A stretch of 64,000 nt of DNA from the IMG/VR virus record IMGVR_UViG_3300012209_000005, positions 1 to 64,000 of that record; one strand, 5' to 3'. Both the position numbers and the translations under genes were made by a program. This DNA is from a virus. This document shows, in pieces, positions 1 to 64,000 of the stretch (within the stretch, counting starts at the first letter, position 1; every line of letters begins with the position of its first letter). The notes beneath the pieces were generated by a model that was given only the letters and a program-made list of their open reading frames with translations, was not told the DNA's origin and searched no databases.

Positions 1-2
1 GT

Positions 3-263
3 GACGAGGGCAAGTGCACCCGGTGCGGGAGCAGGCGCAACCTGCACTACCATCATGTGAAGCCTTTCGCGGCCGGCGGCCGGAACACGAAAGACAACCT
101 GCGGCTGCTGTGCAGGCGCTGTCACAAGAAAGTGCACCAGGGAACAGGCATGAAACAGGATATGCACGTCGCGGGGCAGTGCGGCTGCCCGTGCCCGGAA
201 TGCTCGCGGAAGCAGGTCCACTGCTACCGGCACGCCAGCGACTGCCACAAGGGGTGCCGGTGA
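3..263 (+). CDS. HNH endonuclease (5'-truncated by window edge)
   Basis: Frame reads CTRCGSRRNLHYHHVKPFAAGG..NLRLLCRRCHKKVH: CxxC..HH..P...GG....N...LCxxCH HNH signature. Confidence 0.85.
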   Translation, partial: DEGKCTRCGSRRNLHYHHVKPFAAGGRNTKDNLRLLCRRCHKKVHQGTGMKQDMHVAGQCGCPCPECSRKQVHCYRHASDCHKGCR

Positions 264-554
264 AGAAGCTGACCTGCTTCTACTGCGGGCGCGAGCGCCC
301 CGCCCGGATGATGACCAGCTCGATGATCTACCGGGGGAAGATGATCTGCTCCTCCGATGTGACCACCTGCCTGAAGCTGCGGGCCGGGACCATCCACGAG
401 CGCAACGCGCCGAAGTTACTGGCGCCAGGTGCGGTAGTCGCTGTCCTTGTACAGGAAGGCGGCCTCCGCTGTCTTCACCGCGCCCAGCCTGCGCGCCCTG
501 CGCCGGCACCTCCGGGTATCGGTGCAGGCGTACGACGCCCTCGTCCTGGTCAGC

Positions 555-1112
555 TTAGAGTCCGGGCGCAGTTCGGAGCACTGGCTGCACTGGTGGTGTT
601 GCTGCTGGCGCACTGGCAGGGGTTCCTGTCGGAGTAGGGGCGGGCGTGGTGCTGGCGGGCGCCGGCGTGCTCGTCGCGGGTGACGGTGACACGGCCGGAG
701 CAGGGCTGGTCAGCGGAGCTGCGCTTCCGGCGGACATCGGCGGCTTGCGGGGCTTGCGCGCGTGCTTTCTCCGTACGGGCGGGGCCGTCGTCACCCGGGG
801 CGTGATCGTCACCCGCCGGTGATGGTGACGCGCACGCGGGGAAAGCACCGAGGAGGGGGAAGGGGAGCGCGTCCTGCCCCCGGGCCCCCTCGGGGTGGTG
901 GAGCTGGGCTTGCCCCCCTCCGCGGGCACCGGGTTGAAGACGGGCGCGGGCACGCCCGCGGAGTCCAGGAAGAACTTCACCCCGGCCGCGGACGCGGCGA
1001 AGAAGATGATGAACACCATGATGGAAAAGCAGGTTTTCGTCGCTGCGTTGCGCATGTACTCGCGCCAGATCCACTTCACTGTGTGATCGTACCTGCCCTC
1101 CGCGGGTAGCAT
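555..1112 (-). CDS. Pro/Thr-rich membrane-anchored hypothetical protein
   Basis: Hydrophobic segment (FSIMVFIIFFAASAAGV) followed by a low-complexity P/T/S/A tail; start uncertain. Confidence 0.4.
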   Translation of the reverse strand: MLPAEGRYDHTVKWIWREYMRNAATKTCFSIMVFIIFFAASAAGVKFFLDSAGVPAPVFNPVPAEGGKPSSTTPRGPGGRTRSPSPSSVLSPRARHHHRRVTITPRVTTAPPVRRKHARKPRKPPMSAGSAAPLTSPAPAVSPSPATSTPAPASTTPAPTPTGTPASAPAATPPVQPVLRTAPGL

Positions 1113-1135
1113 GAACCGGGAAGTGAACGGAGAAC

Positions 1136-1408
1136 ATGATGGCAGATGACCCGCTGAAGCCTCAGCGCGATGATGATCCTTACGTCCGGCAGCAGAAGAG
1201 GGAAGCCCGGGATGAGCTTGACGATATCCTGAGTGATCTGAACACGCTGGGGTTCACCGTGACGGCACGCAGGCGCATCTACTTCCTGCGCTGCCGCCAC
1301 GACGGGAAGTTCACATACGAGCTGGGACGGACGCTGGCAGATCGCGGGAGCTGGAGCCTGTTCGCGATCCGGGCTGCTCACCGGCGGGAGTGCGGGAAAG
1401 AAACCTGA
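1136..1408 (+). CDS. hypothetical protein
   Basis: 90 aa ORF with GGAG RBS upstream. Confidence 0.5.
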   Translation: MMADDPLKPQRDDDPYVRQQKREARDELDDILSDLNTLGFTVTARRRIYFLRCRHDGKFTYELGRTLADRGSWSLFAIRAAHRRECGKET

Positions 1409-1631
1409 GTTCCTCCCTGCAGATATCCTCCAGGATGCTCATCATGCACGTCTGGTGCACGATGAAGTCATGCTTGCCGTGACTTCCGATACGGAACTTC
1501 GCGACCGCGATATCCCCGGAATCATCCGGGATCGGGCTGTTGCATGAATCACAGACGGTCTCGGTCCTCACCTCATGTGGACTAAAGGTGATCTTCCGCT
1601 CGTCACGGATGATGAAAGCGCGCGTGCTCAT
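1311..1631 (-). CDS. hypothetical protein with CxxC
   Basis: ATG at 1631 (MSTRAFIIRDE..VCDSCN..HQTC). Confidence 0.4.
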   Translation of the reverse strand: MSTRAFIIRDERKITFSPHEVRTETVCDSCNSPIPDDSGDIAVAKFRIGSHGKHDFIVHQTCMMSILEDICREELRFLSRTPAGEQPGSRTGSSSRDLPASVPARM

Positions 1632-2045
1632 GGACAAACAATAGCACTTAGCCTGCAGGTGCGTCTTACACAGACCCCACCCCCACATGGGGGCAGGACG
1701 GTGCTTTGCCAGCCGGATCTGTCCCGGAGTGCTGTTCTCGCTGCATGCTAGGGGTCTTATCACCGAGGTGAAACCTGCCTTGGACATTCGCATCCGCGCG
1801 CAGGGGGAGATCCCGTGAGTCTGCCTCACCCCGTACCAGGTCTGCCTTGAATCCGGGCTGAGCATTCAGCTCTGGTTGACGTTGAGTTTACCGTTGTCAC
1901 GGTGCTCTTACGGTGGCGCTGACACCGGGCTTTGATGACGGGGTTTGTCCGGAGCGTGCTCACTCTCCCCGAGGCTGACGAGTTTGCCTGTTGATCCCGA
2001 GTCTGTTATCAGGTAGACTGACCCTAGGTTGTCGCTGATCTAATT

Positions 2046-2080
2046 GTAATGGCGCTCTTAGCGGAGCGCCATTACCTTTT
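2046..2080 (+). terminator. intrinsic terminator-like hairpin
   Basis: gtaatggcgctc-ttagcg-gagcgccattac, perfect 12-bp stem followed by CTTTT. Confidence 0.6.
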
Positions 2081-2169
2081 GCGAACTACCGGAGTTTGCT
2101 CGCCCAGGCGGGACCGATCAACTCGTTAAGCTCCCTGACATTTTTTCAGGATCGTTCCTCCTCCATCTC

Positions 2170-3339
2170 TCAAAACGGAACCTCCACCTCTCCCGTCTCC
2201 ATGTCCACGATCCTGGTTCCCTGGTTCGGGTCGGTTCCGGACGGGGGAACCACCAGCCCCCTGCGCACCCTGTTCCTGCGCTCGATGATCGCCGCCTGCA
2301 GCTGGTCGTTGCGCATCCCGCCCACCCCGTTGTCCTTCAGGATGGCGCGGGTGCGGTCCCTGCCGTAGCTGGGCGGGATGCCCAGCCGGTCCAGCTGGGT
2401 GATGATCCCCTGGTACTGGGTGAGGGGGATCTCGATCTGCACGTCCCAGATGTGCCGCAGCGGGTCGTACCTGCGCTCCAGGTTGATGATCTGGCCGAAG
2501 GCGACGTGCCCGTTCCTGCTCTTCTGGCATTCCAGGGAGAAAGAATTGTCCCCGCTGTTGCGGGCCAGCCGCCACACGAAATCCACATCGCTCTCCTTCG
2601 CCGAACTCCCCCGCTGCCCCCGGAAGTCGTCCTTGCCGCTGTGATCCAGGCGCAGGATGGTGATCCCCCGCGCTTTCAGCGGGACCAGGGAGCACCGGTA
2701 CAGCTGCATGAAGGTGTCCGCCTGGTTTTCCTCGCCGGCCACCATCCGGGACACCGTGTCCATGATCACCAGGCGGGGCCCGTCCTGCTCCGCCAGGGCA
2801 GCCAGGTGCACGCCGCCGTCGGCGGTGTCCAGCGGGGGCAGCCCGGCGAACGAGTACATGACCAGGTTGCCCAGCTCGTCAGGCGTGCACCGGTACGCTT
2901 TCAGCCGGTCCACGGTGTCGCTGATCCTGTTCTCGTCGTCGATGTACATCACCACATGGCCGGCGCGGACCACCTCCACCGCGATCTCCAGCGCGATCAG
3001 GCTCTTCCCGATCCCCGGCTTGGAGAACATGGCGGACAGCGTGCCCACCTCCAGGAAGTCCTCCTTCAGCCACTCGATGTCCTCGGGCTGGGTCTTGAAA
3101 GCCTCCTGCCAGTTCACCCTCTTGTACTTGCCGGCAACCGATGATGCATCCGGGTGCGGGCCCGTCCCGTTGTGCGTCGCCTGGTAGTGCTGCAGCGCCT
3201 GACGGTACAGGATGCCCTCGGCCCCGCAGTTCGGGCACACGCCCGCGGGGCCCAGCGGCATGGGCATGTGGTGATTCTTCTCCGGGGAGCAGTCGCACAT
3301 CACCCCGCCGAGGGAGGTGAGGACCTCCGTGTCAGTCAC
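2170..3339 (-). CDS. AAA_25/RepA-type (RecA-fold) DNA helicase with N-terminal Zn-binding motif
   Basis: Walker A SKPGIGKS, YIDDEN, Walker B LVIMDT, LDHSGK..RGSSA motif; N-terminal CxC..H..CxxC. Confidence 0.8.
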   Translation of the reverse strand: MTDTEVLTSLGGVMCDCSPEKNHHMPMPLGPAGVCPNCGAEGILYRQALQHYQATHNGTGPHPDASSVAGKYKRVNWQEAFKTQPEDIEWLKEDFLEVGTLSAMFSKPGIGKSLIALEIAVEVVRAGHVVMYIDDENRISDTVDRLKAYRCTPDELGNLVMYSFAGLPPLDTADGGVHLAALAEQDGPRLVIMDTVSRMVAGEENQADTFMQLYRCSLVPLKARGITILRLDHSGKDDFRGQRGSSAKESDVDFVWRLARNSGDNSFSLECQKSRNGHVAFGQIINLERRYDPLRHIWDVQIEIPLTQYQGIITQLDRLGIPPSYGRDRTRAILKDNGVGGMRNDQLQAAIIERRNRVRRGLVVPPSGTDPNQGTRIVDMETGEVEVPF

Positions 3340-3718
3340 ACTCGATCACCTGCAGGACAAGCTGGGGCTTCTTGTCAGTGCGGTTCTCCCCCCGCACCAG
3401 GCACACCTCGGCGACATACCTGTCCGAGTCGTCTTTGAGAACCCCGGCGTCCACGAGACCGTCAATGCACGCCTTATAGCTGATGTACAGGTTGGCCACA
3501 TCACGCCGGCGGTTATCGCAGGCACGGAAAATGCACCGGATGCGCACCCTTCCGAAAGGCAGGAAGGGCTGCGCCTTCGCTGCCTTGCAGGCCTCGCTGC
3601 GCAGCTTCTCCGTCCGCTTCGCCCGCTCCTTGTAATGGATGCGGTCGTTGGCGTTGAGCAGGGGAAGGCCTGGCGGCAGCTCGATCCGCAGGATACGCGG
3701 GTCAGGAAGTCCAGTCAT
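3332..3718 (-). CDS. RusA-like Holliday junction resolvase
   Basis: RRDVANL...K..IDGLVDAGVLKDDS motif. Confidence 0.8.
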   Translation of the reverse strand: MTGLPDPRILRIELPPGLPLLNANDRIHYKERAKRTEKLRSEACKAAKAQPFLPFGRVRIRCIFRACDNRRRDVANLYISYKACIDGLVDAGVLKDDSDRYVAEVCLVRGENRTDKKPQLVLQVIECD

Positions 3719-3995
3719 CCGGGTGCCTTCCGATGGGAATCTCCGCCGGGTCCTCCCAGCTATGGACAAGGAAGCCAGACTCGTACCCGTATTCAGGGTT
3801 AGCGTGTATAAAAGTATGACAGCCGGGGCACAGGCACGCCAGGTTCGCGGCGCCGAAAGCGATATCCGGGTCCGAAGTGCCGCCAATGCCTTTCACGACA
3901 CGATGGTGGACCTCATGGCAGGGGCGCAGGCAGCGCCGGCACTGGTAGTTATCCCTTTCCAGGGCCTCGTACCGTGCCGTCTGCCACCGCCCCAC
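3702..3995 (-). CDS. HNH endonuclease
   Basis: ERDNYQCRRC...EVHHR....GG.....NLACLCPGCHTFIH. Confidence 0.85.
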   Translation of the reverse strand: MGRWQTARYEALERDNYQCRRCLRPCHEVHHRVVKGIGGTSDPDIAFGAANLACLCPGCHTFIHANPEYGYESGFLVHSWEDPAEIPIGRHPDDWTS

Positions 3996-4091
3996 ACACC
4001 TCCCTGCCTGCCTCGAAGGCCATTTCCAGGCATTCCTCGTCGATCTCGTGCGGCTCGGCGAAATGCTCGGCCAGCCAGTCCCCGAAGTTCA

Positions 4092-4319
4092 TCAGCTGCT
4101 CTGCGCCCGCACCTGCTGGACGATGTACTCCGCCACCTTCCGGTGCGCCTCGGTGAGGGTGTCATCGTCGGTGATCATCTGCAGCCATGCGTCAAGCTCG
4201 TGCGCTTTCACCGGCTCGCCCGTATCGGGGAAGGTGGGCATGTACACGTCGTAGTCCTGCTGGACCCAGGGAAGCGGAGCTTCGCTCCCCCAGATCCCTC
4301 CGTTATCTGGATGAGTCAC
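4092..4319 (-). CDS. hypothetical protein
   Basis: 75 aa ORF coupled to neighbours. Confidence 0.55.
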   Translation of the reverse strand: MTHPDNGGIWGSEAPLPWVQQDYDVYMPTFPDTGEPVKAHELDAWLQMITDDDTLTEAHRKVAEYIVQQVRAQSS

Positions 4320-4938
4320 GCTGCTCCTGGGTGTAGGCGATCCGGGAGGTGGTGGACGCGGTGCCCGCGGACACCGAGGTGGCAGCCGCCGTCCAGCCGC
4401 CGGCGGTGCCCGTGGTCGTCGCGCCGTAATTCAGGGTGGAATACGCGGGGATCCCGATCGAGCCCGCCTCGGCGAAGCTGTCCTGGTTGGCGCCCAGGTA
4501 GGTGAACTTCCAGTTGTACTTATCGGACTGGTGCCTGATCATGTCCTTCACCCGTGCCCGGGTGTACTCGCGGCTGGCGTTCTCCTGCCCGTCGGTGACG
4601 ATGACCACCATCACCTCGCCGGGGCGCGAGTCCTCGGGCATATCCCGGAGCTTGCCGCCCACCTTGGTGATCGCCGTGCCCACCGCGTCCAGTAGCGCCG
4701 TGCACCCCCGGGGGTGCAGCACATAGGTTTTCGCCGCCTCCAGCGGGGCGAAGTCGTGCACTTCCTCGTGCTCGGTGTCGAACTGGTAGAAGGAGACGGT
4801 ACGCTTGGCGGAGTCCACTCCCTCCAGCTGCTTGTCGATAAAGGTGCTGATCCCCCCGGTCATGTCCGCAGCGATGGTCGCCATGGAGCCGCTGCGGTCG
4901 ATGATGAACAGGTAGTGGACTTTGGTCCGGTCGGTCAT
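4303..4938 (-). CDS. von Willebrand factor A domain protein
   Basis: MIDAS motif IIDRSGSM, TALLDAVG, VIVTDGQENAS, FTYLGAN. Confidence 0.9.
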   Translation of the reverse strand: MTDRTKVHYLFIIDRSGSMATIAADMTGGISTFIDKQLEGVDSAKRTVSFYQFDTEHEEVHDFAPLEAAKTYVLHPRGCTALLDAVGTAITKVGGKLRDMPEDSRPGEVMVVIVTDGQENASREYTRARVKDMIRHQSDKYNWKFTYLGANQDSFAEAGSIGIPAYSTLNYGATTTGTAGGWTAAATSVSAGTASTTSRIAYTQEQRDSSR

Positions 4939-5029
4939 GCGCTTGCCTTCCTGCATCTCGGGCACCGGAAGTAGTGCCCCTTGTCTCGTCTCGGGCATTC
5001 CAGCGGGCAGCAGCGGCAGCAGAGGACTT

Positions 5030-8002
5030 TCACCGGGGCACCTCGCAGGTGTCATTGCTGCAGCCGCTCTCGCCCTCGGCCTCGGGCAGCCTCCCGTCGC
5101 GGTAGAGGGATTCCCAGTCGACCGGGCGGATGCTCTCCCGCAGCTGCTCCCAGTGCTCGCGGGAGACACGCTGGTAGGGGGCCTGCTCGTAGGTGCCCTC
5201 GGCCATGGGAAGGAAGGAGATCGTCTTGAACTTGCCGTCGAAGGCGCGGAGCACCGCGGGGATCTCCTTCATCTCTTCCGCGCCGAAAGTCACCGTGCAG
5301 CTCACCGCGTTATCGCTCCACCATTCCTGGCAGTGCGCCGCCAGTGCCGCCTTCTCCCAGATGGACACGTCGCGCTCGCTGCGCATCTGCGGGCCCTCCA
5401 CCGGCAGGGTGATCACCACGGTGGTATCCGGGTCGGAGACGCTGGGCTCCACCGGGTAGCCAGCAGCCGCCATCACTGCCGCGAAAGGAGAATCCTTCAT
5501 CTCCCGTACCGTCCGCACGTAGAACCCGGACTCCCTCGGCCAGTGGACCCCCGGGGTCACCCCCCACAGCAGGCTCACCGTGCCGCTCGGCTTCACCGTC
5601 GTCACCCGGATGCTCTCCCGGATCCCCAGCCACTCGCTGTAGATCCCGTCCCACCGGCGCACCTCCGCATAGCCCTTGTCCTGCCAGCGCCGTAGCTCCG
5701 CCCAGCCACGGTCCTCCGCGAACTGCGCCACGCCTGTCATCGACGTGCCGATGCGCCTGTTGCGGATCATCACCTCATTGGTTTCCGGCCACCGGGTCAT
5801 CAGCAGAGTGACCGTCTTCCCGTACAGGTAGGCGAACTTCAGCGTGCGCAGGTAGTCCTGGAGGTCGGTGTGACGGGAGGGGAAGGTTTCCACCAGGCAG
5901 CACATCTCGTTGTCTTCCAGCGGTTGCTCGCTGCAGTTCGAGACGTTCAGGCCACCGGACCAGTAGGTGTGGCTGGTGCCGTCCACGGTGATATCCCAGA
6001 CCTCGTGCTCACCCAGGAATTCCACCTCGGTTACGTTAAATGACCTATCGGGGGTACCCGTGTCGCTGCGCACAGTGTCCTGCAGCTTCTCCGTCTTATA
6101 CTGCTGGATGAAGCCGATGATCTCCGCGAAACGCAGGACATCTCGTGCCCGGCCGATGTTCACGTCGTAGGATTCGCGGGACTCGTAATCCCCGTTCGGC
6201 CACTGGATGCGCGACGGCTTATTCGTCGTGTAATACGAGGCGATGCCAAGAGCGGACAGGGAAAGCTGGACGCCATCGCGTATCGCGGGCGAGGTAGTCT
6301 TGAAGGTCACGCGCCCGCGCACGACCGACCCGTTGGCGGAGTACAATCCGCGCAGCACCGAGGCATCCCCCAGCAGCCCGGCCGGGAGAGCGCGCTCAGG
6401 CAAGCGGGCCAGGTTGCTGCCGTCGATAACCGGCTCGACCCTCCACTGACGGTCAGTACCATGCCGGCCGGAGATCAGGCCGGCGATCTCGCTGCTGAAA
6501 TAGTCCTGGTCATGCTCGCCGATGCACAGGACGTGGTAGGGGTTGCCGTTCGTGACGTGAATGTACCCGTCGCCCAGCAGCAACCCGGCGAGCACCTTCT
6601 TAGGGTCGTGAGGTGTCGCCTGAAGGCCGCCGCGCAGCCGGTCGACGGACTGGGCGTCGCGAAGCTCGACTTTCATGCCGCCGGATACGACGCGGTGGTT
6701 CTCCGTGGCGTCCACGTAGCCCGCCGTCGTCCGGTAGCGGTAGACGGGCTTCACGCCCGTCGCGACCTTGCGCGTGACCTGCACCCAGCCGTCCTGGGAC
6801 CAGATGGTGTCACCCGCCTGGACCTCGCCCATCACGGCGATGCCATCCGGGGTGATCAGGGAAGCCCATGCAGGCTGGCACGGGTTGAGGCCAACCGTGC
6901 GGTACTCCTTGTCATCAGGCGGGTCAGCGAGCCTGCCGCGGCTCGCGGCGACCCCGTTCCAGTACAGTCCGGGCTCCCCGTTGAGCGCGATCCGCGGGAC
7001 CAGGAACGAGTAGTCGAGGCCCACGTGGGCGTAGACGGAGTTGTTGCTCAGGTGACCCCAGCCGTCCCGGCCCATCCGCATGGGGTTCTTGCCCCAGTCC
7101 TTCAGGTCCAGGAAGTCCTCGTCATCCGGCTGGCCCAGGGCGATCTGGGCGCTGCGCCTCACGTTCGCCGACACCACGCACTTCCCGATCATGTTCATGA
7201 TGTCGGTGACATCGGAGCTGGTCAGCGGCTGGCCTTCGCGGTTCCGCAGCAGCCCCACCAGGTGCGCGTGCAGCTTCACCAGCGGCTGCGGCCCCGCCGC
7301 GGTCCCCCCGAAAGTCCTGATGGGCGCCCCGGCGGGGCGCACCTGCGAGTAGTCGAAGATCGGGAAGTCCTGCGACGGCGTAAGGAACGCGCGGAGCAGG
7401 CTGGCGGTCGCCTCGCACCAGCCTTCCCTGCTGTCCGCTACTACGTGCGGGACGAACCGGCGGGCGCCAGGGGACAGCGGGTCATTCAGGGTGATCTTCC
7501 CGGCGCCCAGGGTGTCGAAGCCCACGCCCACCCCGAGCATCGACATATCCATCATCCGGGCGAACGGGCGGGCCGGGTCCTCCAGGTCCGCCATTTCCAG
7601 GGTGGACAGGAACGCGCAGGACTGCAGGGCACTGGAGTCACCCCGTCCGTTGACCAGCTCGGTGCCCATCATCCACAGCCCCCGCCCCGGAGGGGACCAC
7701 TTGCCGGCGAACGCCCGGGTGTAAGCCTCCTCCGCGCTCTCGTGTGCCTGCAGCTCATTCCAGGGCAGGCAGTAGCGGGCCGCGTGGTCCTTCTGGATGG
7801 AGTACATCCCCTCGATGACACGGCGGAGACCCTCCCAGAAGTGCTCGCGGGTACCGTCGGGCTTGCGCCGGGAGTACTTGGTAATCCAGCTGTGCTCGCC
7901 GAGGGTATTGCCTGCGCCCATCGGGAAGCCGAAGTCGGGACGGCGGTTCTCGTAGCCGCGAAAGAAGCTCTCCCGCATCCGGTAGGAAAGGTAGTCAGGC
8001 AT
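5030..8002 (-). CDS. nrdJ: class II (B12-dependent) ribonucleotide reductase, intein-containing
   Basis: SPPGRGLW, LQSC, GVGVGFD, NVRRSA, split NP/CSEQ active site, CCLVE, TTVKPSGTVS, C-terminal CxxxxC. Confidence 0.93.
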   Translation of the reverse strand: MPDYLSYRMRESFFRGYENRRPDFGFPMGAGNTLGEHSWITKYSRRKPDGTREHFWEGLRRVIEGMYSIQKDHAARYCLPWNELQAHESAEEAYTRAFAGKWSPPGRGLWMMGTELVNGRGDSSALQSCAFLSTLEMADLEDPARPFARMMDMSMLGVGVGFDTLGAGKITLNDPLSPGARRFVPHVVADSREGWCEATASLLRAFLTPSQDFPIFDYSQVRPAGAPIRTFGGTAAGPQPLVKLHAHLVGLLRNREGQPLTSSDVTDIMNMIGKCVVSANVRRSAQIALGQPDDEDFLDLKDWGKNPMRMGRDGWGHLSNNSVYAHVGLDYSFLVPRIALNGEPGLYWNGVAASRGRLADPPDDKEYRTVGLNPCQPAWASLITPDGIAVMGEVQAGDTIWSQDGWVQVTRKVATGVKPVYRYRTTAGYVDATENHRVVSGGMKVELRDAQSVDRLRGGLQATPHDPKKVLAGLLLGDGYIHVTNGNPYHVLCIGEHDQDYFSSEIAGLISGRHGTDRQWRVEPVIDGSNLARLPERALPAGLLGDASVLRGLYSANGSVVRGRVTFKTTSPAIRDGVQLSLSALGIASYYTTNKPSRIQWPNGDYESRESYDVNIGRARDVLRFAEIIGFIQQYKTEKLQDTVRSDTGTPDRSFNVTEVEFLGEHEVWDITVDGTSHTYWSGGLNVSNCSEQPLEDNEMCCLVETFPSRHTDLQDYLRTLKFAYLYGKTVTLLMTRWPETNEVMIRNRRIGTSMTGVAQFAEDRGWAELRRWQDKGYAEVRRWDGIYSEWLGIRESIRVTTVKPSGTVSLLWGVTPGVHWPRESGFYVRTVREMKDSPFAAVMAAAGYPVEPSVSDPDTTVVITLPVEGPQMRSERDVSIWEKAALAAHCQEWWSDNAVSCTVTFGAEEMKEIPAVLRAFDGKFKTISFLPMAEGTYEQAPYQRVSREHWEQLRESIRPVDWESLYRDGRLPEAEGESGCSNDTCEVPR
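5936..6880 (-). mobile_element. 315-aa intein with LAGLIDADG endonuclease in nrdJ
   Basis: Starts C1 (CQPAW), block B ATENHRV, LAGLLLGDG and LRGLYSANG motifs, block F VWDITV, ends VSN followed by extein Cys (CSEQ). Confidence 0.92.
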
Positions 8003-8297
8003 AGTGGTTCCTTATTTCAGCGGCCTTGCTGACCATGAACTCGTCCGCCGCCTGGAGCACGGCATCAGGGGGGAACCCGAGCTTCATCATGGCAACGAAC
8101 AAGTCCCCGACAAGCTGGGCTGCCTCGCCGAGAACATCCTCCGGAGTGCGCTGCTTGATGCTCGTGCCGCCGCGTTCGAGTTTATTGAAAGCCCCGATTG
8201 TCTCGCCGGCTTCTTCGGCGACAGCACGGAACCACCTCTCGGGGTTCCATTCCCCCACGGCTTCGTCGAGTTCTTTGGCATGCACTTCCAGGTTCAT
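7995..8297 (-). CDS. MazG-like nucleotide pyrophosphohydrolase
   Basis: AEEAGE...K....EAAQ all-alpha NTP-PPase pattern. Confidence 0.6.
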   Translation of the reverse strand: MNLEVHAKELDEAVGEWNPERWFRAVAEEAGETIGAFNKLERGGTSIKQRTPEDVLGEAAQLVGDLFVAMMKLGFPPDAVLQAADEFMVSKAAEIRNHYA

Positions 8298-9034
8298 GTC
8301 TCTCCTGCTTTCGCTCCCCCGAACAGTGAGGTCCAGTCGTAGATGACTTTCGCTGCCAGGAACGCGCGCCAGTGGGCCTCGTCGCCGCTGACGGGGATGT
8401 ACTTCCAGCCGCGCGGCCGGATGTGCAGCACCGCCACGCCCTCCACGACGGGCATGGGCTCCTCGGTCCCGTCGCTGCGGATGATGAAGTCCGCGTGCCG
8501 CAGTGCGGCCAGCTGCAAGCCCGTCTCCGGGTAGACGCGCCGGCCCGTCTTGGAGTCCCCGAGTACCACCTGCCCGTCGATTTTCGCGATCCAGTCCGCG
8601 GTCCCGGCATACCCGTGCGCCCGGGACCAGACGGTCACCTCGTTCTCGGTGAACTCAGGCTTGCGGTCCATCACGAAGGACACGAACTGGTCCGCCTGCC
8701 CGCGGACGGTTTTCGGGACGTCCATCGCCTCGCCCTTGTTCCACTTGTCGATCATCTCGTGCACCAGCTCGCCCTTGTCCGCGGCCACCTGGGCAGTGCG
8801 GGCGTGCGCTTCCGAAATCTCCCGCACCCGGTACGCGGGCGCGATCTCCGACAGCGAACTCCAGTTCGACACCGCGTACCGGGCGGCCTCCCGGGCCGCC
8901 CACCCGATGAGCTGGGGCTTGGCGATTGCCGCGTCCATGATCGTCGTGACGCTGGGCACCGTCTCCCCGGTGACCGGGTGGCGGTACCTCCGGGAGCCGT
9001 CGGGCATCTCCCGGGCCAGGGGCGGCGGCTTCAT
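8294..9034 (-). CDS. PD-(D/E)XK (Cas4/RecE-like) exonuclease
   Basis: VPSVTTI, G..VH, YAGTADW, LGDSKTG, QLAAL motifs. Confidence 0.85.
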   Translation of the reverse strand: MKPPPLAREMPDGSRRYRHPVTGETVPSVTTIMDAAIAKPQLIGWAAREAARYAVSNWSSLSEIAPAYRVREISEAHARTAQVAADKGELVHEMIDKWNKGEAMDVPKTVRGQADQFVSFVMDRKPEFTENEVTVWSRAHGYAGTADWIAKIDGQVVLGDSKTGRRVYPETGLQLAALRHADFIIRSDGTEEPMPVVEGVAVLHIRPRGWKYIPVSGDEAHWRAFLAAKVIYDWTSLFGGAKAGET

Positions 9035-9459
9035 CCCGCGTGCTCCGCGTGCTCCATCCCCGGGAGGGGATCCTGGGCCCCGAAAGGGCCGAAGCCCAGC
9101 GCGGCCAGGTCTGCGAACGCCTCATCCCAGTCCGTGAAGCGCAGCCCCCGGTCATCGATGTAGACAGCCGCCGGGAGCTTGCGGCGGGTGACCAGGAGCA
9201 GGCCCTGCTCGTCCCAGAACTCGGGGAGCGTGTTCTCGTCCTCGTGCCAGCAGGTCTTGATGCCGGCGCGCTCCCCGATCCACCGTGCCACGGGCGCGGG
9301 CACGCGCGTGGTGTGGATGAAAACCGCGTGGCGCTTCATCAGCAGCCGCAGCGCGTCCAGCGCCCCGGGCAGGGGCTCGTCGTAGATGCTCCCGTCCTGC
9401 CAGCCCCGGGAGTAGGCGTGGATCACCCCGTCAAAGTCCACGGCCACCGTTTTCGTCAC
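9031..9459 (-). CDS. HAD-superfamily phosphatase/nucleotidase
   Basis: VAVDFDGVIH, IHTTR, K..A.VYIDDRG. Confidence 0.85.
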   Translation of the reverse strand: MTKTVAVDFDGVIHAYSRGWQDGSIYDEPLPGALDALRLLMKRHAVFIHTTRVPAPVARWIGERAGIKTCWHEDENTLPEFWDEQGLLLVTRRKLPAAVYIDDRGLRFTDWDEAFADLAALGFGPFGAQDPLPGMEHAEHAG

Positions 9460-10202
9460 TGATGACCACCGCCCCGAGCACCCGCGCCAGCAGCCGCAGC
9501 GCTTTTCGAATGGGCAAGCTCACCGTTCCTGCGCTGCAGGAAGTCCTCCAGGGCGACGGTCTCCCCGCCGCCGAGGATCTTCTCCTTCAGCAGGCCCGCG
9601 ACGCCCGCCGCCTTGTAGAGGGCGCGCAGCGAGGCCACGTCCGGGGCCCCCTCCGCCGCCTTCAGGAACTCCTGCGGGGTTTTCAGGTCAGCGAAGGCCG
9701 CCTTCTTCGCGGGGGAAGCGGAGTTTCGCTCCCCTGCGGATGCGCGCGGAGCAGGGGCCGCCTCGCGCGCACTGCGCTCGAAGCTGCTCTCATCCGGGTC
9801 CGGGTCGGTGGTCGGCAGGTTGAGCACCTGGAGAAGGGCGATCCGGTAGGCGACGCTCATCCCCTTGGCGATAGCCTTGTCCCCGGAGTCCATCGCCTCG
9901 CTGACCACGGTCGCCGAGACGTGATCCCCGGCCGGGCCGTAAAAGCGGTAGGCCACCGTGAGGACCACGTGCGCCATCGGGGTGCGCTTGCTGCCGATCT
10001 CCACCGTCTCGTACCGGGAGTCCAGCACCTCGGGTACAGTGATCACGCCCTGCGCGTTCAGGTGGGGCGCCGCCGCGTTCACCACCGCGTCCACGCCGCG
10101 GAAGCTGAAATTCTGCATCGTGTTCCGCTGGTCTTTCCCGACCGCGCCGACTTCCCGCTTCACCGCTGCGAGGGCATGGAAAATAGAAGGCAGGTCCGCC
10201 AT
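9456..10202 (-). CDS. ERF-family single-strand annealing protein
   Basis: VGKDQRN..Q.FSFRGVDAV, EAMDSGDKA..K.MS.AYR.AL, DPD. Confidence 0.85.
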   Translation of the reverse strand: MADLPSIFHALAAVKREVGAVGKDQRNTMQNFSFRGVDAVVNAAAPHLNAQGVITVPEVLDSRYETVEIGSKRTPMAHVVLTVAYRFYGPAGDHVSATVVSEAMDSGDKAIAKGMSVAYRIALLQVLNLPTTDPDPDESSFERSAREAAPAPRASAGERNSASPAKKAAFADLKTPQEFLKAAEGAPDVASLRALYKAAGVAGLLKEKILGGGETVALEDFLQRRNGELAHSKSAAAAGAGARGGGHQ

Positions 10203-10335
10203 GGAGGCAGCCTCCTGTTAATAGAGGGAGATGCCTCCCGGAAAAAGAGGCACCCTTCTAAATTACGCCGGGGCACCGACGAGGGCAAGCATCACGACCC
10301 CCCCGTGACCTGCGTCTATGTCCTCACCGTGCAAT

Positions 10336-10372
10336 GAGAAAGCCCCCGGGAGGCGCGTGCCTCCCGGGGGCT
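10336..10372 (-). terminator. terminator-like hairpin
   Basis: agcccccgggaggc / gcctcccgggggct 14-bp stem just downstream of the 10393..11322 gene. Confidence 0.6.
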
Positions 10373-10392
10373 CCTGCCTCCCGGTGCGTTAC

Positions 10393-11322
10393 TTACAGGG
10401 GCTGCCTGCGGGGCAGCTCGCCCCGCAGGGCCAGGTAATCCCAGTCCTGTGACAGCTGCTTGACATCGCGCTTGCCGATGGCGCGCATGACATCACGCGC
10501 CGTGGGGACCCTTCCCCCGGACTCGTCGATCATCTGCAGGACGGCCTCCCTCAGGTGCTCCCGGCGGGTGAACGTGCCGGCGATGTGCTCCTTGCAGGTG
10601 ACCCTCCAGTACCACTGGTCCCTCGACCAGTAGAGGGCGAAGAACTCCCGGGTCCTCGGGCGCTCCTCGCCCCCCAGCTTGCAGGTGACATAATGATCCG
10701 GCTCGTCCGGAGGCTGGGCAGGGCGGTCATTATCGACTTTCGTGCCCTCCAGCCTGGCGATCACGTGATCCAGGTGCCTGCCGATCACCTCATCCGCCCG
10801 GCCCAGCCGCTCCAGCTCCGAGCGGAACTTGCGGGTCAGGGTCAGCGCCCTGGCCGTGGTGTCCCGCTCCCTGCGGGTCTGTTCGTCGAAGAGGATCACC
10901 CGGAACGGCCGGGCCTCCGGGTTCTGGGTCGCCTTGCGCACCTCGGCCCTGGTGATCACGTCGTAGTACTTATTCGTCTCCACGTTCTCGCCGAGGAGCC
11001 AGAGCATCCCGGCCATCCAGCTCCCGGCGCCCCGGTCGTCCGGGTCGTGCTCCGGGTGGATGAGCTGGCGGGAAACGAGCTGCTCGGTCACGTCCGCGGC
11101 CAGGGACTCCCAGGAGCCCCAGATGGATATGACCCGCCGCTCCTTGGTGTGCATCTCGTCGGTGATGCGCGTCACCAGCTCGGCGAACGTCACCTTCCCG
11201 TCGTCCAGGAGCAGTTCCATGACCCCCCGGAAGGCGTCCGGGAGGGGAAGGGCCCCCGCCCCGGACAGCTTCCCGTCACCGACGAGGCGGTTGATCCGGT
11301 CCTCGGCGGCGCTCCTGGTCAT
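10393..11322 (-). CDS. hypothetical protein, possible C-terminal HTH
   Basis: 309 aa ORF coupled (ATGA overlap) to the ParB-like gene. Confidence 0.65.
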   Translation of the reverse strand: MTRSAAEDRINRLVGDGKLSGAGALPLPDAFRGVMELLLDDGKVTFAELVTRITDEMHTKERRVISIWGSWESLAADVTEQLVSRQLIHPEHDPDDRGAGSWMAGMLWLLGENVETNKYYDVITRAEVRKATQNPEARPFRVILFDEQTRRERDTTARALTLTRKFRSELERLGRADEVIGRHLDHVIARLEGTKVDNDRPAQPPDEPDHYVTCKLGGEERPRTREFFALYWSRDQWYWRVTCKEHIAGTFTRREHLREAVLQMIDESGGRVPTARDVMRAIGKRDVKQLSQDWDYLALRGELPRRQPL

Positions 11323-12380
11323 CCCTTGCCCGCCCCCGAGTCACGGAAGGCGGGGATGGAGACCGCCTGGCCGTAGCCGTCGCGGACATCAGCGGCGCGC
11401 AGTGCCTCCCGCTGCTCCTTGATGACCTGGTTGAGCTTATCCACGGTCAGGTTGAGCATCCGCAGGTGCTCCTCCACGTACCGGGGGTCCAGCTCGATGG
11501 CCACGCCCGGGTCCTTCTCGACGATCGCGAGGGTGGTGTGCAGCCGCTGGCGCAGCTTGCCGCCGAAGTTGTCGTGCCGGCGGACCGCCTGGCGCAGCCG
11601 GGGGCCGTAGTCCGCGGCTGCCTGCGCCACGCACGCCAGCTTATCCTCATCCGAGGTCAGCTTCGACAGCGCCCGCAGCAGGTCCTCCAGCTCCTTGGTG
11701 GACAGGTTCGAGTCGCGCACCAGCTCCGCGACCGACCGCATCACCGGGTTGTTCAGCTGCTGGGACTTCCAGCCGAGCTTCTGGACGTGGCTGGGCTTCA
11801 GCCCGTCCGTGACCTTGATCCCCAGGTTGGTCAGGCGGGCCATGCCCTTGTCCTCGGCGAGGACGGAGGACACCTGGGACTCGGTGATGTTCAGGTCGCC
11901 GGCGATCTGCTTGACGGACTTACCGTCCTTGTTGAGCTGGCGGACCAGGTGCGCGTTCTGCGTCTTCGGCATGCTCAGCCCGTGCTTGTTGTTCAGCGCG
12001 GCACCCAGCTCAAGCATCTGCCGGCGCTGGGATTCGGTCGCGTCCTCGTGCGCGATCCTGATCCTGAACTGCGGAATGATGGACAGCCCCGCGTCGAGCG
12101 CGCCGCCCACCCGGTTGGCCCCGTCGATGCCCAGCCCGTCGATGGTCACGACGACCGGGGGGACGGGGCGGCTGCGCAGGTACGCGGCCTTGTACTTCTT
12201 GATCTGCATCGGCAGCGCGAACTGCGCGATGTCCCTGACCTGGAGCCAGCGCTCCAGGGAGGGCATGCGCCCGTCGGGAACGAAATCCCAGGGCAGCCCG
12301 TGCATCTTGATCTCGGCCAGCACCTCGCCGGCCTCGGGGTATGATGCCAGGACCCTCTTCTCATCCTGCCAAATCTGCAT
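11319..12380 (-). CDS. ParB/Srx-like N-terminal domain protein with HTH
   Basis: PPVVV....IDGANRVGGA..G...IP resembles ParB box II; GKSVKQIAGDLNITESQVSSVL HTH. Confidence 0.6.
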   Translation of the reverse strand: MQIWQDEKRVLASYPEAGEVLAEIKMHGLPWDFVPDGRMPSLERWLQVRDIAQFALPMQIKKYKAAYLRSRPVPPVVVTIDGLGIDGANRVGGALDAGLSIIPQFRIRIAHEDATESQRRQMLELGAALNNKHGLSMPKTQNAHLVRQLNKDGKSVKQIAGDLNITESQVSSVLAEDKGMARLTNLGIKVTDGLKPSHVQKLGWKSQQLNNPVMRSVAELVRDSNLSTKELEDLLRALSKLTSDEDKLACVAQAAADYGPRLRQAVRRHDNFGGKLRQRLHTTLAIVEKDPGVAIELDPRYVEEHLRMLNLTVDKLNQVIKEQREALRAADVRDGYGQAVSIPAFRDSGAGKG

Positions 12381-12484
12381 GGATGAACCTTCCCCTTCAT
12401 ATCCGTGCTCTGCAAACCCATGGCTGGGTTGCTGACTGCACGCTACCATGGATCTGGCCGGCGTCAAATCCAAATGTTGGGATG

Positions 12485-12721
12485 CTACGCGGGACTGGGA
12501 TAGTGACCCGAGCCGTGATCCAGGTAGGGAATCACCCAGTCGCCCGTGACCAGGGCTTTCTCTACCCGCGTACGCGGGGTGTAGGAGTCCCGGTGCCTCA
12601 GTTCCAGCACCCCGCAGTCCTGGCAGATGCGCGTCCTGCTCCCGAAGATCGCAGCCATGAGCTTACCGCAGTTCCAGCAGCCGAACGGGGAGGGGTCCGC
12701 GTCGGCAGGCTCGCGGATCAC
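12485..12721 (-). CDS. small Zn-ribbon protein
   Basis: CWNCG...CQDCG; GTGA overlap with upstream ORF. Confidence 0.5.
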   Translation of the reverse strand: MIREPADADPSPFGCWNCGKLMAAIFGSRTRICQDCGVLELRHRDSYTPRTRVEKALVTGDWVIPYLDHGSGHYPSPA

Positions 12722-12924
12722 GCGACCGTCACCTCCCGCCCCTTCCAGCGGCCGATCCTCTTCCGGCGCATCTCCCGGTGCCACGCGCATATGACGGACC
12801 GCTTGTCGTCCCCGCTTCGCTCGTTCAGGCAGAAGCTCACCCAGTTCTCGTGCACGACGCGCACCTCGCACAGCGGGAACAGGACCGGGAAGTCCACGCC
12901 TGCGTCATCCGTGATCACGGGCAT
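12718..12924 (-). CDS. hypothetical protein
   Basis: 68 aa, AAAGGAG RBS. Confidence 0.5.
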   Translation of the reverse strand: MPVITDDAGVDFPVLFPLCEVRVVHENWVSFCLNERSGDDKRSVICAWHREMRRKRIGRWKGREVTVA

Positions 12925-13183
12925 ACCGTCTCCTTTCCCGGACGTCCATGCCCCCCCAGATGCCCGTGCAGTCGTAGGCGATGGCGAACTCCAGGCATTC
13001 CAGCCGCACCGGGCATCCCCTGCAAACATCCCTGGCGGCGCCTGCCCGGTCTTTCTCGCCGGTGACGCCTTTTCCCTCGCGCGGCCCCCCCAGGTTCTCG
13101 CGGGGGAAAAACAGGTCGGTGCTCATGCCGTGGCACGCGGCCAGGTCTTGCCACATCATACGGTTAATTGTATAAACCCTCAT
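12905..13183 (-). CDS. whiB: WhiB-family Fe-S transcription factor
   Basis: W...AAC.....LFFP...A..VC.GCPVRLECL..A......GIWGG....ERR. Confidence 0.93.
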   Translation of the reverse strand: MRVYTINRMMWQDLAACHGMSTDLFFPRENLGGPREGKGVTGEKDRAGAARDVCRGCPVRLECLEFAIAYDCTGIWGGMDVRERRRYARDHG

Positions 13184-13231
13184 TCTCCGGGGGGGCCGCG
13201 AAACGCGCTCGGAATGGGCCGGGGAAAGGAC

Positions 13232-13435
13232 CTACGCGGGCACCGACAGGACGAGGCGGCTGATCTCGTCGCCGGTCTTGTCCTTCAGCACCAGCAGGGC
13301 GATGATCATGTCCTGGGCATCGTCCGTGCTCAGCCCGGCGAGGAGCGTGACCACGGCCTCGATGTCCCGGCGCGTCCAGTGGGTGATCAGTACTGCAGCG
13401 TGCCTCAGGGCGGGCTCTCCGACAGGAGCTTCCAT
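13232..13435 (-). CDS. hypothetical protein
   Basis: 67 aa ORF with GAGG RBS. Confidence 0.45.
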   Translation of the reverse strand: MEAPVGEPALRHAAVLITHWTRRDIEAVVTLLAGLSTDDAQDMIIALLVLKDKTGDEISRLVLSVPA

Positions 13436-13608
13436 GTTTGCCTCATCTGTCCGGGGGGTACGGAGCACATCGTAGCCAAGGTTAACTTCCGGGAGCCGCA
13501 GTCGCAAGAGTCGAAAACGATGACGGAAAAAGTCACGGACAGCACCCTTCTCCCTGTGCAGGCGGGTGATCCCGGGTATCCTGTTTCAGGAGAAGAAGGA
13601 GAATTCCC

Positions 13609-14244
13609 TTGACTGAAACAGCATTGCCCATCCCCCCGGGGATGAAGCATTATGAATTGCCGGCCGGGGAGCAGACCCTGGATTTCCGGGGCCGCCTTAT
13701 CTACGCGATTGATAATGACCGCGGCGACCGCCCCCGGTGGGCGGAACTGAGGCTGTATAAGATCCTCGCCACCGACCCGGACGACGAAAACACCTACGGG
13801 AAGCAGATGTGGCTGCTGTACACGATCGGGCACACGCTCGTCTACCACGCCCGCAACAGCGCGTGCAATAAGGGCATCGCGGTCGCGGCCGGGGATTTCC
13901 GGGACCGGGCGGAGGACTGGGAGAACCTGGAGGCCTGCGAGTTCTGCCATCCAGCCGACTGGGAGACGGCGGACGGCAGCCGGGAGTTCGAGCTGGAGGT
14001 CACCTGGTACTCTTACACCCCGTGCCGGTCCCCCGCCGAGGTGCTCGACGCGCTGCGCAGGGAGCCCCGGTGCAGGAACTGCAACCACAAGCCCCACGAC
14101 GGGTACCGGTGCAGGGACTGCCGGTGCTCCGAGTACGCGGAGGGCCCGCGCCCGCTGAGCGTCCCGGGACGGCGGCTCATCGAGCACGTGCGGCACCTGG
14201 ACGAGGATATTCGCCGGGCCGTGGACAAGAAGGTACGATTTTGA
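13609..14244 (+). CDS. hypothetical protein with Cys motifs
   Basis: 211 aa, TTG start after AAGGAG. Confidence 0.7.
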   Translation: MTETALPIPPGMKHYELPAGEQTLDFRGRLIYAIDNDRGDRPRWAELRLYKILATDPDDENTYGKQMWLLYTIGHTLVYHARNSACNKGIAVAAGDFRDRAEDWENLEACEFCHPADWETADGSREFELEVTWYSYTPCRSPAEVLDALRREPRCRNCNHKPHDGYRCRDCRCSEYAEGPRPLSVPGRRLIEHVRHLDEDIRRAVDKKVRF

Positions 14245-14245
14245 T

Positions 14246-14914
14246 GTGAGCACCATCTGGTACACTTCCGATACGCATTTCAACCACAAGCTGGTGGCGA
14301 AGAAGCGGGGGTTCACCAGGCCCCTGGACGCATGCGGGGAGCCGGACCACTTCAACCCGTGCAACCTGTGCGCCCCCGGGGACCCGGGAGCGCACGATCA
14401 GGTCATCCTGGGCAACTGGAATAAGCTGGTCAAGCCGGGGGACCGCGCCTACATCCTCGGGGACTTCGCCATGAACTGGAAGGGCGCAGACGAGCTGCTC
14501 GCGCAGATGAACGGGGATAAGATCCTCATCTGCGGCAACCACGACATCATGTCCGGGGTCCACGCCGACGGGTGGAAGCACCGCGCCGGCTGGACCGGGG
14601 AGGGCAGGTTCGCCGCCATCATGGACGTGGCCCGCAGGAAGGTGGCGGGTCGCGAGTTCCTGATGTCCCACTACCCGTACACCGGGGATCACACCGAGCG
14701 GGACCGCTACCTGCAGTACCGGCTGCGGGACTACGGGATGTGGCTGCTGCACGGGCACACCCACCTGAAAAACCGGATGTCCGGGAACAGGCAGGTCCAC
14801 GTGGGCATGGACGCCTGGGGCCTGTGCCCGGTCCCGGAGAAGCGCATCCTGGCGCTGGTAGACGGGGAGGAAGAGCGGCAGCGGGCGCTCGACAGCAGGC
14901 GGGTGGCGGTGTAA
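14246..14914 (+). CDS. calcineurin-like metallophosphoesterase
   Basis: TSDTHF, LGDF, GNHD, SHYP, LHGHTH. Confidence 0.92.
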   Translation: MSTIWYTSDTHFNHKLVAKKRGFTRPLDACGEPDHFNPCNLCAPGDPGAHDQVILGNWNKLVKPGDRAYILGDFAMNWKGADELLAQMNGDKILICGNHDIMSGVHADGWKHRAGWTGEGRFAAIMDVARRKVAGREFLMSHYPYTGDHTERDRYLQYRLRDYGMWLLHGHTHLKNRMSGNRQVHVGMDAWGLCPVPEKRILALVDGEEERQRALDSRRVAV

Positions 14915-15492
14915 TGGCGCTTATCCCGGAATGCCCGGAGGGCAGCGGAGCTGCGCTCCCCATACGGACTTTCGCGGACCTCCAGCGCGCCGTCGCCAGG
15001 GCCCCGTACGACCGCGCCGCCGCTGTCGCGGTCCGGGACTTCATGGCGCAGGCGCACTATCACCGGCAGGTGACCAGGGAGGAGGCGGTCGCCCTCCCTC
15101 CCGGGGTTCACTTCACCTTGCACCAGCGGGTCGGGGACGAGACCAAGGACATCTACCTCAGCCATGTCCGCGAGATGTTCGCCGGCGGGTTCATTGACCC
15201 TGACGAGCGCGACGCCAGGATAGCCGCGCTCATGCTCGCGCGCACGAGGGAGGAGATGGACTTCCTCATCCAGGACCTCCCGGGGATAGCGAAAGAACTG
15301 CCGCCGCCGCCACCAGCGGGACAGGAGTCTCCCCGGCCCCTGCTCGCCTTCCTGGTCACCCTGGCCAGCGGCCTGGGCGCAGCCGCGGTACTTGCCGGCG
15401 GCACAGGCACCGGCAACCTGGCGGGCTTCATCGTCCTGCTCATCATCGCCGTCACCTCCGCGGCCCTGTGGGCCGCGTCCCTCGGGAAGTAA
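14914..15492 (+). CDS. DUF1707(SHOCT-like) membrane protein
   Basis: RVGD......L......G.ID.DE...R....ARTR.E...L..DLP plus two C-terminal TM helices. Confidence 0.7.
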   Translation: MALIPECPEGSGAALPIRTFADLQRAVARAPYDRAAAVAVRDFMAQAHYHRQVTREEAVALPPGVHFTLHQRVGDETKDIYLSHVREMFAGGFIDPDERDARIAALMLARTREEMDFLIQDLPGIAKELPPPPPAGQESPRPLLAFLVTLASGLGAAAVLAGGTGTGNLAGFIVLLIIAVTSAALWAASLGK

Positions 15493-15505
15493 TTCCCGGA
15501 ACCGC

Positions 15506-15534
15506 TTGACGCCATCTCCTGAGGTGGCTAGGTT
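15506..15534 (+). promoter_or_regulatory. HrdB/sigma70-type promoter
   Basis: TTGACG-17nt-TAGGTT. Confidence 0.65.
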
Positions 15535-15583
15535 CAGCAGTGTCCGGGGAAGTTCCCCGGGCGCGAAAAGGAGAACGTCACTG

Positions 15584-16267
15584 ATGCTGACGAAGAACCT
15601 GAAGGCAAGGGTCGCGGCGCTGTCTGTCGCCGTCCTGGGAGCTGGCGGACTCGCATTTGCCGTGGCGGCAACCCCCGCGAGCGCGGCGACCCCCGCCTGC
15701 ACCGCCGTGGCGGGCACCGCCTGCGGCAGCTGGAACGCGGAAGTCCCCGGCCTCCCCGACCTGGATGTCCAGGGTGCCGCCGCGTTCTCCGGGAATGCGC
15801 TCATCATGTACACCCGCAGCGCCACGGACAGGGCCGAGGACTTCCGGGTGCAGCCCGTCGACACGACCCAGCACTCCAAATACGACGTCGCCGGCACTTT
15901 CGGGACGTGGAGCCGGACCCTGGCGAACGCCCTGGTCACCAACGCGGTGCGCATCCAATACGCCCCCTTCGGGGTGGCCTCGGGCCTGTGCCTGTCCAGC
16001 GTGAACCCGAATGGGTTCGCCAGCGTGCAGCTCCGGTACTGCGACAACACGAGCGGTGAGTGGAACCCGTACCAGACCTTCAAGAAGACGGACGCGAATG
16101 GTGACGGCCAGTTCGTCACCTTCACCGAGGTGATCAACGGTCACCTGCTCACCGACCCCGCTAACAACGGGTCGATCGGGGTGAAGGGCGATCGCGTGCA
16201 GGTGAAGTTCGCCGGCGGCACCGGGGTCATTCACACCGGGCAGCTGTGGGGCCTGAACGGCGCGTAA
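15584..16267 (+). CDS. secreted protein, ricin-B/beta-trefoil lectin-like
   Basis: Sec signal peptide (..ATPASA/A), SGLCL..VQLRYCD...YQTF, terminal QLW motif. Confidence 0.6.
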   Translation: MLTKNLKARVAALSVAVLGAGGLAFAVAATPASAATPACTAVAGTACGSWNAEVPGLPDLDVQGAAAFSGNALIMYTRSATDRAEDFRVQPVDTTQHSKYDVAGTFGTWSRTLANALVTNAVRIQYAPFGVASGLCLSSVNPNGFASVQLRYCDNTSGEWNPYQTFKKTDANGDGQFVTFTEVINGHLLTDPANNGSIGVKGDRVQVKFAGGTGVIHTGQLWGLNGA

Positions 16268-16289
16268 CGTACGATACGGCCAGGAGTAC

Positions 16290-16320
16290 GGCCCCCCGGA
16301 GCGTGAGGCTCCGGGGGGCC
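16290..16320 (+). terminator. GC-rich terminator hairpin
   Basis: ggccccccggagc / gctccggggggcc 13-bp stem. Confidence 0.6.
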
Positions 16321-16349
16321 TGGTAGTATCAGCTCAGGTAACATGAGAC

Positions 16350-16976
16350 ATGGGAACGGGCGGCATGAGCGTCATCCACGCCCTGTCGTCCCTCCCGAGG
16401 CAGGCCTGGTGGCTGATCGCCATCCTCGCGGGCCTGTCCCTTCTCGGCGGCGGCGGCAGCAAGAAGAAGCGCGGCAGCAGGAAGAGCAGGGACGAGCCAG
16501 GCAGCTTCGCCATCATCGTCGTCGTCGGGGTTGTCCTGCTGGCTGCGGGAGCCGGCGGCGGGGTCACGAAAGTCATCCACCGTCATCACGGCCCGCCTGA
16601 TGCCTCAGGTCCGTGCTCCGGGGTCGGGTCAGTTCCCGCGAGCCAGATCAACGGGGCAGCGGCGAGCCTTGGCATCTCCTGCAGGATAGTCCGCGCTCAG
16701 ATCAACATGGAATCCGGGGGGGACCCCGGCTCCTACTCCCCGGCGAAGGCGAAAGGGGTGGCGCAATTCCTGCAGGGTACCTGGGATAGCCACCACTGCG
16801 CCGGGTCCCCGTGGAACGCGGGGGACTCCATGAGCTGCTACGTGATCTACATGAGGGAGCTGATCCGCTCCGAGGGCAGCGTGCGCCGTGCGCTCGCCGC
16901 CTATAACGCGGGTCCCGGGAATATCGCAGCGGGCATGGGCTACGCTGACGCGATCCTGTCGGCCGCGGGCGCATGA
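16350..16976 (+). CDS. membrane-anchored lytic transglycosylase (SLT)
   Basis: AQINMESGG....S...A.GVAQF...TW, ALAAYNAGPG; two N-terminal TM segments. Confidence 0.9.
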   Translation: MGTGGMSVIHALSSLPRQAWWLIAILAGLSLLGGGGSKKKRGSRKSRDEPGSFAIIVVVGVVLLAAGAGGGVTKVIHRHHGPPDASGPCSGVGSVPASQINGAAASLGISCRIVRAQINMESGGDPGSYSPAKAKGVAQFLQGTWDSHHCAGSPWNAGDSMSCYVIYMRELIRSEGSVRRALAAYNAGPGNIAAGMGYADAILSAAGA

Positions 16977-17470
16977 GCAGGAAGAGGAAGGAGGGCGGGA
17001 CGGGCGCGCTCGTCGTGCTCATCATCGCCATCCTCATGGCGGGCAGGAACCACCTGCCCGTCGTGCCGCACTCCTTCCACCCGGCCTCTCACTCGGTCAG
17101 GGCGAAGGCGATCGCCTGGGCGAGGCAGCAGGAGGGATGCCCCTACCTGTACGGGGGGACCTCTTGCGGGACAGGATTCGACTGCAGCGGGCTGATCATG
17201 AAAGCCTATGCCCACGCCGGCAGGGCGATCCCCCGGACCTCGGAGGACCAGTGGAAGCACATGCATCACGTGACCGTCCCCAGGCCCGGCGACCTGGTGT
17301 TTTTCGCCGGGTCGCCCATCGACCCCCCGCCGGGCCATGTCGGCCTGGTAATCTCCCGGCATAAGATGATTGAAGCCTACGCATCCGGGTACCCGGTCCG
17401 GGTATCCTCGTTCGGGACGGCGGGCTCCCCCCCGGGCGACAGGATACCCACCGGGTTCGCCGCCCCGTAG
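16973..17470 (+). CDS. NlpC/P60 peptidoglycan endopeptidase
   Basis: PYLYGG...FDCSGL, PRTS..Q, PGDLVFF, HVGL. Confidence 0.92.
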   Translation: MSRKRKEGGTGALVVLIIAILMAGRNHLPVVPHSFHPASHSVRAKAIAWARQQEGCPYLYGGTSCGTGFDCSGLIMKAYAHAGRAIPRTSEDQWKHMHHVTVPRPGDLVFFAGSPIDPPPGHVGLVISRHKMIEAYASGYPVRVSSFGTAGSPPGDRIPTGFAAP

Positions 17471-17483
17471 AAGGGAAGTGAAG

Positions 17484-17738
17484 ATGTACGCTACCGCTGC
17501 AGCAGCAGCAAGTACCTCGTCGTTTGTGTCATTCGGCGAGGTCATGATCCTTGTCGCGCTCGTCCTCGTCGCGCTGGGCACCGTCCTGGGCAAGAGGATC
17601 GAGAACACGCTCCTGTCGATGGTCATCCAGCTGGTGTTCATCCTCGGCGCGGGCATCCTGCTCGCCGCCGCGTACCCGCACAAGCTCCTCGTCCCGCTGT
17701 ACCATGTCAGCGGCGGGAAGCTGGGGATTCCGGGATGA
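17484..17738 (+). CDS. small two-TM membrane protein
   Basis: 84 aa, hydrophobic. Confidence 0.6.
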   Translation: MYATAAAAASTSSFVSFGEVMILVALVLVALGTVLGKRIENTLLSMVIQLVFILGAGILLAAAYPHKLLVPLYHVSGGKLGIPG

Positions 17739-17992
17739 TGAGCAGGAAGGGCACGACGCTGGAGGTACGCACGAAACGCAGCGGGGTCCTCCCTGCGTTC
17801 GGCGTGCTCATCGGCGGCGGCGTTATCATCGACTACGACGCAGGGCACTGGCACCTGCTTCATCACCTGTTCGGCAGGTTCAGCTTCATCATCGCGCTGG
17901 CGGTGATCATCGCGCTCACTGCCGCCGTGGCGAAAATCTCCCAGCGCCCGGCGGGATACGCAAAGATCAGCAGCAGGAAGGAAGAACAGTAA
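17735..17992 (+). CDS. small membrane protein
   Basis: 85 aa, hydrophobic, translationally coupled. Confidence 0.6.
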   Translation: MMSRKGTTLEVRTKRSGVLPAFGVLIGGGVIIDYDAGHWHLLHHLFGRFSFIIALAVIIALTAAVAKISQRPAGYAKISSRKEEQ

Positions 17993-18147
17993 TGGGACAT
18001 GTCATCGCAGGCTGCGGGGCCGGAATCAGCCAGGACTGCGCGCGTTACGCAGCCGCAGGCTGGACGGGCGGGGGTATCCTGCTCGGGGTCATCATCCTGG
18101 TCATCATCGTCGTCGCCGTCGCGTTCGCCAGGCACAAGCGCGGTTGA
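17992..18147 (+). CDS. small membrane protein
   Basis: 51 aa with one TM helix. Confidence 0.55.
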   Translation: MGHVIAGCGAGISQDCARYAAAGWTGGGILLGVIILVIIVVAVAFARHKRG

Positions 18148-18172
18148 CGCCTCCCGCTGGATGGTGTACCGT
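18144..18172 (+). promoter_or_regulatory. HrdB/sigma70-type promoter upstream of the tRNA island
   Basis: TTGACG-17nt-TACCGT. Confidence 0.5.
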
Positions 18173-18379
18173 AGGTGGCATGACCTCCACGTGCACCATC
18201 CAGCGCCACCACCCCGGGCAGAGCCCGCGGGGGGCATGGTTCGGGCACGCCTTCAGCAAGCCTGAGGGACCGCCTGGGTAAGCCGAGAGACAACGGACAC
18301 CCAGGGGCTCCTCCGAGAAAAAGCCGGCGAAACCGGTTGCGGAGGGGCCCTTGCAGTTGATACAAATACATAGGTACAC

Positions 18380-18450
18380 GGGGATGAAGCCAACGGCAGG
18401 CCGGAAGCCTCCAAAACTTCTCTGATCAGGTTCGACTCCTGACATCCCTG
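18380..18450 (+). tRNA. tRNA-Trp(CCA)
   Basis: Cloverleaf; loop CTCCAAA; T-arm tcagg-ttcgact-cctga; A at position 8. Confidence 0.8.
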
Positions 18451-18619
18451 CGGATCACCACCGGGCAACCGGGGAATGTGACTGCGATCCTGGTAACACC
18501 GGGGTCATGTTGAGAACTGCATAAGCTACAGGCCGGATGGCTGGCGACTAGGGAATGCACTGTGCATGAGCGGTAGTTGAACGCTGTGCATTGGTGTCCG
18601 AGGCTTCCATCCGGCTCGT

Positions 18620-18694
18620 GGGGACTTAGCTCAGCCAGGTAGTAGCTCCTGCTTTGCATGCAGACGGTCGCGGGTTCAAATCCCGCAGTCTCCA
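18620..18694 (+). tRNA. tRNA-Ala(TGC)
   Basis: G3:U70, loop TTTGCAT. Confidence 0.88.
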
Positions 18695-18707
18695 CTTGTA
18701 AACGCCA

Positions 18708-18780
18708 GGGGATATAGCGCAGCTGGTAGCGCGTCTCGGTCGCATCGAGAAGGCCCGGGGTTCGAGTCCCCGTATCTCCA
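18708..18780 (+). tRNA. tRNA-Ala(CGC)
   Basis: G3:U70, tctcg-GTCGCAT-cgaga. Confidence 0.9.
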
Positions 18781-19288
18781 CGGTTTGACAGATAGAAACG
18801 AAGCTGATAGCTTGTTCTTACTGCATGTGCTGGGTCCGCCAGATTGGCGCAGACCAGCTGTCTGGGGGAGCAAAGCTCCGCTTCCCTGGGGGAGCGAAAG
18901 CTCCCCTCCTGCCTCGGTGGTGGAACGGAACACGCTCCCTCGCAAGGGGAGAGATTGGCAGTATCGAGTCTGTCCCGAGGCTCAACCCCGGTCGTCTAAA
19001 GAAGATGCCTCCCCAACGGGGGAGAGGATGCCAGTGTCGAATCTGGCGCGGGGGCAAAGGCTGGGCCCGCGGCTCAGCCTAGGTGGTGCCGGAATAACCC
19101 TACGCGCAGGCTGGGGGTAACGGCAGTGCACGGCTAGAGCAAGGCAGAGTGCAATCGCATGAGCCGAGGGAGTGAGCACGCTCCCGGCTAGCCAAGGGTA
19201 GCAACCGGTGTACGGGTGTTCGCGTATTGTTATAGGCAACTCTGTGCCGCGAACTTGAGGGTAGCCAAACCCCTCCCACCGACCACAT

Positions 19289-19361
19289 GGGGCTTTAGCT
19301 CAGCTGGTAGAGCACCTGCATGGCATGCAGGGGGTCACGGGTTCGAGTCCCGTACGCTCCA
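19289..19361 (+). tRNA. tRNA-Ala(GGC)
   Basis: cctgc-ATGGCAT-gcagg, G3:U70. Confidence 0.9.
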
Positions 19362-19362
19362 C

Positions 19363-19521
19363 ATGAAAGGTAAGGCTAACCCGAAAACCCGGTCGGCCCT
19401 GATAAAGCCGCACGGGGAAGCCAGGAAAGACACCTGCCCGACATGCGAGAACGGGAAGCGGCGCAGGGTGGAAGACTGCAGCCTCTGCCAGGGCGGGGGC
19501 TGGGTGTGGGTCAGCGAGTGA
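19363..19521 (+). CDS. small Zn-finger protein
   Basis: CPTCENG...CSLCQGGG (DnaJ-like CxxCxGxG). Confidence 0.55.
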   Translation: MKGKANPKTRSALIKPHGEARKDTCPTCENGKRRRVEDCSLCQGGGWVWVSE

Positions 19522-19534
19522 AAAGGATGCGGAA

Positions 19535-19717
19535 ATGGCACGGTTCATCGCTATCGCCTGCCTCGCCGGCGGGGGAGCATGCGCAGCCTATGACATAGGC
19601 GTGAGGCACGTGCCCCTCACCGGGTGGCATGTCGACTCGCTGCAGGTCGTCGGATGGGTCCTGGTGGTCACCGGGATCATCGCCGCGGCGACGATCAAGC
19701 CTAAGGGGCTGAAATGA
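19535..19717 (+). CDS. small membrane protein
   Basis: 60 aa, two hydrophobic segments. Confidence 0.55.
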   Translation: MARFIAIACLAGGGACAAYDIGVRHVPLTGWHVDSLQVVGWVLVVTGIIAAATIKPKGLK

Positions 19718-19808
19718 AGCGGTCGGATCTCATCTTCTACACCGTGGCGGCAGCGCTGGCGCTGGCGTTCATCGTCCTGGTGTTCACGGGTCACATCAAT
19801 CCGAGCAG

Positions 19809-19880
19809 GTAACGTCTGGGTGTAGTTCAGCTTGGTAGAACGCCGTAACGTCTGGGTGTAGTTCAGCTTGGTAGAACGCC
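19809..19880 (+). repeat. perfect 36-bp tandem duplication containing a tRNA-Pro 5' half
   Basis: gtaacgtctgggtgtagttcagcttggtagaacgcc x2 (19809-19844, 19845-19880). Confidence 0.95.
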
Positions 19881-19881
19881 G

Positions 19882-19953
19882 CGGGTTCGAGGAAGGCGGA
19901 AATCCGCCTCGTTCGGGACGAGGAGAAGCCGGGTTCAACTCCCGGGAGCCCGA
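19882..19953 (+). tRNA. tRNA-Pro(CGG), atypical D-arm
   Basis: cgggttc/gagcccg acceptor, cctcg-TTCGGGA-cgagg, ccggg-ttcaact-cccgg. Confidence 0.78.
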
Positions 19954-19975
19954 CTTGAGAGATCGTCGCGAGTAT

Positions 19976-20350
19976 ATGCGTGTATACCAGCAGGCATGGC
20001 TTGCCGATAGACGCAAGAGAGCTATCGCGATTCTCGGCGGTAAGTGCGCCTGGTGCGATAGCGTCGAGGATCTTGAGGTTGACCATATTATCCCCGCCAG
20101 GTGGATGGGATACGAAAGTCCCGGAGGACAGCTATGGTCATGGTCATGGGCGCGCATAGAAGTCGAACTAGCGAAGTGTTGGCTTCTCTGCCAAGAGTGT
20201 CATCGCGTTAAAACTCGTGATGACATGCCTGACACTCTACATGGCACTCCGGGCATGTACCACAACAAGCGTTGCCGCTGCGATAAGTGCAGGAAGTGGA
20301 TGAGAAATTACAAGCGTGACTACAGGGCACGCAAAGCAAACGGGATGTAG
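19976..20350 (+). CDS. HNH homing endonuclease
   Basis: LGGKCAWC...LEVDHIIP...KCWLLCQECHRVKT...HGT..Y...CRC..C; lower GC than flanks. Confidence 0.88.
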   Translation: MRVYQQAWLADRRKRAIAILGGKCAWCDSVEDLEVDHIIPARWMGYESPGGQLWSWSWARIEVELAKCWLLCQECHRVKTRDDMPDTLHGTPGMYHNKRCRCDKCRKWMRNYKRDYRARKANGM

Positions 20351-20415
20351 CTCAGCAGGCAGAGCACCGCGTTTAGGCACGCGGAAGGCCGGGCGTTCGA
20401 AGCGCTCCATCCAGA
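20341..20415 (+). tRNA. tRNA-Pro-like gene with 8-nt anticodon loop (TTTAGGCA)
   Basis: C1:G72, A73, ccgcg-TTTAGGCA-cgcgg, T-arm gggcg-ttcgaag-cgctc; G2:A71 mismatch. Confidence 0.65.
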
Positions 20416-20486
20416 CGAAGGCTGGCGAAAGGAAACTCACAAGGGGACCCTCCCCGTGCGGGGGAGCGCCAGCCTCACCACCACCC

Positions 20487-20557
20487 CGGGATATAGTGAA
20501 GCGGTATAACACCTGCCCTGGGAGCAGGTGACGGAGGTTCGACTCCTCCTGTCCCGA
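20487..20557 (+). tRNA. tRNA-Pro(TGG)
   Basis: cctgc-CCTGGGA-gcagg (C33). Confidence 0.8.
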
Positions 20558-20632
20558 CGGGAGCATTCGCATGCGAGCAGCCCAGGACGCCCGTAAATAA
20601 CCTGGGTTCTCTCAATACAAAAACGGGCACAT

Positions 20633-20705
20633 GGTCGCCTAGCTCAAATGGTAGAGCGGTCGCCTGAAAAGCGACAGGTTGAGGGTTCGACCACCTCGGT
20701 GACCA
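20633..20705 (+). tRNA. tRNA-Phe(GAA)
   Basis: gtcgc-CTGAAAA-gcgac. Confidence 0.9.
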
Positions 20706-20708
20706 CGC

Positions 20709-20977
20709 GGCACGGTAGCTGCGCAGAGAATGGCGGTTACTTCTTTCACCGGATAAGTGAGTGGTTGCGGGTTCGAGTCCCGTCGCCTTAGCAGAAACCT
20801 TGCGGAAATGCCAGGGTTCCGCCTGGAAGGAAACTTCCGGGGAAGGGCCCCGAGCGTCGCGAGGCGGGGCGTAGTTCAATGGCAGAACGCTAACGATGCC
20901 TCCGGGGTTACACCCGGGGCAGCTCCCCCCGCGGGGGGCAGAAACCGCTCCTCGCCTGGTTCACTACCGTGCCACCA
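20709..20977 (+). ncRNA. YrlA-like Y RNA (permuted tRNA-mimic domain)
   Basis: Terminal stem ggcacggtag/ctaccgtgcc; T-arm gcggg-ttcgagt-cccgt precedes D-arm gttc-aatggca-gaac; ends ACCA. Confidence 0.7.
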
Positions 20978-20980
20978 TCT

Positions 20981-21087
20981 CCATGCCGGCTGCGAAGACA
21001 CAAGGGGTTACTTCGCCTGTCTGCGGAACAGGATCGCCCGCGAGGGCATCCGAGTCACCCCGCCGTCACAATGGTCCACCGGCATGG
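20981..21087 (+). ncRNA. second Y-RNA-like element without tRNA domain
   Basis: Terminal stem ccatgccgg/ccggcatgg; shares gctgcg.aga...ggttacttc leader with the preceding RNA. Confidence 0.5.
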
Positions 21088-21304
21088 CTCAACCCTCCTG
21101 GCCTCGCCTTCCCCATTGCGGCCAGGGGGCACGCGGTACCGTCGGCAAGGTACCGCCCGGGGGTGAGGTCCAGTATGCCACCGTCGTCTGGAGACCTCCC
21201 CCCAACAGGGAGGGTGCCCGGGGAGCGCACACAGTTACCCCTGGGCACCCTCCCGCCTATAGCGGAGCTTCGCTCCCCCGGGGCAGCCGCAGGCTGCGCC
21301 TCTG

Positions 21305-21375
21305 GCGGATGTAGTTCAACGGCAGAACCTCAGGCTTCCATCCTGATGACGCGGGTTCAATTCCCGTCGTCCGCT
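21305..21375 (+). tRNA. tRNA-Gly(TCC)
   Basis: tcagg-CTTCCAT-cctga, U73. Confidence 0.9.
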
Positions 21376-21376
21376 C

Positions 21377-21688
21377 GTGACAGATACCGAAAAGATCACC
21401 GGGAAGCTCAGCTACAAGCCCGGGTGGGCGTTCGCCTACGCGAAGGACCAGTTCTATGATGTGCTCATCATCAGCGGGCTGGTGCCCGACTCCCGGGACC
21501 CGTCCCGGATGCTGGCATTCGAGACGCGCAGGCCCGTTCCCGGGTACCTGCGGACCGCGAGCCAGGATGACTTCCTCGACTGGGTGGGGCAGCTGCTCCT
21601 CGAAGCCGAATACCATGAGCTGCGGGAGTACTTCCGCTACGACGGGGAGCTTGTAGACAATCCGCACAAGGTCAGAGGAGCAGTGTAG
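21377..21688 (+). CDS. hypothetical protein
   Basis: 103 aa, YKPGW...EYHELREYFRYDG...PH, GC3-rich. Confidence 0.7.
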   Translation: MTDTEKITGKLSYKPGWAFAYAKDQFYDVLIISGLVPDSRDPSRMLAFETRRPVPGYLRTASQDDFLDWVGQLLLEAEYHELREYFRYDGELVDNPHKVRGAV

Positions 21689-21848
21689 GTGCACACGGAA
21701 GGTCACCCCGCTTCCCGGGCGGCAGAAGGGGGCACATGATAATCTCATGGCCCTGCAGGTTCCTGATGTGCAGGCGCGGTCATGTGTGCACGCTCCGGGG
21801 ATGCCGGTGCGACTGCCACGCGAAGAGAAAAGAAGATCGCCGTATCAG

Positions 21849-21923
21849 CGGGATGTAGTTCAGCGTGGCTAGAACGCCTGCCTGGGGGGCAGGAGGCCGG
21901 GAGTTCGAGTCTCCCCGTCCCGA
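21849..21923 (+). tRNA. tRNA-Pro(GGG)
   Basis: cctgc-CTGGGGG-gcagg. Confidence 0.9.
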
Positions 21924-22037
21924 CGTGGTGAGAGAATGGATACGGATGAAGTTCAGGATGCCGCAGCCGGAGTGGCCCGACTACCTGTGCTGGGGTATCA
22001 TCATCGTCTTGCTGGTCATCATCCACATGGCGGCGAC

Positions 22038-22337
22038 GTGAAGCTGAAAGACAGCAAGATCTGCTGGAAGGGTCACGTGCCTCACCATGTAGCTGGATAC
22101 GAGGAGCCCCTGCGCACGCCCTGCCGGTTCGGGTACTGCATGATCCTGCGCTGCCCGAACTGCAAGCTGGAGTGGGGCGGCTATGGTCCGATCGACTGTC
22201 CGCATAAGAAGAACGAGAACGGCACCCTGCGGTCGTATAAATACCCCGACATGGACGAAAAGACCCATGTCGCAGTAAAGGAGAATAAAGACATGCGAAA
22301 GCCTAAGCGCTTTAAGCGCACCCGTAAGATCCGGTAG
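22038..22337 (+). CDS. hypothetical Cys/His-containing protein
   Basis: 99 aa, GTG start coupled to a small upstream ORF. Confidence 0.55.
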   Translation: MKLKDSKICWKGHVPHHVAGYEEPLRTPCRFGYCMILRCPNCKLEWGGYGPIDCPHKKNENGTLRSYKYPDMDEKTHVAVKENKDMRKPKRFKRTRKIR

Positions 22338-22403
22338 CTCAGTCTGGTTAGCAGCGTCCGACTCTTAATCGGCAGGTCGTGGGTTCGAATCCCACCCGGA
22401 TCA
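22328..22403 (+). tRNA. tRNA-Lys(CTT)
   Basis: loop CTCTTAA. Confidence 0.9.
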
Positions 22404-22432
22404 CGCACGAGCACACCGAAAGGAAGAGTAAC

Positions 22433-22675
22433 ATGGCATGGGGGCGCAAGTGCTGCAACAGCAACCGCGTCAAAGGCCAGCCTAACACGCGGTTCGCCTG
22501 CCAGTGCGATCTCACCAAGTGCAAGGGCTGCCGATGCAAGGGCTGCGGGCCTTGCAGGCAAAGGAGGCAATATGAAACCGGACTCGCCGAAACGCCAGGC
22601 TCCGGTAGCTTAATGGCAAGCGTCCGACTTTTAATCGGTTGTTATGCGGGTTCGACTCCCGTCCGGAGTACGTGA
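22433..22675 (+). CDS. Cys-rich small protein (reads through tRNA-Lys)
   Basis: MAWGRKCC..CQC..CKGCRCKGCGPC; AGGAAG RBS. Confidence 0.45.
   Translation: MAWGRKCCNSNRVKGQPNTRFACQCDLTKCKGCRCKGCGPCRQRRQYETGLAETPGSGSLMASVRLLIGCYAGSTPVRST
22599..22670 (+). tRNA. tRNA-Lys(TTT)
   Basis: loop CTTTTAA. Confidence 0.88.
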
Positions 22676-22716
22676 TCACTCCCCAGGGCATTATCGCTAA
22701 AACCAGGACGACGACA

Positions 22717-22821
22717 ATGGACAAGGTTGAGAAATGCTGCTGGGGCAGGACAAAATGCCACTGCTCTTCAGGATGCCCGTGCATCAAGACGCACGGCTGC
22801 ACGAAATGTGAGTGCACATGA
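22717..22821 (+). CDS. metallothionein-like Cys-rich peptide
   Basis: MDKVEKCCWGRTKCHCSSGCPCIKTHGCTKCECT (9 Cys/34 aa). Confidence 0.5.
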   Translation: MDKVEKCCWGRTKCHCSSGCPCIKTHGCTKCECT

Positions 22822-22996
22822 GGCACATGATGCGGATACACGGCCCCGGGAAAGACGAGGGCAAAAGCAAGCTGTGGAAGTGCCCGCACGGGTGCCTGGC
22901 GGTTCTCCCGGGTGCCACGACCGGGCGCAGGTATGCCGTGCGGCGGCCGAGGTGCGCATCCTGCCACCGTTCCATGACTGAAGTGAAGGACCGCTA

Positions 22997-23077
22997 GGGC
23001 GGCTGGCGGAATGGCAGACGCGCCGGCTTCAAGTCCCGGTGTCGGAAGACGTGAGGGTTCGAATCCCTCGTCGCCTA
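22997..23077 (+). tRNA. tRNA-Leu(CAA)
   Basis: loop TTCAAGT, long variable arm. Confidence 0.88.
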
Positions 23078-23090
23078 CGGTAGTAAATGA

Positions 23091-23164
23091 TCCCCTCTAG
23101 TTCATCTTGGCAGAACGCTCGGCTCTGGACCGGGAGGTACGAGGTTCGAATCCTCGGGGGGGAG
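23091..23164 (+). tRNA. tRNA-Gln(CTG)
   Basis: loop CTCTGGA, U1:A72. Confidence 0.9.
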
Positions 23165-23420
23165 CCGGGGTCGCGGCAATGATCCTGGAGCCGTGACCTC
23201 ACGGCTGCCGCGAACCCCGCTTGCAGGAGGAAGATATGAAAGAAGAAGGCAATGTCACATCACTCTCTCTCTGATGAGCACACGGTCAGGAAGACGGGCA
23301 GGAAAATCACGGTGACACGCTCCTGTTCGTGCGGGCTCTCCTGGATGGGCACGGGCCGGAGGCTGAGGAGCGCGGAAAGGAACCTGAAGTCGGCCTGGAA
23401 GAAGCATCTCGCATAGCCCT

Positions 23421-23495
23421 GCCTCCTTAGCTCATTCGGCGTAGAGCATGGCTCTCGTAAAGCCAAGGCGGCCGGTTCGATCCCGGCAGGAGGCT
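23421..23495 (+). tRNA. tRNA-Thr(CGT)
   Basis: tggct-CTCGTAA-agcca. Confidence 0.9.
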
Positions 23496-23496
23496 C

Positions 23497-23745
23497 GTGA
23501 ACATACACGACAGGAATCAGATGGTCCTCGGGATCGCCCGCGACCTGGGGGAGAAGTTCGGGCTGGAGCAGACGGTGCAGGACGCTTGCGGCGACCTGGT
23601 TTCCGGGGTTAGGATCAGCGAGGTGGTGATGTCTTTCAGCGAGGGACTGAGAGCCTCGGTGCCGATCTCCGGGAAGGTCGTAGATGATGGCGATATGCCG
23701 GAAGTGCCGGATGTACTCCGCGACGCGGGGGAAGTTGTGCGTTAG
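23497..23745 (+). CDS. hypothetical protein
   Basis: 82 aa ORF immediately after a tRNA. Confidence 0.5.
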   Translation: MNIHDRNQMVLGIARDLGEKFGLEQTVQDACGDLVSGVRISEVVMSFSEGLRASVPISGKVVDDGDMPEVPDVLRDAGEVVR

Positions 23746-23869
23746 ATGCTTCAAGGCTGGGGGGTAGTCACGCGCCGGTGCCCGCACTGTGACCAGCTGC
23801 AGTACCCCTGCCCGGTTTCCGAGTGCTGCTCGGGGGGCTGGAAGCACTTCGGGACCGGGCACCACGCAT

Positions 23870-23954
23870 GCGCTCGTGGCGGAACGGCATACGCGCCAGC
23901 TTGAGGTGCTGGTGAGTCGCAAGACTCGTGGGGGTTCAAATCCCCCCGTGCGCA
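23870..23954 (+). tRNA. tRNA-Leu(GAG)
   Basis: ccagc-TTGAGGT-gctgg, long variable arm. Confidence 0.9.
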
Positions 23955-24033
23955 CTGGTCCGGGGTCGTCAACCGGATACGGGCAGCTGATCGTCTTACC
24001 CGGGCGAGTGCCACTGCCCGTCCCCGGGCCTTT

Positions 24034-24107
24034 GCCAGCTTAGCTCAGCTAGGTAGAGCACCCGCTTTGTAAGCGGCAGGTCATCGGTTCGATCCCGTTA
24101 GCTGGCT
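24034..24107 (+). tRNA. tRNA-Thr(TGT)
   Basis: loop TTTGTAA. Confidence 0.9.
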
Positions 24108-24240
24108 CGAAGGGAACAGAAATGAGAAGATGCAAATACTGCAAGACCTTGCGGTTTAAGTCACAGCTGAAGCGCGGCGCAATGTTCGGCAACCGGATCT
24201 GCAAGAACAGGGAAGCCTGCGATAGGCGCAAGGCGGCTAG

Positions 24241-24313
24241 TGGGCGGTAGCTCAACCGGCAGAGCGTCCGGCTTTGGTCCGGAAGGTTCGGGGTCCGAAT
24301 CCCTGGCGCCCAG
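24241..24313 (+). tRNA. tRNA-Gln(TTG)
   Basis: tccgg-CTTTGGT-ccgga; T-loop TCCGAAT variant. Confidence 0.82.
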
Positions 24314-24328
24314 CAACAGGAGAATGTC

Positions 24329-24595
24329 ATGGAGATCATCGAGCTTGTCCCCGGGGCGCACTTCCCGGGCGCGGTGGAGCTGCCCAACAAGAACGTGCGG
24401 TGGGTGAACGGGACCAACAAGTCGTCCCCTGGAGGCAACTCCGTCCCGAAGAGGAAAGGCCGGATGGTCATCCCGGGCAAGATGCACGCCGATATCCTCA
24501 AGCAGTCGCAGGAGCAGACGAGGCGGCATGCTAAGATCCTGGTGATCTCCGGGGGCAAGAGGCGCTGGGTGCTGGCCAGCGAATGGAAGGACTGA
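24329..24595 (+). CDS. hypothetical protein
   Basis: 88 aa, AGGAG RBS. Confidence 0.6.
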   Translation: MEIIELVPGAHFPGAVELPNKNVRWVNGTNKSSPGGNSVPKRKGRMVIPGKMHADILKQSQEQTRRHAKILVISGGKRRWVLASEWKD

Positions 24596-24598
24596 CAG

Positions 24599-24805
24599 GT
24601 GGGCAGGCAGGAAGAAGAGCACAGCAAGCGGGAGCCGGTACCCGTCAGCTGGCGGGATAAGCACAGCCGCAGCCGCCATCGGACGGCGGTCCCGCTGAAG
24701 TACAGGGACCACCCGCGGCGGAGCTTCTCCACGCGGGCAGCCGGCTGGGTACTTGCGTTCATCGTGCTCTTCTGGTTCTTCCGTTTCGTGCTCCACGCAG
24801 GGTAA
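24599..24805 (+). CDS. small membrane protein
   Basis: C-terminal TM helix. Confidence 0.5.
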   Translation: MGRQEEEHSKREPVPVSWRDKHSRSRHRTAVPLKYRDHPRRSFSTRAAGWVLAFIVLFWFFRFVLHAG

Positions 24806-24811
24806 GTGCCA

Positions 24812-24884
24812 GCCGGGGTAGCTCAGTGGCGAGAGCGGCTGCATGGTAAGCAGCAGGCCCGGGGTTCGATCCCCCGTCCTGGCT
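24812..24884 (+). tRNA. tRNA-Thr(GGT)
   Basis: gctgc-ATGGTAA-gcagc. Confidence 0.9.
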
Positions 24885-24935
24885 CGATGTGGTAATATTC
24901 TCACATCAGGCGACGTGAGGATATCCTCACACCGC

Positions 24936-25009
24936 GCGGTTGAAACTCAGCCTGGTTGAGTACTTGCTTGCCAAGCAAGAGGTCGCGGGTTCGAATCCCG
25001 TCAGCCGCT
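24936..25009 (+). tRNA. tRNA-Gly(GCC)
   Basis: cttgc-TTGCCAA-gcaag. Confidence 0.88.
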
Positions 25010-25198
25010 CGCAGGAGGACCAGATAGGGATGATACTGGCTAGACACTGGCATCTCGGTCCTCCTGCAGGAACCGCAGAGGTCAAGGCAGACTGGAACGG
25101 ATAGCCCCAGCCTGGGAATTCGGCGGTTTCCTGGTGGGCTGGGGACCGGAGGCGCCCCCCTGATTCACCCTTGATGCCCCCGGTCCCCGCTTGTTGTT

Positions 25199-25269
25199 GC
25201 GAGCGTAATTCAGTGGCAGAATGCCAGCTTCCCAAGCTGGCCACGCGGGTTCGATCCCCGTCGCTCGCT
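25199..25269 (+). tRNA. tRNA-Gly(CCC)
   Basis: ccagc-TTCCCAA-gctgg. Confidence 0.9.
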
Positions 25270-25438
25270 CAAGGGATGAGGCTGCCATCCCCTAACCGCG
25301 AGAATCTTAGCCTACTGGGCAAGATGGCTCCGGGTATGCAGCAAGGCGATGCAGGTCCCGGGAGAAGATGCGCCCCCGGTCAAACGCTCCCCGCACCCCC
25401 CCTGAGAGGATAGTGTATGAGCTGCCTGCATCACCTGT

Positions 25439-25523
25439 GGGCGGATGGTGGAATGGCAGACACGCTGGCCTCAGGAGTCAGTGACCCGGAAGGGTCGTGG
25501 GGGTTCAAGTCCCCCTTCGCCTA
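25439..25523 (+). tRNA. tRNA-Leu(CAG)
   Basis: loop CTCAGGA, long variable arm. Confidence 0.9.
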
Positions 25524-25537
25524 CGGAAGGGAACGCG

Positions 25538-25945
25538 GTGGTGGACGTTAAGCAGGTCATCGTCATCCGCAAGGACCTGGGGATGCGCCGGGGCAAGGAG
25601 ATCGCCCAGGGCTCGCACGCTTCCATCGCGTGGCTGACGAACAGGCTGACGATGCTCGGGTACGTCAACCCGGGGGAGCGGGGCAAGTACGCCAGCTGCC
25701 ACCTGACCGAGGCGGAGTGGCAGTGGACGGACGGCAACTTCCGTAAGATATGCTGTGTCGTGAACAGCGAGGACGAGCTGCTCGAACTGGCAGCGAAGGC
25801 GAAGGCCGCGGGCCTTGTCTGCGAGGTCATCGAGGACACCGGGCTCACCGAGTTCGGGGGCGTGCCCACGCTCACCGCGCTGGCGATCGGGCCCGACTAT
25901 GACGAGAAGATCGACCCGGTGACCGGGAACCTGAAGCTTTACTAG
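25538..25945 (+). CDS. pth2: peptidyl-tRNA hydrolase, Pth2 type
   Basis: KQVIVIRKDLGM..GK..AQ..HA, W.....KI, I.D.G.TE....T.TALAIGP, ID.VTG.LKLY. Confidence 0.92.
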   Translation: MVDVKQVIVIRKDLGMRRGKEIAQGSHASIAWLTNRLTMLGYVNPGERGKYASCHLTEAEWQWTDGNFRKICCVVNSEDELLELAAKAKAAGLVCEVIEDTGLTEFGGVPTLTALAIGPDYDEKIDPVTGNLKLY

Positions 25946-25951
25946 GAGACG

Positions 25952-26146
25952 ATGATGCACTACCTGCACATGCTGCGCATGGACCCCGCCTGGTACCTGC
26001 AGAAGCTCTGGTGGGCGGGAGTCCTGCTCGGGCTCATCCTCATCCTGGTCACCGCCGGGAAAAACAGGCGGCGCGCCAGGACGGCGAAAGCCAAGGCTGA
26101 GAAGGCCTCCCCCCCCGAGTCCGGCAGCCCCCGTCTGCGGGGCTAG
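25952..26146 (+). CDS. small membrane protein
   Basis: one TM helix, AGGAG RBS. Confidence 0.55.
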   Translation: MMHYLHMLRMDPAWYLQKLWWAGVLLGLILILVTAGKNRRRARTAKAKAEKASPPESGSPRLRG

Positions 26147-26151
26147 CATAC

Positions 26152-26200
26152 GGAGAGTTCGCCTAGTCTGGTCTATGGCGCGTTACTTGTAATGTAATGT
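26152..26200 (+). pseudogene. truncated tRNA-Ser-like 5' fragment
   Basis: ggagagttcgcctagtc identical to the start of tRNA-Ser(GGA) at 28422; no T-arm or acceptor 3' strand follows. Confidence 0.7.
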
Positions 26201-26218
26201 GCTATGCTGATATTACCT

Positions 26219-26301
26219 GGAGGATGAACCAGACAGGCGTGCTGGGCTCCGTTGCTAGCGGATGCGCGGGAAACCGTGGCTTTCGAATAGTCCGTCCTCC
26301 G
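26219..26301 (+). tRNA. tRNA-Ser(GCT), atypical
   Basis: ggaggat/gtcctcc acceptor, tccg-TTGCTAG-cgga, variable arm, weak T-stem. Confidence 0.7.
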
Positions 26302-26302
26302 C

Positions 26303-26785
26303 ATGGTGCGATCTATCGAGTTGACTCAGGGTCGCGAGGCACTAGTTGATGACGAGGATTACGACCAGGTTTCGCAATTCAAATGGTATGCGGGAAAAAT
26401 CCGCAATACCTATTACGCAATGCGGACTGTCGATCACGCTACTCAGTACATGCATACCCTCATTACCGGATATGTGAAAACTGACCATAAAAACGGCAAC
26501 GGGCTGGACAATCGCAAAGAAAACCTTCGTGAGACAACTGATGTACAGAATCAGCACAACTCTCAACGTTCCCGCAGTAACACCAGCGGATATAAAGGTG
26601 TCAGCTGGGAGGGGCGCAGGAACAGGTGGCTTGTTCTGATAAGAGCAGATGGCAAACAGCGCTTCATAGGACGATACCCTGATGTCATCGAAGCTGCTCA
26701 CGCTTACGACAATGTGGCTCGTCATTATTTCGGGGAGTTCGCGCGAGTTAACTTTCCCGAAGAGGCGTCGGAGGAAATGACATGA
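26303..26785 (+). CDS. HNH-AP2 homing endonuclease
   Basis: I.LTQG..ALVDDEDY, YMH.LI, TDH.NGNGLDNRKENLR, NTSGYKGVSW, AA.AYD..A...FGEFA..NF. Confidence 0.93.
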   Translation: MVRSIELTQGREALVDDEDYDQVSQFKWYAGKIRNTYYAMRTVDHATQYMHTLITGYVKTDHKNGNGLDNRKENLRETTDVQNQHNSQRSRSNTSGYKGVSWEGRRNRWLVLIRADGKQRFIGRYPDVIEAAHAYDNVARHYFGEFARVNFPEEASEEMT

Positions 26786-27258
26786 AACTGGCGGAAGCGC
26801 TCGCCGAGCGCGCCGACATCGACAAGAAGATCGCCCAATTGCGGGAACGCGCCAAGGCCTCCGCCCGGTACCTGGAAGGCGAGGAGCCCGCCGAGTCCGC
26901 GCTCGCGCTCATCGGCGACACGCGCCAGCTGCTCACCCGCAGGATGGACCTGGTGCGCAGGATCAACCTGACGAACTCCGAAACCCGCATGGTCCGGAGC
27001 AGCGGCACCGTCACGATGACCGAGGCCCTGGCGATGCGCGAGTTCATCCTCGCCGAGCGCATGCTGCTCACCGACGTGTGCAACGAGGCGTCCCCCGGGA
27101 AAGACCCGTACGGGATACGCCGACGCAAGACCGAGCTGCCCGAGAAGACGGACCTGCCGGTATCGCACCTGCGCGCCGAGGCTGACAACCTGGGCAGGGT
27201 TTTCCGGGAGCTTGACTCGGACATCCAGCAGGCGAACTGGAACACGGAGCTGATCTGA
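26782..27258 (+). CDS. DIP1984-family coiled-coil protein
   Basis: MKLAEAL.ERAD.......L..R........EGEEPAE....I..TN....LD..IQQANWNTEL. Confidence 0.85.
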   Translation: MKLAEALAERADIDKKIAQLRERAKASARYLEGEEPAESALALIGDTRQLLTRRMDLVRRINLTNSETRMVRSSGTVTMTEALAMREFILAERMLLTDVCNEASPGKDPYGIRRRKTELPEKTDLPVSHLRAEADNLGRVFRELDSDIQQANWNTELI

Positions 27259-27573
27259 TGAAGGCAGCGAAGAAAGTCCTCGGCACGGAAGACAAGCTTG
27301 AGCGCAGGATCAAGGTCGCGATCGCGGTCCTGAACGCCACTCTCATCGCGAGAGCCCTGAGGAAAGCTTTCAAGAAGAAGAAGGGCACGCGAGGGTAGCG
27401 GGAGTCGGTAACCGGGTCAGGGTGAGCACGGCCTTGCTGCTCCGTTGCAGTCCTCTGGAGGCGTCCCGGGCGGCGTCACGGTCACAGGGCAGCCCAGCAC
27501 ATCAGTACACGGTACTGAAGCAGCCGTTCACCATTCACTACCGCGTGCTAACTGACCGGGTGAGGGATGATTC

Positions 27574-27942
27574 ATGGGTAAGGGGAATCCCGCTAATAGC
27601 AGGAAAAGGGAACTGGCGTTCACGGTCCCGAAAGAGAAGTTCGTCATCAAGACGTTCACCGCCGGGGGTCCCGGCGGGCAGCACCAGAACCACTCGAATA
27701 CCGCGGTGCGGATCACCCACCCGGACTCCGGGGCCTCCGCCGAATGCCGGATGTTCCGCAGCCAGCACCAGAATAAGATGACGGCTTTCCGGAACCTGGT
27801 GAACTCCGGGAAGTTCCGGACGTGGGTGAACCGGCAGCTGCTGGGAAACCCGCTGCCCCCGGAGGAGCAGGTGAAGCGGGATATGCACCCGGACAACCTG
27901 CTGGTCATGACGATGACGGACGGGAAGTGGAAGATTGATTAA
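27574..27942 (+). CDS. stand-alone RF-1 (GGQ) domain peptidyl-tRNA hydrolase, ArfB/PrfH-like
   Basis: F.AGGPGGQH.N....AVRITH..SG....C...RSQ.QNK..AF..L; lacks the codon-recognition domain. Confidence 0.9.
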   Translation: MGKGNPANSRKRELAFTVPKEKFVIKTFTAGGPGGQHQNHSNTAVRITHPDSGASAECRMFRSQHQNKMTAFRNLVNSGKFRTWVNRQLLGNPLPPEEQVKRDMHPDNLLVMTMTDGKWKID

Positions 27943-28273
27943 GTTCATCATCGTCGGCGCGCTCCTCCTGGCGTTCTTCTGGCTGATCTCGCGCCCGGGG
28001 AGGCGGCGGCGCGCCTCAGCGGACCACCAGCGCCGGAAGGCGCACAACTCGTGGCACATCAGGTACGCCGGCTTCGAGACCTCGCAGGACGAGCACGGCG
28101 GGCGCAGGGTGCACGCGAAGCAGCGGGCCGGCCGGGATGCCTGCTCCGACCAGTGCCCGCATTGCGCCGCCGGGGGAGGCTACCAGGCGAGCCTGCGGGT
28201 CTTCGATGACCGCGGTGTCCGGGGGCGCAGGGACCGGAGGGCGATGAGGGAGGACCGTGATGGCAGGGAATAA
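27935..28273 (+). CDS. hypothetical protein with N-terminal TM
   Basis: 112 aa. Confidence 0.55.
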   Translation: MIKFIIVGALLLAFFWLISRPGRRRRASADHQRRKAHNSWHIRYAGFETSQDEHGGRRVHAKQRAGRDACSDQCPHCAAGGGYQASLRVFDDRGVRGRRDRRAMREDRDGRE

Positions 28274-28421
28274 GAACGCCAGGGCCCGCAAGCACTTCAA
28301 AGGCGAGGAACGCGCCGAGAGGGCACGCCGCAAGCGGGAGCTGAAACGCCAGCGCAGGAAAGACAGGAAGCAGGTTCCTCCTCCCGGGGAACAGGAGGAG
28401 CAGGGGCAGTAGCCCTTTTAC

Positions 28422-28508
28422 GGAGAGTTCGCCTAGTCAGGCCGATGGCGCTGCCTTGGAAAGGCAGTAAGGGTAACACCTTCACGAGTTCGAATCTCGT
28501 ACTCTCCT
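28422..28508 (+). tRNA. tRNA-Ser(GGA)
   Basis: ctgcc-TTGGAAA-ggcag, variable arm. Confidence 0.9.
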
Positions 28509-28509
28509 C

Positions 28510-28592
28510 GGAGCGTAAACCGGACAGGCGTGCCGGGCTCGCCTCGAAAGCGATGCAGCCTGCGGGCAGCGGTTCAAGTCCGCTGCGCTCCT
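28510..28592 (+). tRNA. tRNA-Ser(CGA), atypical D-arm
   Basis: loop CTCGAAA; agcgg-ttcaagt-ccgct. Confidence 0.8.
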
Positions 28593-28780
28593 CCGTGACC
28601 AGGAAGCCGGTGCTCCAGTGATGTGGTTCTTGATCCTCACCGTCGTCATTATCACGGTCCCGTACCTGATCCTGTTCTTGGCCCACCCGGGAAGCGAAGA
28701 CGAAACCGTGACCGCGCGTAAGGGGAGGAGACGGTGATGCGCCAGGAGGACCCTGCCGCTGGTCGCGTTCGGTACCCCGG

Positions 28781-28864
28781 GGAAGATGCGGCGACGGCTC
28801 GCCAGCCGGCTTTGAACCCCGGCGCAGGTCTCCGGGCCTGGAAGTTCGACACTTCCGTCTTCCG
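28781..28864 (+). tRNA. tRNA-Ser(TGA), atypical D-arm
   Basis: ggaagat/gtcttcc, loop TTTGAAC, variable arm, ggaag-ttcgaca-cttcc. Confidence 0.75.
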
Positions 28865-29213
28865 CTGGAAGCGCAGCTTCGCTGCCCATGCGATCAGGAA
28901 GGAGAACTATGCCTGACGACTGGACGTGCGCGTACTGCCAGGAGCGTCTTTTCCTGGGCGTAAGCGGGGAGTGGGTCGGGCAGCGTTCCCTAAGGCGCTG
29001 CAGGAAAAGCCCTGACCTGGCGCATCACCTTGAGAAGAAGGGGAACCAGTGAGCGGAAGTGACGATGCCTGACGCGACATGCACCAGGACGTACTGCGGG
29101 TGCACGTGCCCGCCATGCCGGCACGCACGACGGAACAGGGACGACGCCCATGCCGACCATTGCGGCCGGCATGCCAGGGACTGCCACTGGATCCGGTGCG
29201 CAGGGTGAACCAT

Positions 29214-29287
29214 GGGTGCGTAGCTCAGTCGGTTAGAGCATCTTCCTGATAAGGAGAAGGCCGGAGGTTCAATTCCTCTCGCACCTA
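29214..29287 (+). tRNA. tRNA-Ile(GAT)
   Basis: loop CTGATAA. Confidence 0.9.
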
Positions 29288-29309
29288 CGTAAATGAAAGG
29301 TCCAGTCAG

Positions 29310-29513
29310 GTGAACACGGAAGAGCGCACCCCCGAAGGGCGGATTGCCGCGCTTGAGCAGCTGGTGAGCACGCTGCGGCAGGACAACGTGCGGCAGTGGC
29401 AGGCGATCCTGCGGCTGGCGAGGCTGGTGGCGAAGATCACCGGCGTCCCCGAGCAGGACATCGCGGCGGAAGAGGCGCTCATGGATGAGCAGCTCCGTCG
29501 TGCGGGCTCGTAG
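29310..29513 (+). CDS. hypothetical coiled-coil protein
   Basis: 67 aa. Confidence 0.55.
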   Translation: MNTEERTPEGRIAALEQLVSTLRQDNVRQWQAILRLARLVAKITGVPEQDIAAEEALMDEQLRRAGS

Positions 29514-29577
29514 CTCAACAGGTCAGAGCAGCTGTCTTATGAGCAGAGGGTTCCAGGTTCAAATCCTGGCGAGCCTA
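29504..29577 (+). tRNA. tRNA-Ile(TAT)
   Basis: loop CTTATGA, A73. Confidence 0.8.
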
Positions 29578-29923
29578 CGTGAAAGAAACCAGGCACACGC
29601 ATTACACCAGGTACTGGGCGACCATGACCGCCTGCAGGAAGCGGGTCGCGGATGTGGTATACTCCAGTCATTTCACGACGATGGTGACCTGCCCCGCATG
29701 CAAGGCGGCGATGCGAGATGACAAGCCGGTGGCCCGTCGGGGATGACGGTGACAACACGGGCATGGAGTGGATGTGCGCCTGCAGCTGCGGGCGGTGCGG
29801 TCCGCTAGACGAGCATGACTGCGGCACTGCAGCCTGCGATCGCGGGCACTACGAAAGATGTTCCGTCGAGAGAATTCCCCGAAGTTCCTGACAGGCAGCT
29901 GAGCTGGGCTTACCGTCAGATGC

Positions 29924-30445
29924 ATGACATTCACCACCAGCGGAATGCTTTTCAGCAAGGGCCGGCATGTCAGGCAGCGCTCACGAGTTACTGCAGTAGT
30001 CGTGACTGTCCTCACCCTGGTTGCTGCAGCGGTCTGGTCTTTCGTCGGAGCCCAGCAGGCCAGCGCCGCGGTCAGCTGGGGCCCGTCGGGGAGCCTGGGC
30101 AACCAGGCCCTGTCCTGGGCCGAGCGCAATGCCCTCGGGCACTGGTACCTGTGGGGCGGCACCGGGCCGTCCTATGACTGCAGCGGGCTCGTGATGGAAG
30201 CCTACGGGCGCGCCACCGGGGTGTGGCTGCCGCACAGCACGTACTCGATGCTCGCCAGCGGGCACCTGAGGCGCACGTACTACCCGCAGCGCGGGGACCT
30301 TGCCTTCTACGGGTCCGGGCATGTAGAGTTCGTGACAGTCCTTTACCACACCACATTCGGCGCGCACCACACCGGCACCCGTATCGGGTGGATCGGGTAC
30401 GGCGGGTCCTGGGCGCCCACCGCCTACTACCGGGTCGTCAGGTAG
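29924..30445 (+). CDS. secreted NlpC/P60 endopeptidase
   Basis: signal peptide (..QQASA/A), YLWGGTGP.YDCSGLV, GDLAFY..GHVE; start uncertain. Confidence 0.9.
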   Translation: MTFTTSGMLFSKGRHVRQRSRVTAVVVTVLTLVAAAVWSFVGAQQASAAVSWGPSGSLGNQALSWAERNALGHWYLWGGTGPSYDCSGLVMEAYGRATGVWLPHSTYSMLASGHLRRTYYPQRGDLAFYGSGHVEFVTVLYHTTFGAHHTGTRIGWIGYGGSWAPTAYYRVVR

Positions 30446-30471
30446 TGTGCCAGTCCTGTAAGGAAGAGGGT

Positions 30472-30660
30472 ATGACAGCAGCCGTCATCCGCGAGAAGGG
30501 CGTCAGCGCCAAGGGCGTCCTCGTGCAAAGCGATCCTGAGGGGAACCTCACCGTCCAGCTGGGGCTGAACGATGACGGCAGGACGAAGTTCACCGAGGAG
30601 GAGGCCCTCGCCCTGTACGAGAACCTCGGGAACATGATTGAATGGAAGCCGGAAAGCTAG
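30472..30660 (+). CDS. hypothetical protein
   Basis: 62 aa, GAGG RBS. Confidence 0.55.
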   Translation: MTAAVIREKGVSAKGVLVQSDPEGNLTVQLGLNDDGRTKFTEEEALALYENLGNMIEWKPES

Positions 30661-30667
30661 ACTTCCC

Positions 30668-30741
30668 GCGCCGTTAGCTCAGCAGGACAGAGCAGCGCCC
30701 TTCTATGGCGACGGTCAGGGGTTCGAATCCCTTACGGCGTG
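30668..30741 (+). tRNA. tRNA-Arg(TCT)
   Basis: loop CTTCTAT. Confidence 0.88.
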
Positions 30742-30794
30742 CTATCATCACTGTAAGTGCTCAGCCCAGACACTTAACGCTGTAGCACTATCAT

Positions 30795-30869
30795 GCCCCT
30801 GCAGAGCAGTCAGGAGTGTTCGCCACCCTCTCAAGGTGGAAACCGCCGGTTCAAATCCGGTCAGGGGTA
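30795..30869 (+). tRNA. tRNA-Glu(CTC)
   Basis: ccacc-CTCTCAA-ggtgg. Confidence 0.88.
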
Positions 30870-30986
30870 CGGTTGCGCTGAACGGCGTGCAGCAAGCTTC
30901 TCAGCCCTGGCGATCCGTTCCGTAGCGGTCACGTGCACAGGACCGTTCCCCTCACCGGGGGAGGGGACTACCATCCCCCCGGTCAG

Positions 30987-31061
30987 GCTCCGGTAGGCAA
31001 AGCGTGTAAAGCCGCCTGCCCTTCAAGCAGGAGTTTCCGGGTTCGAGTCCCGGGCGGAGCA
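30987..31061 (+). tRNA. tRNA-Glu(TTC)
   Basis: cctgc-CCTTCAA-gcagg (C33). Confidence 0.82.
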
Positions 31062-31062
31062 C

Positions 31063-31245
31063 ATGAGTAAATACCCGACCGAGCAAGCGCTGATCAACTT
31101 GGTCAACGACCTGGCGGACGACCTGAAGAAGATAGAGCGGGGCAACCCTGCTCACATCCCGGCGACGGCGAGACTCATACAGGCACGCAAAGCGCTGGCG
31201 TTGCACCGCAAGGGCATCAAGGCAGGCGAAGACAAGGCGAGGTAG
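31063..31245 (+). CDS. hypothetical protein
   Basis: 60 aa between tRNAs. Confidence 0.5.
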   Translation: MSKYPTEQALINLVNDLADDLKKIERGNPAHIPATARLIQARKALALHRKGIKAGEDKAR

Positions 31246-31310
31246 CTCAGCTGGCAAGAGCGCTCCGCTCATAACGGAGAGGTTCGGGGGTTCGAGCCCC
31301 CCCCTCGCTA
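31236..31310 (+). tRNA. tRNA-Met(CAT), elongator type
   Basis: ctccg-CTCATAA-cggag. Confidence 0.85.
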
Positions 31311-31492
31311 CGGTCACCCACCAGGGAGAACCCCCGTGTCCAAGAACCCTGAGCAGAAGGAAGCGGCCAGGCTGGCGAAGCTGCGGCGGCGCTGGGAGAA
31401 GGAGAACGGGCGCGGCAGCAAGAAGATGCGCACCATGTACAAGCATGCCAGCGGGCACAACGACGGACTCCCCAGGACGCCGACCAGCTGAC

Positions 31493-31521
31493 TTGACATC
31501 GGTACCCGCAGGGCATAAGCT
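31493..31521 (+). promoter_or_regulatory. HrdB/sigma70-type promoter
   Basis: TTGACA-17nt-TAAGCT directly upstream of tRNA-fMet. Confidence 0.7.
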
Positions 31522-31533
31522 TTAAACACACGA

Positions 31534-31608
31534 CGCGGAGTGGCGCAGTTCGGTAGCGCGCTGGGCTCATAACCCAGAGGTTCGCAGGTTCAAATCCTGC
31601 CTCCGCAA
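31534..31608 (+). tRNA. initiator tRNA-fMet(CAT)
   Basis: C1:A72 mismatch and three G-C pairs in the anticodon stem (ctggg/cccag). Confidence 0.9.
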
Positions 31609-31657
31609 CGAGACCCGCTAATGCGGTCCTGGGCATGACCGGAAACTGCCCTTTCAT

Positions 31658-31731
31658 TCCCCTGTAGCTCAACTAGGCAGAGCACTTGGCTGTTAACCAG
31701 GGAGTTATAGGTTCGAATCCTATCGGGGGAG
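31658..31731 (+). tRNA. tRNA-Asn(GTT)
   Basis: loop CTGTTAA. Confidence 0.9.
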
Positions 31732-31808
31732 CGAGGAGAGTTTACAATGTTAACGAGAAGACAATACGTCGGCTTCGTCGTGGCGAAACCTGGCGGTACA
31801 CATTACAT

Positions 31809-31883
31809 GGTCATGTAGAGCAGCTTGGAGTGCTCGCCACCCTGTCAAGGTGGAGGTCGCGGGTTCAAGTCCCGTCTTGACCG
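31809..31883 (+). tRNA. tRNA-Asp(GTC)
   Basis: ccacc-CTGTCAA-ggtgg. Confidence 0.9.
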
Positions 31884-31897
31884 CGTACACTGAAAGT

Positions 31898-32098
31898 ATG
31901 TACGTCTTCGACGACGAAGATGACGAGAAGAAGGATGCTGAAGTGATGCCTGATTACTGGGAGCAGATGGGCTACGTGCCCTGCCCGTTCTACGACCGGG
32001 TGACCTGGGAGGAGCTGGCCGGGGAGAGTCTCACCCATGACACCGGCCATGTCGACCACGTTGATCATGTCCTGCATTCGACTGCAGCGACATCATGA
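31898..32098 (+). CDS. small acidic/His-rich protein
   Basis: 66 aa. Confidence 0.45.
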   Translation: MYVFDDEDDEKKDAEVMPDYWEQMGYVPCPFYDRVTWEELAGESLTHDTGHVDHVDHVLHSTAATS

Positions 32099-32237
32099 TT
32101 GCAGCTTTCGCGATCGCCGGCATCGCCCTGGGCATGGCGACGGTCGTCGCAACCCTCCGGTTCGGGTTTCCCGGGCTGCTGGTCATGCTCGCGGTGATAG
32201 CGGCGGTAACAGCTGCTATCCTTAGCAGTATCCACTA

Positions 32238-32311
32238 GGACGCTTAGCTCAGCCGGGGAGAGCGCCTCCCTGACACGGAGGAGGCCGGGGGTTCAAACCC
32301 CTCAGCGTCTA
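32238..32311 (+). tRNA. tRNA-Val(GAC)
   Basis: cctcc-CTGACAC-ggagg. Confidence 0.9.
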
Positions 32312-32356
32312 CGACGAGCGTTAAACCACTGCGGAGACAGCGGAACGCTTGCTCAA

Positions 32357-32438
32357 GGGGATGGATAAGGGTTCGACTAACCTGTAAAACCGCATGTCGG
32401 AACAGGTCAGGACAGGCGTTCGATTCGCCTCATCTCCA
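32357..32438 (+). ncRNA. minimal tmRNA: tRNA-like domain only, no tag reading frame
   Basis: GGGGATG..GGTTCGAC 5' end, helix-2 acctgt/acaggt, GGAC, T-arm aggcg-ttcgatt-cgcct, CATCTCCA; G3:U70. Confidence 0.75.
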
Positions 32439-32516
32439 CTAGTTGTGACGCGAAGCGTCATGACGCTTTAGCCCGGGGTACTGAAAGGCGCTCACCCACC
32501 TGATGTCCCCGGTACC

Positions 32517-32717
32517 ATGTACGGGGAGCGTGTGCGCAGGGAACGCAGGATCGACCGCAAGGTTGGCTACGACGAAGCAGCGGTCAAGCGCTTCTTCGAC
32601 GCGCTTGACGAGAAGGACAGGAAGAAGCACGCATCACCACGCCGGGTCGCCTGGCGGCGCAAGCTGCGCCAGGAGGCATTCCCGGTCCCGGAGTGGCTGA
32701 AAGACAAGCCCTCGTAG
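32517..32717 (+). CDS. hypothetical basic protein
   Basis: 66 aa. Confidence 0.5.
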   Translation: MYGERVRRERRIDRKVGYDEAAVKRFFDALDEKDRKKHASPRRVAWRRKLRQEAFPVPEWLKDKPS

Positions 32718-32781
32718 CTCAAAGGACTAGAGCATCGCGCTACGGACGCGGAGGCTGCAGGTTCGAATCCTGTCGAGGGTG
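32708..32781 (+). tRNA. tRNA-Arg(ACG)
   Basis: loop CTACGGA. Confidence 0.9.
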
Positions 32782-32785
32782 CGCT

Positions 32786-33040
32786 ATGAAAACTGATATC
32801 ATCATCGCCTTGTTCCTGCTCCTGCTGATCATCACCGTCTGCTCTCTTGTCATCAGCAAGCGGGAGAGCGATACGCGCAAGATGATGAAGGAGATGCGCA
32901 GGCAGCACGAGCGCAAGGTGGACCGCAAGGTGATACTGGGCAGGGGCAAGCGCTTCGACTGCCCCGCCTGCGGGTCGACGGAGCCGTGCGGCAGATGCCG
33001 GTTATGGTGCTACCATGAAGCTGATAAGCAAAGGTCTTGA
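32786..33040 (+). CDS. membrane-anchored Zn-finger protein
   Basis: N-terminal TM, CPAC....CGRC. Confidence 0.55.
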   Translation: MKTDIIIALFLLLLIITVCSLVISKRESDTRKMMKEMRRQHERKVDRKVILGRGKRFDCPACGSTEPCGRCRLWCYHEADKQRS

Positions 33041-33046
33041 TATGAC

Positions 33047-33517
33047 ATGTGGTACATCGCCCTAGCCGGCATCTACGTGACGCTCTACCTGCGGAACGAC
33101 CGGGTGATCACGCCGGTTCACAGGTGGCTGCACGAGCCCGTCACGGGCAGTCACGCGGCGAATATGCACGGGGTCTGGCTTGGCGGCATCGTGCTTACCG
33201 CCATCGTTATCACCGCAATCCTTACCCGTAAGACAGGCGAGGCGGTCCCCGGGGTGCCGAGGGACACCAGCTGGGTGATAGGACTGGCGCTCGCGTTCAC
33301 CGGGTTCCTGTGGTACCTGGTCCAGGTCGGCAGGAAGCCGGCTGCCGTCATCACGCGCCCGCAGCCCACGGTGACGGTGACCGCCGGCAGTAGCCACCCG
33401 GTAACCAGCACGGTCATGCACGCGGCGGGCGTCAGCTGGGAAGTGGTCGCGATCTTCGGGGTCATCGGGGTGATCGTGCTCGGGGTGCTCTACTTCATCG
33501 TCCGGTACGTGCTGTGA
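33047..33517 (+). CDS. multi-pass membrane protein
   Basis: four hydrophobic segments. Confidence 0.65.
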   Translation: MWYIALAGIYVTLYLRNDRVITPVHRWLHEPVTGSHAANMHGVWLGGIVLTAIVITAILTRKTGEAVPGVPRDTSWVIGLALAFTGFLWYLVQVGRKPAAVITRPQPTVTVTAGSSHPVTSTVMHAAGVSWEVVAIFGVIGVIVLGVLYFIVRYVL

Positions 33518-33617
33518 AAACCCGGTGCATATACCCGGGGTGCCGGCGTAGGATAAGAGTTGCGTGGAGTAACCTCGCGGTCCTGTACTGCAGGAAGCAC
33601 CGCAAGGTTGTCAGCAA

Positions 33618-33690
33618 GGCTGCTTAGCTCAGCGGAACGAGCGTCCCGTTCACACCGGGAGGGTCGAAGGTTCAACTCCTTCAGCGGCCA
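33618..33690 (+). tRNA. tRNA-Val(CAC)
   Basis: tcccg-TTCACAC-cggga. Confidence 0.9.
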
Positions 33691-33710
33691 CGCAGTGGTA
33701 TCATGCACAT

Positions 33711-33786
33711 GGTGATGGTAGCTCAGTTAGGTTAGAGCGCTGGCTTGTGGTGCCGGATGTCGCGGGTTCGAATCCCGTCCTTCACC
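33711..33786 (+). tRNA. tRNA-His(GTG)
   Basis: loop TTGTGGT; encoded G-1 opposite C73. Confidence 0.9.
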
Positions 33787-33947
33787 CGAAAGGGAGACAG
33801 ATGCCCAGGAAGTGCTTCATCTGCAGGAAGCGCAAGCCCGTCACAGGCGGGCACATATGCGCGGTGTGCTACGCCAACCTGAGGATGCCCAGCCCAAAGG
33901 AGGCGGCATGAGCAAGCGATATACGAGGCTGCCCAGCAGGTAACCTC

Positions 33948-34027
33948 GCCAGGGTCGCATAGTGGCTATCGCAGCGGTCTGTAAAACCGTGGCTTCGGCA
34001 TCGGGGGTTCGAGTCCCTCTCCTGGCA
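33948..34027 (+). tRNA. tRNA-Tyr(GTA)
   Basis: loop CTGTAAA, variable arm. Confidence 0.88.
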
Positions 34028-34098
34028 CTAAGGTTCGTGTTACTACGAGGTGGATTACAGTGCCATCTGGAAAGTCCGGACAGGAAAATCATGGAAAC

Positions 34099-34662
34099 AT
34101 GTCAGGCAAAACCCGAATCCATGTGAAAACCCGGAATGAGATAAAACGTGAGCGTCGTCTTGTGGATACCCGTAACCATAAATGCTGGGGGTGGATGCCC
34201 GGGGGTATCGTTGTCGCGATGCTCTTTCCTCTTCACGGAGCGAACATAGGGACTCTCCTGAGAACCTGCGAGGCTGCGGGAGCATGCCTCGCGGTACCGC
34301 ACTACCCCTGGGTTCCGCAAGCGCTCAGCAAGGGCTACACGATCTCCCAGCGGGCACCTGTCCACTGGGCTAAGCCGACCTCGATGAGATGGCTGGAGCG
34401 AGAGCGTCAGCGGACAGGCGATGAGTATGTTAACATTATCGGCGTCGAGCTTGCCGATGAAGCGATCCGCCTCCCGAACCTGCCCGTGCGGGGGGAGCGC
34501 AGAACGATCATCGTCCTCGGGCATGAGCAAACAGGGATACCTCCGGAGGCCCTGGAAATGCTCGACATGACAGTTGAAATCCCGATGGTCGGCTCCGGAA
34601 GCACGCTAAACGTAGCGGTCGCAGGATCGCTTGTTCTTTACAAGCTAGCAGGGCTAAGTTGA
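34099..34662 (+). CDS. SpoU/TrmH-family (SPOUT) RNA 2'-O-methyltransferase
   Basis: NIGTLLRTCEA.G, IVLGHEQTGI, VEIPM.G....LNVAVAGS.VLY. Confidence 0.9.
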   Translation: MSGKTRIHVKTRNEIKRERRLVDTRNHKCWGWMPGGIVVAMLFPLHGANIGTLLRTCEAAGACLAVPHYPWVPQALSKGYTISQRAPVHWAKPTSMRWLERERQRTGDEYVNIIGVELADEAIRLPNLPVRGERRTIIVLGHEQTGIPPEALEMLDMTVEIPMVGSGSTLNVAVAGSLVLYKLAGLS

Positions 34663-35289
34663 AAACATTGCATGTTCCCCGGGACCTGAGTCACGTGGTG
34701 ATGTACGGCATGATCATGTGCGTGCTCTGCCAGCACGCCTGCTGCAAGGGCATCCTGTGCCCCTGCTGCAGGGAGAAGCACCCCTTGTACCGGGGAAGCG
34801 CAGCGTCACCCCCCCTGGAGGCGGTGTGACGACCACCCGGATCGCCACGGTCACCTGCGATCCTTGCGGGAGGCGGGAGCTGTCCCTGGGCGAGCACTGC
34901 GGGGGGCCCTTGCGGTGGGCCCAGGTCACCTGGGAGGAGCCCCCCGAGGACGGAAAGCACTACCGCCAGTACAAGGAGATGGACCTGTGCCCGGATCACC
35001 TGAACGAGTTCCTGAAGTGGGTAGCAGCGGAGCAGGAGAAGCAAACCTTTTCCGCAACCTGACCCCGGCGGAGATCACGGAGGTCATCAGCAAGCAGCGT
35101 CGTGAGGGGGTGAGCGTCTCGGTGGCCTCCTTCGAGGACTCCCGTAAGCACCGGGTTACCGCGATCCACTGGCGCCCGGGGGACCCGAACGCGCTGGCGG
35201 AGATGATCATCCGCAACGTCGGGGACGAGGAGGTCTCGCTCATCCTCGACGGGAATGCCTACGTGGTCAGGAAGGTATCCTGACCACAT

Positions 35290-35363
35290 GCGCCCGTAGC
35301 TCAGCGGAACAGAGCACTGCCCTCCGGAGGCAGGGGCCGGGAGTTCGAATCTCCCCGGGCGTG
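35290..35363 (+). tRNA. tRNA-Arg(CCG)
   Basis: ctgcc-CTCCGGA-ggcag. Confidence 0.9.
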
Positions 35364-35368
35364 CGCAT

Positions 35369-35440
35369 GGCGGTATGGCCGAGCGGCCCAGGCACGCGAC
35401 TGCAAATCGCGTCACGCGAGTTCGACTCTCGCTTCCGCCT
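35369..35440 (+). tRNA. tRNA-Cys(GCA)
   Basis: cgcga-CTGCAAA-tcgcg, U73. Confidence 0.9.
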
Positions 35441-35457
35441 CTCACGGAATACCATTT

Positions 35458-35533
35458 CGGCCTGTAGCTAAACAGGATAAAGCACCCGCCTCCTAAGCGG
35501 GAGATCATGCCCGTTCGAATCGGGTCAGGCCGG
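35458..35533 (+). tRNA. tRNA-Arg(CCT)
   Basis: cccgc-CTCCTAA-gcggg. Confidence 0.88.
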
Positions 35534-35723
35534 CGCACCAGTGAAACGAAAGAAGGTGAGACACGTGCACATCGGACATTACGTGAAGGACATCCTGGAG
35601 ACGGTCGCGCTCGTCGGCGCGCTCGTCGGCTTCGTCATCGGGCTGGTCACCGCCCGCATCGCCGGCAAGATCCGCCGGCGCAAGTCCCGCTGACGGGCTG
35701 GCTTTCCGGCTATCATCTGAGAA

Positions 35724-36233
35724 ATGACGCAGCAACCGAGTTCACTCGTCATCCGGCGCTTGAGCGACTCATCCCCGACCCTGCTCGATCAGTCGGGGAT
35801 GAAAGTCGCGGAGGCTGCGGCGATGCTGGCGAAATGCACCCGGCGTCAGTGCGGCGCGGCCATCTTCGGCCCCGACACCCGGATTATTTCCACGGGGCGC
35901 AACGGGGCTCCCGCGGGGTGGCCGCATTGCACGGACGGCGCCTGCCCGAGGGGCAGGCACTACCCGAGGCATAACCCCGAAAGGGCGAAGCTCTGCTTCC
36001 CGCAGCTATGCGCATGCGGGCTGCCCCACCCGTGCCCGGAGTACGTCCAGCCTTACGAGCCCTACGACAAGGGCCCGGGGCTGTGCACCGCCATCCACGC
36101 GGAAGCTAACGCGATCATCTACGCCGGGTACAGCCGGCTGCCCGGGGCCCGCATCTACATCACGGACGCGCCCTGCCACACCTGCACGCTGCTCATCGCG
36201 GCGACGGGGATCGCCGAGGCGGTCATCCCGTGA
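35724..36233 (+). CDS. dCMP deaminase family protein
   Basis: C.RRQ.GA.I, IISTG.NG, HAEANAII, PC..C; start may be 35799. Confidence 0.85.
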   Translation: MTQQPSSLVIRRLSDSSPTLLDQSGMKVAEAAAMLAKCTRRQCGAAIFGPDTRIISTGRNGAPAGWPHCTDGACPRGRHYPRHNPERAKLCFPQLCACGLPHPCPEYVQPYEPYDKGPGLCTAIHAEANAIIYAGYSRLPGARIYITDAPCHTCTLLIAATGIAEAVIP

Positions 36234-36689
36234 GCAGCAACGTGGGCGAGGGCTACGCCTTCTGGAAATGCGAGAAGTGCGACGTGACGGGGAAAGACGA
36301 TATCGTCAACGGCAGGATCACATGCTGGAGCTGCGGCAGCAGCAAGCACGTGACCTTCACCCGGTCGGTGACCTACCGGCGGGGGGGGTGGTAGCTGATG
36401 GCGGTCAGCACCTGCAACCAGGTGGGCAGCTGCAGCTGCACATGCGAGGAATGCCGCCCGGCGGGAGGGCGACGGGCCACTCACTGCTGGCAGCATAAGG
36501 GGACCGCGGGCTGCCATTTCGGCTGCCGCAGTTAGCGCGCCATCCAGAGCACGATCATCGCCGCGAGCGACAGGGAGATCACGCCGAAGTATGCTGTCAC
36601 CGTGCGGTCCTGCGTGATCATCCACCAGGCGAACTGCAGGTGAGTCAGGTGGCTGCCAGCTTGCCCGTGGCGCCCTCGTCCCGAGGTCC

Positions 36690-37460
36690 TCACGAGACTG
36701 CCCTCAGGTCCGCTCCCGCGAGCCTGTGCGTCCCTCTCAGCCATGTCTGGCAGTCCGGGCATATGTACCTGGGGTACGCGCTCAAAGCGGTGTAAGCGCA
36801 TCCTGAGCGCTCCACGGAGGTACCCCCGCACTGGGGACAGCGCAGGTCCCCGTCCTCTCCCCCGTGGGCGGCGGAGCCGCGCCCCCCGTCGATGACCGCG
36901 TAGCTGGGGTGGGCGGGAATCCACGGGAGGATGCGCCGGTACAGGTCCTCGTTGGCGAACACGTCCCCGCAGTTGTACTCCTCCATCTTCCGCTGCGCCC
37001 GGGTGTCCCCGTCCATGACCTTCGTCCACAGGGAGAAGCCCTCGTGCTCCAGCTTGTGCGCGGTGCCCAGCGCCTGCGACACCGATTTCAGCGAGCTGGA
37101 CATGAAACTGAACTGCCTGCGGACAGCCTTGTACAGGTCAATCTGGGCGTACGGGGACGGCGGCGGCAGCCCTGCCTGCGCGAACTCCGTGTTGATATGC
37201 GGGATGTCGAAGCGCTTCCCGTTATAGTGCAACACCGCGTCGGCCTGGTCAAGCAAGTCCCAGATCTGGCGGAGCATCGCCTCGGTGCCGTCGTCCCACT
37301 CGCTGAAAAAGAAAATGTCGTCCTCCCCCACCCACTTGCCTGCGAAGCAGAGCATATGGCGGGGTCGGACGATTTTCTCCGGGGTGACATACCGGGTTCT
37401 CAGGTCCCACACGTAGACAAGCGCCGGAGCCGACTCGATGTCCAAATTCAAAATACGCAT
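36690..37460 (-). CDS. RNase H-like 3'-5' exonuclease (DnaQ/PolB-exo like) with C-terminal Zn ribbon
   Basis: LDIE, HYNGKRFDIP, Y...DV motifs; CPQCG...CPDC. Confidence 0.85.
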   Translation of the reverse strand: MRILNLDIESAPALVYVWDLRTRYVTPEKIVRPRHMLCFAGKWVGEDDIFFFSEWDDGTEAMLRQIWDLLDQADAVLHYNGKRFDIPHINTEFAQAGLPPPSPYAQIDLYKAVRRQFSFMSSSLKSVSQALGTAHKLEHEGFSLWTKVMDGDTRAQRKMEEYNCGDVFANEDLYRRILPWIPAHPSYAVIDGGRGSAAHGGEDGDLRCPQCGGTSVERSGCAYTALSAYPRYICPDCQTWLRGTHRLAGADLRAVS

Positions 37461-37466
37461 GCGCGT

Positions 37467-37637
37467 CTACTTGGCAGCGGGCGGATCGGTCTTGTTGGGT
37501 ACCGCGTAAACGCCTGCCGCCATTGCTATCGCGACCGCGGCGGCAACATAGTGATTGCCCCCGTAGTACATCTGGGCGAAGGTGAGCGCCTGCCCGAGGA
37601 AGGCGGCGATCGCCTTGGCGTATTTACCGAGCTTCAT
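37467..37637 (-). CDS. holin-like membrane protein
   Basis: MKLGKYAKAIAAFLG...AAGVYAVPN, 56 aa, downstream of lysin. Confidence 0.7.
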   Translation of the reverse strand: MKLGKYAKAIAAFLGQALTFAQMYYGGNHYVAAAVAIAMAAGVYAVPNKTDPPAAK

Positions 37638-37769
37638 CGTGCTCCGTTCAGACGGCGACGATCCTGGTGATCATCCGGCAGTTGACGCACCTGATCCAGT
37701 CGCACTGGGAGTTGCTGCAGTGCTCCTCGGTCCGGGTGCTCAGGCAATGCGGGCAGTCGGGAGTGGCGG

Positions 37770-38642
37770 TCATGCGGTCACCTGGAGGGTGGCATGCGGC
37801 GGCGCCGACGGCCCCCCGTTCGCCCACACCAGGATGTTGTACGTCCACCCGCGGGTGAGCCCGCTGACAAGCGCCGAGTTCACCGGGGTGACCAGGTTGG
37901 CCTCCGTCTTGCCGTTCAGCTGGATCACGCGCACCGTGTAGCCGGCCGCGGGCTTGCCCGCGAGAGTCACCGGGTCCCAGTTGAGGGTGATAGCCACCCC
38001 GCCGACGTGCAGGTTCTTCGGCGCGGGGAACGTGTCGGGGACAGGGGGGGGCGTATTGGTGACCAGCGCCCTGAACTGGGCGATGGAACCCTTGTAGGCG
38101 TTCATGTCCACCGGGGCGTGCCCGTTGAAGGTGGCGCTGGACGTGTACTGCCACACCGCCGGGGTCATCCCGCCGTAAGCCGTCCAGCCAGGGCCGGCGT
38201 CGGAGTACGCGGTGTAGTTGCTGGACACCAGGTGCATCGTGCGGCTGGCGAAACCCGCCAGCGACGGGGAGCCAAGCTCCTGCCAGTACCAGTGCGGGAA
38301 GTACAGAAGGTGGACGGTGCCGCCGAGCTTGCGGTACTCATCGGTGAAAGCCTCCGCGTCCGCCACCGAAGGCTTTGTGGTAGACGGCTCGAAGTCCACC
38401 ATGAGGGGAATGCCCTTGCCTGTCACGGCGAAGGCATGCTGTGCCTGCCCGGGGCCGTTGCCGTGCTCCAGGAAATGGTAGGCGCAGAAAAATGCCCCCG
38501 CGCTGGCTGCCCTGGCTTTCGCGGGAGAGTAATCGGGGTTGACGTACGCGGTGCCCTGGGTGGCTTTCACCATGGCAACGGGAGCCCCGTGGAAGGAAAT
38601 CCCCGCCTGCCGCGAGGAGACATCCGGGAAGAAGATTGTCAC
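37770..38642 (-). CDS. endolysin, GH25 muramidase with C-terminal FN3-like domain
   Basis: DVS..Q, KATQGT.YVNP, AYHF, DFE, WQYTS, VDMN; P.P.NL...L.WD.V....Y.V. Confidence 0.9.
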   Translation of the reverse strand: MTIFFPDVSSRQAGISFHGAPVAMVKATQGTAYVNPDYSPAKARAASAGAFFCAYHFLEHGNGPGQAQHAFAVTGKGIPLMVDFEPSTTKPSVADAEAFTDEYRKLGGTVHLLYFPHWYWQELGSPSLAGFASRTMHLVSSNYTAYSDAGPGWTAYGGMTPAVWQYTSSATFNGHAPVDMNAYKGSIAQFRALVTNTPPPVPDTFPAPKNLHVGGVAITLNWDPVTLAGKPAAGYTVRVIQLNGKTEANLVTPVNSALVSGLTRGWTYNILVWANGGPSAPPHATLQVTA

Positions 38643-38817
38643 AATTCGGAGGGTACAGGGTAATGGCCGTCCCTGTCATCAACTCTTGGCCTTCTGGGCC
38701 TTAACCACTGTGGCGCGCTCGTCCAGCAGCCTGTCCATGTATCCCCAGGCCGTCTTCCACCCGGCGGTGCCCCGCACCGAATCCTGGATGCGGGCGCGGA
38801 CCTGCCTGATATCCGCG

Positions 38818-39258
38818 TCAATCTGCTTCAGGGTGCGCACTTTTCATCGCCTCCAGCAATGCGAGGATTCTCTCCGTGTCCTCGAAAGCCTTAGCCGCAC
38901 GGGCATCCGATGCCCGTGCCGTCACATCCTGGCCGACGAGTATCACCGACAGGAGGACCAGCTGGATGTACGTCTGGGCGGTCCACGCGACGAGCGCGAT
39001 CAGCCCCGTCGCGATCAGCCACGAGGGGAAGACATGCAAGTGGAATGCCTGGGTGATGACCGCCGGGAAGGAGAGCAGCGCCAGCAGGCTGAAGGCGTAC
39101 GCGCAGGTGATCGTGCCCACCCGGGCGGTGACCGCTATAGCCAGCCGCTTGTTGAAGCGCTGGTAGGGGGAATCCGCTTTATGGTAGTCGGATGTCCTCA
39201 GGTGCACCGGGTGGTGCCCGTGGCGCGTGAATCCGAAGTGCGGTGACACATGATCCAT
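38818..39258 (-). CDS. membrane protein (DUF1003-like)
   Basis: N.RLA..VT..VGT..CAY.F, QLVLLSVILVGQ; start uncertain. Confidence 0.65.
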   Translation of the reverse strand: MDHVSPHFGFTRHGHHPVHLRTSDYHKADSPYQRFNKRLAIAVTARVGTITCAYAFSLLALLSFPAVITQAFHLHVFPSWLIATGLIALVAWTAQTYIQLVLLSVILVGQDVTARASDARAAKAFEDTERILALLEAMKSAHPEAD

Positions 39259-39678
39259 TTCTCCGTGCACGTTGCGCACCACTTGGTGTCCGTGAAAACC
39301 GGGCACCAGCTTCCGCAGCGCCAGCAGTAGTTAACCATCACACAGGCCTTCGGGGATACTATGATCACACCCGCAGGGACGCCTGCAGCTGCGATGCCAG
39401 GATGCGGACAGCACCAGGATACCGTGGGCGAACCCCGGGGGGAGCGCAGCTTCGCTGCCCGGGGGAGGATCAACAGGGATCTCGTCGAGGAGCATCACCG
39501 CGACCTGGCAGTAGCGACAGGTTACACCGCCCTGTCCCACCTTCCTGAAATGCACCACAGGAGCAATCCTATGACCGTGAACAGGGTCCACGACCACGCG
39601 CCGTGGTGGATGTTCCAGGCGTTGAAGATGACGGCCAGGGCGAACGAGATGATGGCGAGCAGGTGAACCACATGCCTC

Positions 39679-40098
39679 CTAAGGGTAGAGCTTCCGGCAG
39701 TCAACCGGGCGGAAAACGCCGTCCACGTACGCGAAAAGCTTCCGGATGATCTCCTGCTGGCCCGCGGTCTGCGGCTTGCCCGCGGTGGCGATGGCGACGA
39801 ACTTATGCCATACCTGGTCGCTGCTCACCCGGAAGGTATTCCCGATGGTTTCGCAGGAGTTCAGCTGCGCCGCGTGAATCCGCTGGGCGGCGGCATGGTT
39901 GCTCCACCAGCTCAGCCCGATGGCGAGGGCCGCGATGACCACGGTGGCTACCGCCGCCTGGAAGACGCGCTGCTTCCACTTGATGATCGATGTCATCGCG
40001 GCGGTCAGCTTGTCCAGTGAGTCTTCCAGGGCCTGCGCGGTGGACAGGGCCTCCCGCTCGTCGTCGTCCCTGCCGTCACCCGGCGGCGGTGCTGTCAT
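39679..40098 (-). CDS. membrane protein (lysis region)
   Basis: single TM, C-terminal Cys pair. Confidence 0.6.
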   Translation of the reverse strand: MTAPPPGDGRDDDEREALSTAQALEDSLDKLTAAMTSIIKWKQRVFQAAVATVVIAALAIGLSWWSNHAAAQRIHAAQLNSCETIGNTFRVSSDQVWHKFVAIATAGKPQTAGQQEIIRKLFAYVDGVFRPVDCRKLYP

Positions 40099-40169
40099 CT
40101 CCCCCTCCTCCGTTCCTGCGCAGGGTCTCGGCGAGCCTGGCGACAGTCTCCTGCAGCACCTCGGTAAGC

Positions 40170-40634
40170 TCACCCGCCTGCCTGACCAGCCGGTCGATTT
40201 CCATGTCTTTCGCCTTCACCCGCAGGGGAAGCGGACTCGGGCCGGGAGCTGGTGGCCGTGCCCTGAATCTGAAGAACCTCATCGCGCCCGAGCCTTTCTC
40301 CGATAGCGACAATAGCCATCTCCAGTTCCTTCAGGGTGGTCACCATTCCCGCGATCATCGGCAGGATGCTGCCCGCCTGGCTGTCAATCAGCCTGTCCCG
40401 CTGCTCGGTGGTTTTCGTCAGCTGGGCGAGCAGGGAGTCGCGCATCTGCGCGGACTGCTGCCACAAGATGTCGGCGTCGGAGGTCCCGATCCGCCCGCTG
40501 GTCTTGCGGCGCACCCCGTACCAGGTGGCGATGCCCCCGGCGGCGGAGCCGATGATCGCGGCGATGACGGCGATCACCTCGGCGAAAAAGCTGGAATGGC
40601 TGACGGCCTCGGCTGCCAGCAGGGCGAGGCTCAT
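40170..40634 (-). CDS. membrane protein with coiled coil (lysis region)
   Basis: N-terminal TM. Confidence 0.6.
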   Translation of the reverse strand: MSLALLAAEAVSHSSFFAEVIAVIAAIIGSAAGGIATWYGVRRKTSGRIGTSDADILWQQSAQMRDSLLAQLTKTTEQRDRLIDSQAGSILPMIAGMVTTLKELEMAIVAIGERLGRDEVLQIQGTATSSRPESASPAGEGERHGNRPAGQAGG

Positions 40635-40663
40635 CGCCGTGCCTTTCCTTTACCCGGGGAGCA

Positions 40664-40975
40664 TTACCTCGGGCCGATGATCGCCCGCATCGATGTAGCG
40701 TAGATGTACGCGCTGCCCGGCTGCGGGTACGTCCCGGGGGGCAGCCCGGTCAGGTAAATCTGCGCCAGGGCATTCGCGTCGGCGAGAGCCGAGCGGATCA
40801 TCGGCAGGTCGCCGGCGGTGAAGCCGATAGCCTCCATGTCGGCATCGGTCTGCGCGGACACCCACTTGTACATATCCACGATCTCCGTGAAAGTGTCGCG
40901 CATATTCACCAGGAACTGGGTGGTACGGTTGACGACAGTACCGACATTGGCGTCGCCGGCGGTGAAAATGGTCAC
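40664..40975 (-). CDS. hypothetical tail-associated protein
   Basis: follows the last minor tail gene. Confidence 0.65.
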   Translation of the reverse strand: MTIFTAGDANVGTVVNRTTQFLVNMRDTFTEIVDMYKWVSAQTDADMEAIGFTAGDLPMIRSALADANALAQIYLTGLPPGTYPQPGSAYIYATSMRAIIGPR

Positions 40976-40978
40976 ACG

Positions 40979-43351
40979 TTAAGGTCCTCTCCTGGTGAAC
41001 AGGCTGCTCTGCCCGGTAAGGGTCTGCCCGGCCGGGCTGGTGCTCCACCTCGCGGCGACGGATACCGTGTTCGCGATAGTCGTGTTAATCGCCTTGCTCA
41101 GCGTCATCCCGTCGGTGTTCCACGAGGTGGTGGCGAGGCGGTTCTGCGAGGAGTCATTCATCGTCCCCTCCGCCCAGCCGTTGAAACTCCCCCCCGAGCC
41201 TGTCCCCGTGCACAGGATATGAATATTCACGTGCCCGACGACATTGTTCCCGACCGCGACATTCTGGATAGGGACCAGGTTCTGGAATGTCCCGTTCAGG
41301 ATGTAGCCGATGTTAAGGATGGAGCCGTTTTCGAAAGTGCCCGTATAGGGAACCTCGATCTTGTACTCGGTCCCGTTCTGGGCGTCATTCGCGTTGATCA
41401 CCCAGCCTTTCGTGATGCTCGTCGCCACCGTCGAGTTGCCCAGGGTGTTCGTGCCCGTGTCCGTCTGGGAGCTGTTGATCGCCCCGGTCAGCCCGCTGGT
41501 GTTGACGACATTCAGCGTGGCGTTAGTATCCGCGGCGATGATCCCGCCGATCGATGACGGCCCCGGCAGCGAGCCCTGGGTGATGAACGTGTGCTGGACG
41601 GTCGTCGACCCCGGGTTGTAGGCGTTCCCGTAGACGTCGGTGCCGCCGCCCGGGGCGAAAGCCCCCACCAGGGTGTTCCCCGCGTTATAGGAGACGGTCA
41701 CCTTGCCGTCCGCGCCGTTGCCCGCAAGCTCCGTGGTGCTGCCCGCGGGGGTGTAATTCACCGTCAGGTACGGGGTGTTGCTGTTGTTGCTGGAGCTGTA
41801 CCCGTAGAAAACCCCGTAGGCGGCCAGGTTGCCCGGGGTGGTGAAACTCCCCGCCGGCCCGATGACGATCGCGGTGAAGTCGCTGGTGAGATGCGCGGGC
41901 AGCCAGCTGGTGAGGTTGTAGGTGGTGGAGCTGTTCTGGGCGACGTGGAACGTGGACTGCGCCTCGTGCGTCCCCGCGCCCGGGATGAACGTCGTGCCGA
42001 AAGTCCCGGTGAACGTCGTGTACCCGATGGCCACGGTCATCCCGCTGCTCTGCCCGGTGCCCAGGTTGTCCAGGTGCAGGTAGATGCTGTTGATGGTGGC
42101 GCCCGCCAGGTCCGAGCGCATCTGGCGGTAGTTGTACAGCAGGAACCCGTACTGGTCGCCGGTGGCGCCCTGCCCGTTGGACCCCTGGTAGACGGAGCTT
42201 TCCACGCTGCGGAAGTAGTTGGGGGGGTTATGCTGGGACCCGAAGTAGCTGACCGACCCGGTGGGGTAGTACTTCTTCGTCTGGGACCCCAGCCCGGCCC
42301 CGGCCCCCGCGCCGCCGCCGGCGCCCCCCGGAGCAGACCCGTTCACGCCGTTGGCGGCGTTATTCCCCCCGGCCCCGCCCGCGCCGCCGTCCGTCGGGGC
42401 GCCCCCGCCTGCGGCCCCGGTGCTGCTGTTGGACACGCTGCCCGCGTTGCCCCCGGCGGCGCTGCCCCCCGACGAGCCGCCGCCGTTGCCCCCGAGGAAG
42501 CCGTTGGAGGTACCCCCGGTGCCCCCGGGCTCCTCGGTGGTGTCGCTGGAGCCGACGCCCCCCGTCCCGCCGGCGAAGTTCAGCCCCGCCTGCCCCGGGT
42601 TGGCGTACACCAGGTTGGTGCCCCCGGCGTCGGTGAACAGGGAGGCGCCGCCACTGGACCCGGGCGTGTTCGTCGCCCCCCCGGAGCCGCCGCCGCCGAC
42701 GATCACCTGGTACACCTGCCCGGGGACGACGGCAAGCGTGGGCTCCGCCGCGTACTCCCCGCCGCCACCGCCCTCGCCGCCCTGGGTCGCGCTGCCCCCG
42801 CCGCCGCCGGCGCCGCCGCCGATGCATACCACGTTCGCCTGGGTGATATTCGTCGGGCACGTCCAGGAGTACGTGCCGGCGGTGGAGTAGGTGGCCACCG
42901 ACGACCCGTTCGTGTACGACAGGACCGCGCCGCCGGAGCTGTTGAGCACGTGAAGGACGGAGGTGGTGGTGCCGCCGCTGATCGACGGGGATGTCAGCTG
43001 CCCGCTGGCGATCAGCGAGCCCAGCAGGGTGGACGTGGAATCCAGCGACACCCCGGTCTGGGTGACCCCGCTGAGCTGCCCGGAGTTGATCACCACCCCC
43101 GCCGGGTAGGTGTTCCCGAACTGGTCGGTGCCCGGGGCCGCCGCGATCGACAGGCTCAGGCTGTCCGTCGCGGGGATGCCCTCGTAGACGAACACGCCGC
43201 TGTCGGCGATCGAGGACACGTTGAGCACCGTGGTGTTCAGCGTCATCTGCGACGCCCCCAGGGCGCTCCCCGGGATGATGGAGGCGGCGGAGCCGGTGGA
43301 GGCGACAGCGGTGGCCGCGGAGTAGGGGTCCGGCGGGATGGGAGTGGTCAC
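40979..43351 (-). CDS. minor tail protein, glycine-rich
   Basis: GGGAGGGG/GGGGGEY glycine-rich domain, position after tape measure. Confidence 0.8.
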   Translation of the reverse strand: MTTPIPPDPYSAATAVASTGSAASIIPGSALGASQMTLNTTVLNVSSIADSGVFVYEGIPATDSLSLSIAAAPGTDQFGNTYPAGVVINSGQLSGVTQTGVSLDSTSTLLGSLIASGQLTSPSISGGTTTSVLHVLNSSGGAVLSYTNGSSVATYSTAGTYSWTCPTNITQANVVCIGGGAGGGGGSATQGGEGGGGGEYAAEPTLAVVPGQVYQVIVGGGGSGGATNTPGSSGGASLFTDAGGTNLVYANPGQAGLNFAGGTGGVGSSDTTEEPGGTGGTSNGFLGGNGGGSSGGSAAGGNAGSVSNSSTGAAGGGAPTDGGAGGAGGNNAANGVNGSAPGGAGGGAGAGAGLGSQTKKYYPTGSVSYFGSQHNPPNYFRSVESSVYQGSNGQGATGDQYGFLLYNYRQMRSDLAGATINSIYLHLDNLGTGQSSGMTVAIGYTTFTGTFGTTFIPGAGTHEAQSTFHVAQNSSTTYNLTSWLPAHLTSDFTAIVIGPAGSFTTPGNLAAYGVFYGYSSSNNSNTPYLTVNYTPAGSTTELAGNGADGKVTVSYNAGNTLVGAFAPGGGTDVYGNAYNPGSTTVQHTFITQGSLPGPSSIGGIIAADTNATLNVVNTSGLTGAINSSQTDTGTNTLGNSTVATSITKGWVINANDAQNGTEYKIEVPYTGTFENGSILNIGYILNGTFQNLVPIQNVAVGNNVVGHVNIHILCTGTGSGGSFNGWAEGTMNDSSQNRLATTSWNTDGMTLSKAINTTIANTVSVAARWSTSPAGQTLTGQSSLFTRRGP

Positions 43352-43357
43352 ACGCTC

Positions 43358-45196
43358 CTAGTTGCACAGCCAGAGCACGGCGAACGAGCTGTTGAAGTTG
43401 CTCACCGAGGTGGCGAACGTCCCCGACGCGTTCAGCCACTGGACCTGGGGGGTGATCGTCTCCCCGGCGTTCAGGTAGTAGCATCCGAGCGCGGTCGCCG
43501 CCGAAGGCCCCCCGGTGGTGACCGGGACCAGCTGCTGGTACCAGTCAGGCGGCCCCTGGCTGCCCGAGGGGGCGGTGAGCCCCCCGGAGACGGGCACGCT
43601 CAGCGCGGCTGCGAGAGTCCCGGCGGTGGAGGCGTTGGGGACCATCGAGAACTCCCCGATAGCCATGTACCACCCGGGAACCGGGGCCTTGTAGCGGTGG
43701 TTGGCGGCATCCCAGCCGCCGTAGTTGTCCCCCACCGAGGCGTGGACGGGCCCGCTGACCGTATCCATGAAGATCGTCTGCCAGGTGGTGTTCGCCAGCG
43801 AGGTCTGCGCGGTCGCCTGCCGGGACAGCAAGTAGGGCTTGTTCAGCAGGAAGTTCAGGTCATTGGCGAACTTGGCGTTGAACGTGGGCACCAGCTGCCC
43901 CGGGCCCGTCCCCGGGGCCATGCCCGCCTGCAGCAGGTACCCGGTGACGTCCGGGGGGGTCCAGGCCAGGTTCGACGCCGTGCTTATCGCGTTGAACCAG
44001 ACCATGATCAGCCGCGAGTAGTACACGTTCGACAAGCTGGCGCCCGCGGCCTGGGTGTTGAGGGCGAACGCCGAGACGGTATCGCCCGCGTTCAGGTCGA
44101 GCATCCGGGTGATCCCCACCGCCGTCTGCATCTTGCCGTTGGTCATCGCCGGGGGGTAGTTGGGCCCGAAGTAGTTGACCCCGTTGACGGTGATCCCCGC
44201 CTGGTACTGCCCGGAGGTCGAGGTGATCCCGAAGATGATGTTGGCGTGGACGAAGTAAACCCCGGGCAGGGGCACCGTGTACTGGTGGTTGGCGGTGCTC
44301 CACCCGTGGTAGGTGTCGATCAGCTGCCCGGCCCCCAGCTGGGCTTTCGTCACCGCGCCGGTGGGGATCGTCTGGGAGATCGCGGAGCTGACGTTGAGCA
44401 CCGGGGGGTAGTTGAGCAGCGCCAGCGTCTGGTTGACCGTGTTATTCAGCAGCGTGTGCGTGATCGGGGTGCTGGAGGTGAAGACGGTCGCCGGGGAGGG
44501 GATCGTCGCCACCGTCTGCCCGTTGTTCTGGTCGCAGGCGCACCAGATCTGGGTGAAACGCGGGGTCTGCCCCACCGAGTTGGGCGCCGTGTTAGACACG
44601 ACGGTGAAAGCGGTCGAATTCGGGTCCGCGACCAGGGCGCTGGGGGAGAACGGCCCGGTGACGCCCGTCACCGGGAACAGGTCGATCGCGTACGCGCAGC
44701 TGTGGTGGCCGGTGTTCCCCGCCTGGATGATCCCGCAGTTCTGCTTGATCGTCGTGGTCGTCCCGGCGAACTGCGCCCAGCCCGCGCCCAGCGCGCACGG
44801 GGTCCCGGTGAACGTGTCGTGGGTCATCGTGTGGAACATCAGCGTCCAGCCGCCGCGCCGCCCGGGGAGCCCCGAGGACCCGGGGGCGGTCACCCCCAGG
44901 GTGCGGTAGGTCGCCTGGGTCCCCGGGGTGTCCGCGCCCACCCCGAAAAGGGCCGAGGTGTCCACGATGGAAATCCCGTTGCCGAGCGCCCCGCCGTAGG
45001 TGAGCCACGTCCCGGTGGGGCTGGACTTCGGCAGGATGTTATGGGACACGAATGCCTCGTGCGCCACCGGGCGGTTCGAGTGGAAGAAGGTCCCCTGCGC
45101 GGCGAAATAGGAGCCGTCATAGGAGAACATGTCCTGGTTCAGCTGGCCCGCGGTTACCGGGATGTTCCCCTGGTACAGGGAAGGGGTTACGGGCAT
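43358..45196 (-). CDS. minor tail protein (two C1q/TNF-like beta modules)
   Basis: Repeated DxYxGW...YxxPxPGxY motif. Confidence 0.75.
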   Translation of the reverse strand: MPVTPSLYQGNIPVTAGQLNQDMFSYDGSYFAAQGTFFHSNRPVAHEAFVSHNILPKSSPTGTWLTYGGALGNGISIVDTSALFGVGADTPGTQATYRTLGVTAPGSSGLPGRRGGWTLMFHTMTHDTFTGTPCALGAGWAQFAGTTTTIKQNCGIIQAGNTGHHSCAYAIDLFPVTGVTGPFSPSALVADPNSTAFTVVSNTAPNSVGQTPRFTQIWCACDQNNGQTVATIPSPATVFTSSTPITHTLLNNTVNQTLALLNYPPVLNVSSAISQTIPTGAVTKAQLGAGQLIDTYHGWSTANHQYTVPLPGVYFVHANIIFGITSTSGQYQAGITVNGVNYFGPNYPPAMTNGKMQTAVGITRMLDLNAGDTVSAFALNTQAAGASLSNVYYSRLIMVWFNAISTASNLAWTPPDVTGYLLQAGMAPGTGPGQLVPTFNAKFANDLNFLLNKPYLLSRQATAQTSLANTTWQTIFMDTVSGPVHASVGDNYGGWDAANHRYKAPVPGWYMAIGEFSMVPNASTAGTLAAALSVPVSGGLTAPSGSQGPPDWYQQLVPVTTGGPSAATALGCYYLNAGETITPQVQWLNASGTFATSVSNFNSSFAVLWLCN

Positions 45197-45206
45197 GTCA
45201 GGTCCT

Positions 45207-48200
45207 TTACCACGCCAGGTACGAGTTCCCGAGCGTGTTATTGGCAGCGGAATCGGCGACGAGGACGGAGCTGTCCGGGAACCGCGGGGTGATCTGGTAG
45301 GTGACATCCCACTGGTTGGGGCCGATCGCGTGCTGGATCCGCTGGACCGGGCCCGTCACCGACAGGACCGCCCCCCCCAGCGGCCGGCGGTTCACCGTGA
45401 TCACGTCCTGGAGGTCCAGGTGGAGCAGCTGGGCGAAGGAGGTGGTGACCGCCGACTGGGTTTTCGCCGGGGACACGGTGATCTGGGCGACCCGCTGCAC
45501 CGGGTTGTTGAATTTCGCGGAATTCCAGTTGACCGCCCCGTAAGTGTCATACGGGTTCATCGCGTACGACTGGATGGACAGCCCGGAGCGGTTGAAGAAG
45601 TTCAGCTGGGAGGCGAAGTTCGTCTGCTGGTAGTAGATCGTGGTGTTCGGCCCCCGGTTCTGGGTGGCGTCGATCTGGTTGTAGATGAACGTGTTGTCCA
45701 GGCTGAACGCGGTGTCCTGGCTGAAAGGGATCTCCGTCGTGCCGTTGTCGCCGAGGACGGTGTGCACCGGGGCGTTATACAGGGCCCAGCGGGGGATGTA
45801 AATGATCGACCCGTTGGCGGTCGTGTAACAGCGCCCGCCCTCCGTCTGGGTGAGCTGGGTGAGGATATCCCCGCCGGTGCTGCCCGCGTAGGAGAAGGCC
45901 TCGGACATGGCGGTGTTCTCGCTGGTGCCGTGATTGCTGATCCATATCTGCCCGCCGCGCTTCAGCCCGAGCAGGCCCCAGGTGAGCACCTGCGCGAACC
46001 TTTCCGGGGCGGTCACCCCGATGAACCCGTTCGCCCCGGAGACGTAGTGGTTCTGCACCATCGTCGGGGTGAGTTCCTGCTTGTAGATCGCCAGGTGCCC
46101 GGCGACGAAGTTGTACCCCTGGTAGCTGACGATCGTGCTGTTGTCGTAGCTGTACCGCCCCGAGCCGAGGATCACCGCTTTCACCTGGCCGAACGCGGGG
46201 ATAGCCGGGGTCCCCCCGGTGGTCCTCACCCCGTTCAGGTAGATGTTCACCCCCGACGGGGACACGTTGATCACCAGGTGCTGGGGGTTCGGGTTCGTCC
46301 CGTTGAACGACGGGACCGTGTTACTGTTCGCGATATTCGTCCCGTTGACGTAAAGTCCCGCCAGTGCCCCGGTATTCACCGACACGGTGATCACCGCGCC
46401 GTACTTGTCGCTCGGGCTGTAGTAGGCACTCGGGCCCGCGTACGCGGTGAACAGGGTGCACGCGAAGTTGGACGCCTGCCACCCGGTCAGGAACCAGAAC
46501 TCGTAGCAGACCCCGGCGTTCGCCCCGTTCACCGGGATATTCGGGTCCGAGTAGAACATCGCCGGCCCGCCGATCGCGGGGATCTGCCCGGGGTAGTCGG
46601 CGGTGCCGAAGGCGCTGCCCGAGTCCCCCATCAGGTTGAGCGCCTGCCCGGTGGTCGCGGGCAGGCCGTCGCCGCCGTCCCGGTACGCACCGCTGCGGCT
46701 ATTCCCGAAAGCCCTGTTGATGGCCATCAGGCCGTTAGCGTCGATGGGGATTTTCGTGCCGCCGAACAGGAAGAACCCGCCGACCGTGATATTCGTCAGG
46801 GAGTTGGTGGTGAAGCTGTACTGCTCGTCGGTGGGGAAGTAGGCGTACGGGTAGTCCTTGCGGATATCGCCTTCGACGGCGCTGGGCATGGTGGTGGACG
46901 CCAGCGGGCCGTAGGCGTCGGTGGCGGTGATCTCGGTGAACCCGTACTGCGGCAAGTCCGGCCAGTCCTGCGGCCAGCGTTCCACGTACCCGAAGCCCAC
47001 CGGGTACTGGGTGGGGTTGCCCGCGGTCTGCGTCCACCACGCGGTCACCCGGACGGGCACCCCCGGCGCGATATTCGGGTAGTAGGGCGACGCCGTGTTG
47101 CCGAAGGTGAACGCGCCGTCATGGTTGTCCAGGGAGATGGTCATCTCCCCGGTTTCCTCCTGGGTCAGCTCGTACTGCCGGCCCCGGGAGATGTCGATGA
47201 CCGGGGACCCCTCCTTGCCGATGCACCGGGCGGTGATATCGGTCCACACCGGGCCCTCGACCGTCCAGGTGTAGTCCACCGATTGCGTCCAGTCGCCCGG
47301 GTCGGCCCCGAAAGCCGCTTCCACGACTATCCGGGGGAAAGCCGGGTTCGGCTGGGCGGGGGCGGTCGCGGTCGCTTTCAGGCCGACGATGATCGCGGCG
47401 GCGGGCGCTGCGGTCGTCCAGCTGGGGCCGAAGCTGACCGTGCCCGCGGACTGGCTGTTGATGAAGTAGGCGTTGACGGTGGCGTCGTAAGCGGAGGCGC
47501 CCCCCGCCGTGCCGATGTTCGTCCACCCGGCGGGGGCACTCGGGCCGGTGGTGTTCGTCCCGGTGCACAAGACGGCGAAGCACTGGTCGGTGACGGTGGC
47601 GGTACCCGGGGGGACGGTCAGCGTGCTGACCGCGGAATTCGTGTTCGCGGTCTGCGCGAAGTCGACGGAAACCATCTGCATCGCGGTCGGGGTGTCCACT
47701 TCCGCGATCACGTAACTCGTCGAGTACGCCCACCCGGTGACCGCGACGGAAATCCAGCTGACCTGCCGGGCGTTCAGCGCGATCCAGATGGCGGCGCGAG
47801 CTCCGGACTGCTGGGCGGTGATCCCCACCTGCCGCCACAGGTTGCCCTCGCTGTCCGTCACATTGACGGCGGGGGCCTTCCCGGTGGACTGGTAGCCGAA
47901 GAAGGCGACGTCCCACCCGATGAACGCGACCAGGGCGTTGCCCGGGGTTGCCGAAGCGGGGTTATTCGGGTTGATCATCGTGAACGGGATGTTGTCCAGC
48001 CCGTAGTCGTTGATCACCCCGGCGGTGACCACCTGGGCGATGCCCGTCGGCCCGGCGGGGGCGCCGCTGGCGGAGGAGGAGAAGGTGATGCCCCTGGACA
48101 CCGCGCCGATGCCCGCGGCACCGAGCACCGAGGAGGAGAAGGCGATCCCCCCGGAGACCGCGCCCGTGGTCGTCGCCGGGACGATTTCCAGCGCCGCCCA

Positions 48201-48827
48201 GGCGTACGGGTTGCCCGGGGATCCCGTCCAGCCCAGGGTGGTCGCGCCCGGGGTCCCGGTCGCGGCGGTCGCCTTCCCCAGCAGGTTGACCTCGCCGACG
48301 TCGCCGTTCGCGACGTCGGTGATCGTGGTGGTGGCGCCGTTCGGCGAGATCGAGGGCGTGTTCGCGACGGTGGCAGCCAGCAGCACCCACGAGCCGGTGA
48401 CCGTGGTGGTGATGCTCCCCGTCCAGCTGGTCGGGGTGCCGGTGGACGAGGCGGTGTTCGACGCCCCCACCGTGGCCGATGCCCCGTCGAGCACGTACGG
48501 GAAAATCGACCACAGGGCCTGCGCGCTGTTGCCCCTGGTCGCGGTGAGAGTCACCGACCCGGGGGCGCTGCTGTAGTAGAAGGTGAACAGGACCGCGTAG
48601 TCGTACAGGGTGTCGAAGACGTGCGGGCCCCGGGTGTAATTGTTCCCGTTCGAGTCCTGCACGGTCATATTCGGGTCGGACGAGGTGGGCCCGTAGCCGA
48701 GCGAGGCCATGACGACGACCATGGAGGACGCGGGCGGGGAGAACGAGCCTGTTACCAGCGTGGTCGAGGTGCTGGGCGACGCCGTGGTCGCGGCAGCCGG
48801 CGTGGAGGCGTCGAGGCTGATGGCCAT
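45207..48827 (-). CDS. large minor tail/baseplate protein
   Basis: WTDIT..ISRGRQYEL....G...I.LDN.DG.F; LamG-like insert. Confidence 0.8.
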   Translation of the reverse strand: MAISLDASTPAAATTASPSTSTTLVTGSFSPPASSMVVVMASLGYGPTSSDPNMTVQDSNGNNYTRGPHVFDTLYDYAVLFTFYYSSAPGSVTLTATRGNSAQALWSIFPYVLDGASATVGASNTASSTGTPTSWTGSITTTVTGSWVLLAATVANTPSISPNGATTTITDVANGDVGEVNLLGKATAATGTPGATTLGWTGSPGNPYAWAALEIVPATTTGAVSGGIAFSSSVLGAAGIGAVSRGITFSSSASGAPAGPTGIAQVVTAGVINDYGLDNIPFTMINPNNPASATPGNALVAFIGWDVAFFGYQSTGKAPAVNVTDSEGNLWRQVGITAQQSGARAAIWIALNARQVSWISVAVTGWAYSTSYVIAEVDTPTAMQMVSVDFAQTANTNSAVSTLTVPPGTATVTDQCFAVLCTGTNTTGPSAPAGWTNIGTAGGASAYDATVNAYFINSQSAGTVSFGPSWTTAAPAAAIIVGLKATATAPAQPNPAFPRIVVEAAFGADPGDWTQSVDYTWTVEGPVWTDITARCIGKEGSPVIDISRGRQYELTQEETGEMTISLDNHDGAFTFGNTASPYYPNIAPGVPVRVTAWWTQTAGNPTQYPVGFGYVERWPQDWPDLPQYGFTEITATDAYGPLASTTMPSAVEGDIRKDYPYAYFPTDEQYSFTTNSLTNITVGGFFLFGGTKIPIDANGLMAINRAFGNSRSGAYRDGGDGLPATTGQALNLMGDSGSAFGTADYPGQIPAIGGPAMFYSDPNIPVNGANAGVCYEFWFLTGWQASNFACTLFTAYAGPSAYYSPSDKYGAVITVSVNTGALAGLYVNGTNIANSNTVPSFNGTNPNPQHLVINVSPSGVNIYLNGVRTTGGTPAIPAFGQVKAVILGSGRYSYDNSTIVSYQGYNFVAGHLAIYKQELTPTMVQNHYVSGANGFIGVTAPERFAQVLTWGLLGLKRGGQIWISNHGTSENTAMSEAFSYAGSTGGDILTQLTQTEGGRCYTTANGSIIYIPRWALYNAPVHTVLGDNGTTEIPFSQDTAFSLDNTFIYNQIDATQNRGPNTTIYYQQTNFASQLNFFNRSGLSIQSYAMNPYDTYGAVNWNSAKFNNPVQRVAQITVSPAKTQSAVTTSFAQLLHLDLQDVITVNRRPLGGAVLSVTGPVQRIQHAIGPNQWDVTYQITPRFPDSSVLVADSAANNTLGNSYLAW

Positions 48828-48831
48828 GGCG

Positions 48832-49200
48832 TCAGCTCGCGGTGAGGGTGACCGTGATCAGGTACGTGCCGGCGCTGGAGTACAGGACGTTGGTGGGAAG
48901 CTGGCCTCCGTCAACGTAAAGACCGCCCGAGGAGAGGGTCCACAGCCCCCAGCTGGTGATCGTGGTGCCCGCGGGCACGTTAATCGTCACCTGACTCCCG
49001 GTGACCGAGCCGGCGGCAATCGCGCCCCAGGTGGTCGATACGCGGACGTAGGAGCCGCCCACGACCTCGTTCGCGCCGGTTGCCCCCGGGTTCCCGGTGT
49101 GCAGGCTGATGAAGTGAGCGTTCACCTCGTTGGTGCCACTGCCAGTGATCATCAGCAGGGCATTGTTCAGCTCGTTGACAACACTGGAGTTAGCGGACAT
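48832..49200 (-). CDS. small tail protein
   Basis: ISLHTGNPG.TGANEV.GGSY.R...W motif. Confidence 0.75.
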   Translation of the reverse strand: MSANSSVVNELNNALLMITGSGTNEVNAHFISLHTGNPGATGANEVVGGSYVRVSTTWGAIAAGSVTGSQVTINVPAGTTITSWGLWTLSSGGLYVDGGQLPTNVLYSSAGTYLITVTLTAS

Positions 49201-49309
49201 GGATAATCACGCCTTTCAGCTATCGATCCACGCTTTAAGAAATGTACCACCCGCACAATTCACGGTTGTGAATGTAGTCTGAGTGAAAGCCATTATTTTC
49301 CCCTAGTGA

Positions 49310-52300
49310 TCACTTGTTCGTGTTCGACCAGCCGCCGGTGACCTGGCCCCGGTTGCGCATGTTGTAGGTCAGGACCCTCTGCTGCATGTTCTGCCAGATT
49401 TTCTGCCCGTCAAGCTCGACCACCAGGGCTCCCGGGGACAGGACGAGGGTCCCGCCTTCCCCCGTCCCCCCGGGCGGGCTGACCCTTTCCGGGCGCCCGG
49501 TGGTGTTGAGGGCGAGGCTCAGCCCCGGGGGCAGGAAACCGCCGTTGTCATACCAGTTGTGCGCGACCTCGTGCGCCCACGCGGCAGCCGGGGACCCGTA
49601 CCCCGGGCGCTGCTTGATGTAATTCAGCCCCCAGATAATCTGGCTCTTGTAGTCGCCCAGATTGTACGGATGCCCGTGACCGAGGCTCTGGGGGATGCCA
49701 TAGGCGCCAGAACTCGGGTTGACGGCCCAGGCATTCCAGCCGCTCTCCTGGTTCCAGAGCCTGATCAGCGGGGCCATCTGGTCCGGTCCCCAGTGATACA
49801 GGGGCAGCAGCGACCTGGCGTATGCCTGCGCGACCGCCGCCGAATGGGTGCGTGCCCCCGAATCCCCCATTCCCCCCTTGCCGCTCCCGACGAGAGCCGC
49901 CTGCGCTGCCGCTATGGCCTTTTGCATCGCGGCATTCATCCGGGATTCGATGACCGCCGCCATCTGGTTGGCGTTCGCGTTGATATTATGGTCCCCCCAC
50001 GGGCCCAGCCCGGGGATGGCCCCGGAGTAATTCGGGATGACCCCCCCGGCGGCGAAACCCGGCACCTTGTGGGCGGCGAGGAAAGGCTCGATGGCTTTCA
50101 CCAGGTGCTTGGGGACGACCGCCTCCCCGGGCTCCAGCAGCGCGTGGAAGATGTCGCCGCCGCCGTACCCCCCGGGGACTTTCATCCCGTGCTGGAACCC
50201 CCCGGGGGCCGCCCCGATGTTCTGGGGTCCGTGGGCGGCGCCCGTCCGCGAGGTGGGCCCGGACACCGACCACTTGCCCAGCCCGGTCTCGTGGATGACC
50301 ACATTCGTCCTCGGGGGGAGCCGGTGCAGGGCATTCCACAAGTCATCCGCGTGCTGCTTGGAGACATGGAGCTGGGCAGCCAGTTCCTCAAACTTTTTCT
50401 TGGACAGGTCGGTGTGGCTGCGCAGGATGTTGAAGGTGTTGATGCCCTTGCCCGCGAAGTCGTTCCACAGCTGGTCGGCCTTGGACTTGTTGATCCCCAG
50501 CTGGGCGGAGAACCTCTCGAAGGCGCCCCGGGTCTTGACGGTCTGGCCTTCCAGGGTGTTCGACGCCGCCTGGTTCCTCCCGTAGGTGTTGCTGAGGATC
50601 TGCTCGATCTGGTTAACGTCGGACGCCTTGAACTTGTACTGTTCCAGCGCCTTCGTCAGCGCGTCCTGCGCAGCCTTCGTCGCCGGGGACTGCGTGCCGT
50701 TTTGCAACAGCGCCGCCGTGTACGCCTGGGTGAGCGTGGTGATCTTCTTGGTGTCCGCGCCGGCCGCCGCCATCGCGTCGAGCACGTCGCTTTGCAGGGT
50801 GCCCGCGAAATTCGCCGCCACCTTGGAGACGTTGGTGATCTTCGCGGTCAGGTCGGTAAGCAGCCCGGCGAACTTGCCGGAGGACACCGCGTTCTTATCC
50901 GTCCACTCTTTCAGGGCCTGGTAGTTCTGGGTGAGGCTTTTCGTGCTGTCGTACGCGGGCCCGGATGCCTCCTGGCTGATCATCATCAGCTCAGCCAGCG
51001 CCGCCTTGGACTTGGAGGCGTAAGGCTCCAGCTGCTGGACGACGGAGGCTATCCCCTGCCCGTACTGCTTCTGGGTGACCACCCCGGCGGCGGCGGCGAC
51101 CCGCAGGGCATCGGTGAAGCTGTTCGCCTGGGTGATCGACTGGTTGTAGGACTGCCACACCTGCGCCGAGGACCCGGAGAAGGAGGTGAGTTCCTTGGCG
51201 ATGTCCTTCACCGACGACCCGACCTGCCCGGAGAAAGCCCGGATCTTCCCGCCGACCGCCGGGGCCAGGTTGCCCATCTGCTGCAGGTCCAGGTTCAGCT
51301 GGGTGAACGTCCCGGTCAGCGAGGTGCCCATCGCGATGAACTGGTCCCACGCCTGATTCGTCTGCTGGACCTTCGTCGTCTGCAACCCGGCCTGGATGTT
51401 CACCGCGGCCATCGTGTTGGCGAGAATCCCCCCGGTCTGGTCCATCTTCTGGTAGCCGAGGACCAGGCTCGCGACCTGGATGGCGGCCTGGGCGTTCAGC
51501 TGGCCGTTCTTCCCCATCGAGGTGGAAAGCTTGATCCCGGCCATGTCCGCGAGCCCCAGGGCGGTCACGAAGTCCACCTTGTAAGCCTTGGAAATATCGG
51601 TCGCGCCCTGGATGACATTCTTGGAAGTGTCGAAAAGCTTCTTCTGCTCGGCGGTCAGCTCCATGATGTTCTGGGCCGACCCGGAGATCGCCCCGCTGCT
51701 CAGCGCCAGGTAACCCGCGCCCGCCTTCACCAGGGCGTTAAACGAGGCCCACTGCTGGTTCTGCTGCTGGACGACCTGCGCGTTCTTCTGCGCGATGACA
51801 TTCAGCGCACTCATGTTCGACGCGGCGCCGACCGCCTTGTTGATGCCGTCGATGAACTCCTGGGTGGCCGTCTTCTCCCGACCCAGCCAGAAGCCCAGCC
51901 CGGCGAGCGCGAGGGCCCCGACGGCGAGCGCCGCCCCCCACGGCCCGAGCAGGAACTTGCTGACGGCCCCCAGCTTCCCCACCACCCCGGAGGCCGCCAT
52001 CCCTATCCCGTCGGCGGCCTTCGTGAAGCCCATCCCGGAGGCCATCTTCGCGGCGACCCCGCCCAGGTTGGCGATCATCCCGGCGAGCCCGCTGACGACG
52101 TTCGCGACCATCGCCGCCACGTTCGCCCCGATCTTCGCGAAAACCGGGATGCCCAGCGTGCCGAGCAGGGCGATCGCCCGTCCCAGCAGCCCGAAGCCCC
52201 CGACGAGGATGCCGCTCCAGCGGTACATCTCCTCGAAGATGAAAACGGCGTAGAGCAGCGGCGCGGGCAGCTGGGAGATCCACTTGATGACCTCGCTGAT

Positions 52301-53806
52301 CGCGGTCGCTATGTGCAGCGCCAGTTCCGCGGCCCCGGGCATGGCGGCGGCGAACATCAGGAGCGCGTGCCCGACGTTGCCGAGGATCTGCCCGAACTCC
52401 CGCAGGTCCTGGACCGCCTGCCCGACGAGCTTCTGCAAGGTCGCCCCCATCGGCCCCTGCAGGTCGGCGACCACTTTCGCGCCGAAGGCATCGAGCATGT
52501 GGGTGACTTCCAGCCCGACGCGGGCGAAATTGGACAGCCCGTCAGCGCCGGCGTGGGACTGGGTGCCGATAGCTTTCAGCGCTTCCCCGAAAAGCTCGTA
52601 GACCCCGGGGTTCGCCCTGTCCTGCGCGACCTGCATGGAATGGCCGAGCCCGAGCATATCCCCGGCGGTCTTGCCGACCATCGGGCCGAGGGTCTCGCTG
52701 GCGGTGTAAAGCCCGGTGACCATGTGCGTGACCTGCTGCATGCCCTGGGCCATCGCGTACGCCCCGGCCACGGCGGCGTACATGGCGGGCAGGAACACGG
52801 CCAGGAATTCCACGACGGCCATGATCACCAGGTGGATCGCCGTGCCCCACCCGGTGATCCCGAATGCCGCCAGCCCGAGGGGTATCCGCGCCGCCGCCGC
52901 GGCTGCCGCCAGGGCCGCCATCCCCCCGCCGGCGTTGTCGGCAGCCGCGCGGAAGGGGAGCAGGACCGCGTTCGCCCGCGCCAGCGCCGCCGCCGCGCCC
53001 GCCATGACGGTGCTGAACTGCGCCACGTCGGGGGTGTTCGCCTTGATCGCGGCGTCAAGCTCGCCGGCGGTCATCGCGCTCTCTTGCTGGGCGCGGGACA
53101 GTTTCTGCACCTCGGCGGCACCCGCGGCGTCCACCGCGAACATCCGCTGCTGCGCCCCGCTGGTCGCGTTCACCTCGGAGATCAACTGGATCATCGAGGC
53201 GCTCATGTCACGCCCGGAGCCCCCCACCCGCCGCCAGGATGCCGCCAGGGTGTCCGCTTCGGCCGCCGCCTCCGCTAGCGGGGCGGCCTGCTCTTTCACG
53301 GCATTGGCAGTCCTGGCGGCCATGTTCGCCTCCATGAACTGCGCGGCGACCACCTCGCGGGTGGCGGCGGCGTACTCCCGGGCGGTGATCGCGCCCTCGG
53401 CGAGCTGGCTGTCAAGCTCGCGCAGGGCGGCGGACTGCGCGTCGATGTGGGACATCTGCGCCCCGAGGTCACCGAAGCTCTCGGTGACGTTCTCGCGGAT
53501 ATTCTGGGTGACCGGGGGGAGGTTCTCCGGCGCCATTCCGGCCGTGCCGATGTTGATATCCCTGACCGTGCGGGTGACCGTCTCGTTGGTCAGGACATCG
53601 GGGCGGCCGATCTCCTCGTAGCTGATCCGGATGGTGACGTCGCGGGGCAGGGCCTCCAGCGCGGCTTCCAGCTCGGCGACTTTTTCGAGCATCGTGTCGA
53701 TGCTGTCGATGAAATCCCGGTTGGCGGCAACCATCGCCTCGATGCCGGCAAGGTACGGGGCGACATCTGCGTCGAATTCCTGGCTGACTCTCGGAAGCTC
53801 CGGCAG
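49310..53806 (-). CDS. tape measure protein with C-terminal lytic-transglycosylase-like domain
   Basis: ~1500 aa Ala/Gly-rich helical; LW..ESGWN..A.NPSSGAYGIPQ; probable CTG start (first ATG at 53734). Confidence 0.9.
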   Translation of the reverse strand: MPELPRVSQEFDADVAPYLAGIEAMVAANRDFIDSIDTMLEKVAELEAALEALPRDVTIRISYEEIGRPDVLTNETVTRTVRDINIGTAGMAPENLPPVTQNIRENVTESFGDLGAQMSHIDAQSAALRELDSQLAEGAITAREYAAATREVVAAQFMEANMAARTANAVKEQAAPLAEAAAEADTLAASWRRVGGSGRDMSASMIQLISEVNATSGAQQRMFAVDAAGAAEVQKLSRAQQESAMTAGELDAAIKANTPDVAQFSTVMAGAAAALARANAVLLPFRAAADNAGGGMAALAAAAAAARIPLGLAAFGITGWGTAIHLVIMAVVEFLAVFLPAMYAAVAGAYAMAQGMQQVTHMVTGLYTASETLGPMVGKTAGDMLGLGHSMQVAQDRANPGVYELFGEALKAIGTQSHAGADGLSNFARVGLEVTHMLDAFGAKVVADLQGPMGATLQKLVGQAVQDLREFGQILGNVGHALLMFAAAMPGAAELALHIATAISEVIKWISQLPAPLLYAVFIFEEMYRWSGILVGGFGLLGRAIALLGTLGIPVFAKIGANVAAMVANVVSGLAGMIANLGGVAAKMASGMGFTKAADGIGMAASGVVGKLGAVSKFLLGPWGAALAVGALALAGLGFWLGREKTATQEFIDGINKAVGAASNMSALNVIAQKNAQVVQQQNQQWASFNALVKAGAGYLALSSGAISGSAQNIMELTAEQKKLFDTSKNVIQGATDISKAYKVDFVTALGLADMAGIKLSTSMGKNGQLNAQAAIQVASLVLGYQKMDQTGGILANTMAAVNIQAGLQTTKVQQTNQAWDQFIAMGTSLTGTFTQLNLDLQQMGNLAPAVGGKIRAFSGQVGSSVKDIAKELTSFSGSSAQVWQSYNQSITQANSFTDALRVAAAAGVVTQKQYGQGIASVVQQLEPYASKSKAALAELMMISQEASGPAYDSTKSLTQNYQALKEWTDKNAVSSGKFAGLLTDLTAKITNVSKVAANFAGTLQSDVLDAMAAAGADTKKITTLTQAYTAALLQNGTQSPATKAAQDALTKALEQYKFKASDVNQIEQILSNTYGRNQAASNTLEGQTVKTRGAFERFSAQLGINKSKADQLWNDFAGKGINTFNILRSHTDLSKKKFEELAAQLHVSKQHADDLWNALHRLPPRTNVVIHETGLGKWSVSGPTSRTGAAHGPQNIGAAPGGFQHGMKVPGGYGGGDIFHALLEPGEAVVPKHLVKAIEPFLAAHKVPGFAAGGVIPNYSGAIPGLGPWGDHNINANANQMAAVIESRMNAAMQKAIAAAQAALVGSGKGGMGDSGARTHSAAVAQAYARSLLPLYHWGPDQMAPLIRLWNQESGWNAWAVNPSSGAYGIPQSLGHGHPYNLGDYKSQIIWGLNYIKQRPGYGSPAAAWAHEVAHNWYDNGGFLPPGLSLALNTTGRPERVSPPGGTGEGGTLVLSPGALVVELDGQKIWQNMQQRVLTYNMRNRGQVTGGWSNTNK

Positions 53807-53822
53807 ACAGTCACCTCCTCAC

Positions 53823-54311
53823 TTACCGGACATAAGGGCTCATGCGGGCCATGAAAGCAGAAACGGCCGAACGCTGGAGGGAGCCGTTAGAAATAACAGC
53901 TTCCAGCGCCGGCCGGAAATACGGGTGCTCGGGGACATGGACCCGGCGGAAATACCAGGACCCGCCGGTGTTCACCCAGTGCATCATGCCCTTGTTGCCC
54001 CAGGTATCGCCGCCGAACTCCTGGATAGCCGCGTACCGGGCGTAAGCCCCGACGCTGGCTTCCGCCTGCGTTCCCTTCGAAATCGTCCTGCCCCTTTTCA
54101 CGCTGCGCGCCAGGGCGCCGGAGGCATACGCGGGCGGGTGCCCCACTGCCTGCCGCCAGAACATGCGCGGCGGGTGGAACTGCTGCTTCAGCTCCACCGT
54201 CGTCACCCGGCGCTGGAAGGTGTCCGCCATTGCCGTGGCAACGGGACCCGCGGCGCTCGCGACATTCCCGGCCAGCCCCGCCAGGAAAGCAGTGTTCCCC
54301 TCCGGGGTCAT
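53823..54311 (-). CDS. HK97 gp10-like neck/tail-completion protein
   Basis: PA..SG.L.RS, YA..QEFGG, P.HPYFRPA. Confidence 0.75.
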   Translation of the reverse strand: MTPEGNTAFLAGLAGNVASAAGPVATAMADTFQRRVTTVELKQQFHPPRMFWRQAVGHPPAYASGALARSVKRGRTISKGTQAEASVGAYARYAAIQEFGGDTWGNKGMMHWVNTGGSWYFRRVHVPEHPYFRPALEAVISNGSLQRSAVSAFMARMSPYVR

Positions 54312-54314
54312 CGG

Positions 54315-55451
54315 TCACCCTTTCTTCTTCACCCGCTCCGCAAGCTCGGTGACCGCGGGCCCCATGTACTTCTCGGCCACCCGGTCCAGGGCGTAATCCA
54401 GGGCGAAGTCGCGCAGCTTATCCCGGTCGACCGCATCACGGCTCTCGTGCGCCTGCTGAAGGGCGGCGTGAATCTGCCCGATGTAGGGCTTCGTCCACCA
54501 GCCCTTGTGCACCCCGTTCCAGAAAGGCTCGCCGCCCACGTGGAACCCGAGCGGGTTCAGCTCCGTCATCGAGGAGGCATCCGTGGTGATCACCGGGGTA
54601 CCGCACGCCTGGGCCTCGACGATCGGCAGGCCGAAGCCCTCGCCGTAGCTGGTGGCCACCAGCACGTCGCATACCCCGTACCAGTCGGCGATATCCTGCG
54701 GAGACACCAGCCCGCAGGAGTACCGGTACTGGTCGACGACGCGGACCTTATCGACGATGCCGAGGTTCTCGGCGACAGCCTCCAGGTCCTGCCCGCCCTC
54801 GGTGTGGACCCCGGTGTGCAGGGACAGGATGGCTTCCGGGTGGTCCTCGCAGAAGCGGGCGAACGCCAGCATGATCTCGGGGATAGCCTTGCGGATCGCG
54901 TCATTATTCGCCATGTTCGCGCCGATGACGAAGTTGCCGTCGACCCCCAGCGACTCGCGAAGTGCCTTGCGGTCCCCTGGCGGGGAAAACAAGTCGGTGT
55001 CAATCCCGTGCGGGACGTACACCGGGTCGAACCCGGCGTCCCTCATCCGGTCGCGGCCCCACATGCTCATCGCCATCAGCTGCGCCCCGGTGGCATGCAG
55101 GACGCTGCGGTCCGCGAGGGACTGGGGCCGGCAGTCCACCGGGAGCCAGTGGGCTATCGGCAGCTCGCGGATCAGGTTCGGGTCCATTACCCAGATGTCG
55201 CCGAGGGTGATGATCAGGTCCGGCTGGACCATCTGGGCGTGCTGCGACAGCGACGGGGAGCAGTAATTCTGCCCGTACCCGGGCAGGATGGTGATGCCAT
55301 TCCACAGCGTCGGCGCGCCTTGCAGCCCCCAGTAGGTGCTGATCGTTACCTCGTGCCCCATGTCCGCGAGCTTCTGCACCCAATTTGCGGTCTGCATGCC
55401 GTAGCCGGAGGGGGCCCAGGGAACGCACGAATGCCATAGCAATTTGCTCAC
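54315..55451 (-). CDS. glycosyltransferase, GT-B fold (GT4-like)
   Basis: SGYG, VPHGID...F, EGFGLPIVEAQACG.PVI. Confidence 0.92.
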   Translation of the reverse strand: MSKLLWHSCVPWAPSGYGMQTANWVQKLADMGHEVTISTYWGLQGAPTLWNGITILPGYGQNYCSPSLSQHAQMVQPDLIITLGDIWVMDPNLIRELPIAHWLPVDCRPQSLADRSVLHATGAQLMAMSMWGRDRMRDAGFDPVYVPHGIDTDLFSPPGDRKALRESLGVDGNFVIGANMANNDAIRKAIPEIMLAFARFCEDHPEAILSLHTGVHTEGGQDLEAVAENLGIVDKVRVVDQYRYSCGLVSPQDIADWYGVCDVLVATSYGEGFGLPIVEAQACGTPVITTDASSMTELNPLGFHVGGEPFWNGVHKGWWTKPYIGQIHAALQQAHESRDAVDRDKLRDFALDYALDRVAEKYMGPAVTELAERVKKKG

Positions 55452-55487
55452 GCTAGAATTCCGTTCATTCTCATGATTACTCTCCTC

Positions 55488-55577
55488 ATGGACAAGCTCT
55501 GTGAGTGCGGCTGCGGTATGCCATTGGCACCCGTAAAGTACGATCTCGCCGCGGAAAACCGCCGTCGTGCGCAGTGA
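55488..55577 (+). pseudogene. possible endonuclease N-terminal remnant
   Basis: MDKLCECGCG..., 29 aa, antisense to the structural operon. Confidence 0.4.
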
Positions 55578-56155
55578 TCACTTATCCTGGAGCTGCTCGA
55601 TAGCCGCGTTCCTCGCCTGGTCCAGGACGGGCAGCCAGAACACGTGGTCCAGGCTCAGCTCGTCCACCTGGGCAGGCGTCCAGTGATAGGCCTTGGCGAA
55701 ATAGTCGTAGACGAGCATCTGCGTCCCGAAACCCTCCGGGTAATCCGGCTGGAATTCAGCGCGGAACCCATTGAACCGGTAGATGAAAATCTGGGTCAGG
55801 CGGTAGCCGGCTTTTTTGGGTCCGGCAGGTTCCGCCCGGATATAAGCTCCATCAGGGGCTCGACTTCCTTCTCCAGGGCCGCGTAATCCTCCAGGTCCAT
55901 CGCGTCCCCGATCACCATGTCGGCGGCCCGGAAGGAATCGTTGGCTGGAATGGGCACCGGGTAGGACCAGTCGGTGATCACCCGGCCCAGCAGGGCATTG
56001 CGCATATCGTTCTGCATTTCCAGGAACGCGGCCCTGTTCCTGTTCCCGTCGCCGAGTTCCACCGACACCACCGCCTGGACGGCGAAACGGTCACTGGCCT
56101 TCAGCTTGTCGCGGTATTCCACCCAGCCTCCGCTGGGCAGTGATGCTCGTGCCAT
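55578..56155 (-). CDS. tail assembly chaperone (short form 55796-56155; long form via -1 frameshift to 55578)
   Basis: Slippery A AAA AAG at 55817-55811; the -1 frame is open for ~78 codons ending HWTPAQVDEL..QDK*. Confidence 0.85.
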
Positions 56156-56207
56156 GTGCTTCTTCCTTGTCTTTCGCTTATTCGACACAAGTTAGTATCC
56201 CTGGAGT

Positions 56208-56828
56208 ATGATTGACCCCATGGAGTCCTGGTTGCCCGTAGTCGGATTCGAGTCCTACTACGAAGTTTCTGACATCGGTCATGTCCGCAGCCTGCGCACG
56301 GGAAAGATAATGAGCCCGAGCACGAGCAATAGCGGCGGCTATCCCCAGTACATATTCACCGTCGACGGCAAGCGCATCCCGAAATACGCACATCACCTGG
56401 TGCTTGAGGCATTCGACAGTCCCCGCCCTGGAGGGCAGGAGGCACGTCACCTTGACGGCGATGCCGCTAATCCCGCCCTGACGGACCCGGCGGGAAAGCG
56501 GCGGCTCACCTGGGGAACGAGCAGCGAGAACAAGTTCGATGAGGTCCGTCACGGCACGCATTACGAAGCCAGTCGCACGCACTGCGACAACGGGCATGAA
56601 TGGAGCGAGGAAAACACCCGCATCCGGCGTTACCCGGACGGGACGTTCAAGACCCGCTGGTGCATAGAATGTGCCCGCATTCGCTCAGCCGCCGTCCGTG
56701 CGGCACGCATCGAAGACGAACGCCGCTGCACGGAGGACGACTGCGGTAAGCCCTACTTCGGCCGGGGGATGTGCTCTATGCACTACGCACGGTGGCAGAA
56801 GTCACAGAAGATGCAGGGTCTTCAGTGA
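56208..56828 (+). CDS. NUMOD4-HNH homing endonuclease
   Basis: W.PVVGFE..YEVSD.G.VRS, HHLVLEAF..P.P.G...RHLDG...N, L.WGT.SEN, THC.NGH. Confidence 0.92.
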   Translation: MIDPMESWLPVVGFESYYEVSDIGHVRSLRTGKIMSPSTSNSGGYPQYIFTVDGKRIPKYAHHLVLEAFDSPRPGGQEARHLDGDAANPALTDPAGKRRLTWGTSSENKFDEVRHGTHYEASRTHCDNGHEWSEENTRIRRYPDGTFKTRWCIECARIRSAAVRAARIEDERRCTEDDCGKPYFGRGMCSMHYARWQKSQKMQGLQ

Positions 56829-58226
56829 CGGAAGGTCATCGTCAGACCACACGGTGTACGTGGGGATGTTATTCACCAGGGTGATGACCCCCGGGCCGAG
56901 CCCCCCGGACCCGCCGTAGTCGATGTTGTTGGCGATCCCCTCGAAGGTGTTCCCGTACCCGATGAGCGCCTTGCTCCGCATGATCTTGCTCTTGATGTTC
57001 GCCACCTGGCTCGCGGTGAAAGTCAGGGTGAACGGGGTGCCGGCGTTCGGGATGCCGGCGTTCGTCAGCGAGATCGACATCGGGGTCTGCGCGTTGAGCA
57101 GCATCAGGTCCAGCGGGGTCTCGGAGTTCGTCGGGTCCCACTGGATGGTCCCGTCCATGCCCAGCGGCCCCCGGGCGATCACGTACGGGACCTGGGTGCC
57201 GGCGACGATCCAGTAGACCTGGGTCTGGCGCTTGAAAGACACGGAGAACTCGCCGATGCCGGCGTAGTTGCCGGTGGACGCCACCGTGTTGCCCGCGAGG
57301 GTCACCGTCGCCGCCCAGTTGGGGATCGGGCGGCTGTTCGTGGTGATATTCGTCACCGCCGTGCCCGCGACCTGCGACAGCCACGAGTCCCCGGCCATCT
57401 TCAGGTTGAGCAGCTGCTCCGCGTTCCCGGAGAAGTCGATGCTCTTCAGCACCGAGCTGGGGTACATGCGGGCGCCGAAAGTGTTCGTGGGCGCGGTGCC
57501 GAAGGTGGCGTTGGTGAACACGTTGACGATGTTCGTCACGTCGGTGAACGTGTGCGTGGGAGGCTGCGCCCCGTAGGCGCCGCCGTACCCGAGCGGGGAG
57601 TTGAGCGCCGCGAACCGGTGCGTGAACACCGTGCCCGTGGGGGCGACCGTCGACGCGACCGTGGACCCGGCGGCGACCACGCCGTTGATGGACGTCGGGT
57701 GCTGGAAGCGCACCGGGGTGGTGATGAAGTTGACCACGTTGGAGACCGCGGTCGAGGAGACGAGCAGCACCTCATTCGCGTAGCTCGCCGGGGTGTTGCT
57801 GGTGGTCGCCGTCCCCAGCTGGATGTAGCTGCCCGCGCTGAAGCCGGTGGGAGCGGAGGCGAGCGTGAACTGGGTCGCCCCCACCTGGACGGTCCCGCTG
57901 ACCGTCTGCGCACCGCCGATGGCGTTGCAGGTGGTGGACATATCCCCGAAAACATTGTCGAAAAAGTACCCGTGGCTGTCCAGGAAGTTGGGACCCCCGA
58001 ACGAGAACGTGGCGCTTTCCACGCCGAGCGTCTCGTAGAACAGGTCCGTCATCGCGCCCCTGATCGCGTTGTCCTTCAGGAACTTAGGCGTGTCCTCAGG
58101 CTCGAAGGAGCCCTGCTCCAGGGGGTGCGTGATGACAGGGACAAGGGGGGTCCCCACCGTCAGCTCGCGCGAAAGCCCCAGCCAGCTGAGTACGCCCGGG
58201 TAAATGGAAGGTCCGCCGAGAGCCAC
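56802..58226 (-). CDS. major tail (tube) protein
   Basis: Position between tail terminator and chaperone; WLGL.RE...GT beta-rich protein. Confidence 0.8.
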   Translation of the reverse strand: MALGGPSIYPGVLSWLGLSRELTVGTPLVPVITHPLEQGSFEPEDTPKFLKDNAIRGAMTDLFYETLGVESATFSFGGPNFLDSHGYFFDNVFGDMSTTCNAIGGAQTVSGTVQVGATQFTLASAPTGFSAGSYIQLGTATTSNTPASYANEVLLVSSTAVSNVVNFITTPVRFQHPTSINGVVAAGSTVASTVAPTGTVFTHRFAALNSPLGYGGAYGAQPPTHTFTDVTNIVNVFTNATFGTAPTNTFGARMYPSSVLKSIDFSGNAEQLLNLKMAGDSWLSQVAGTAVTNITTNSRPIPNWAATVTLAGNTVASTGNYAGIGEFSVSFKRQTQVYWIVAGTQVPYVIARGPLGMDGTIQWDPTNSETPLDLMLLNAQTPMSISLTNAGIPNAGTPFTLTFTASQVANIKSKIMRSKALIGYGNTFEGIANNIDYGGSGGLGPGVITLVNNIPTYTVWSDDDLPSLKTLHLL

Positions 58227-58235
58227 ATGCTCCTT

Positions 58236-58751
58236 TTACGCTCTGAAGATTTCCCAGCAACTGACTTTGATAAGGCAGTCGTAACGCTTTTCCCGCTCAT
58301 CCGCGGTTGACTTGAGCCCCGTCACGTAGTGCATATTCTCGCCCACGTTGTAAATCTCGGAGACAAGCCCGGAGTTGGGGTCCGTGATCGTGACCGGGTT
58401 CGGGTGCGAGAACCGCAGCGCGTACATCGCCGCGTCCACCATCCCGGGGAAGATGGGGTCCTGCTGGGTCCCGCTCCCGGTGGAAAACCAGGTCAGGTAC
58501 ACGTCCATGAAGTGCATCATGCCCTTGGTGCCGGAACTCGTATTCGGCCCGGTGTTCCTCGGGATGGTCCCGCCCAGGTCGCCGGAGCGGTTTTCCTCGC
58601 CGTCCGCCGGCCAGATGTAAATATGCGGGACTTTAGCCTGGATGTTAGGGTCGGGCGGCGTGATATACGCCCTCGCGTTCGCCTTGCCGTAGGGCATCGG
58701 CAGCTGGTCCAGGATGCTGAGCAGGAAAGCCTGCGCCGTCACCAGGGGCAC
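58236..58751 (-). CDS. putative tail terminator
   Basis: Size and synteny. Confidence 0.6.
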   Translation of the reverse strand: MPLVTAQAFLLSILDQLPMPYGKANARAYITPPDPNIQAKVPHIYIWPADGEENRSGDLGGTIPRNTGPNTSSGTKGMMHFMDVYLTWFSTGSGTQQDPIFPGMVDAAMYALRFSHPNPVTITDPNSGLVSEIYNVGENMHYVTGLKSTADEREKRYDCLIKVSCWEIFRA

Positions 58752-58796
58752 GGCAGACTCCTCCCTATGCCCATTTTACTGGCTTTGAATTCAAAA

Positions 58797-59321
58797 TCAA
58801 GGCCCGTACGAGCGGATGCGGGCCTGCTGGGCAGCCAGCTCGCGCAATGCCTGCGCGACCCGCTGGGCCCGCGACGCCCGCTGCGCGGTCAGCGTCACCG
58901 CCGATGTGGAGAAGGTGCTCTTCGGCTGCGTGGAGATGGTGCCGCGCTTATGCAGCTGGCAGGCCCGCCGGTGGGCCGCCGCCGTCCGCCGGGCCGTGGC
59001 CCTCGCGGTCGCCGAGGCATGCGCCCTGGCGGTGGCTTTCGCGTGCGCGCTGGCGGTCGCCCTGGCGTGCGCGCGGGCCGTCGCCCTGGCGTGCGCGCTG
59101 GCGGTCGCCCGCGCCTTCAGGCTCGCCGCGCTGCGGTGCTTCTTCACGGTCCTGGCCACCGGGCGCCGCTTAGGTGCGTGCTTGACGCGGTGGGCGGCCC
59201 TGCGGGCTTTCTTCGCCTTCCGCGCCGTCGTGCGGGTGACCGCCCGCGCCCGCCTGGCATGAGAGGCGACCCGGGTCGCGGTTTTCGCCTGCCGCCGGGT
59301 CGTCGTGGTACCGCAGGACAT
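58797..59321 (-). CDS. highly basic Ala/Arg/Lys-rich histone-like protein
   Basis: GGAGGT RBS; 8-aa repeats ATA(S/R)AHA(R/K); almost no acidic residues. Confidence 0.7.
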   Translation of the reverse strand: MSCGTTTTRRQAKTATRVASHARRARAVTRTTARKAKKARRAAHRVKHAPKRRPVARTVKKHRSAASLKARATASAHARATARAHARATASAHAKATARAHASATARATARRTAAAHRRACQLHKRGTISTQPKSTFSTSAVTLTAQRASRAQRVAQALRELAAQQARIRSYGP

Positions 59322-59430
59322 GCGACCTCCGGTATAGTTGAGTCAAGCCCGCCTGCCTGGCGTGAGGACAGGTCACTTTTCACCACGGGATCTCGGAGTT
59401 GAACCTTGATCCCCGCCGGCGCAGGCGGGC

Positions 59431-60414
59431 CTAGACTGTCCGCCGGAACGGGTGCAGCAGAAGCTCCGCCTCGGAGTTCAGGGATTCCACGTCGCCCCCG
59501 GTGTGCTGGGAGTGCCCGCTGATGTCGTGGATGGTCGTCGTGGTCGCGCCCCGGACGAGGGCTTCGGCGGTGCAGAAAAGGATGCACGCCTGCTCGATGG
59601 TCCCGGGCATGGTGGTGAAAATGGTGCCCTGCTCATGCGGGTAGACCAGCGGCGAGGACAGGGACACCGTTCCCGGGCCGGCGGTCGTCGTGCTCGCGGT
59701 CACGTGCACCGTCTCCTGCAAACCCGAGTCTTTCACCACCCCGGTGGCCCCCAGCTGCCCGGAGTAGCTGGTTGAGGCCCAGCCGGTGGTATCATCCAGG
59801 ACGAGGGTCACGGAGCCCGCCGTGGCATTCTGGGCGATCTCCGCGTGCGGCCAGCCGTTCGTGTAGGTGATCTGCACCGCGAAGCCGTTGCGCCCGTTCC
59901 CGCGGGTGACCCACCCGGGGGCGATGATCACCGCCTGCCCGCCGAAGGCGCTCCCCGAGGGGACGTTGGAGCCGTAAATCCCGATCGGGGGAACCTCGGG
60001 CTCGTAATTGCCGGCGGGAACCGTCTGCCACTGGCGCGGCCAGGCCGCGTTCGGGGACACCTGCACTTGCGAGATGCTCAGGACCGGCCACCGTGCCATA
60101 ATCGCGCGGGCATTGTAGACGCCCTGCCCCCAGTAGGGCCCCGCCACCCCGCCGCCGGCGCCAGGGCCCACAGTCAGCCGGTAGTCGGGCCCGTGCAGAA
60201 GCTCGGTGTCGGTGGTGGCGCGGAGGACCTGGTTGCAGTAGGCATCCGCTTTCGCCGTCGCCCGCTGGCACATGTTCCACCACTCGGCGGCATTCTGCGC
60301 GGGGGTCACGTCGTCCCCGGGGGGGATGCTCGCCCAGTCGATGCCCGTGGGCGCGGTGATCAGCGTGACGGGGGAAATGTACGGCGCGCCGATGACGGGC
60401 ATCGGGGTCGTCAC
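59431..60414 (-). CDS. head-to-tail adaptor
   Basis: RAT..AD.YCNQ.L, ITYTNGW, P..IEQAC, AE.LL.PFRR. Confidence 0.75.
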   Translation of the reverse strand: MTTPMPVIGAPYISPVTLITAPTGIDWASIPPGDDVTPAQNAAEWWNMCQRATAKADAYCNQVLRATTDTELLHGPDYRLTVGPGAGGGVAGPYWGQGVYNARAIMARWPVLSISQVQVSPNAAWPRQWQTVPAGNYEPEVPPIGIYGSNVPSGSAFGGQAVIIAPGWVTRGNGRNGFAVQITYTNGWPHAEIAQNATAGSVTLVLDDTTGWASTSYSGQLGATGVVKDSGLQETVHVTASTTTAGPGTVSLSSPLVYPHEQGTIFTTMPGTIEQACILFCTAEALVRGATTTTIHDISGHSQHTGGDVESLNSEAELLLHPFRRTV

Positions 60415-60420
60415 CGGGCA

Positions 60421-60633
60421 TCACCTCCCCTCGGGAGCATTCTGGCGGCGGATGCAGCGGTGGCACAGGTAGCCCCCGCGCCCTTCGTCTTCCTCGGCAA
60501 TCCAGTCGCTGTGCTTTGGATAGCACACGTCATCACCGCAGCGCACGCACTGCCCGGCGGGAGCTGCCGTCCTGGCAGCGCGTCCCCTGCGGGGTCCGCC
60601 GCAACTCCTGCACAGTCCGGGCGCTCTGCTCAC
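60421..60633 (-). CDS. small Zn-finger protein
   Basis: CRSC, CVRC....C..H, C.RC. Confidence 0.5.
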   Translation of the reverse strand: MSRAPGLCRSCGGPRRGRAARTAAPAGQCVRCGDDVCYPKHSDWIAEEDEGRGGYLCHRCIRRQNAPEGR

Positions 60634-60643
60634 GGGGGGGCTC

Positions 60644-61378
60644 CTACATGGTGGTGAGCCTCTCGATGACCTGCGCCTTCGTGCCCTTGTCGGAGACGCC
60701 GCGGGTGCGGGCCATCTTCTTCAGGGTGGCGATGTGCAGGGTGCCGAGGGGCAGGGGGGGAAGCGCAGCTTCGCTACCCGGGGTCTCGATGACGCCACCC
60801 TCGTTTTCAGGAAGGGGCAGGGACAGGTCTTCGGCAGCGCCGATCGCGGCAGCCGTATCCCGCTGCATCATGGGCATCCCGCATTCGCCGCAGAACTTGA
60901 CGCCCCCCGGGTTGTCGTGCCCGTTCGCGCAGATGGTGGTGCCCTTGATGATGCGCTGGTCGAAGTTCTGGCTGAGCAGCCAGAAAGCCTCGTCGGGGAT
61001 TTTCAGCCCCGCGGACTGCAGTGCCGCCAGCGCGGAAAGCTGCTGCAGCTGCTGGGAACCGCGCTCGGCGCGGACCTTGTTGACATGCTGCTCGTCCGGG
61101 GTCGCCGGGATGCCCTCGGGGGTACTCGACCAGTGCGGGTCGGAGTCCGCGACATGCTCCATGCGCGAGGGGATGCCCTGGTCCTTGTCCCCGGGGATCA
61201 CCTTGATGATCCGGGGCTTCCCGTCACCGCGCAGGTACGATTCGCAGGGGTCGCAATCCAGTTTCCAGACTTTCGCCGGGGCTCCCCGGGTCACGGGTCG
61301 GGAGTGGACATTGCCACACCCTCCGCTCCCCCCGGGAATGGAAACGCTCATCAGGTCTGAGCGTGCGTACAGGGACAT
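60644..61378 (-). CDS. hypothetical protein with Zn ribbon and C-terminal SAP domain
   Basis: C.NGH.N....KFCGECG; LHIATLKKMARTRGVSDKGTKAQVIERL. Confidence 0.7.
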   Translation of the reverse strand: MSLYARSDLMSVSIPGGSGGCGNVHSRPVTRGAPAKVWKLDCDPCESYLRGDGKPRIIKVIPGDKDQGIPSRMEHVADSDPHWSSTPEGIPATPDEQHVNKVRAERGSQQLQQLSALAALQSAGLKIPDEAFWLLSQNFDQRIIKGTTICANGHDNPGGVKFCGECGMPMMQRDTAAAIGAAEDLSLPLPENEGGVIETPGSEAALPPLPLGTLHIATLKKMARTRGVSDKGTKAQVIERLTTM

Positions 61379-61493
61379 GCGCTTCTCCTTGCTGATTTGC
61401 CCCCGGCGACCGCCGGGAGGTAGACTGGGGAATCCGCTGGTTACTCACACTCGCTGGCGGAAAGCCCGGGGTGATCGTTCCGCCACTTTCCGG

Positions 61494-61844
61494 TCACTCC
61501 GGGCTGCTCATCACGGTGGCGAACTCCGGGAACATGTCCTCCATGGTGACCTGGCGGGATTCCATCTCGGACTCCAGCACGGTCTGCGCTCCGCAGCACT
61601 CGCGCTTCCACGGGTGCCACAGCTTGTTGCAGGTCACGCACCAGCGACCCTGCTTTTTAGGATCGCGGATGAACTGCTTCTCCGGGCCGGCGTCCACAAG
61701 CCCCGCGGACGCGTACTGCTGTGCCCGCAGCGCGGGAATGTGGCGCTCGTCCACGTCCACGTGCGTTCCCGGCTTCGCCATGTACCGGGTCCCGTCCTGC
61801 GCTTTGAAGCCGAGGCACCCGGGCGGCAGGTTCACTCTGGTCAT
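61494..61844 (-). CDS. hypothetical protein with Zn ribbon
   Basis: 116 aa, CVTC...CCG. Confidence 0.65.
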   Translation of the reverse strand: MTRVNLPPGCLGFKAQDGTRYMAKPGTHVDVDERHIPALRAQQYASAGLVDAGPEKQFIRDPKKQGRWCVTCNKLWHPWKRECCGAQTVLESEMESRQVTMEDMFPEFATVMSSPE

Positions 61845-61857
61845 CTGTCCCCTATCC

Positions 61858-62139
61858 TCAGTTCGTCGAGCTGACGAAGTAGCAGAAGGTGGCGGCGGTG
61901 GCGTTGCCGGTGGTGGCGTAGTAGGTGACCCCCCCGCTGCCTACCGCTGTTTCAGTGAACACCGGGGTAGCGGTGACAGGCAGCCCGCTGGTCGCGGTCA
62001 CCCGGGCATTGGTCCCCACGAACACGGGCTGGGCCTGGCTCGGCTGGTAGAGGGTCACGTTGCAGTAGCCCGGGGGGACAGTGAACCCGGGAACCGTGCT
62101 ATTGCCCGGGACCGTCACCGTGCCCATGATGTAGGACAC
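61858..62139 (-). CDS. small beta-rich virion protein (paralog A)
   Basis: 93 aa, similar to the adjacent gene. Confidence 0.7.
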   Translation of the reverse strand: MSYIMGTVTVPGNSTVPGFTVPPGYCNVTLYQPSQAQPVFVGTNARVTATSGLPVTATPVFTETAVGSGGVTYYATTGNATAATFCYFVSSTN

Positions 62140-62140
62140 A

Positions 62141-62422
62141 TCAGGCCTGGGCGGTGACGATGATGAAGTTGACGGACGCGGGCGTCGCCGCCGTGTTAGC
62201 CCCCCAGAAAGTCCCGCCCGAGCTGGACACGTAATTGACGAAGCTCGTCGGGATCGAATGGCACTGCAGCCCAGAAACCGCGCTCACCTTGTTGCTGGTC
62301 CCGACGAAGACGGTCGGCACGGACAAGCTGTAAAAGGTCACGTTGCACAGCCCCGACGGGACGGTGAACAGCGGCACCGTGCTCGTAGTAGGCACAGTCG
62401 CCTGCCCCATCACATAAGTCAC
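62141..62422 (-). CDS. small beta-rich virion protein (paralog B)
   Basis: 93 aa; shared Y.MG..TVP..STVP.FTVP.G.CNVT.Y. Confidence 0.7.
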   Translation of the reverse strand: MTYVMGQATVPTTSTVPLFTVPSGLCNVTFYSLSVPTVFVGTSNKVSAVSGLQCHSIPTSFVNYVSSSGGTFWGANTAATPASVNFIIVTAQA

Positions 62423-62431
62423 ACGCCTCCG

Positions 62432-63145
62432 TTAAAACTGCTCGCGGACCCACCGGGCATCCGCATTGAACTCCCGGCGCAGCCGGGACACCTGCATGGG
62501 CATGATCACCTTGTGCCAGTACTGCCAGGCCTGGTAGTCGGACTGGCCCCAGGTGCTCTCCGCGTACCGGTACGTCTGGTCCCGCTCCACGTTCTTGTTC
62601 ACCTGGTAGTGCAGGTGCTCGAAAACCACGTCATCGTAGAAGCGGAAAAGCCCGGGGATGGCGCGCCTGCCCAGCTCCGCCCACACGTTGTCCACGTAAT
62701 AGTGGTCCATGGTGGGCTCCATGAAATGCCCGAGCGCGGTGACGATATCGGAGGATATGATGATGCTCTCCGGGATGTCCGTGCGGCGCTTATCGTCCCC
62801 GTAGATCATTCCCGTGCCGCCCATGGCCTCCAGCCGGGAGAGCATGATCGTATCCCAGTGCGGGGTGGTGAACAGGTGGTCGTCCCCGATGTACATGAGC
62901 GCGTCGTAAGCCCCGGCCATCGCCGCCGCCAGGTGGTTGACTTTCTCGCGCACGCACCCCGGGGGGTCGAGCACCGGGTGCAGCGCATCCCCCCAGTCCA
63001 TGCCCGCGTACGTGTCCTCGTCATCGGAGTCGAGGATGAAAGCGTGATCCGCCGAGTCCGTGTTCTCGCGGAAAGACTTGGCCATCCGCTCGCAGTTCTC
63101 GCGCCGCCACCTCGTCGGGGTCATGACCAGCAGGGAAAGAGTCAT
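62432..63145 (-). CDS. glycosyltransferase, GT-A fold (GT2-like)
   Basis: V.TPTR.R, D.DD, YIGDDH, WD, HYYVDN.W, EHLH. Confidence 0.82.
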   Translation of the reverse strand: MTLSLLVMTPTRWRRENCERMAKSFRENTDSADHAFILDSDDEDTYAGMDWGDALHPVLDPPGCVREKVNHLAAAMAGAYDALMYIGDDHLFTTPHWDTIMLSRLEAMGGTGMIYGDDKRRTDIPESIIISSDIVTALGHFMEPTMDHYYVDNVWAELGRRAIPGLFRFYDDVVFEHLHYQVNKNVERDQTYRYAESTWGQSDYQAWQYWHKVIMPMQVSRLRREFNADARWVREQF

Positions 63146-63981
63146 TGCAGTTGCAGTCCTTTCCTGATTCCCTCTTCGAGCGTGATCGCGGGAGAGTAGA
63201 ACTCCCGCAGCCTTCCCGGGTTCCCCACCCGCCAGGCGAGCCCCTCGGGCCTGCCTTGCAGGCATTCGGTTCCCGGGGAGTAGCCTGCTTCCGCCGCCAT
63301 CATCGTGATAAGCTCCCGCAGGCTCACCGGGCGCCCGGTGCACATGTTGACGGGGCCGTCCACGCCCGCGCCTGCCATCGCGAGAATCGCGGCAGCCACG
63401 TCATCGACATGGATGAAGTCGCGCACCTGGCTCCCGGACCCCCAGATGGTCACCGGGTCCCTGCGCTGGCGGACTTGCATCGCGATGTTGGCGAACGGGA
63501 ACACCAGCTTCTGCCCCTCCCCGTACACGGTGAAAGGACGGGGAACCGACACCGGGACAGACGACCGTGAGGCCAGCATTTCCCCGGTGAGCTTAGCCCA
63601 CCCGTAAAGCTCGTCCGGAGCCCAGGTATCCGTCAGGTCTATATCGTTCTCGCAAAGGGCATACGGGGCTCTCTGGAGCCCTACGGGGTATGCTGCGACC
63701 GAGGAGACGTAGACGATCCTGCCCGGACGGGTGCGCTCCGCCCAGCCGAAGAGCGCCGCGTCGATTTCCAGGTTCTCCGCGTGAGCCATCGGGGACTCGA
63801 TGAGGACGCGCCCCCCGACCACGGCGGCGCAGTGAATCACCAGGTCGAAGCGGGTCCTGTCCTGGCGGAAGAAATCCCGGGCGTCACGGGCATGGTCAAC
63901 CCCGGTGACGTCGCAGTCAGCCAGCCGCCCGAGTACCCGGGTGGCGATGAAACCGGCGCTGCCGGTGACGAGGACCCTCAT
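63142..63981 (-). CDS. NAD-dependent sugar-nucleotide epimerase/dehydratase
   Basis: LVTGSAGFI, HCAA, SS.A.Y, YGWAK, RDFIHVDD. Confidence 0.92.
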   Translation of the reverse strand: MRVLVTGSAGFIATRVLGRLADCDVTGVDHARDARDFFRQDRTRFDLVIHCAAVVGGRVLIESPMAHAENLEIDAALFGWAERTRPGRIVYVSSVAAYPVGLQRAPYALCENDIDLTDTWAPDELYGWAKLTGEMLASRSSVPVSVPRPFTVYGEGQKLVFPFANIAMQVRQRRDPVTIWGSGSQVRDFIHVDDVAAAILAMAGAGVDGPVNMCTGRPVSLRELITMMAAEAGYSPGTECLQGRPEGLAWRVGNPGRLREFYSPAITLEEGIRKGLQLQ

Positions 63982-64000
63982 GCCCGAAGCGCAGCTTCAG

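Follow-up and report, generated by a model that had tools for sequence, protein, structure and literature searches.

GOLLD and ROOL are structured non-coding RNAs that frequently neighbour tRNA genes in phage genomes, and tRNA-shaped borders that recruit RNase P or RNase Z are familiar from the t-elements of mitochondria and from the mascRNA end of MALAT1. Since its description in 2010, the manA family has, to our knowledge, remained a functional orphan. That description placed it in 5′ UTRs and classed it as a probable cis-regulator (Weinberg et al. 2010, PMC2864571). A 2026 preprint reports that manA RNAs build RNA-only cages—a pentamer-based decamer or a 60-mer—with all of the cryo-EM evidence for these assemblies coming from marine and Photobacterium members (bioRxiv 10.64898/2026.07.01.735769). 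Among bacterial Y RNAs, the tRNA-like element of YrlA provides a further point of comparison (Chen et al. 2014, PMC4201824).

Here, we analysed a 64,000-nt stretch of phage DNA (positions 1 to 64,000 of IMG/VR record IMGVR_UViG_3300012209_000005; hereafter, the window), in which an initial annotation had flagged ~840 nt as one ornate RNA wrapped around tRNA genes. That annotation was right in kind, as a structured non-coding RNA does sit inside a phage tRNA cluster. However, the flagged region is modular and no single giant RNA, forming part of a polycistronic tRNA operon in a soil-type phage: the tRNAs, a spacer hairpin, GGGGAGC hairpins, two tRNA-like modules (A and B) and a manA-type RNA are separate units of it. 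We consider it likely that this operon piece carries a ~228-nt diverged manA-type RNA that is processed by tRNA enzymes and preceded by tRNA-derived modules.

Table 1 Features of the flagged region and its surroundings, in window coordinates. The fold of the manA-type RNA was obtained by constrained folding.
Feature	Position	Strand	Basis
Spacer between a weak tRNA-like element (18380–18450) and tRNA-Ala(UGC)	18451–18619	+	
84-nt spacer hairpin closed by GCCGGAUGG/CCAUCCGGC	18532–18615	+	MFE
tRNA-Ala(UGC)	18620–18695	+	ARAGORN; Rfam tRNA 54.8 bits
tRNA-Ala(CGC)	18708–18781	+	ARAGORN; Rfam tRNA 63.6 bits
Promoter-like site TTGACA-17 nt-TAGCTT	18785–18813	+	Pattern match
Two small local hairpins, CGCCA-GAU-UGGCG and CAGAC-CAGCU-GUCUG	18837–18864	+	Direct reading, MFE
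Two tandem copies of a dispersed hairpin repeat, consensus GGGGAGCGAAGCTCCGCTTCCC; second with GAAA loop	18865–18906	+	
tRNA-like module A, cloverleaf	18911–18983	+	ARAGORN tRNA-Cys(GCA)
tRNA-like module B, four-arm cloverleaf at 18986–19053	18984–19057	+	Own fold
manA-type RNA, ~228 nt	19058–19285	+	RF01745 match
P1 hairpin	19058–19080	+	
Junction-closing helix GGUGG/CCACC	19082–19086 / 19276–19280	+	
Conserved GUG.C.GAAUAA loop	19086–19097	+	
UAACGG	19118–19123	+	
Arm P3	19126–19130 / 19209–19213	+	
48-nt two-hairpin insertion in P4	19136–19183	+	
P7 GUUCGCG/CGCGAAC	19218–19224 / 19248–19254	+	
P8 hairpin, GAGGG-UAGCCAAAC-CCCUC	19257–19275	+	
tRNA-Ala(GGC), begins 3 nt past the manA-type RNA	19289–19362	+	ARAGORN; Rfam 60.8 bits
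Small zinc-ribbon ORF, ATG immediately after tRNA-Ala(GGC)	19363–19521		

Coding status and folding of the flagged region

The gap at 18782–19288 (506–507 nt) is non-coding, since the ORFs within it display a flat GC content over codon positions (0.60–0.67), as opposed to a GC3 of 0.80–0.90 in neighbouring genes; codon-position GC thus confirms the earlier remark that the gap lacks a credible ORF. Instead of the two tRNA-Ala genes initially counted, there are three; within the gap, ARAGORN additionally calls a ‘tRNA-Cys’. The tRNAs, proposed to be embedded in the RNA, are neighbours in a precursor and not parts of one fold, and nothing indicates a single ~840-nt molecule. A search of positions 18000–19800 against 4227 Rfam families yielded neither GOLLD nor ROOL nor any other large-RNA family, even with E allowed to rise to 10, speaking against the suggested GOLLD-like identity. 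Unlike GOLLD and ROOL (500–800 nt), the structured RNA in the window measures about 230 nt, and it belongs to a known family—manA, in diverged form—rather than to the new class considered as the other option.

Individual hairpins read from the sequence at the outset were recovered: ggggagc-GAAA-gctcccc at 18889–18906 (positions within a base), ctccc...gggag at 18935–18951, ctcccc-aacg-ggggag at 19009–19024, aggctgggc/gctcagcct and gttcgcg/cgcgaac (now P1 and P7, respectively), as well as the gccggatgg/ccatccggc domain in the spacer (18532–18540 / 18607–18615). The pairing reported as gaggggt/acccctc exists, its true form being gaggg/ccctc (P8). With respect to the two long-range pairs, ggtgg/ccacc proved a true, covarying helix. 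The complementary stretches cgccagatt/aatctggcg are present (18837–18845 / 19040–19048), but their pairing is unconfirmed and open to doubt, because the T-arm of module B (19030–19047) and a local hairpin (18837–18849) compete for the same bases.

Comparison with shuffled sequences gave a mixed picture. The whole 507-nt gap folded with a z-score of −3.36, none of 100 shuffles being equally stable, whereas the separate parts were only modestly more stable than expected: the 5′ half reached a z of −2.37, and the 231-nt segment with the manA part −1.84 on the plus strand, versus +0.09 on the minus strand, a strand asymmetry that favours the manA-type reading. For the spacer, the MFE was −68 kcal/mol (z −2.29; 5 of 200 shuffles equally stable). 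The core helices of the manA-type RNA covary across five actinophage RNAs (see below); the candidate cgccagatt/aatctggcg pair drew no comparative support.

A diverged manA-type RNA and its relatives in Streptomyces phages

The 3′ part of the gap matched the manA model RF01745 over model positions 1–192 of 192 with 47.4 bits, which falls short of the 55.2-bit gathering score. The E-value is 1.3e-10 when computed for 1.8 kb and 2e-12 when computed for the 115-kb genome, where this was the sole match. A second model (R1), built solely from 32 fetched marine manA sequences, recovered the same place as its only match in the window (27.2 bits; E = 1.6e-7; model positions 1–201). Marine manA controls scored far higher, at 169–180 bits. 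RF01745 gave no match at E ≤ 0.1 in 49 other, mostly high-GC phage records (median 0.67) that had been reached via the neighbouring NlpC/P60 gene and bear no tRNA array beside that gene. Judged by sequence and predicted structure, the RNA belongs to the manA family but has diverged strongly.

The junction motifs GUG.C.GAAUAA, UAA.G..A, UGCC and UG are all present (19086–19097, 19118–19125, 19245–19257). Together with P1, the closing helix—nested in the RF01745 structure, where it is written in square brackets—P3, P7, a P8 with the GGGUA...AA.CCC hairpin and the phage origin, they make the RNA resemble marine manA, some members of which likewise have a tRNA directly downstream. It departs from marine manA in its low score, a GC content of 63%, the deletion of the P6 hairpin with its ACCA loop and the replacement of the P4 loop GGUGGUG by a 48-nt two-hairpin insertion; the GGUGGUG loop and the P6 ACCA hairpin are present in 72 of 75 marine RNAs. 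It is also flanked by tRNA-type elements instead of occupying a 5′ UTR, and the phage of the window is probably an actinophage, unlike the cyanophage and gamma-proteobacterium sources of marine manA.

Unannotated, sub-threshold RF01745 matches were found in cultured Streptomyces phages, namely LuckySocke (47.8 bits; listed jointly with Alone3), BRock (49.7), Annadreamy (45.2) and Wakanda (39.1). By blastn, identity to LuckySocke is 82% for pSt2308 and 79% for GiJojo. These relatives span 158–246 nt (the compact RNAs of BRock and Annadreamy 158–164 nt) and sit directly between tRNAs without the 5′ domain. Like the window RNA, they possess the same core helices with compensatory changes and score 39–50 bits; P4 and P6 are absent or rebuilt in most of them. 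In contrast to the window RNA, their flanks are genuine tRNAs (Lys/Lys, Gln/Trp) rather than tRNA-derived modules, and it is the window RNA that retains a GAAUAA motif and a P8 loop nearer the marine consensus.

Pair counts were made over the window RNA and these four relatives, that is, five RNAs with 36 modelled pairs. Of all cells, 97% can pair, compared to 69.5% in shuffles and 38–50% when partners were slid, and 20 of the 36 pairs change on both sides, a number that none of 500 shuffles reached; because the alignment was fitted to the model, these counts are partial to the structure. In all five, pairing is complete (100%) throughout the closing helix, P7 and P8. Both sides are altered in four of five pairs of the closing helix (helix 1) and in nine of eleven pairs of P7 and P8 (helices 6 and 7). 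For example, the closing helix reads GGGAG/CUCCC in marine RNAs, GGUGG/CCACC in the window, GAGAG/CUCUC in LuckySocke and Wakanda, and GGGUA/UACCC in BRock.

At the level of blastn, there is no similarity between the window RNA and the Streptomyces-phage RNAs, and neither blastn nor megablast found a homolog of the window RNA among 50,697 phage records, the only matches being to tRNAs. IMG/VR was scanned with exact and degenerate patterns (core, 3′ hairpin, T-arm of modules A and B, dispersed repeat), a protein and a protein alignment; for relatives of the window RNA, nothing emerged beyond canonical marine manA, coding sequences and chance matches, and a metagenome scan and a GTDB genome scan gave chance matches only. 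A relative of the phage itself is present in Logan/ENA, on a 136-kb contig that encodes P0002, with a 74% identical NlpC/P60.

The high-GC actinophage relatives extend the host range of manA well beyond the sea, and the copies in BRock, LuckySocke, Annadreamy and Wakanda—cultured, genetically tractable phages—open the family to experiment. Moreover, the loss of two marine-invariant loops provides a natural experiment on the contacts that assembly requires.

tRNA-like modules and the 5′ part of the region

Module A combines a perfect 7-bp acceptor stem (GCCUCGG/CCGAGGC), a 5-bp T stem and a discriminator U with an anticodon-type loop, UCGCAAG, that has C instead of U33, and with an 8-nt T loop, UAUCGAGU. 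(A true tRNA-Cys, called by both ARAGORN and Rfam, lies elsewhere in the window, at 35369–35441.) Module B has a 5-bp acceptor stem, a D-type arm, a 5-bp T stem with an 8-nt T loop, UGUCGAAU, and, in place of an anticodon loop, the tetraloop-capped stem CUCCCC-AACG-GGGGAG; its cloverleaf ends 4 nt before the manA-type RNA. The two are tandem duplicates in the same register (local score 30, versus 14.1 ± 2.3 in shuffles; reached by 0 of 1000), and module B resembles the tRNA-Arg(CCU) at 35458–35534 (score 29). Neither matched the Rfam tRNA model (RF00005) at E up to 10, and only ARAGORN calls module A. Both depart from tRNAs in lacking a 7-nt T loop, and further in the missing U33 (A) or the replaced anticodon loop (B). 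In their modelled folds, they would nevertheless offer the minimal shape of an RNase P/Z substrate, with an acceptor stem stacked on a T arm. By analogy, they may be likened to t-elements, mascRNA and the YrlA element as tRNA-shaped, not decoding-competent units that border another RNA. Going by their sequences, the modules are tRNA-derived and most likely represent processing handles or decaying tRNA copies.

Upstream of the modules, the promoter-like site lies in an AT-rich patch (18782–18830; 43% GC, compared to 65% for the genome). The pattern TTGACA N16–18 TANNNT occurs twice in 64 kb against 0.13 expected, both times on the plus strand inside the tRNA array, the second match (31493) preceding a tRNA-Met; a stricter sigma-70 scan did not call the site at 18785–18813. 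From this pattern, we infer that the site could act as a promoter.

The GGGGAGC hairpins are members of a genome-wide dispersed repeat. Eight copies (≤3 mismatches) occur in the window where none are expected, with further copies at genome positions 86423 and 87355, in many unrelated places and in some cases inside ORFs. Variants preserve the GGAGC/GCUCC stem via G-C to C-G or U-G changes, and the tandem pair in the gap folds at a z of −2.94. For the 5′ part of the gap as a whole—promoter-like site, repeats and modules A and B—homolog searches found no relative.

The spacer ahead of tRNA-Ala(UGC) has neither an Rfam match nor a paralog in the genome, and with the former lacking, the idea of a second manA copy or paralog there was rejected. 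Likeness upstream of the tRNA-Ala genes is limited to the 16 nt before each (family D19).

Layout with tRNAs and possible release of the RNA

The Streptomyces-phage copies each begin 3–6 nt past a tRNA inside a tRNA cluster, and most actinophage copies abut or nearly abut a tRNA on their 3′ side. In the window, module B occupies the place of the upstream tRNA; tRNA-Ala(GGC) follows the RNA, which is thus not in a 5′-UTR position. That the diverged relatives in high-GC actinophages are always tied to tRNAs argues for a free-standing RNA and not a gene switch. Four marine manA controls (169–180 bits) also have a tRNA within 13 nt downstream, two of them abutting it or leaving 2 nt. However, a tRNA is nearby at only 7 of 79 marine manA loci, so the link between manA and tRNAs is not universal. 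The idea that marine manA is generally preceded by a tRNA-like module was considered and rejected, as a T-arm lies within 250 nt at just 3 of 75 loci, where it belongs to real tRNAs.

This layout suggests how the RNA might be made. Either transcription of the tRNA operon or the promoter-like site would supply the precursor; the host enzymes that trim tRNA 3′ ends (RNase Z or exonucleases) would set the 5′ end by acting on module B, and RNase P would set the 3′ end at tRNA-Ala(GGC). Such processing at both borders would leave a free-standing RNA, produced together with the tRNAs, rather than a 5′-UTR switch, and we infer that tRNA-processing enzymes could release the manA-type RNA in this way. 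Once free, it may self-assemble by analogy with canonical manA RNAs. The absence of the P6 hairpin and the GGUGGUG loop weakens the transfer of cage-forming behaviour, and without the GGUGGUG and ACCA loops, assembly of the window RNA would need other contacts. A broader view, which we regard as doubtful, is that manA-type RNAs constitute a pan-phage class, excised from tRNA operons by tRNA-processing enzymes and ranging from marine cyanophages to soil actinophages. Should it hold, manA function would be tied to tRNA biology, assembly could, for example, sequester or decoy host nucleases that target tRNAs or enzymes that handle them, and modules A and B would be working parts and not debris.

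Several other explanations bear on the same data. One ornate RNA of 500–840 nt whose fold takes in the tRNAs, whether GOLLD/ROOL-like or of a new giant class, would account for the stability of the entire gap relative to all 100 shuffles, for the 2–4-nt linkers between its packed elements and for the 9-bp long-range complement. Yet we hold it to be very improbable, given the lack of matches (E up to 10) to large-RNA families, GOLLD and ROOL included, the division of the region into manA, tRNA-like duplicates and dispersed repeat copies, the competition of the module B T-arm with the long-range pair, and relatives that form 158–246-nt RNAs between tRNAs without the 5′ domain. Even less credible is that the manA match arose by chance in GC-rich spacer DNA. 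While its score falls under the Rfam gathering threshold and the 231-nt segment has a z of only −1.84, a chance origin is at odds with an E-value of about 1e-10 to 2e-12 across the full model, with the absence of matches from the 49 other, mostly GC-rich phage records, with the independent marine-only model pointing to the same place, and with relatives that share the layout and carry compensatory changes. The element might alternatively act in cis, as a riboswitch or leader for the genes downstream, namely tRNA-Ala and, from 19363 on, the small ORFs, in keeping with the classification of manA as a probable cis-regulator (Rfam; Weinberg et al. 2010, PMC2864571) and with the position of these ORFs after the next tRNA. 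We deem this improbable: in the window and all Streptomyces-phage copies, tRNAs or tRNA-like modules bracket the RNA at 0–7 nt, which leaves no space for an expression platform, and several marine manA copies adjoin a tRNA as well. In addition, 17800–19600 contains no terminator-like hairpin on the plus strand, hence none follows the manA-type element.

The remaining alternative concerns the 5′ half, which might have no role for the manA-type RNA, with modules A and B as decaying duplicates and the GGGGAGC hairpins as terminators or operator sites placed there by chance. This is unlikely on balance but carries some weight. Module B resembles a tRNA-Arg(CCU) damaged by insertions into its anticodon and T loops, U33 is missing from module A, whose T loop has 8 nt, the Rfam tRNA model rejects both, other phages have ordinary tRNAs at module B's position, and the hairpin repeat recurs in many unrelated places, ORFs included. 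Against decay, full cloverleaf pairing is kept (seven of seven acceptor pairs in A, four arms in B), and the unusual 8-nt T loop is common to both modules, suggesting a kept variant and not random decay. Module B also sits exactly where the relatives have their tRNA, 4 nt before the RNA.

The comparison with YrlA raised the question of a Ro60/Y-RNA partnership, as the phage encodes a Ro-like TROVE protein. The YrlA model (RF02553) had a sole match of 28.4 bits (gathering score 69) at 18642–18767, over true tRNAs, and the TROVE gene is 71 kb away from the RNA. Among 14 phages, a TROVE gene is present in five of seven manA-type carriers versus six of seven without a detected manA-type RNA. Its presence in six of seven non-carriers and its absence from the carriers Wakanda and Annadreamy led us to reject the partnership. 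In four Streptomyces phages, the Ro-like gene adjoins the RNA cluster.

A diverged manA RNA in the tRNA array

The initial annotation had proposed an ~840-nt GOLLD-like or new-class RNA (18451-19286) around two tRNA-Ala genes. Its observations were borne out in part and its interpretation was partly supported: a structured RNA is encoded here, and the GOLLD-like giant RNA is not. As claimed, the 506-nt gap at 18782-19288 holds no credible gene, every ORF within it being flat in GC across codon positions (0.60-0.67, compared with a GC3 of 0.80-0.90 in neighbouring genes), and the proposed hairpins and complementary segments were found in, or right beside, their expected places. The gap as a whole folded more stably than 100 of 100 dinucleotide shuffles (z -3.36). 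Separate parts of the region were less striking (z -1.5 to -2.9), with the manA segment described below reaching z -1.84 on the plus strand as opposed to +0.09 on the minus strand.

Scanning 18000-19800 at permissive settings against all 4227 Rfam families returned no match to GOLLD, ROOL or any other large RNA. What it did return was a full-length match to the manA family (RF01745) at 19058-19285 (+), with 47.4 bits (E 1.3e-10), below the family's gathering score of 55.2. Across the entire 115 kb of the record RF01745 matched nowhere else (genome-wide E 2e-12), and an independent model built from 32 marine sequences only gave a single match in the 64-kb window, at the same place (27.2 bits, E 1.6e-7). 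As a positive control, RF01745 scored 169-180 bits on four marine manA loci (canonical members from IMG/VR contigs); in 49 other phage records (median GC 0.67) it found nothing at E <= 0.1.

The RF01745 alignment showed the P1 hairpin and the helix closing the multi-helix junction to be kept. The latter is the previously noted ggtgg/ccacc long-range pair, and its GGUGG/CCACC departs from the consensus GGGAG/CUCCC by two compensatory pairs. Also retained are the GUG.C.GAAUAA and UAA.G junction motifs and arm P3, while two further elements of the initial annotation, gttcgcg/cgcgaac and gaggggt/acccctc (in the sequence, gaggg/ccctc), correspond to arm P7 and hairpin P8. P4 carries a 48-nt two-hairpin insertion and the P6 hairpin is deleted. 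Of 75 marine manA RNAs compared, 72 have a GGUGGUG P4 loop and a complementary ACCA-containing P6 loop; the window RNA has neither. The object is a strongly diverged new variant of the known manA RNA, encoded within a tRNA operon and bordered by modules derived from tRNAs.

Elements upstream of the manA-type RNA

Rather than belonging to a single RNA, as had been proposed, the 5' half (18782-19057) resolves into a string of separate elements. The pattern TTGACA-N16-18-TANNNT has two matches in 64 kb (0.13 expected), each of them on the plus strand and inside the tRNA array. A stricter sigma-70 scan did not call the site at 18785-18813; the two sites may drive transcription from within the array.

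The 22-nt hairpin repeat GGGGAGCGAAGCTCCGCTTCCC occurs in eight copies in the window (none expected) and in further copies elsewhere in the genome, its GGAGC/GCUCC stem preserved through substitutions. The GAAA-capped hairpin of the initial annotation is one such copy and therefore not locus-specific. Copies lie both between and within ORFs (for example inside the ERF gene), one of them directly 3' of a tRNA-Ser, and most are oriented along local transcription. The repeat may serve in processing or termination, or act as an operator or 'stoperator'-like element.

Immediately 5' of the manA-type RNA lie two cloverleaf modules. ARAGORN called module A a tRNA-Cys and the Rfam tRNA model rejected it; module B is similar to the array's tRNA-Arg(CCU). 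Their local alignment score of 30 (shuffled, 14.1 +/- 2.3; reached by 0 of 1000 shuffles) identifies them as a tandem duplication, which may represent either kept processing handles or decaying copies.

Further upstream, the spacer that follows a weak tRNA-like element and precedes tRNA-Ala(UGC) contains the hairpin that had been described as a further domain (18531-18617). Nothing connects this hairpin with the manA-type RNA: two tRNAs, expected to be excised, intervene.

Coordinates of features in the window, the phage genome and cultured Streptomyces phages
Feature	Record	Position	Strand	Remarks
Spacer with long hairpin	window	18451-18619		closed by GCCGGAUGG/CCAUCCGGC; z -2.29
Promoter-like site TTGACA-17-TAGCTT	window	18785-18813	+	in AT-rich patch, 43% GC
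Second promoter-like match	window	31493-31521	+	just 5' of tRNA-Met at 31534
Two small hairpins	window	18837-18864
22-nt repeat, two tandem copies	window	18865-18906		first copy 18865-18886(+)
22-nt repeat, other copies	window	4269-4290(-), 9713-9734(-), 14940-14961(-), 28866-28887(-), 39439-39460, 60758-60779(-)
22-nt repeat, other copies	genome coordinates	86423-86445(-), 87355-87373(-)
Module A	window	18911-18983		perfect 7-bp acceptor stem, C in place of U33, 8-nt T loop
Module B	window	18984-19057		four-arm cloverleaf; tetraloop-capped stem replaces anticodon loop; 8-nt T-loop type as in module A
manA-type RNA, cultured Streptomyces phage	OR725497.1	12931-13163		RF01745 below Rfam threshold, between tRNA genes
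manA-type RNA, cultured Streptomyces phage	OR725492.1	about 13113-13345
manA-type RNA, cultured Streptomyces phage	KX925554.1	101081-101244	-
manA-type RNA, cultured Streptomyces phage	NC_048719.1	65460-65617
manA-type RNA, cultured Streptomyces phage	NC_070785.1	66234-66468
manA-type RNA, cultured Streptomyces phage	PV588686.1	about 28466-28712
manA-type RNA, cultured Streptomyces phage	PP725410.1	about 12100-12341

The phage and its Streptomyces-phage relatives

The source virus record spans 115,415 bp (93% complete, ~65% GC; the window is its first 64 kb) and carries an array of ~41 tRNA genes at 18.4-35.5 kb. No close cultured relative of the genome was found. Since its helicase and NlpC/P60 proteins match those of Streptomyces phages best, the virus is probably an actinophage. 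Elsewhere in the window, a class II (B12-dependent) ribonucleotide reductase gene, 5033-8002(-), contains a LAGLIDADG domain, probably an intein. The tmRNA model (RF00023) matched 32357-32441 above threshold (57.3 bits), but over 85 nt only; ARAGORN called neither tRNA nor tmRNA there, and the match may be the tRNA-like domain alone.

Searching IMG/VR, metagenomes from JGI and genomes from GTDB, by sequence pattern and by protein, yielded no relative of the window RNA. Cultured Streptomyces phages having the NlpC/P60 domain were then screened with RF01745, revealing full-length, sub-threshold matches in LuckySocke (47.8 bits), BRock (49.7), Annadreamy (45.2) and Wakanda (39.1). The Alone3 copy is identical to that of LuckySocke, to which the pSt2308 and GiJojo copies are 82% and 79% identical. 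None of these RNAs is annotated in its record. The RNAs, set between tRNA genes, score 39-50 bits, and the phages that carry them offer tractable systems for work on the family.

We aligned the window RNA and four Streptomyces-phage RNAs to the marine-only model and evaluated 36 pairs. Across these five sequences—few in number, and aligned by fitting to the model—standard pairs filled 97% of cells, versus 69.5% upon shuffling and 38-50% with partners slid. Twenty of the 36 pairs were altered on both sides, and none of 500 shuffles reached any of five pairing measures. Pairing in the closing helix, P7 and P8 was complete in all five RNAs. The closing helix reads GGUGG/CCACC in the window RNA, GAGAG/CUCUC in LuckySocke and Wakanda, GGGUA/UACCC in BRock and GGGAG/CUCCC in marine members.

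Ro proteins have tRNA-like binding partners, the Y RNAs (PMC4201824). A Ro-like (TROVE) gene sits just upstream of the tRNA-Ala/tRNA-Lys/manA/tRNA-Lys cluster in LuckySocke, pSt2308, GiJojo and BRock, and the window's phage encodes one outside the window (genome 90396-90743(-); 43.7 bits, Ro60-like, in an ORF of 719 aa). A survey of 13 large Streptomyces phages found TROVE genes in 10. They occurred in six of seven Streptomyces phages in which no manA-type RNA was detected and were absent from the carriers Wakanda and Annadreamy; co-occurrence therefore gives no support to a partnership with the manA-type RNA.

tRNA packing and proposed processing

All actinophage copies start 3-6 nt downstream of a tRNA—tRNA-Lys(CUU) in LuckySocke, pSt2308, GiJojo and BRock, tRNA-Gln in Wakanda and Annadreamy—and most stop 0-7 nt short of another. 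In the window, a tRNA-shaped module ending 4 nt before P1 occupies the position that the upstream tRNA has elsewhere, and tRNA-Ala(GGC) begins 3 nt past the RNA. From this tRNA-RNA-tRNA layout, we infer that the manA-type RNA would be excised from a tRNA precursor as a free-standing RNA, its 5' end generated by tRNA 3'-end processing and its 3' end by RNase P. Such a product sits uneasily with the classification of manA in 2010 as a 5'-UTR regulator (Weinberg et al. 2010, PMC2864571), and agrees with a 2026 report of manA RNAs as self-assembling particles (bioRxiv 10.64898/2026.07.01.735769). Directly after tRNA-Ala(GGC) begins a 52-aa ORF (19363-19521; GC3 0.81) with two CxxC pairs of the zinc-ribbon type.

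Among marine manA loci, only 7 of 79 had a tRNA in reach, in five cases on the 3' side within ~15 nt by a rough estimate of the RNA's end. An Rfam check of four of these five placed the tRNA abutting the RNA or starting within 13 nt. In these four IMG/VR contigs, canonical manA (169-180 bits) is followed by tRNA-Asn or tRNA-Gly, abutting in L113 and after gaps of 2, 7 and 13 nt among the other three (L074, L055 and L017); L074 also has a glutamine riboswitch ~400 nt upstream. A different, apparently conserved structured RNA was found by chance in IMG/VR contigs of 56-61% GC (L318, on the minus strand around 4762, and L282, L327, L312, L330, L314 and L283). Its 18-bp end-to-end stem, GAAUCCUGAAAGAAGCGG ... 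CCGCUUCUUUCAGGAUUC, encloses ~190 nt, and it terminates in the hairpin GCCAGURUCGAGUCUGGC with an 8-nt loop.

Follow-up and report, generated by a model that had tools for sequence, protein, structure and literature searches.

A homing-type HNH endonuclease gene amid rearranged tRNA-Pro pieces in the tRNA array of an uncultivated virus

The group I intron of the cyanobacterial tRNA-fMet gene encodes the endonuclease I-Ssp6803I. Free-standing SegB of phages T4 and T6 is a case of intronless homing: this nuclease makes its cuts within tRNA genes and causes tandem amplification around them (PMC2330249; PMC13096335). For the T4 td intron (Parker et al. 1999), a review documents one-sided homing with microhomology junctions (PMC2988022). 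HNH genes are also found in the tRNA arrays of mycobacteriophages, and two reports relate the proposal that they generate diversity of the tRNA repertoire (PMC5966550, PMC6409571, citing Pope 2014). Here we describe a locus where, with high confidence, the spacer between two tRNA genes holds an HNH gene of the homing type, with rearranged pieces of proline tRNAs around it. Most likely it represents intronless homing in a phage tRNA cluster, a process that is already known, with no new mechanism, and its rearrangement footprint is unusually legible.

The DNA analysed, hereafter the window, is the first 64 kb of the 115-kb uncultivated virus record IMGVR_UViG_3300012209_000005. ARAGORN predicted an array of 41 tRNAs on its plus strand at 18.6-35.5 kb, none of which encodes CCA. 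The trailer A-C-G follows the acceptor stem in 16 of the 41 and may be a shared processing signal. Three translation genes are enclosed in the array, and the same gene set has been reported for the tRNA arrays of mycobacteriophages (PMC5966550). Other RNA models also matched in this part of the window. A manA RNA-like match of full model length (19058-19285; 47.4 bits against a gathering score of 55.2, E 1.3e-9) lies between tRNA-Cys and tRNA-Ala(GGC), and the tmRNA model matched at 32357-32441 (57.3 bits, above its gathering score of 47) and at 18620-18697 (32.3 bits). Because the two tmRNA matches span the whole model in only ~80 nt, they are probably tRNA-Ala-like domains and not full tmRNA. 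An earlier note on this DNA had described a tandem repeat, an orphan tRNA half, a tRNA-Pro(CGG), an HNH gene and a further tRNA in one proline slot of the array, and all of these are present.

Table 1 Positions of features in the proline slot of the window and of the translation genes in its tRNA array.
Feature	Position	Strand	Basis or remark
Small membrane-protein ORF, 32 aa	19714-19812	+	ORF list; left edge of slot
Exact 36-bp tandem duplication	19809-19844 and 19845-19880	+	Repeat search, 100% identity, spacing 36
Orphan tRNA 5' half, first copy	19816-19844	+	
Orphan tRNA 5' half, second copy (acceptor CTGGGTG, D arm, G26, CCGCG)	19852-19883	+	Direct reading
X-type tRNA-Pro(CGG)	19882-19953	+	ARAGORN; Infernal 41.9 bits
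Free-standing HNH endonuclease gene, 131 aa, TTG start at 19955	19955-20350	+	PHROG 4234
Pro-type tRNA, 8-nt anticodon loop (TTTAGGCA)	20341-20415	+	ARAGORN 'tRNA-???'; Infernal 38.9 bits
3' half (anticodon-stem strand, T arm, acceptor CATCCAG, A73, trailer CG)	20380-20418	+	Inverted repeats, pairing table, cofold
Hairpin spacer, 70 nt, before tRNA-Pro(TGG) (20487-20557)	20417-20486	+	Sequence, relatives
PTH2 peptidyl-tRNA hydrolase	25445-25945		Inside tRNA array
RF-1-domain protein	27574-27942		Inside tRNA array
SpoU-type methylase	34060-34662		Inside tRNA array

At the left edge of the slot, the stop codon of the small membrane-protein ORF falls inside the first repeat copy, and the ORF shows weak similarity to a small ORF upstream of tRNA-Pro(CGG) in the related array L044 (BLASTP E 2e-4, a single pairwise comparison). 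Each 36-bp unit consists of a 7-nt leader and tRNA positions 1-29, the tRNA part comprising the acceptor strand CTGGGTG, TA, the D arm GTTC/AGCTTGGTA/GAAC, G26 and CC. In the second copy the half runs on to CCGCG, whose last 2 bases are the first 2 of tRNA-Pro(CGG). Its closest 5' halves are those of the window's own Pro(GGG) (28/32) and of a D-half in the related array L053 (25/32), and its T2 is common to the T2:A71-type Pro(CGG) genes of L020 and L053. No promoter-like site was found in the region. The 26 nt that separate the orphan from the anticodon arm of Pro(CGG) were searched against the genome for a template, and generic T-arm words were all that matched.

The evidence that ties the orphan to the downstream tRNA is base pairing. 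Its acceptor strand forms 7/7 pairs, one of them G-U, with CATCCAG (20408-20414), the only 3' strand among the 41 tRNAs of the window for which this is the case; with Pro-tgg, Pro-ggg, Gly-tcc and Gly-ccc it forms 6/7. In the anticodon stem, CCGCG (19879-19883) matches CGCGG (20380-20384), and the acceptor helix extends 3 bp further into leader and trailer (CGT/ACG), giving a complementarity over 10 + 5 bp that is unique in the array. The claim of the earlier note that the orphan pairs fully, and better than the tRNA's own 5' strand, was confirmed: the own strand CGGGATG leaves a G2:A71 mismatch, whereas with the orphan 2:71 is paired and 5:68 is G-U in place of A-U, and cofolding with the 3' half yielded -37 kcal/mol for the orphan versus -27 for the own 5' half. 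By a crude count, about 9 of the 41 tRNAs carry single acceptor mismatches. The closest 3' halves to the downstream one belong to the R-type Pro(CGG) of L053 and to the window's Pro(GGG) (27/37 each), the same two genes to which the orphan is nearest, and a CYGCG/CGCRG anticodon stem is common to the window halves and the L053 R-type gene. A rough, post hoc estimate puts the chance of all these pairing features occurring together at well under 1%. The orphan and the downstream 3' half are thus probably, not certainly, parts of one former gene. An exact search of viral contigs for both halves (orphan 5' and downstream 3') gave no match, and DNA searches of the phage collection, for near and for distant matches, returned single tRNAs only. 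Joining the orphan to the body of tRNA-Pro(CGG) was also tried and was rejected for its poor acceptor stem (3 Watson-Crick pairs, 3 G-U and 1 mismatch).

The two CCGCG copies are 488 bp apart and, as the earlier note had it, the interval is fully explained by tRNA-Pro(CGG), the HNH ORF and the 5' half of the downstream tRNA. The first of these, which we call X-type, carries G8 and the unusual D arm GGAA/GGCGGAA/ATCC. It had been taken for a divergent, cassette-borne and cleavage-resistant substitute, a reading contradicted by the related array L058, where a copy identical at 68 of 73 positions (L058:2758-2830) adjoins no HNH gene and differs within its stems only at two compensatory acceptor pairs (5:68 and 6:67). 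Since that copy has no neighbouring HNH, the X-type tRNA is conserved and is no cassette-built substitute; judged from these comparisons, it is an ordinary conserved resident tRNA of this phage group and is probably functional. The odd D arm was also considered as a repair scar, which was rejected given the same arm in the HNH-less context of L058.

The HNH gene is fitted tightly between its two tRNAs. Its Shine-Dalgarno sequence GGGAG (19944-19948) lies six bases upstream of the TTG, within the upstream tRNA, its stop codon TAG forms positions 8-10 of the downstream tRNA, and the ORF thereby spans from 1 nt past the former to 10 nt into the latter. In the alignment, the relatives start at the same point as the TTG reading. 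The product matched PHROG 4234 'HNH endonuclease' (E 4.8e-38, residues 5-128 of 131) and reached a marginal 19.4 bits with Pfam HNH, under the cut-off of 21.4; the invariant CxxC, DH and CxxCH columns are common to it and three relatives. The gene is present in one copy in the genome, and its GC content is 54-57% versus 61-67% in the flanks. Infernal found no group I or group II intron match in 18400-36000, nor in 19780-20600 at a permissive threshold, and no RF00028. No ribozyme was found at the locus, which argues against RNA-level repair. The homing-type and intron-less nature that the earlier note assigned to the gene is therefore upheld by the PHROG match, by the intron searches and by the occurrence of relatives in different tRNA spacers, and neither its notion of 'self-repairing' homing nor a joining of the halves found sequence support.

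The family to which this gene belongs recurs in tRNA arrays. Closer relatives (58-73% identity), including P0001 and P0002/L020 at 67-73%, were found only in metagenomes, and tblastn detected genes with 39-45% identity in mycobacteriophages of clusters C and M; when the HNH protein or that of a neighbouring ORF served as the sole query of a locus search, no close relative was returned. In LinStu, Myrna and PegLeg, the HNH gene fills the gap between two tRNAs. Members also occupy tRNA spacers of L020, L021, L022 and G001/L005, with Tyr and Arg(CCG) as the neighbours in G001. The L044 genome has members in three further tRNA spacers, and the L058 genome has one ahead of tRNA-Trp. Overall, the arrays of actinophages and of related uncultivated phages provide at least ten other places where the family fills a tRNA-tRNA gap and touches or runs into the 5' end of the tRNA that follows. 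The ORF end falls -39 to +5 nt from the next tRNA start in 7 of 8 HNH loci, the value for the window being -10. These other insertions are clean, between intact tRNAs, with no orphan halves beside them. The distribution is patchy, the gene being absent from the proline slot in six relatives and other spacers being occupied elsewhere. This is the pattern of a free-standing homing-type endonuclease specialised on tRNA arrays.

The tRNAs on both sides of the HNH gene have the lowest Infernal scores of the array, 41.9 and 38.9 bits versus 43-71 for the rest, the downstream one being the lowest. Its 8-nt loop is set between intact 5-bp stems, and its D and T arms are intact as well. Probably it is chimeric, its 5' part being foreign and its 3' part resident. 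The 8-nt-loop arm had no copy in the viral or prokaryote collections, where eight chance prokaryote matches were obtained, none of them in a tRNA. Intact arms are odd for plain decay, so the tRNA may yet function as an unusual decoder. We regard as a long shot the broader idea that the HNH family targets tRNA genes, that one-sided repair repeatedly builds chimeric tRNAs and that the 8-nt-loop tRNA is a selected quadruplet or frameshift decoder; if it were true, phage arrays would gain new tRNA functions directly from homing endonucleases.

For comparison of the slot, we used eight related tRNA arrays, the syntenic ones being recovered through HNH alignment, the PTH2 gene and degenerate tRNA patterns. 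Six of them are HNH-less at this slot. L044 holds a small ORF, one canonical Pro(CGG), a 75-nt element and Pro(TGG); L043 is the same plus a PD-(D/E)XK nuclease gene abutting Pro(CGG). The slot of L053 contains an intact T2:A71-type Pro(CGG), a 73-nt element and Pro(TGG), and that of L057 contains Pro(CGG), Pro(GGG), the 73-nt element of L053 and Pro(TGG). In L058 the order is a 75-nt element, an X-type Pro(CGG), Pro(GGG), a second element and Pro(TGG), and G001 has three clean Pro tRNAs. By contrast with these alleles, L020 carries an HNH gene, 67% identical to that of the window, with Pro(GGG) on one side and an intact T2:A71 Pro(CGG) on the other; the gene and this Pro(CGG) share 24 nt. The HNH of P0001 would directly follow a T2-type Pro(CGG), judging by its read-through N-terminus.

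Two expectations of the earlier note can be judged against these slots. It held that its reading would fail if relatives lacking the HNH kept the same arrangement: tandem orphan halves and an 8-nt-loop tRNA occur in 0/6 of the HNH-less relatives, so that this refutation does not apply outright, but an orphan-like D-arm half is found in L053 and L057, within the 73-nt element and with no HNH nearby. It also looked to related phages for an uninterrupted tRNA-Pro, and this was seen in kind, as the T2:A71-type gene in the L053 slot and next to the L020 HNH, but not to the letter, as an intact tRNA with exactly the CTGGGTG...CATCCAG halves occurs in no relative.

Two further features of the related slots deserve description. 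The nuclease gene of L043 (L043:4920-5327; PF11645, E 3.7e-21) abuts the 5' end of tRNA-Pro(CGG), and PF11645 is the family of the tRNA-intron enzyme I-Ssp6803I; the Pro(CGG) slot draws nucleases of two unrelated folds. The 73-75-nt elements are permuted and tRNA-like (L044:6831-6905; L053:4534-4606; L057:2302-2374, minus strand; L058:2678-2752 and 2922-2996), with the order closing stem, T-arm hairpin, loop-capped acceptor-like helix and D-arm hairpin. Each of these four arrays has one immediately 5' of tRNA-Pro(TGG), and L058 has another 5' of the X-type Pro(CGG). The Rfam YrlA model did not match these elements. In the window, the corresponding position before Pro(TGG) is taken by the 70-nt hairpin spacer, and in the relatives by a 67-79-nt spacer or a permuted element. 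The window locus itself does not follow the permuted (YrlA-like) order, as the D-arm half is ~500 nt upstream of the T-arm half.

Taking these data together, we propose that the HNH gene entered by one-sided, microhomology-joined break repair, which would have stranded a T2:A71-type 5' half and made the downstream tRNA chimeric; we put its chances at about even. The ancestor of the window would have had a T2:A71-type tRNA-Pro in the slot, as L053 and L020 do, and a co-infecting donor phage would have carried an X-type tRNA-Pro(CGG), the HNH gene and a Pro-type tRNA in this order. A double-strand break in the resident tRNA gene would then have been repaired from the donor. At the right end, homologous recombination within the tRNA body would have produced the chimeric 8-nt-loop tRNA, its 3' strand retaining A71, and at the left end a join at a 2-nt microhomology (CG) to the start of the donor tRNA-Pro(CGG) would have stranded the resident 5' half. 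The 36-bp unit would have been doubled later, by slippage or amplification. On this account the orphan halves, and probably the 8-nt-loop tRNA too, would be by-products and not working parts, and CCG decoding would rest on the intact X-type tRNA.

The suggestion of the earlier note that a homing element split a tRNA survives here in part, being favoured by the HNH-less alleles without the orphan repeat or the 8-nt loop and disfavoured by the clean placement that is normal for the family. One-sided repair is supported by the 10 + 5 bp complementarity of the halves, by the low GC of the insert, by the precedents of T4 and SegB and by T2:A71, which marks the Pro(CGG) next to the L020 HNH and that in the L053 slot. 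Several points speak against it. Repair at the DNA level gives no reason for a junction that coincides exactly with the start of a tRNA gene, as this one does; a simple crossover does not explain the 8-nt loop; the gain of the orphan amounts to one acceptor pair plus three flanking pairs, and two bases of its CCGCG are those of the next tRNA; and tRNA fragments exist elsewhere in these arrays, away from any HNH. The donor order was not found among the relatives.

The main alternative is a series of separate events leading to the present arrangement, a course that we regard as possible but unlikely. The ancestor would have held an R-type tRNA-Pro, the X-type tRNA and the downstream Pro-type tRNA, with the HNH gene inserted cleanly between the last two, as its family does elsewhere. 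A deletion ending where the X-type gene starts would have taken the R-type gene's 3' two-thirds and left a stump that was then doubled, and the complementarity between the stump and the downstream tRNA would be due to paralogy or gene conversion among Pro tRNAs together with a change of C71 to A. The slot of L053 resembles such a history in its order of R-type gene, X-like remnant, orphan-like 5' half and Pro(TGG), and both acceptor mismatches and tRNA debris are common in these arrays. Parts of the pairing are also less telling than they seem, as Pro tRNAs share most acceptor positions and the orphan accordingly pairs at 6/7 with two other Pro tRNAs, and the ACG trailer follows 16/41 tRNAs. 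However, the A71/T2, anticodon-stem and CGT/ACG coincidences would all have to occur together, for which a rough estimate gives ~0.1-1%, and more events are needed than in the one-step model.

We consider it improbable that the halves derive from permuted tRNA-like elements of ~75 nt, two paralogous copies of which would have flanked the X-type tRNA and lost their outer halves. All five elements, from four relatives, fold to one four-way junction, with sequences that differ in every helix, and the 10-bp acceptor helix of the window, three pairs longer than that of a tRNA, would suit a capped helix better. Moreover, the D-arm half of the L053/L057 element is 25/32 identical to the orphan, and that of an L058 element lies 7 nt upstream of the X-type tRNA, where the orphan lies in the window. 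Nevertheless, the order of D-half and T-half in the window is the reverse of that in a permuted element, with ~500 nt in between, and two near-identical copies and two deletions would be required. The two L058 elements are unlike each other, there is no T-arm remnant upstream of the orphan, and neither the L053 nor the L057 element has a significant fold z-score.

Less probable still is that the tandem duplication or its copy number is an artefact of metagenome assembly, the rest of the locus being real. The sequence is an uncultivated virus contig, and repeats below the assembler word size can be traversed a wrong number of times; yet an assembler needs a copy-to-copy junction in the reads, from which at least two copies in some genomes can be inferred, and the orphan half itself is independent of the duplication. 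Least credible, hardly to be believed at all, is a working split tRNA, in which the halves would assemble or join as RNA into a functional tRNA-Pro with the tandem copies raising the dose of the 5' half: the predicted duplex is strong (-37 kcal/mol) and both halves lie on the same strand in one probable transcript, but the context has neither an intron ribozyme nor a bulge-helix-bulge, the joined molecule would keep the 8-nt loop, the array has complete genes for Pro(CGG), Pro(TGG) and Pro(GGG), and no relative has kept the split.

The array contains a second orphan half. At 26152-26181, the 5' 30 nt of tRNA-Ser(GGA) are repeated with 27/30 identities, leader included, and homology breaks at the start of the anticodon stem. 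The half is followed by 35 AT-rich nt with a promoter-like TTGTAA-17-ATATTA (by eye) and then, within 26152-26302, by a degenerate copy of the tRNA-like sequence at 28509-28592. The region is directly upstream of a second, unrelated HNH gene (26303-26785; AP2 + HNH_3, PHROG 99). Both orphan 5' halves break off at one and the same tRNA position and stand beside a nuclease gene, which fits nuclease-linked damage; tRNA fragments that occur away from nucleases count against it.

If one-sided repair is the right reading, the locus would preserve the natural footprint left by such an entry of a homing endonuclease into a tRNA array, with both junctions readable and with empty, occupied and differently occupied slots in the relatives. 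It would help to explain how phage tRNA repertoires are shuffled and how degenerate tRNAs and tRNA halves build up.

Compared with the described systems, the window differs from split tRNAs of the archaeal type, in which halves are conserved as halves and processing motifs stand at the junction; neither holds here. With the tRNA-fMet intron and I-Ssp6803I it shares an insert at the anticodon arm of a tRNA that carries a nuclease gene, but no ribozyme was detected at the window locus, and the PD-(D/E)XK gene of L043 lies outside the tRNA. The resemblance to the one-sided homing of td consists in homology on one side, microhomology on the other, and ectopic acquisition with recipient sequence kept, although td is an intron studied by experiment and the window has an intron-less gene whose history is read from its anatomy. 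The genes of LinStu (gp169), Myrna and PegLeg (gp96), from clusters C and M, belong to the same protein family and share the PHROG and the placement in a tRNA gap; their insertions are clean, whereas the window has duplicated orphan halves and a mismatched 8-nt-loop tRNA. Finally, like SegB, the nuclease gene stands among tRNA genes and outside introns, is inherited with flanking tRNA DNA and varies in its distribution. SegB is a GIY-YIG enzyme, and the window gene encodes a putative homing enzyme of the HNH fold; unlike that of SegB, the event in the window apparently stranded half of a tRNA and made another tRNA chimeric.

Follow-up and report, generated by a model that had tools for sequence, protein, structure and literature searches.

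An 82-nt element on the plus strand of a phage genome, at positions 32357–32438, is a tmRNA reduced to its tRNA-like domain (TLD), with the tag-coding part missing. It lies in the window analysed here, the first 64 kb of a 115,415-bp IMG/VR record (G000) that is 93% complete by CheckV and has a GC content of ~65%. A preliminary description, made from the letters alone, had called the element a TLD-only "mini-tmRNA". That identity is upheld by Rfam, by an independent family model (R1) and by covariation.

The element runs from G1 of the acceptor stem to the discriminator A73, and all of its parts lie on the plus strand. The acceptor 5′ strand GGGGATG (32357–32363) forms seven of seven pairs with the 3′ strand CATCTCC (32431–32437), including G3:U70, with U70 at 32435; positions 5 and 6 of this stem covary in the family described below. 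The discriminator, read from the sequence, is A (32438). It is followed by the trailer CTA (32439–32441) with no encoded CCA end, and none of the 37 neighbouring phage tRNA genes compared encodes CCA either, all of them carrying a C after the discriminator as the element does. Downstream of the acceptor 5′ strand, the stemless D-loop analogue GATAAGGGTTC (32364–32374) falls, in the alignment, on "AucuGGaUUC", which is unpaired in the Rfam tmRNA consensus. The helix-2 junction GAC (32375–32377) pairs with GGA (32410–32412) in the Rfam alignment, and its C–G pair is present in 98 of 98 family members, a motif that the search pattern demanded. The GGAC junction (32410–32413, from the same alignment) precedes the T-arm AGGCG/TTCGATT/CGCCT (32414–32430), which forms five of five pairs and is 100% paired in the family, with compensatory changes at four of the five.

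Helix 2a joins the 5′ strand TAACCTGT (32378–32385) to the 3′ strand ACAGGTCA (32402–32409). The helix ACCTGT/ACAGGT extends to these eight positions, seven of them paired and one an A·C mismatch, with five to six pair types at a position across the family, in which the helix as a whole is 94% paired. Exactly 16 nt separate the two strands, closing helix 2 with its own cap. By folding, this apical element (32386–32401) consists of AAAA, a 3-bp stem CCG/CGG around the loop CATGT, and a final A; its third stem pair covaries in the family. It replaces ~290 nt of pseudoknots and tag frame. In the thermodynamic fold, the T-arm, helix 2a and the acceptor stem all form, together with the small apical hairpin, in which CCG/CGG encloses CAUGU. 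The z-score of this fold, −1.8, does not stand out, and for RNAs the size of a tRNA it seldom does. The 7-bp acceptor GGGGATG/CATCTCC with G3:T70, the stemless D-loop, the helix, GGAC, the T-arm and the 16-nt loop are thus all found where the preliminary description had placed them. It had also likened the GCATGTCG motif in the loop to tmRNA helix 2, and the Rfam consensus bears this out: its helix 2 has a conserved CAUGCCG, and ...CAUGCCGAGG, conserved in the 5′ strand, pairs there with ...AAGCAUGUAG of the 3′ strand. Mycobacteriophage DS6A, the relative G033 and most family members share the motif AAnCCGCAYG(n)CGG, and the apical CAYG within CCGCAYGCGG is conserved and often palindromic across the family.

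Checked against the Rfam tmRNA model, as the preliminary description had proposed, the element and its trailer (32357–32441) matched RF00023 at 57.3 bits (E 7.6e-20, the same score in three runs), above the curated gathering threshold of 47 bits. The alignment spans model positions 1–374 with 290 of the 374 positions deleted. When a 221-nt sub-stretch was scanned alone, the alignment was identical and the score 35.1 bits. Column by column, the Rfam alignment shows the features of a tmRNA TLD: the GGnUUCGAC D-loop analogue without a D stem, the GAC/GGAC junction and the GUUCGAnUC T-loop. The same alignment places no mRNA-like domain (resume codon, tag frame, stop codon) in the element, and neither alignment nor folding places any of the pseudoknots PK1–PK4 there. 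A strict architectural pattern matched once in the 64-kb window and never in 100 shuffles. Covariance model R1, built from nine equal-length copies from other phages with the window's own sequence excluded, found the element at 67 bits (E 6e-14) as its sole match in the window.

Other RNA classes fit less well. ARAGORN, run on the window, called neither a tmRNA nor a tRNA at the element. A tRNA-Ala was rejected: there is no D stem and no anticodon arm with NGC, and the tmRNA model beats the tRNA model in clan competition. The two-piece or permuted model RF04321 reached just 17.1 and 20.9 bits against a cut-off of 47, covering the T-arm and its flank only. Gene order in the element is standard and helix 2 is intramolecular, which departs from the two-piece forms (RF04321 and RF01849-51). 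No organellar tmRNA family appeared at E ≤ 1 in an output that suppresses lower-scoring overlapping clan members. In a permissive cmscan of the whole 115-kb record, no tmRNA model matched through its message or pseudoknot part.

The element belongs to a large family. An IMG/VR scan for the architecture, using a pattern with two variable gaps and at most 45 nt between TTCGAC and GGAC, returned at least 119 contigs. A sub-scan restricted to GGGGATG acceptor stems gave 16 contigs; because 11 of these were already among the 119 or more, ~170 contigs are expected for the strict pattern. This figure is a lower bound for the class, as variants of the DS6A type escape the pattern. The 88 distinct full elements are 64–89 nt long, mostly 78–80 nt. 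In prokaryotes (one genome each for 185,579 species, 596 Gb), the same pattern occurred in 9 places, mostly on metagenome-assembled genome (MAG) contigs. The class is therefore strongly phage-enriched and almost absent from cellular genomes. One of the cellular cases is the cultured Cellulosimicrobium cellulans MP1, in which the mini-tmRNA lies in a prophage-like region beside five tRNA genes and phage-type glycosyltransferases. Two MAGs hold the mini form together with a full-length host tmRNA.

The family shows strong covariation. R1 retrieves 98 elements, including the window's (67 bits) and that of DS6A (61.4 bits). Across these, 97.0% of cells are canonically paired, compared with 67.0% after shuffling and at most 52.3% when partners are slid; 18 of 23 pairs have changed on both sides, and the covariation score is 0.706 against 0.141 for shuffled sequences. 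Most positions of helix 2a have five or six pair types, and compensatory changes occur in all four helices. An alignment-free, anchor-based parse agrees, with helix 2a 93.4% canonical versus 43.6% when 3′ arms are swapped among sequences. G3:U70 is present in 98 of 98 elements and the discriminator is always A, whereas acceptor pairs 5 and 6 vary freely. The search pattern fixed GGGG, GGnTTCGAC, GGAC and GTTCGAnTC, and invariance there (including the D-loop and GGAC) is uninformative; U70, A73, the T-stem partners and helix 2 were left free, and U70 in particular was not required. The preliminary description had proposed a search for other phages with the same short form and a covarying helix, and the IMG/VR contigs and doubly changed pairs supply both. 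Together, these patterns indicate that the element is under selection as an RNA fold and for its alanine identity set.

Among 48 carrier records (24–194 kb, 20 of them at least 90% complete), none holds SmpB and none holds a full-length tmRNA; every mini copy scores above the Rfam cut-off, at 51.6–81.1 bits. tRNA genes are absent from 93 of the 119 carrier stretches, and ARAGORN labels 3 of the 119 as tmRNA. The 134 loci fall into 71 sequence clades, and no neighbouring protein family reaches more than 8 of them. One marine group has the gene between those for the prohead protease and the major capsid protein, on the same strand, and in another group it adjoins a RecE-like exonuclease.

In the window, the element sits inside an array of 41 co-oriented tRNA genes called by ARAGORN (18620–35534, plus strand). 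Its neighbours, called by both ARAGORN and Rfam, are tRNA-Val(GAC), 44 nt upstream (32238–32312), and tRNA-Arg(ACG) downstream (32708–32782), both on the same strand. Neither a sigma-70-like promoter nor a plus-strand terminator was found adjoining the element. Two further plus-strand genes lie within the array: a Pth2-type peptidyl-tRNA hydrolase (25445–25945; PF01981, 102 bits; TIGR00283, 99.9 bits) and a 122-aa release-factor-domain protein (27574–27942; PF00472, 61.8 bits) that has the GGQ motif as its only release-factor part and no basic ArfB-like tail. Structural genes, including the tape-measure gene, are on the minus strand. The 115-kb record contains no tyrosine integrase and no SmpB gene. 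A general module of Pth2, GGQ protein and mini-tmRNA was considered and rejected: an RF-1 domain occurs in one of the 48 other carrier records, that of G033, and with no neighbour family in more than 8 of 71 clades, the association is local context only.

Because the class II ribonucleotide reductase (RNR) of G000 has its nearest matches in Actinomycetia phage DSL-LC01 (50%) and in mycobacteriophages Gaia and Nebkiss (49%), the host is likely actinobacterial. No close cultured relative of G000 was found, and megablast and blastn searches with the region and the element revealed no near relatives among cultured phages. A short blastn match in cyanophage S-SSM7 proved to be a full permuted tmRNA of cyanobacterial type, not the mini form. 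Searches with the neighbouring 156-aa ORF and with a DIP1984-family protein gave no relatives, a search with the GGQ protein gave one half-complete contig without a tmRNA of any form, and a metagenome scan for window-like elements gave 0 matches.

The only clear relative, a distant one, is G033, a 181-kb genome (98% complete) with an RNR 63–66% identical to that of G000. Its 34-tRNA array shares its block order with the window: the order in G033 is ...Met-Met-Asn-Asp-Arg(acg)-Val-His-Tyr..., and that in the window is ...Met-Met-Asn-Asp-Val(gac)-[mini-tmRNA]-Arg(acg)-Val-His-Tyr.... The short tmRNA of G033 (61.5 bits) lies ~5 kb outside the array on the opposite strand, and the genome has no full-length ssrA. 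Compared with the window's element, it differs at acceptor pairs 5 and 6, in helix 2a and at two T-stem pairs, with pairing kept throughout. The preliminary description had named in advance what would count against it, namely relatives with a full ssrA and a one-off deletion or assembly gap in this phage. G033 carries the short form only, and neither a one-off deletion nor an assembly gap is compatible with the compensatory changes. Four cultured actinophages nearest by RNR or Pth2 (DSL-LC01, Gaia, WXIN and Myrna) have no tmRNA of any form; the gene is therefore accessory or dispensable for such phages.

The closest known counterpart is the TLD-only tmRNA of mycobacteriophage DS6A (tmRNA Website ID 11587; Hudson, Lau & Williams 2014, PMC4131195). 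A phage-encoded TLD-only tmRNA had thus been published in 2014, and the preliminary description overrated the novelty of the form. A 2025 tmRNA database paper (PMC11915505) likewise gives DS6A as the phage example of a form without a coding sequence (CDS), alongside jakobid mitochondria and two plastids. We located the DS6A element at 28478–28560; the DS6A record has no RNA annotation there, nor any in its first 50 kb. It scores 61.4 bits with R1 and 43.2 bits with RF00023, under the Rfam cut-off, and blastn with this element and two other family members returned DS6A itself or nothing. Like the window's element, it is phage-encoded and ~80 nt long, with a G3:U70 acceptor, a stemless D-loop, helix 2a and a T-arm. 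Both have an A-rich internal loop followed by CCGCAYGCGG (inner motif AAAACCGCAYG.CGG), a CTA trailer without CCA, and no tag frame. The two differ in setting: DS6A, a temperate phage of the M. tuberculosis complex, has a 60-kb genome in which the element stands alone, whereas the window's lies among 41 tRNA genes in a 115-kb phage that has no integrase. DS6A also deviates at GGTCGAC and GGCAC, and its helices have no sequence in common with those of the window.

Beyond DS6A, three kinds of molecule invite comparison. The CDS-less tmRNAs of jakobid mitochondria and Mallomonadaceae plastids (Jacob et al. 2004; PMC11915505) are likewise TLD only, with no tag frame, and any action of either form would use SmpB encoded elsewhere. 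The organellar form is its cell's sole tmRNA, whereas the phage form coexists, and probably competes, with a full-length host tmRNA. Synthetic TLDs (PDB 2CZJ; Shimizu & Ueda 2006, as cited in PMC3929946) have tmRNA ends joined by a short loop closing helix 2a, which is the same design; according to that paper, the TLD crystallised with SmpB was a synthetic, 63-nt, tetraloop-closed molecule. Such TLDs bind SmpB and act on ribosomes. They are laboratory truncations of bacterial tmRNA, whereas the natural form has an additional internal loop and a 3-bp hairpin that is conserved. Full-length phage tmRNAs (the mycobacteriophage Bxz1 group and Bacillus phage G; permuted in marine myophages such as Melnitz and S-SSM7) are phage ssrA homologues often found near tRNA genes (PMC4131195, PMC9004378). 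They keep the tag frame and pseudoknots and are capable of complete trans-translation; the window's element, by contrast, cannot template a tag.

We propose, with somewhat better than even confidence, that this phage gene is functional and encodes a TLD-reduced tmRNA that would be alanylated, take host SmpB and compete with host tmRNA, so that stalled chains would escape the ssrA tag. The RNA would be transcribed together with the surrounding tRNA array, excised by host tRNA-processing enzymes and given its CCA by a host enzyme; shared transcription and processing are suggested by the CCA-less C trailer common to both and by the lack of an adjoining promoter or terminator. Host AlaRS would then charge it with alanine via G3:U70 and A73. 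The charged RNA would take up host SmpB, since the phage has none of its own, and with EF-Tu would compete with the host's own tmRNA wherever a broken message has stalled a ribosome. With neither a resume codon nor a tag frame in the element, the ssrA degradation tag could not be added. At a minimum, SmpB would be diverted from host tmRNA; more probably, the element would also enter the A site and take over the nascent chain. The two functional readings that we place highest coincide with those offered by the preliminary description, in which the RNA would either sequester host SmpB or accept stalled chains and leave them untagged. The chain might be released by a GGQ-type hydrolase or Pth, both of which G000 encodes, while most carriers would use those of the host. 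Its fate could thus be release by host ArfB-type factors, release by the phage GGQ protein and Pth2, or the addition of further alanines. That the gene is expressed, that its RNA is charged and binds SmpB, and that tagging is thereby affected are steps that we infer.

The reports on related molecules bear on this proposal and on its rivals. According to PMC4131195, citing Mao et al. 2009, a similar molecule strongly inhibits tmRNA whether chargeable or not, perhaps by titrating SmpB; PMC11915505, also citing Mao 2009, describes the DS6A form as an inhibitor of endogenous tmRNA in E. coli. One could accordingly picture the RNA as a pure sponge that soaks up SmpB (perhaps AlaRS or EF-Tu) off the ribosome and never acts on it. 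We find this improbable: a sponge needs the SmpB-binding elbow only, yet the alanine pair and discriminator are kept in 98 of 98 elements (71 clades) while flanking pairs drift, and the full 7-bp acceptor and T-arm geometry required by EF-Tu is kept too. Because the inhibition in the work of Mao et al. is said to occur even without charging, a sponge would need no G3:U70, which fits action on the ribosome better than simple titration. The universal retention of the charging determinants is what leads us to favour on-ribosome action. The same invariance argues that charging matters, and so speaks for a different alternative, possible if doubtful, in which the charged RNA and host SmpB would free stalled ribosomes productively, adding one or several alanines before release by a GGQ factor or Pth, the purpose being faster recycling or a poly-Ala degron and not inhibition. 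According to PMC3929946, a TLD fragment with SmpB supports template-free polyalanine synthesis in vitro. There are natural tmRNAs with Ala-Ala-only tags, and CDS-less mitochondrial tmRNAs co-occur with SmpB (PMC11915505). Pth2 and the GGQ-only protein share the array in G000, and the place of the gene between prohead protease and major capsid genes in the marine group is likewise in keeping with such rescue. Yet with an RF-1/GGQ domain in one of 48 other carriers, no dedicated release partner accompanies the RNA; host ArfB-type factors rescue such ribosomes without tmRNA, leaving no obvious gain from the extra step; and the sole in-vivo data cited in print, in PMC4131195 and PMC11915505, concern inhibition, not rescue.

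Two further readings deny the element a complete function of its own. It might be half of a split tmRNA whose tag-coding half is a separate phage gene elsewhere, joining the TLD in trans. The apical CAYG in CCGCAYGCGG is conserved beyond what a cap needs and could serve as a docking site, yet the permissive cmscan of the 115-kb record matched nothing of the message or pseudoknots in RF00023 or the permuted models beyond the TLD, and RF04321 gave just 17–21 bits against its cut-off of 47. A true two-piece form makes helix 2 between its RNAs; here the helix is closed intramolecularly and leaves no free strand. The 20 near-complete carriers hold no second tmRNA-type match except tRNA-Ala-like ones, although a very divergent message half could evade the models, and overall we judge a split tmRNA very improbable. 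Scarcely credible is a functionless origin as a decaying relic, an aberrant tRNA-Ala or an attP remnant of host ssrA, even though ssrA-integrating phages carry the 3′ part of that gene and the nearest cultured relatives have no copy of the element. All four helices carry compensatory changes, both gene ends are present and mutually paired, and G000 has no tyrosine integrase. At the element ARAGORN finds no tRNA and the tmRNA model scores higher than the tRNA model, and the short form is kept in G033 despite an RNR just 63–66% identical. Covariation, the models and the lack of an integrase together exclude the relic, tRNA-Ala and attP readings.

Trans-translation is the main bacterial ribosome-rescue path and a drug target, and phage effects on it have, to our knowledge, barely been studied. 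In print since 2014 as a curiosity, the DS6A form now appears as one instance of a recurrent, selected phage gene in many unrelated lineages. Large phage surveys used ARAGORN for their tmRNA calls (PMC7162821, PMC9004378), and because of this reliance the class has gone largely unseen: ARAGORN-based surveys miss it, with 3 of 119 stretches called, and Rfam-based ones label it plain "tmRNA". Our literature search found no paper on the breadth of TLD-only phage tmRNAs, and the family-level picture of abundance in uncultured phages, invariant alanine identity and absence of SmpB appears to be new. DS6A, the prophage-like region of C. cellulans MP1 and simple expression constructs now make it possible to test why phages interfere with ribosome rescue and whether the TLD alone works on ribosomes in vivo. 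A more sweeping claim, which we regard as unlikely, is that TLD-only tmRNAs would be a widespread, largely overlooked phage device (at least 71 clades, marine to soil) that is alanine-charged, acts on the ribosome and not as a mere sponge, takes stalled chains with host SmpB and adds one or several template-free alanines. In place of the ssrA tag, the chain would then bear a minimal poly-Ala degron or none at all, in analogy to the alanine tailing by RqcH. If true, on-ribosome alanine addition would amount to a viral rewiring of bacterial ribosome quality control.

As for origin, we speculate that the mini form arose by deletion between two GCAUG copies at the helix-2 tip, where CAUGC pairs with GCAUG in the Rfam consensus. 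Two observations speak against this route: actinobacterial host tmRNAs carry CGUGC/GCACG at the helix-2 tip, and the mini form has also lost the intervening 13-bp helix.

The tRNA array that carries the mini-tmRNA also encodes several proteins, all on the same (+) strand. One is a 122-aa protein with a release-factor GGQ domain (27574-27942), whose top NCBIfam matches are to the GGQ portions of prfB, prfA and prfH. Inspection of its sequence revealed neither codon-recognition domains nor a basic ArfB-like tail. Counterparts occur in G033, the sole clear relative of this phage (136 aa), and on a second viral contig (47% identical). Also within the array lies a Pth2 peptidyl-tRNA hydrolase of the archaeal/eukaryotic type (25445-25945; PF01981, 102 bits); several jumbo phages encode homologues, as do mycobacteriophages WXIN, Myrna, Sandalphon and Baka. 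The tRNA genes are also interspersed with genes for a SpoU/TrmH-like 2'-O-methyltransferase (34060-34662; PF00588, 68 bits) and for a member of the DIP1984 family (26782-27258; DUF6847, 121 bits).

Among the tRNA genes themselves (18620-35534, + strand), encoded CCA is absent from all 37 genes checked, and the first base 3' of the discriminator is C in every one. ARAGORN identified a tRNA whose anticodon loop spans 8 nt and whose anticodon has four bases, 'tagg' (20341-20416, +; 38.9 bits with the Rfam tRNA model), to which it assigned no amino-acid type. Between tRNA-Cys and tRNA-Ala, a match to the manA RNA motif (RF01745; 19058-19285, +) covers the full length of the model and is highly significant (E = 4.7e-9), though at 47.4 bits it falls below the cut-off of 55.2.

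The published TLD-only tmRNA of Mycobacterium phage DS6A (JN698994.1, 28478-28560) is annotated in neither the GenBank nor the RefSeq record of that phage. It scores 43.2 bits on RF00023, under the gathering cut-off, and Rfam-based annotation would therefore miss it. A cultured isolate, Cellulosimicrobium cellulans MP1, carries a mini-tmRNA (NZ_JAFGYF010000003.1; positions 567-646 of the stretch analyzed), after which come five tRNA genes and glycosyltransferases of phage type. This locus is a prophage-like region, and the isolate could offer an experimental system for the mini-tmRNA. Synechococcus phage S-SSM7 encodes a full two-piece tmRNA of the cyanobacterial type (positions 1460-1762 of its stretch, GU071098.1 ~20984-21286; RF01851, 109 bits); a CDS annotated 'hypothetical protein', SSSM7_025, overlies it.

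Outside the array, the phage encodes a 990-aa class II (B12-type) ribonucleotide reductase (5030-8002, - strand). Sequence comparison places an insert at residues ~377-689 that is missing from the G033 and actinophage orthologues. The presence of a LAGLIDADG homing-endonuclease domain within the insert (PF14528, residues 547-630) marks it as a probable intein.
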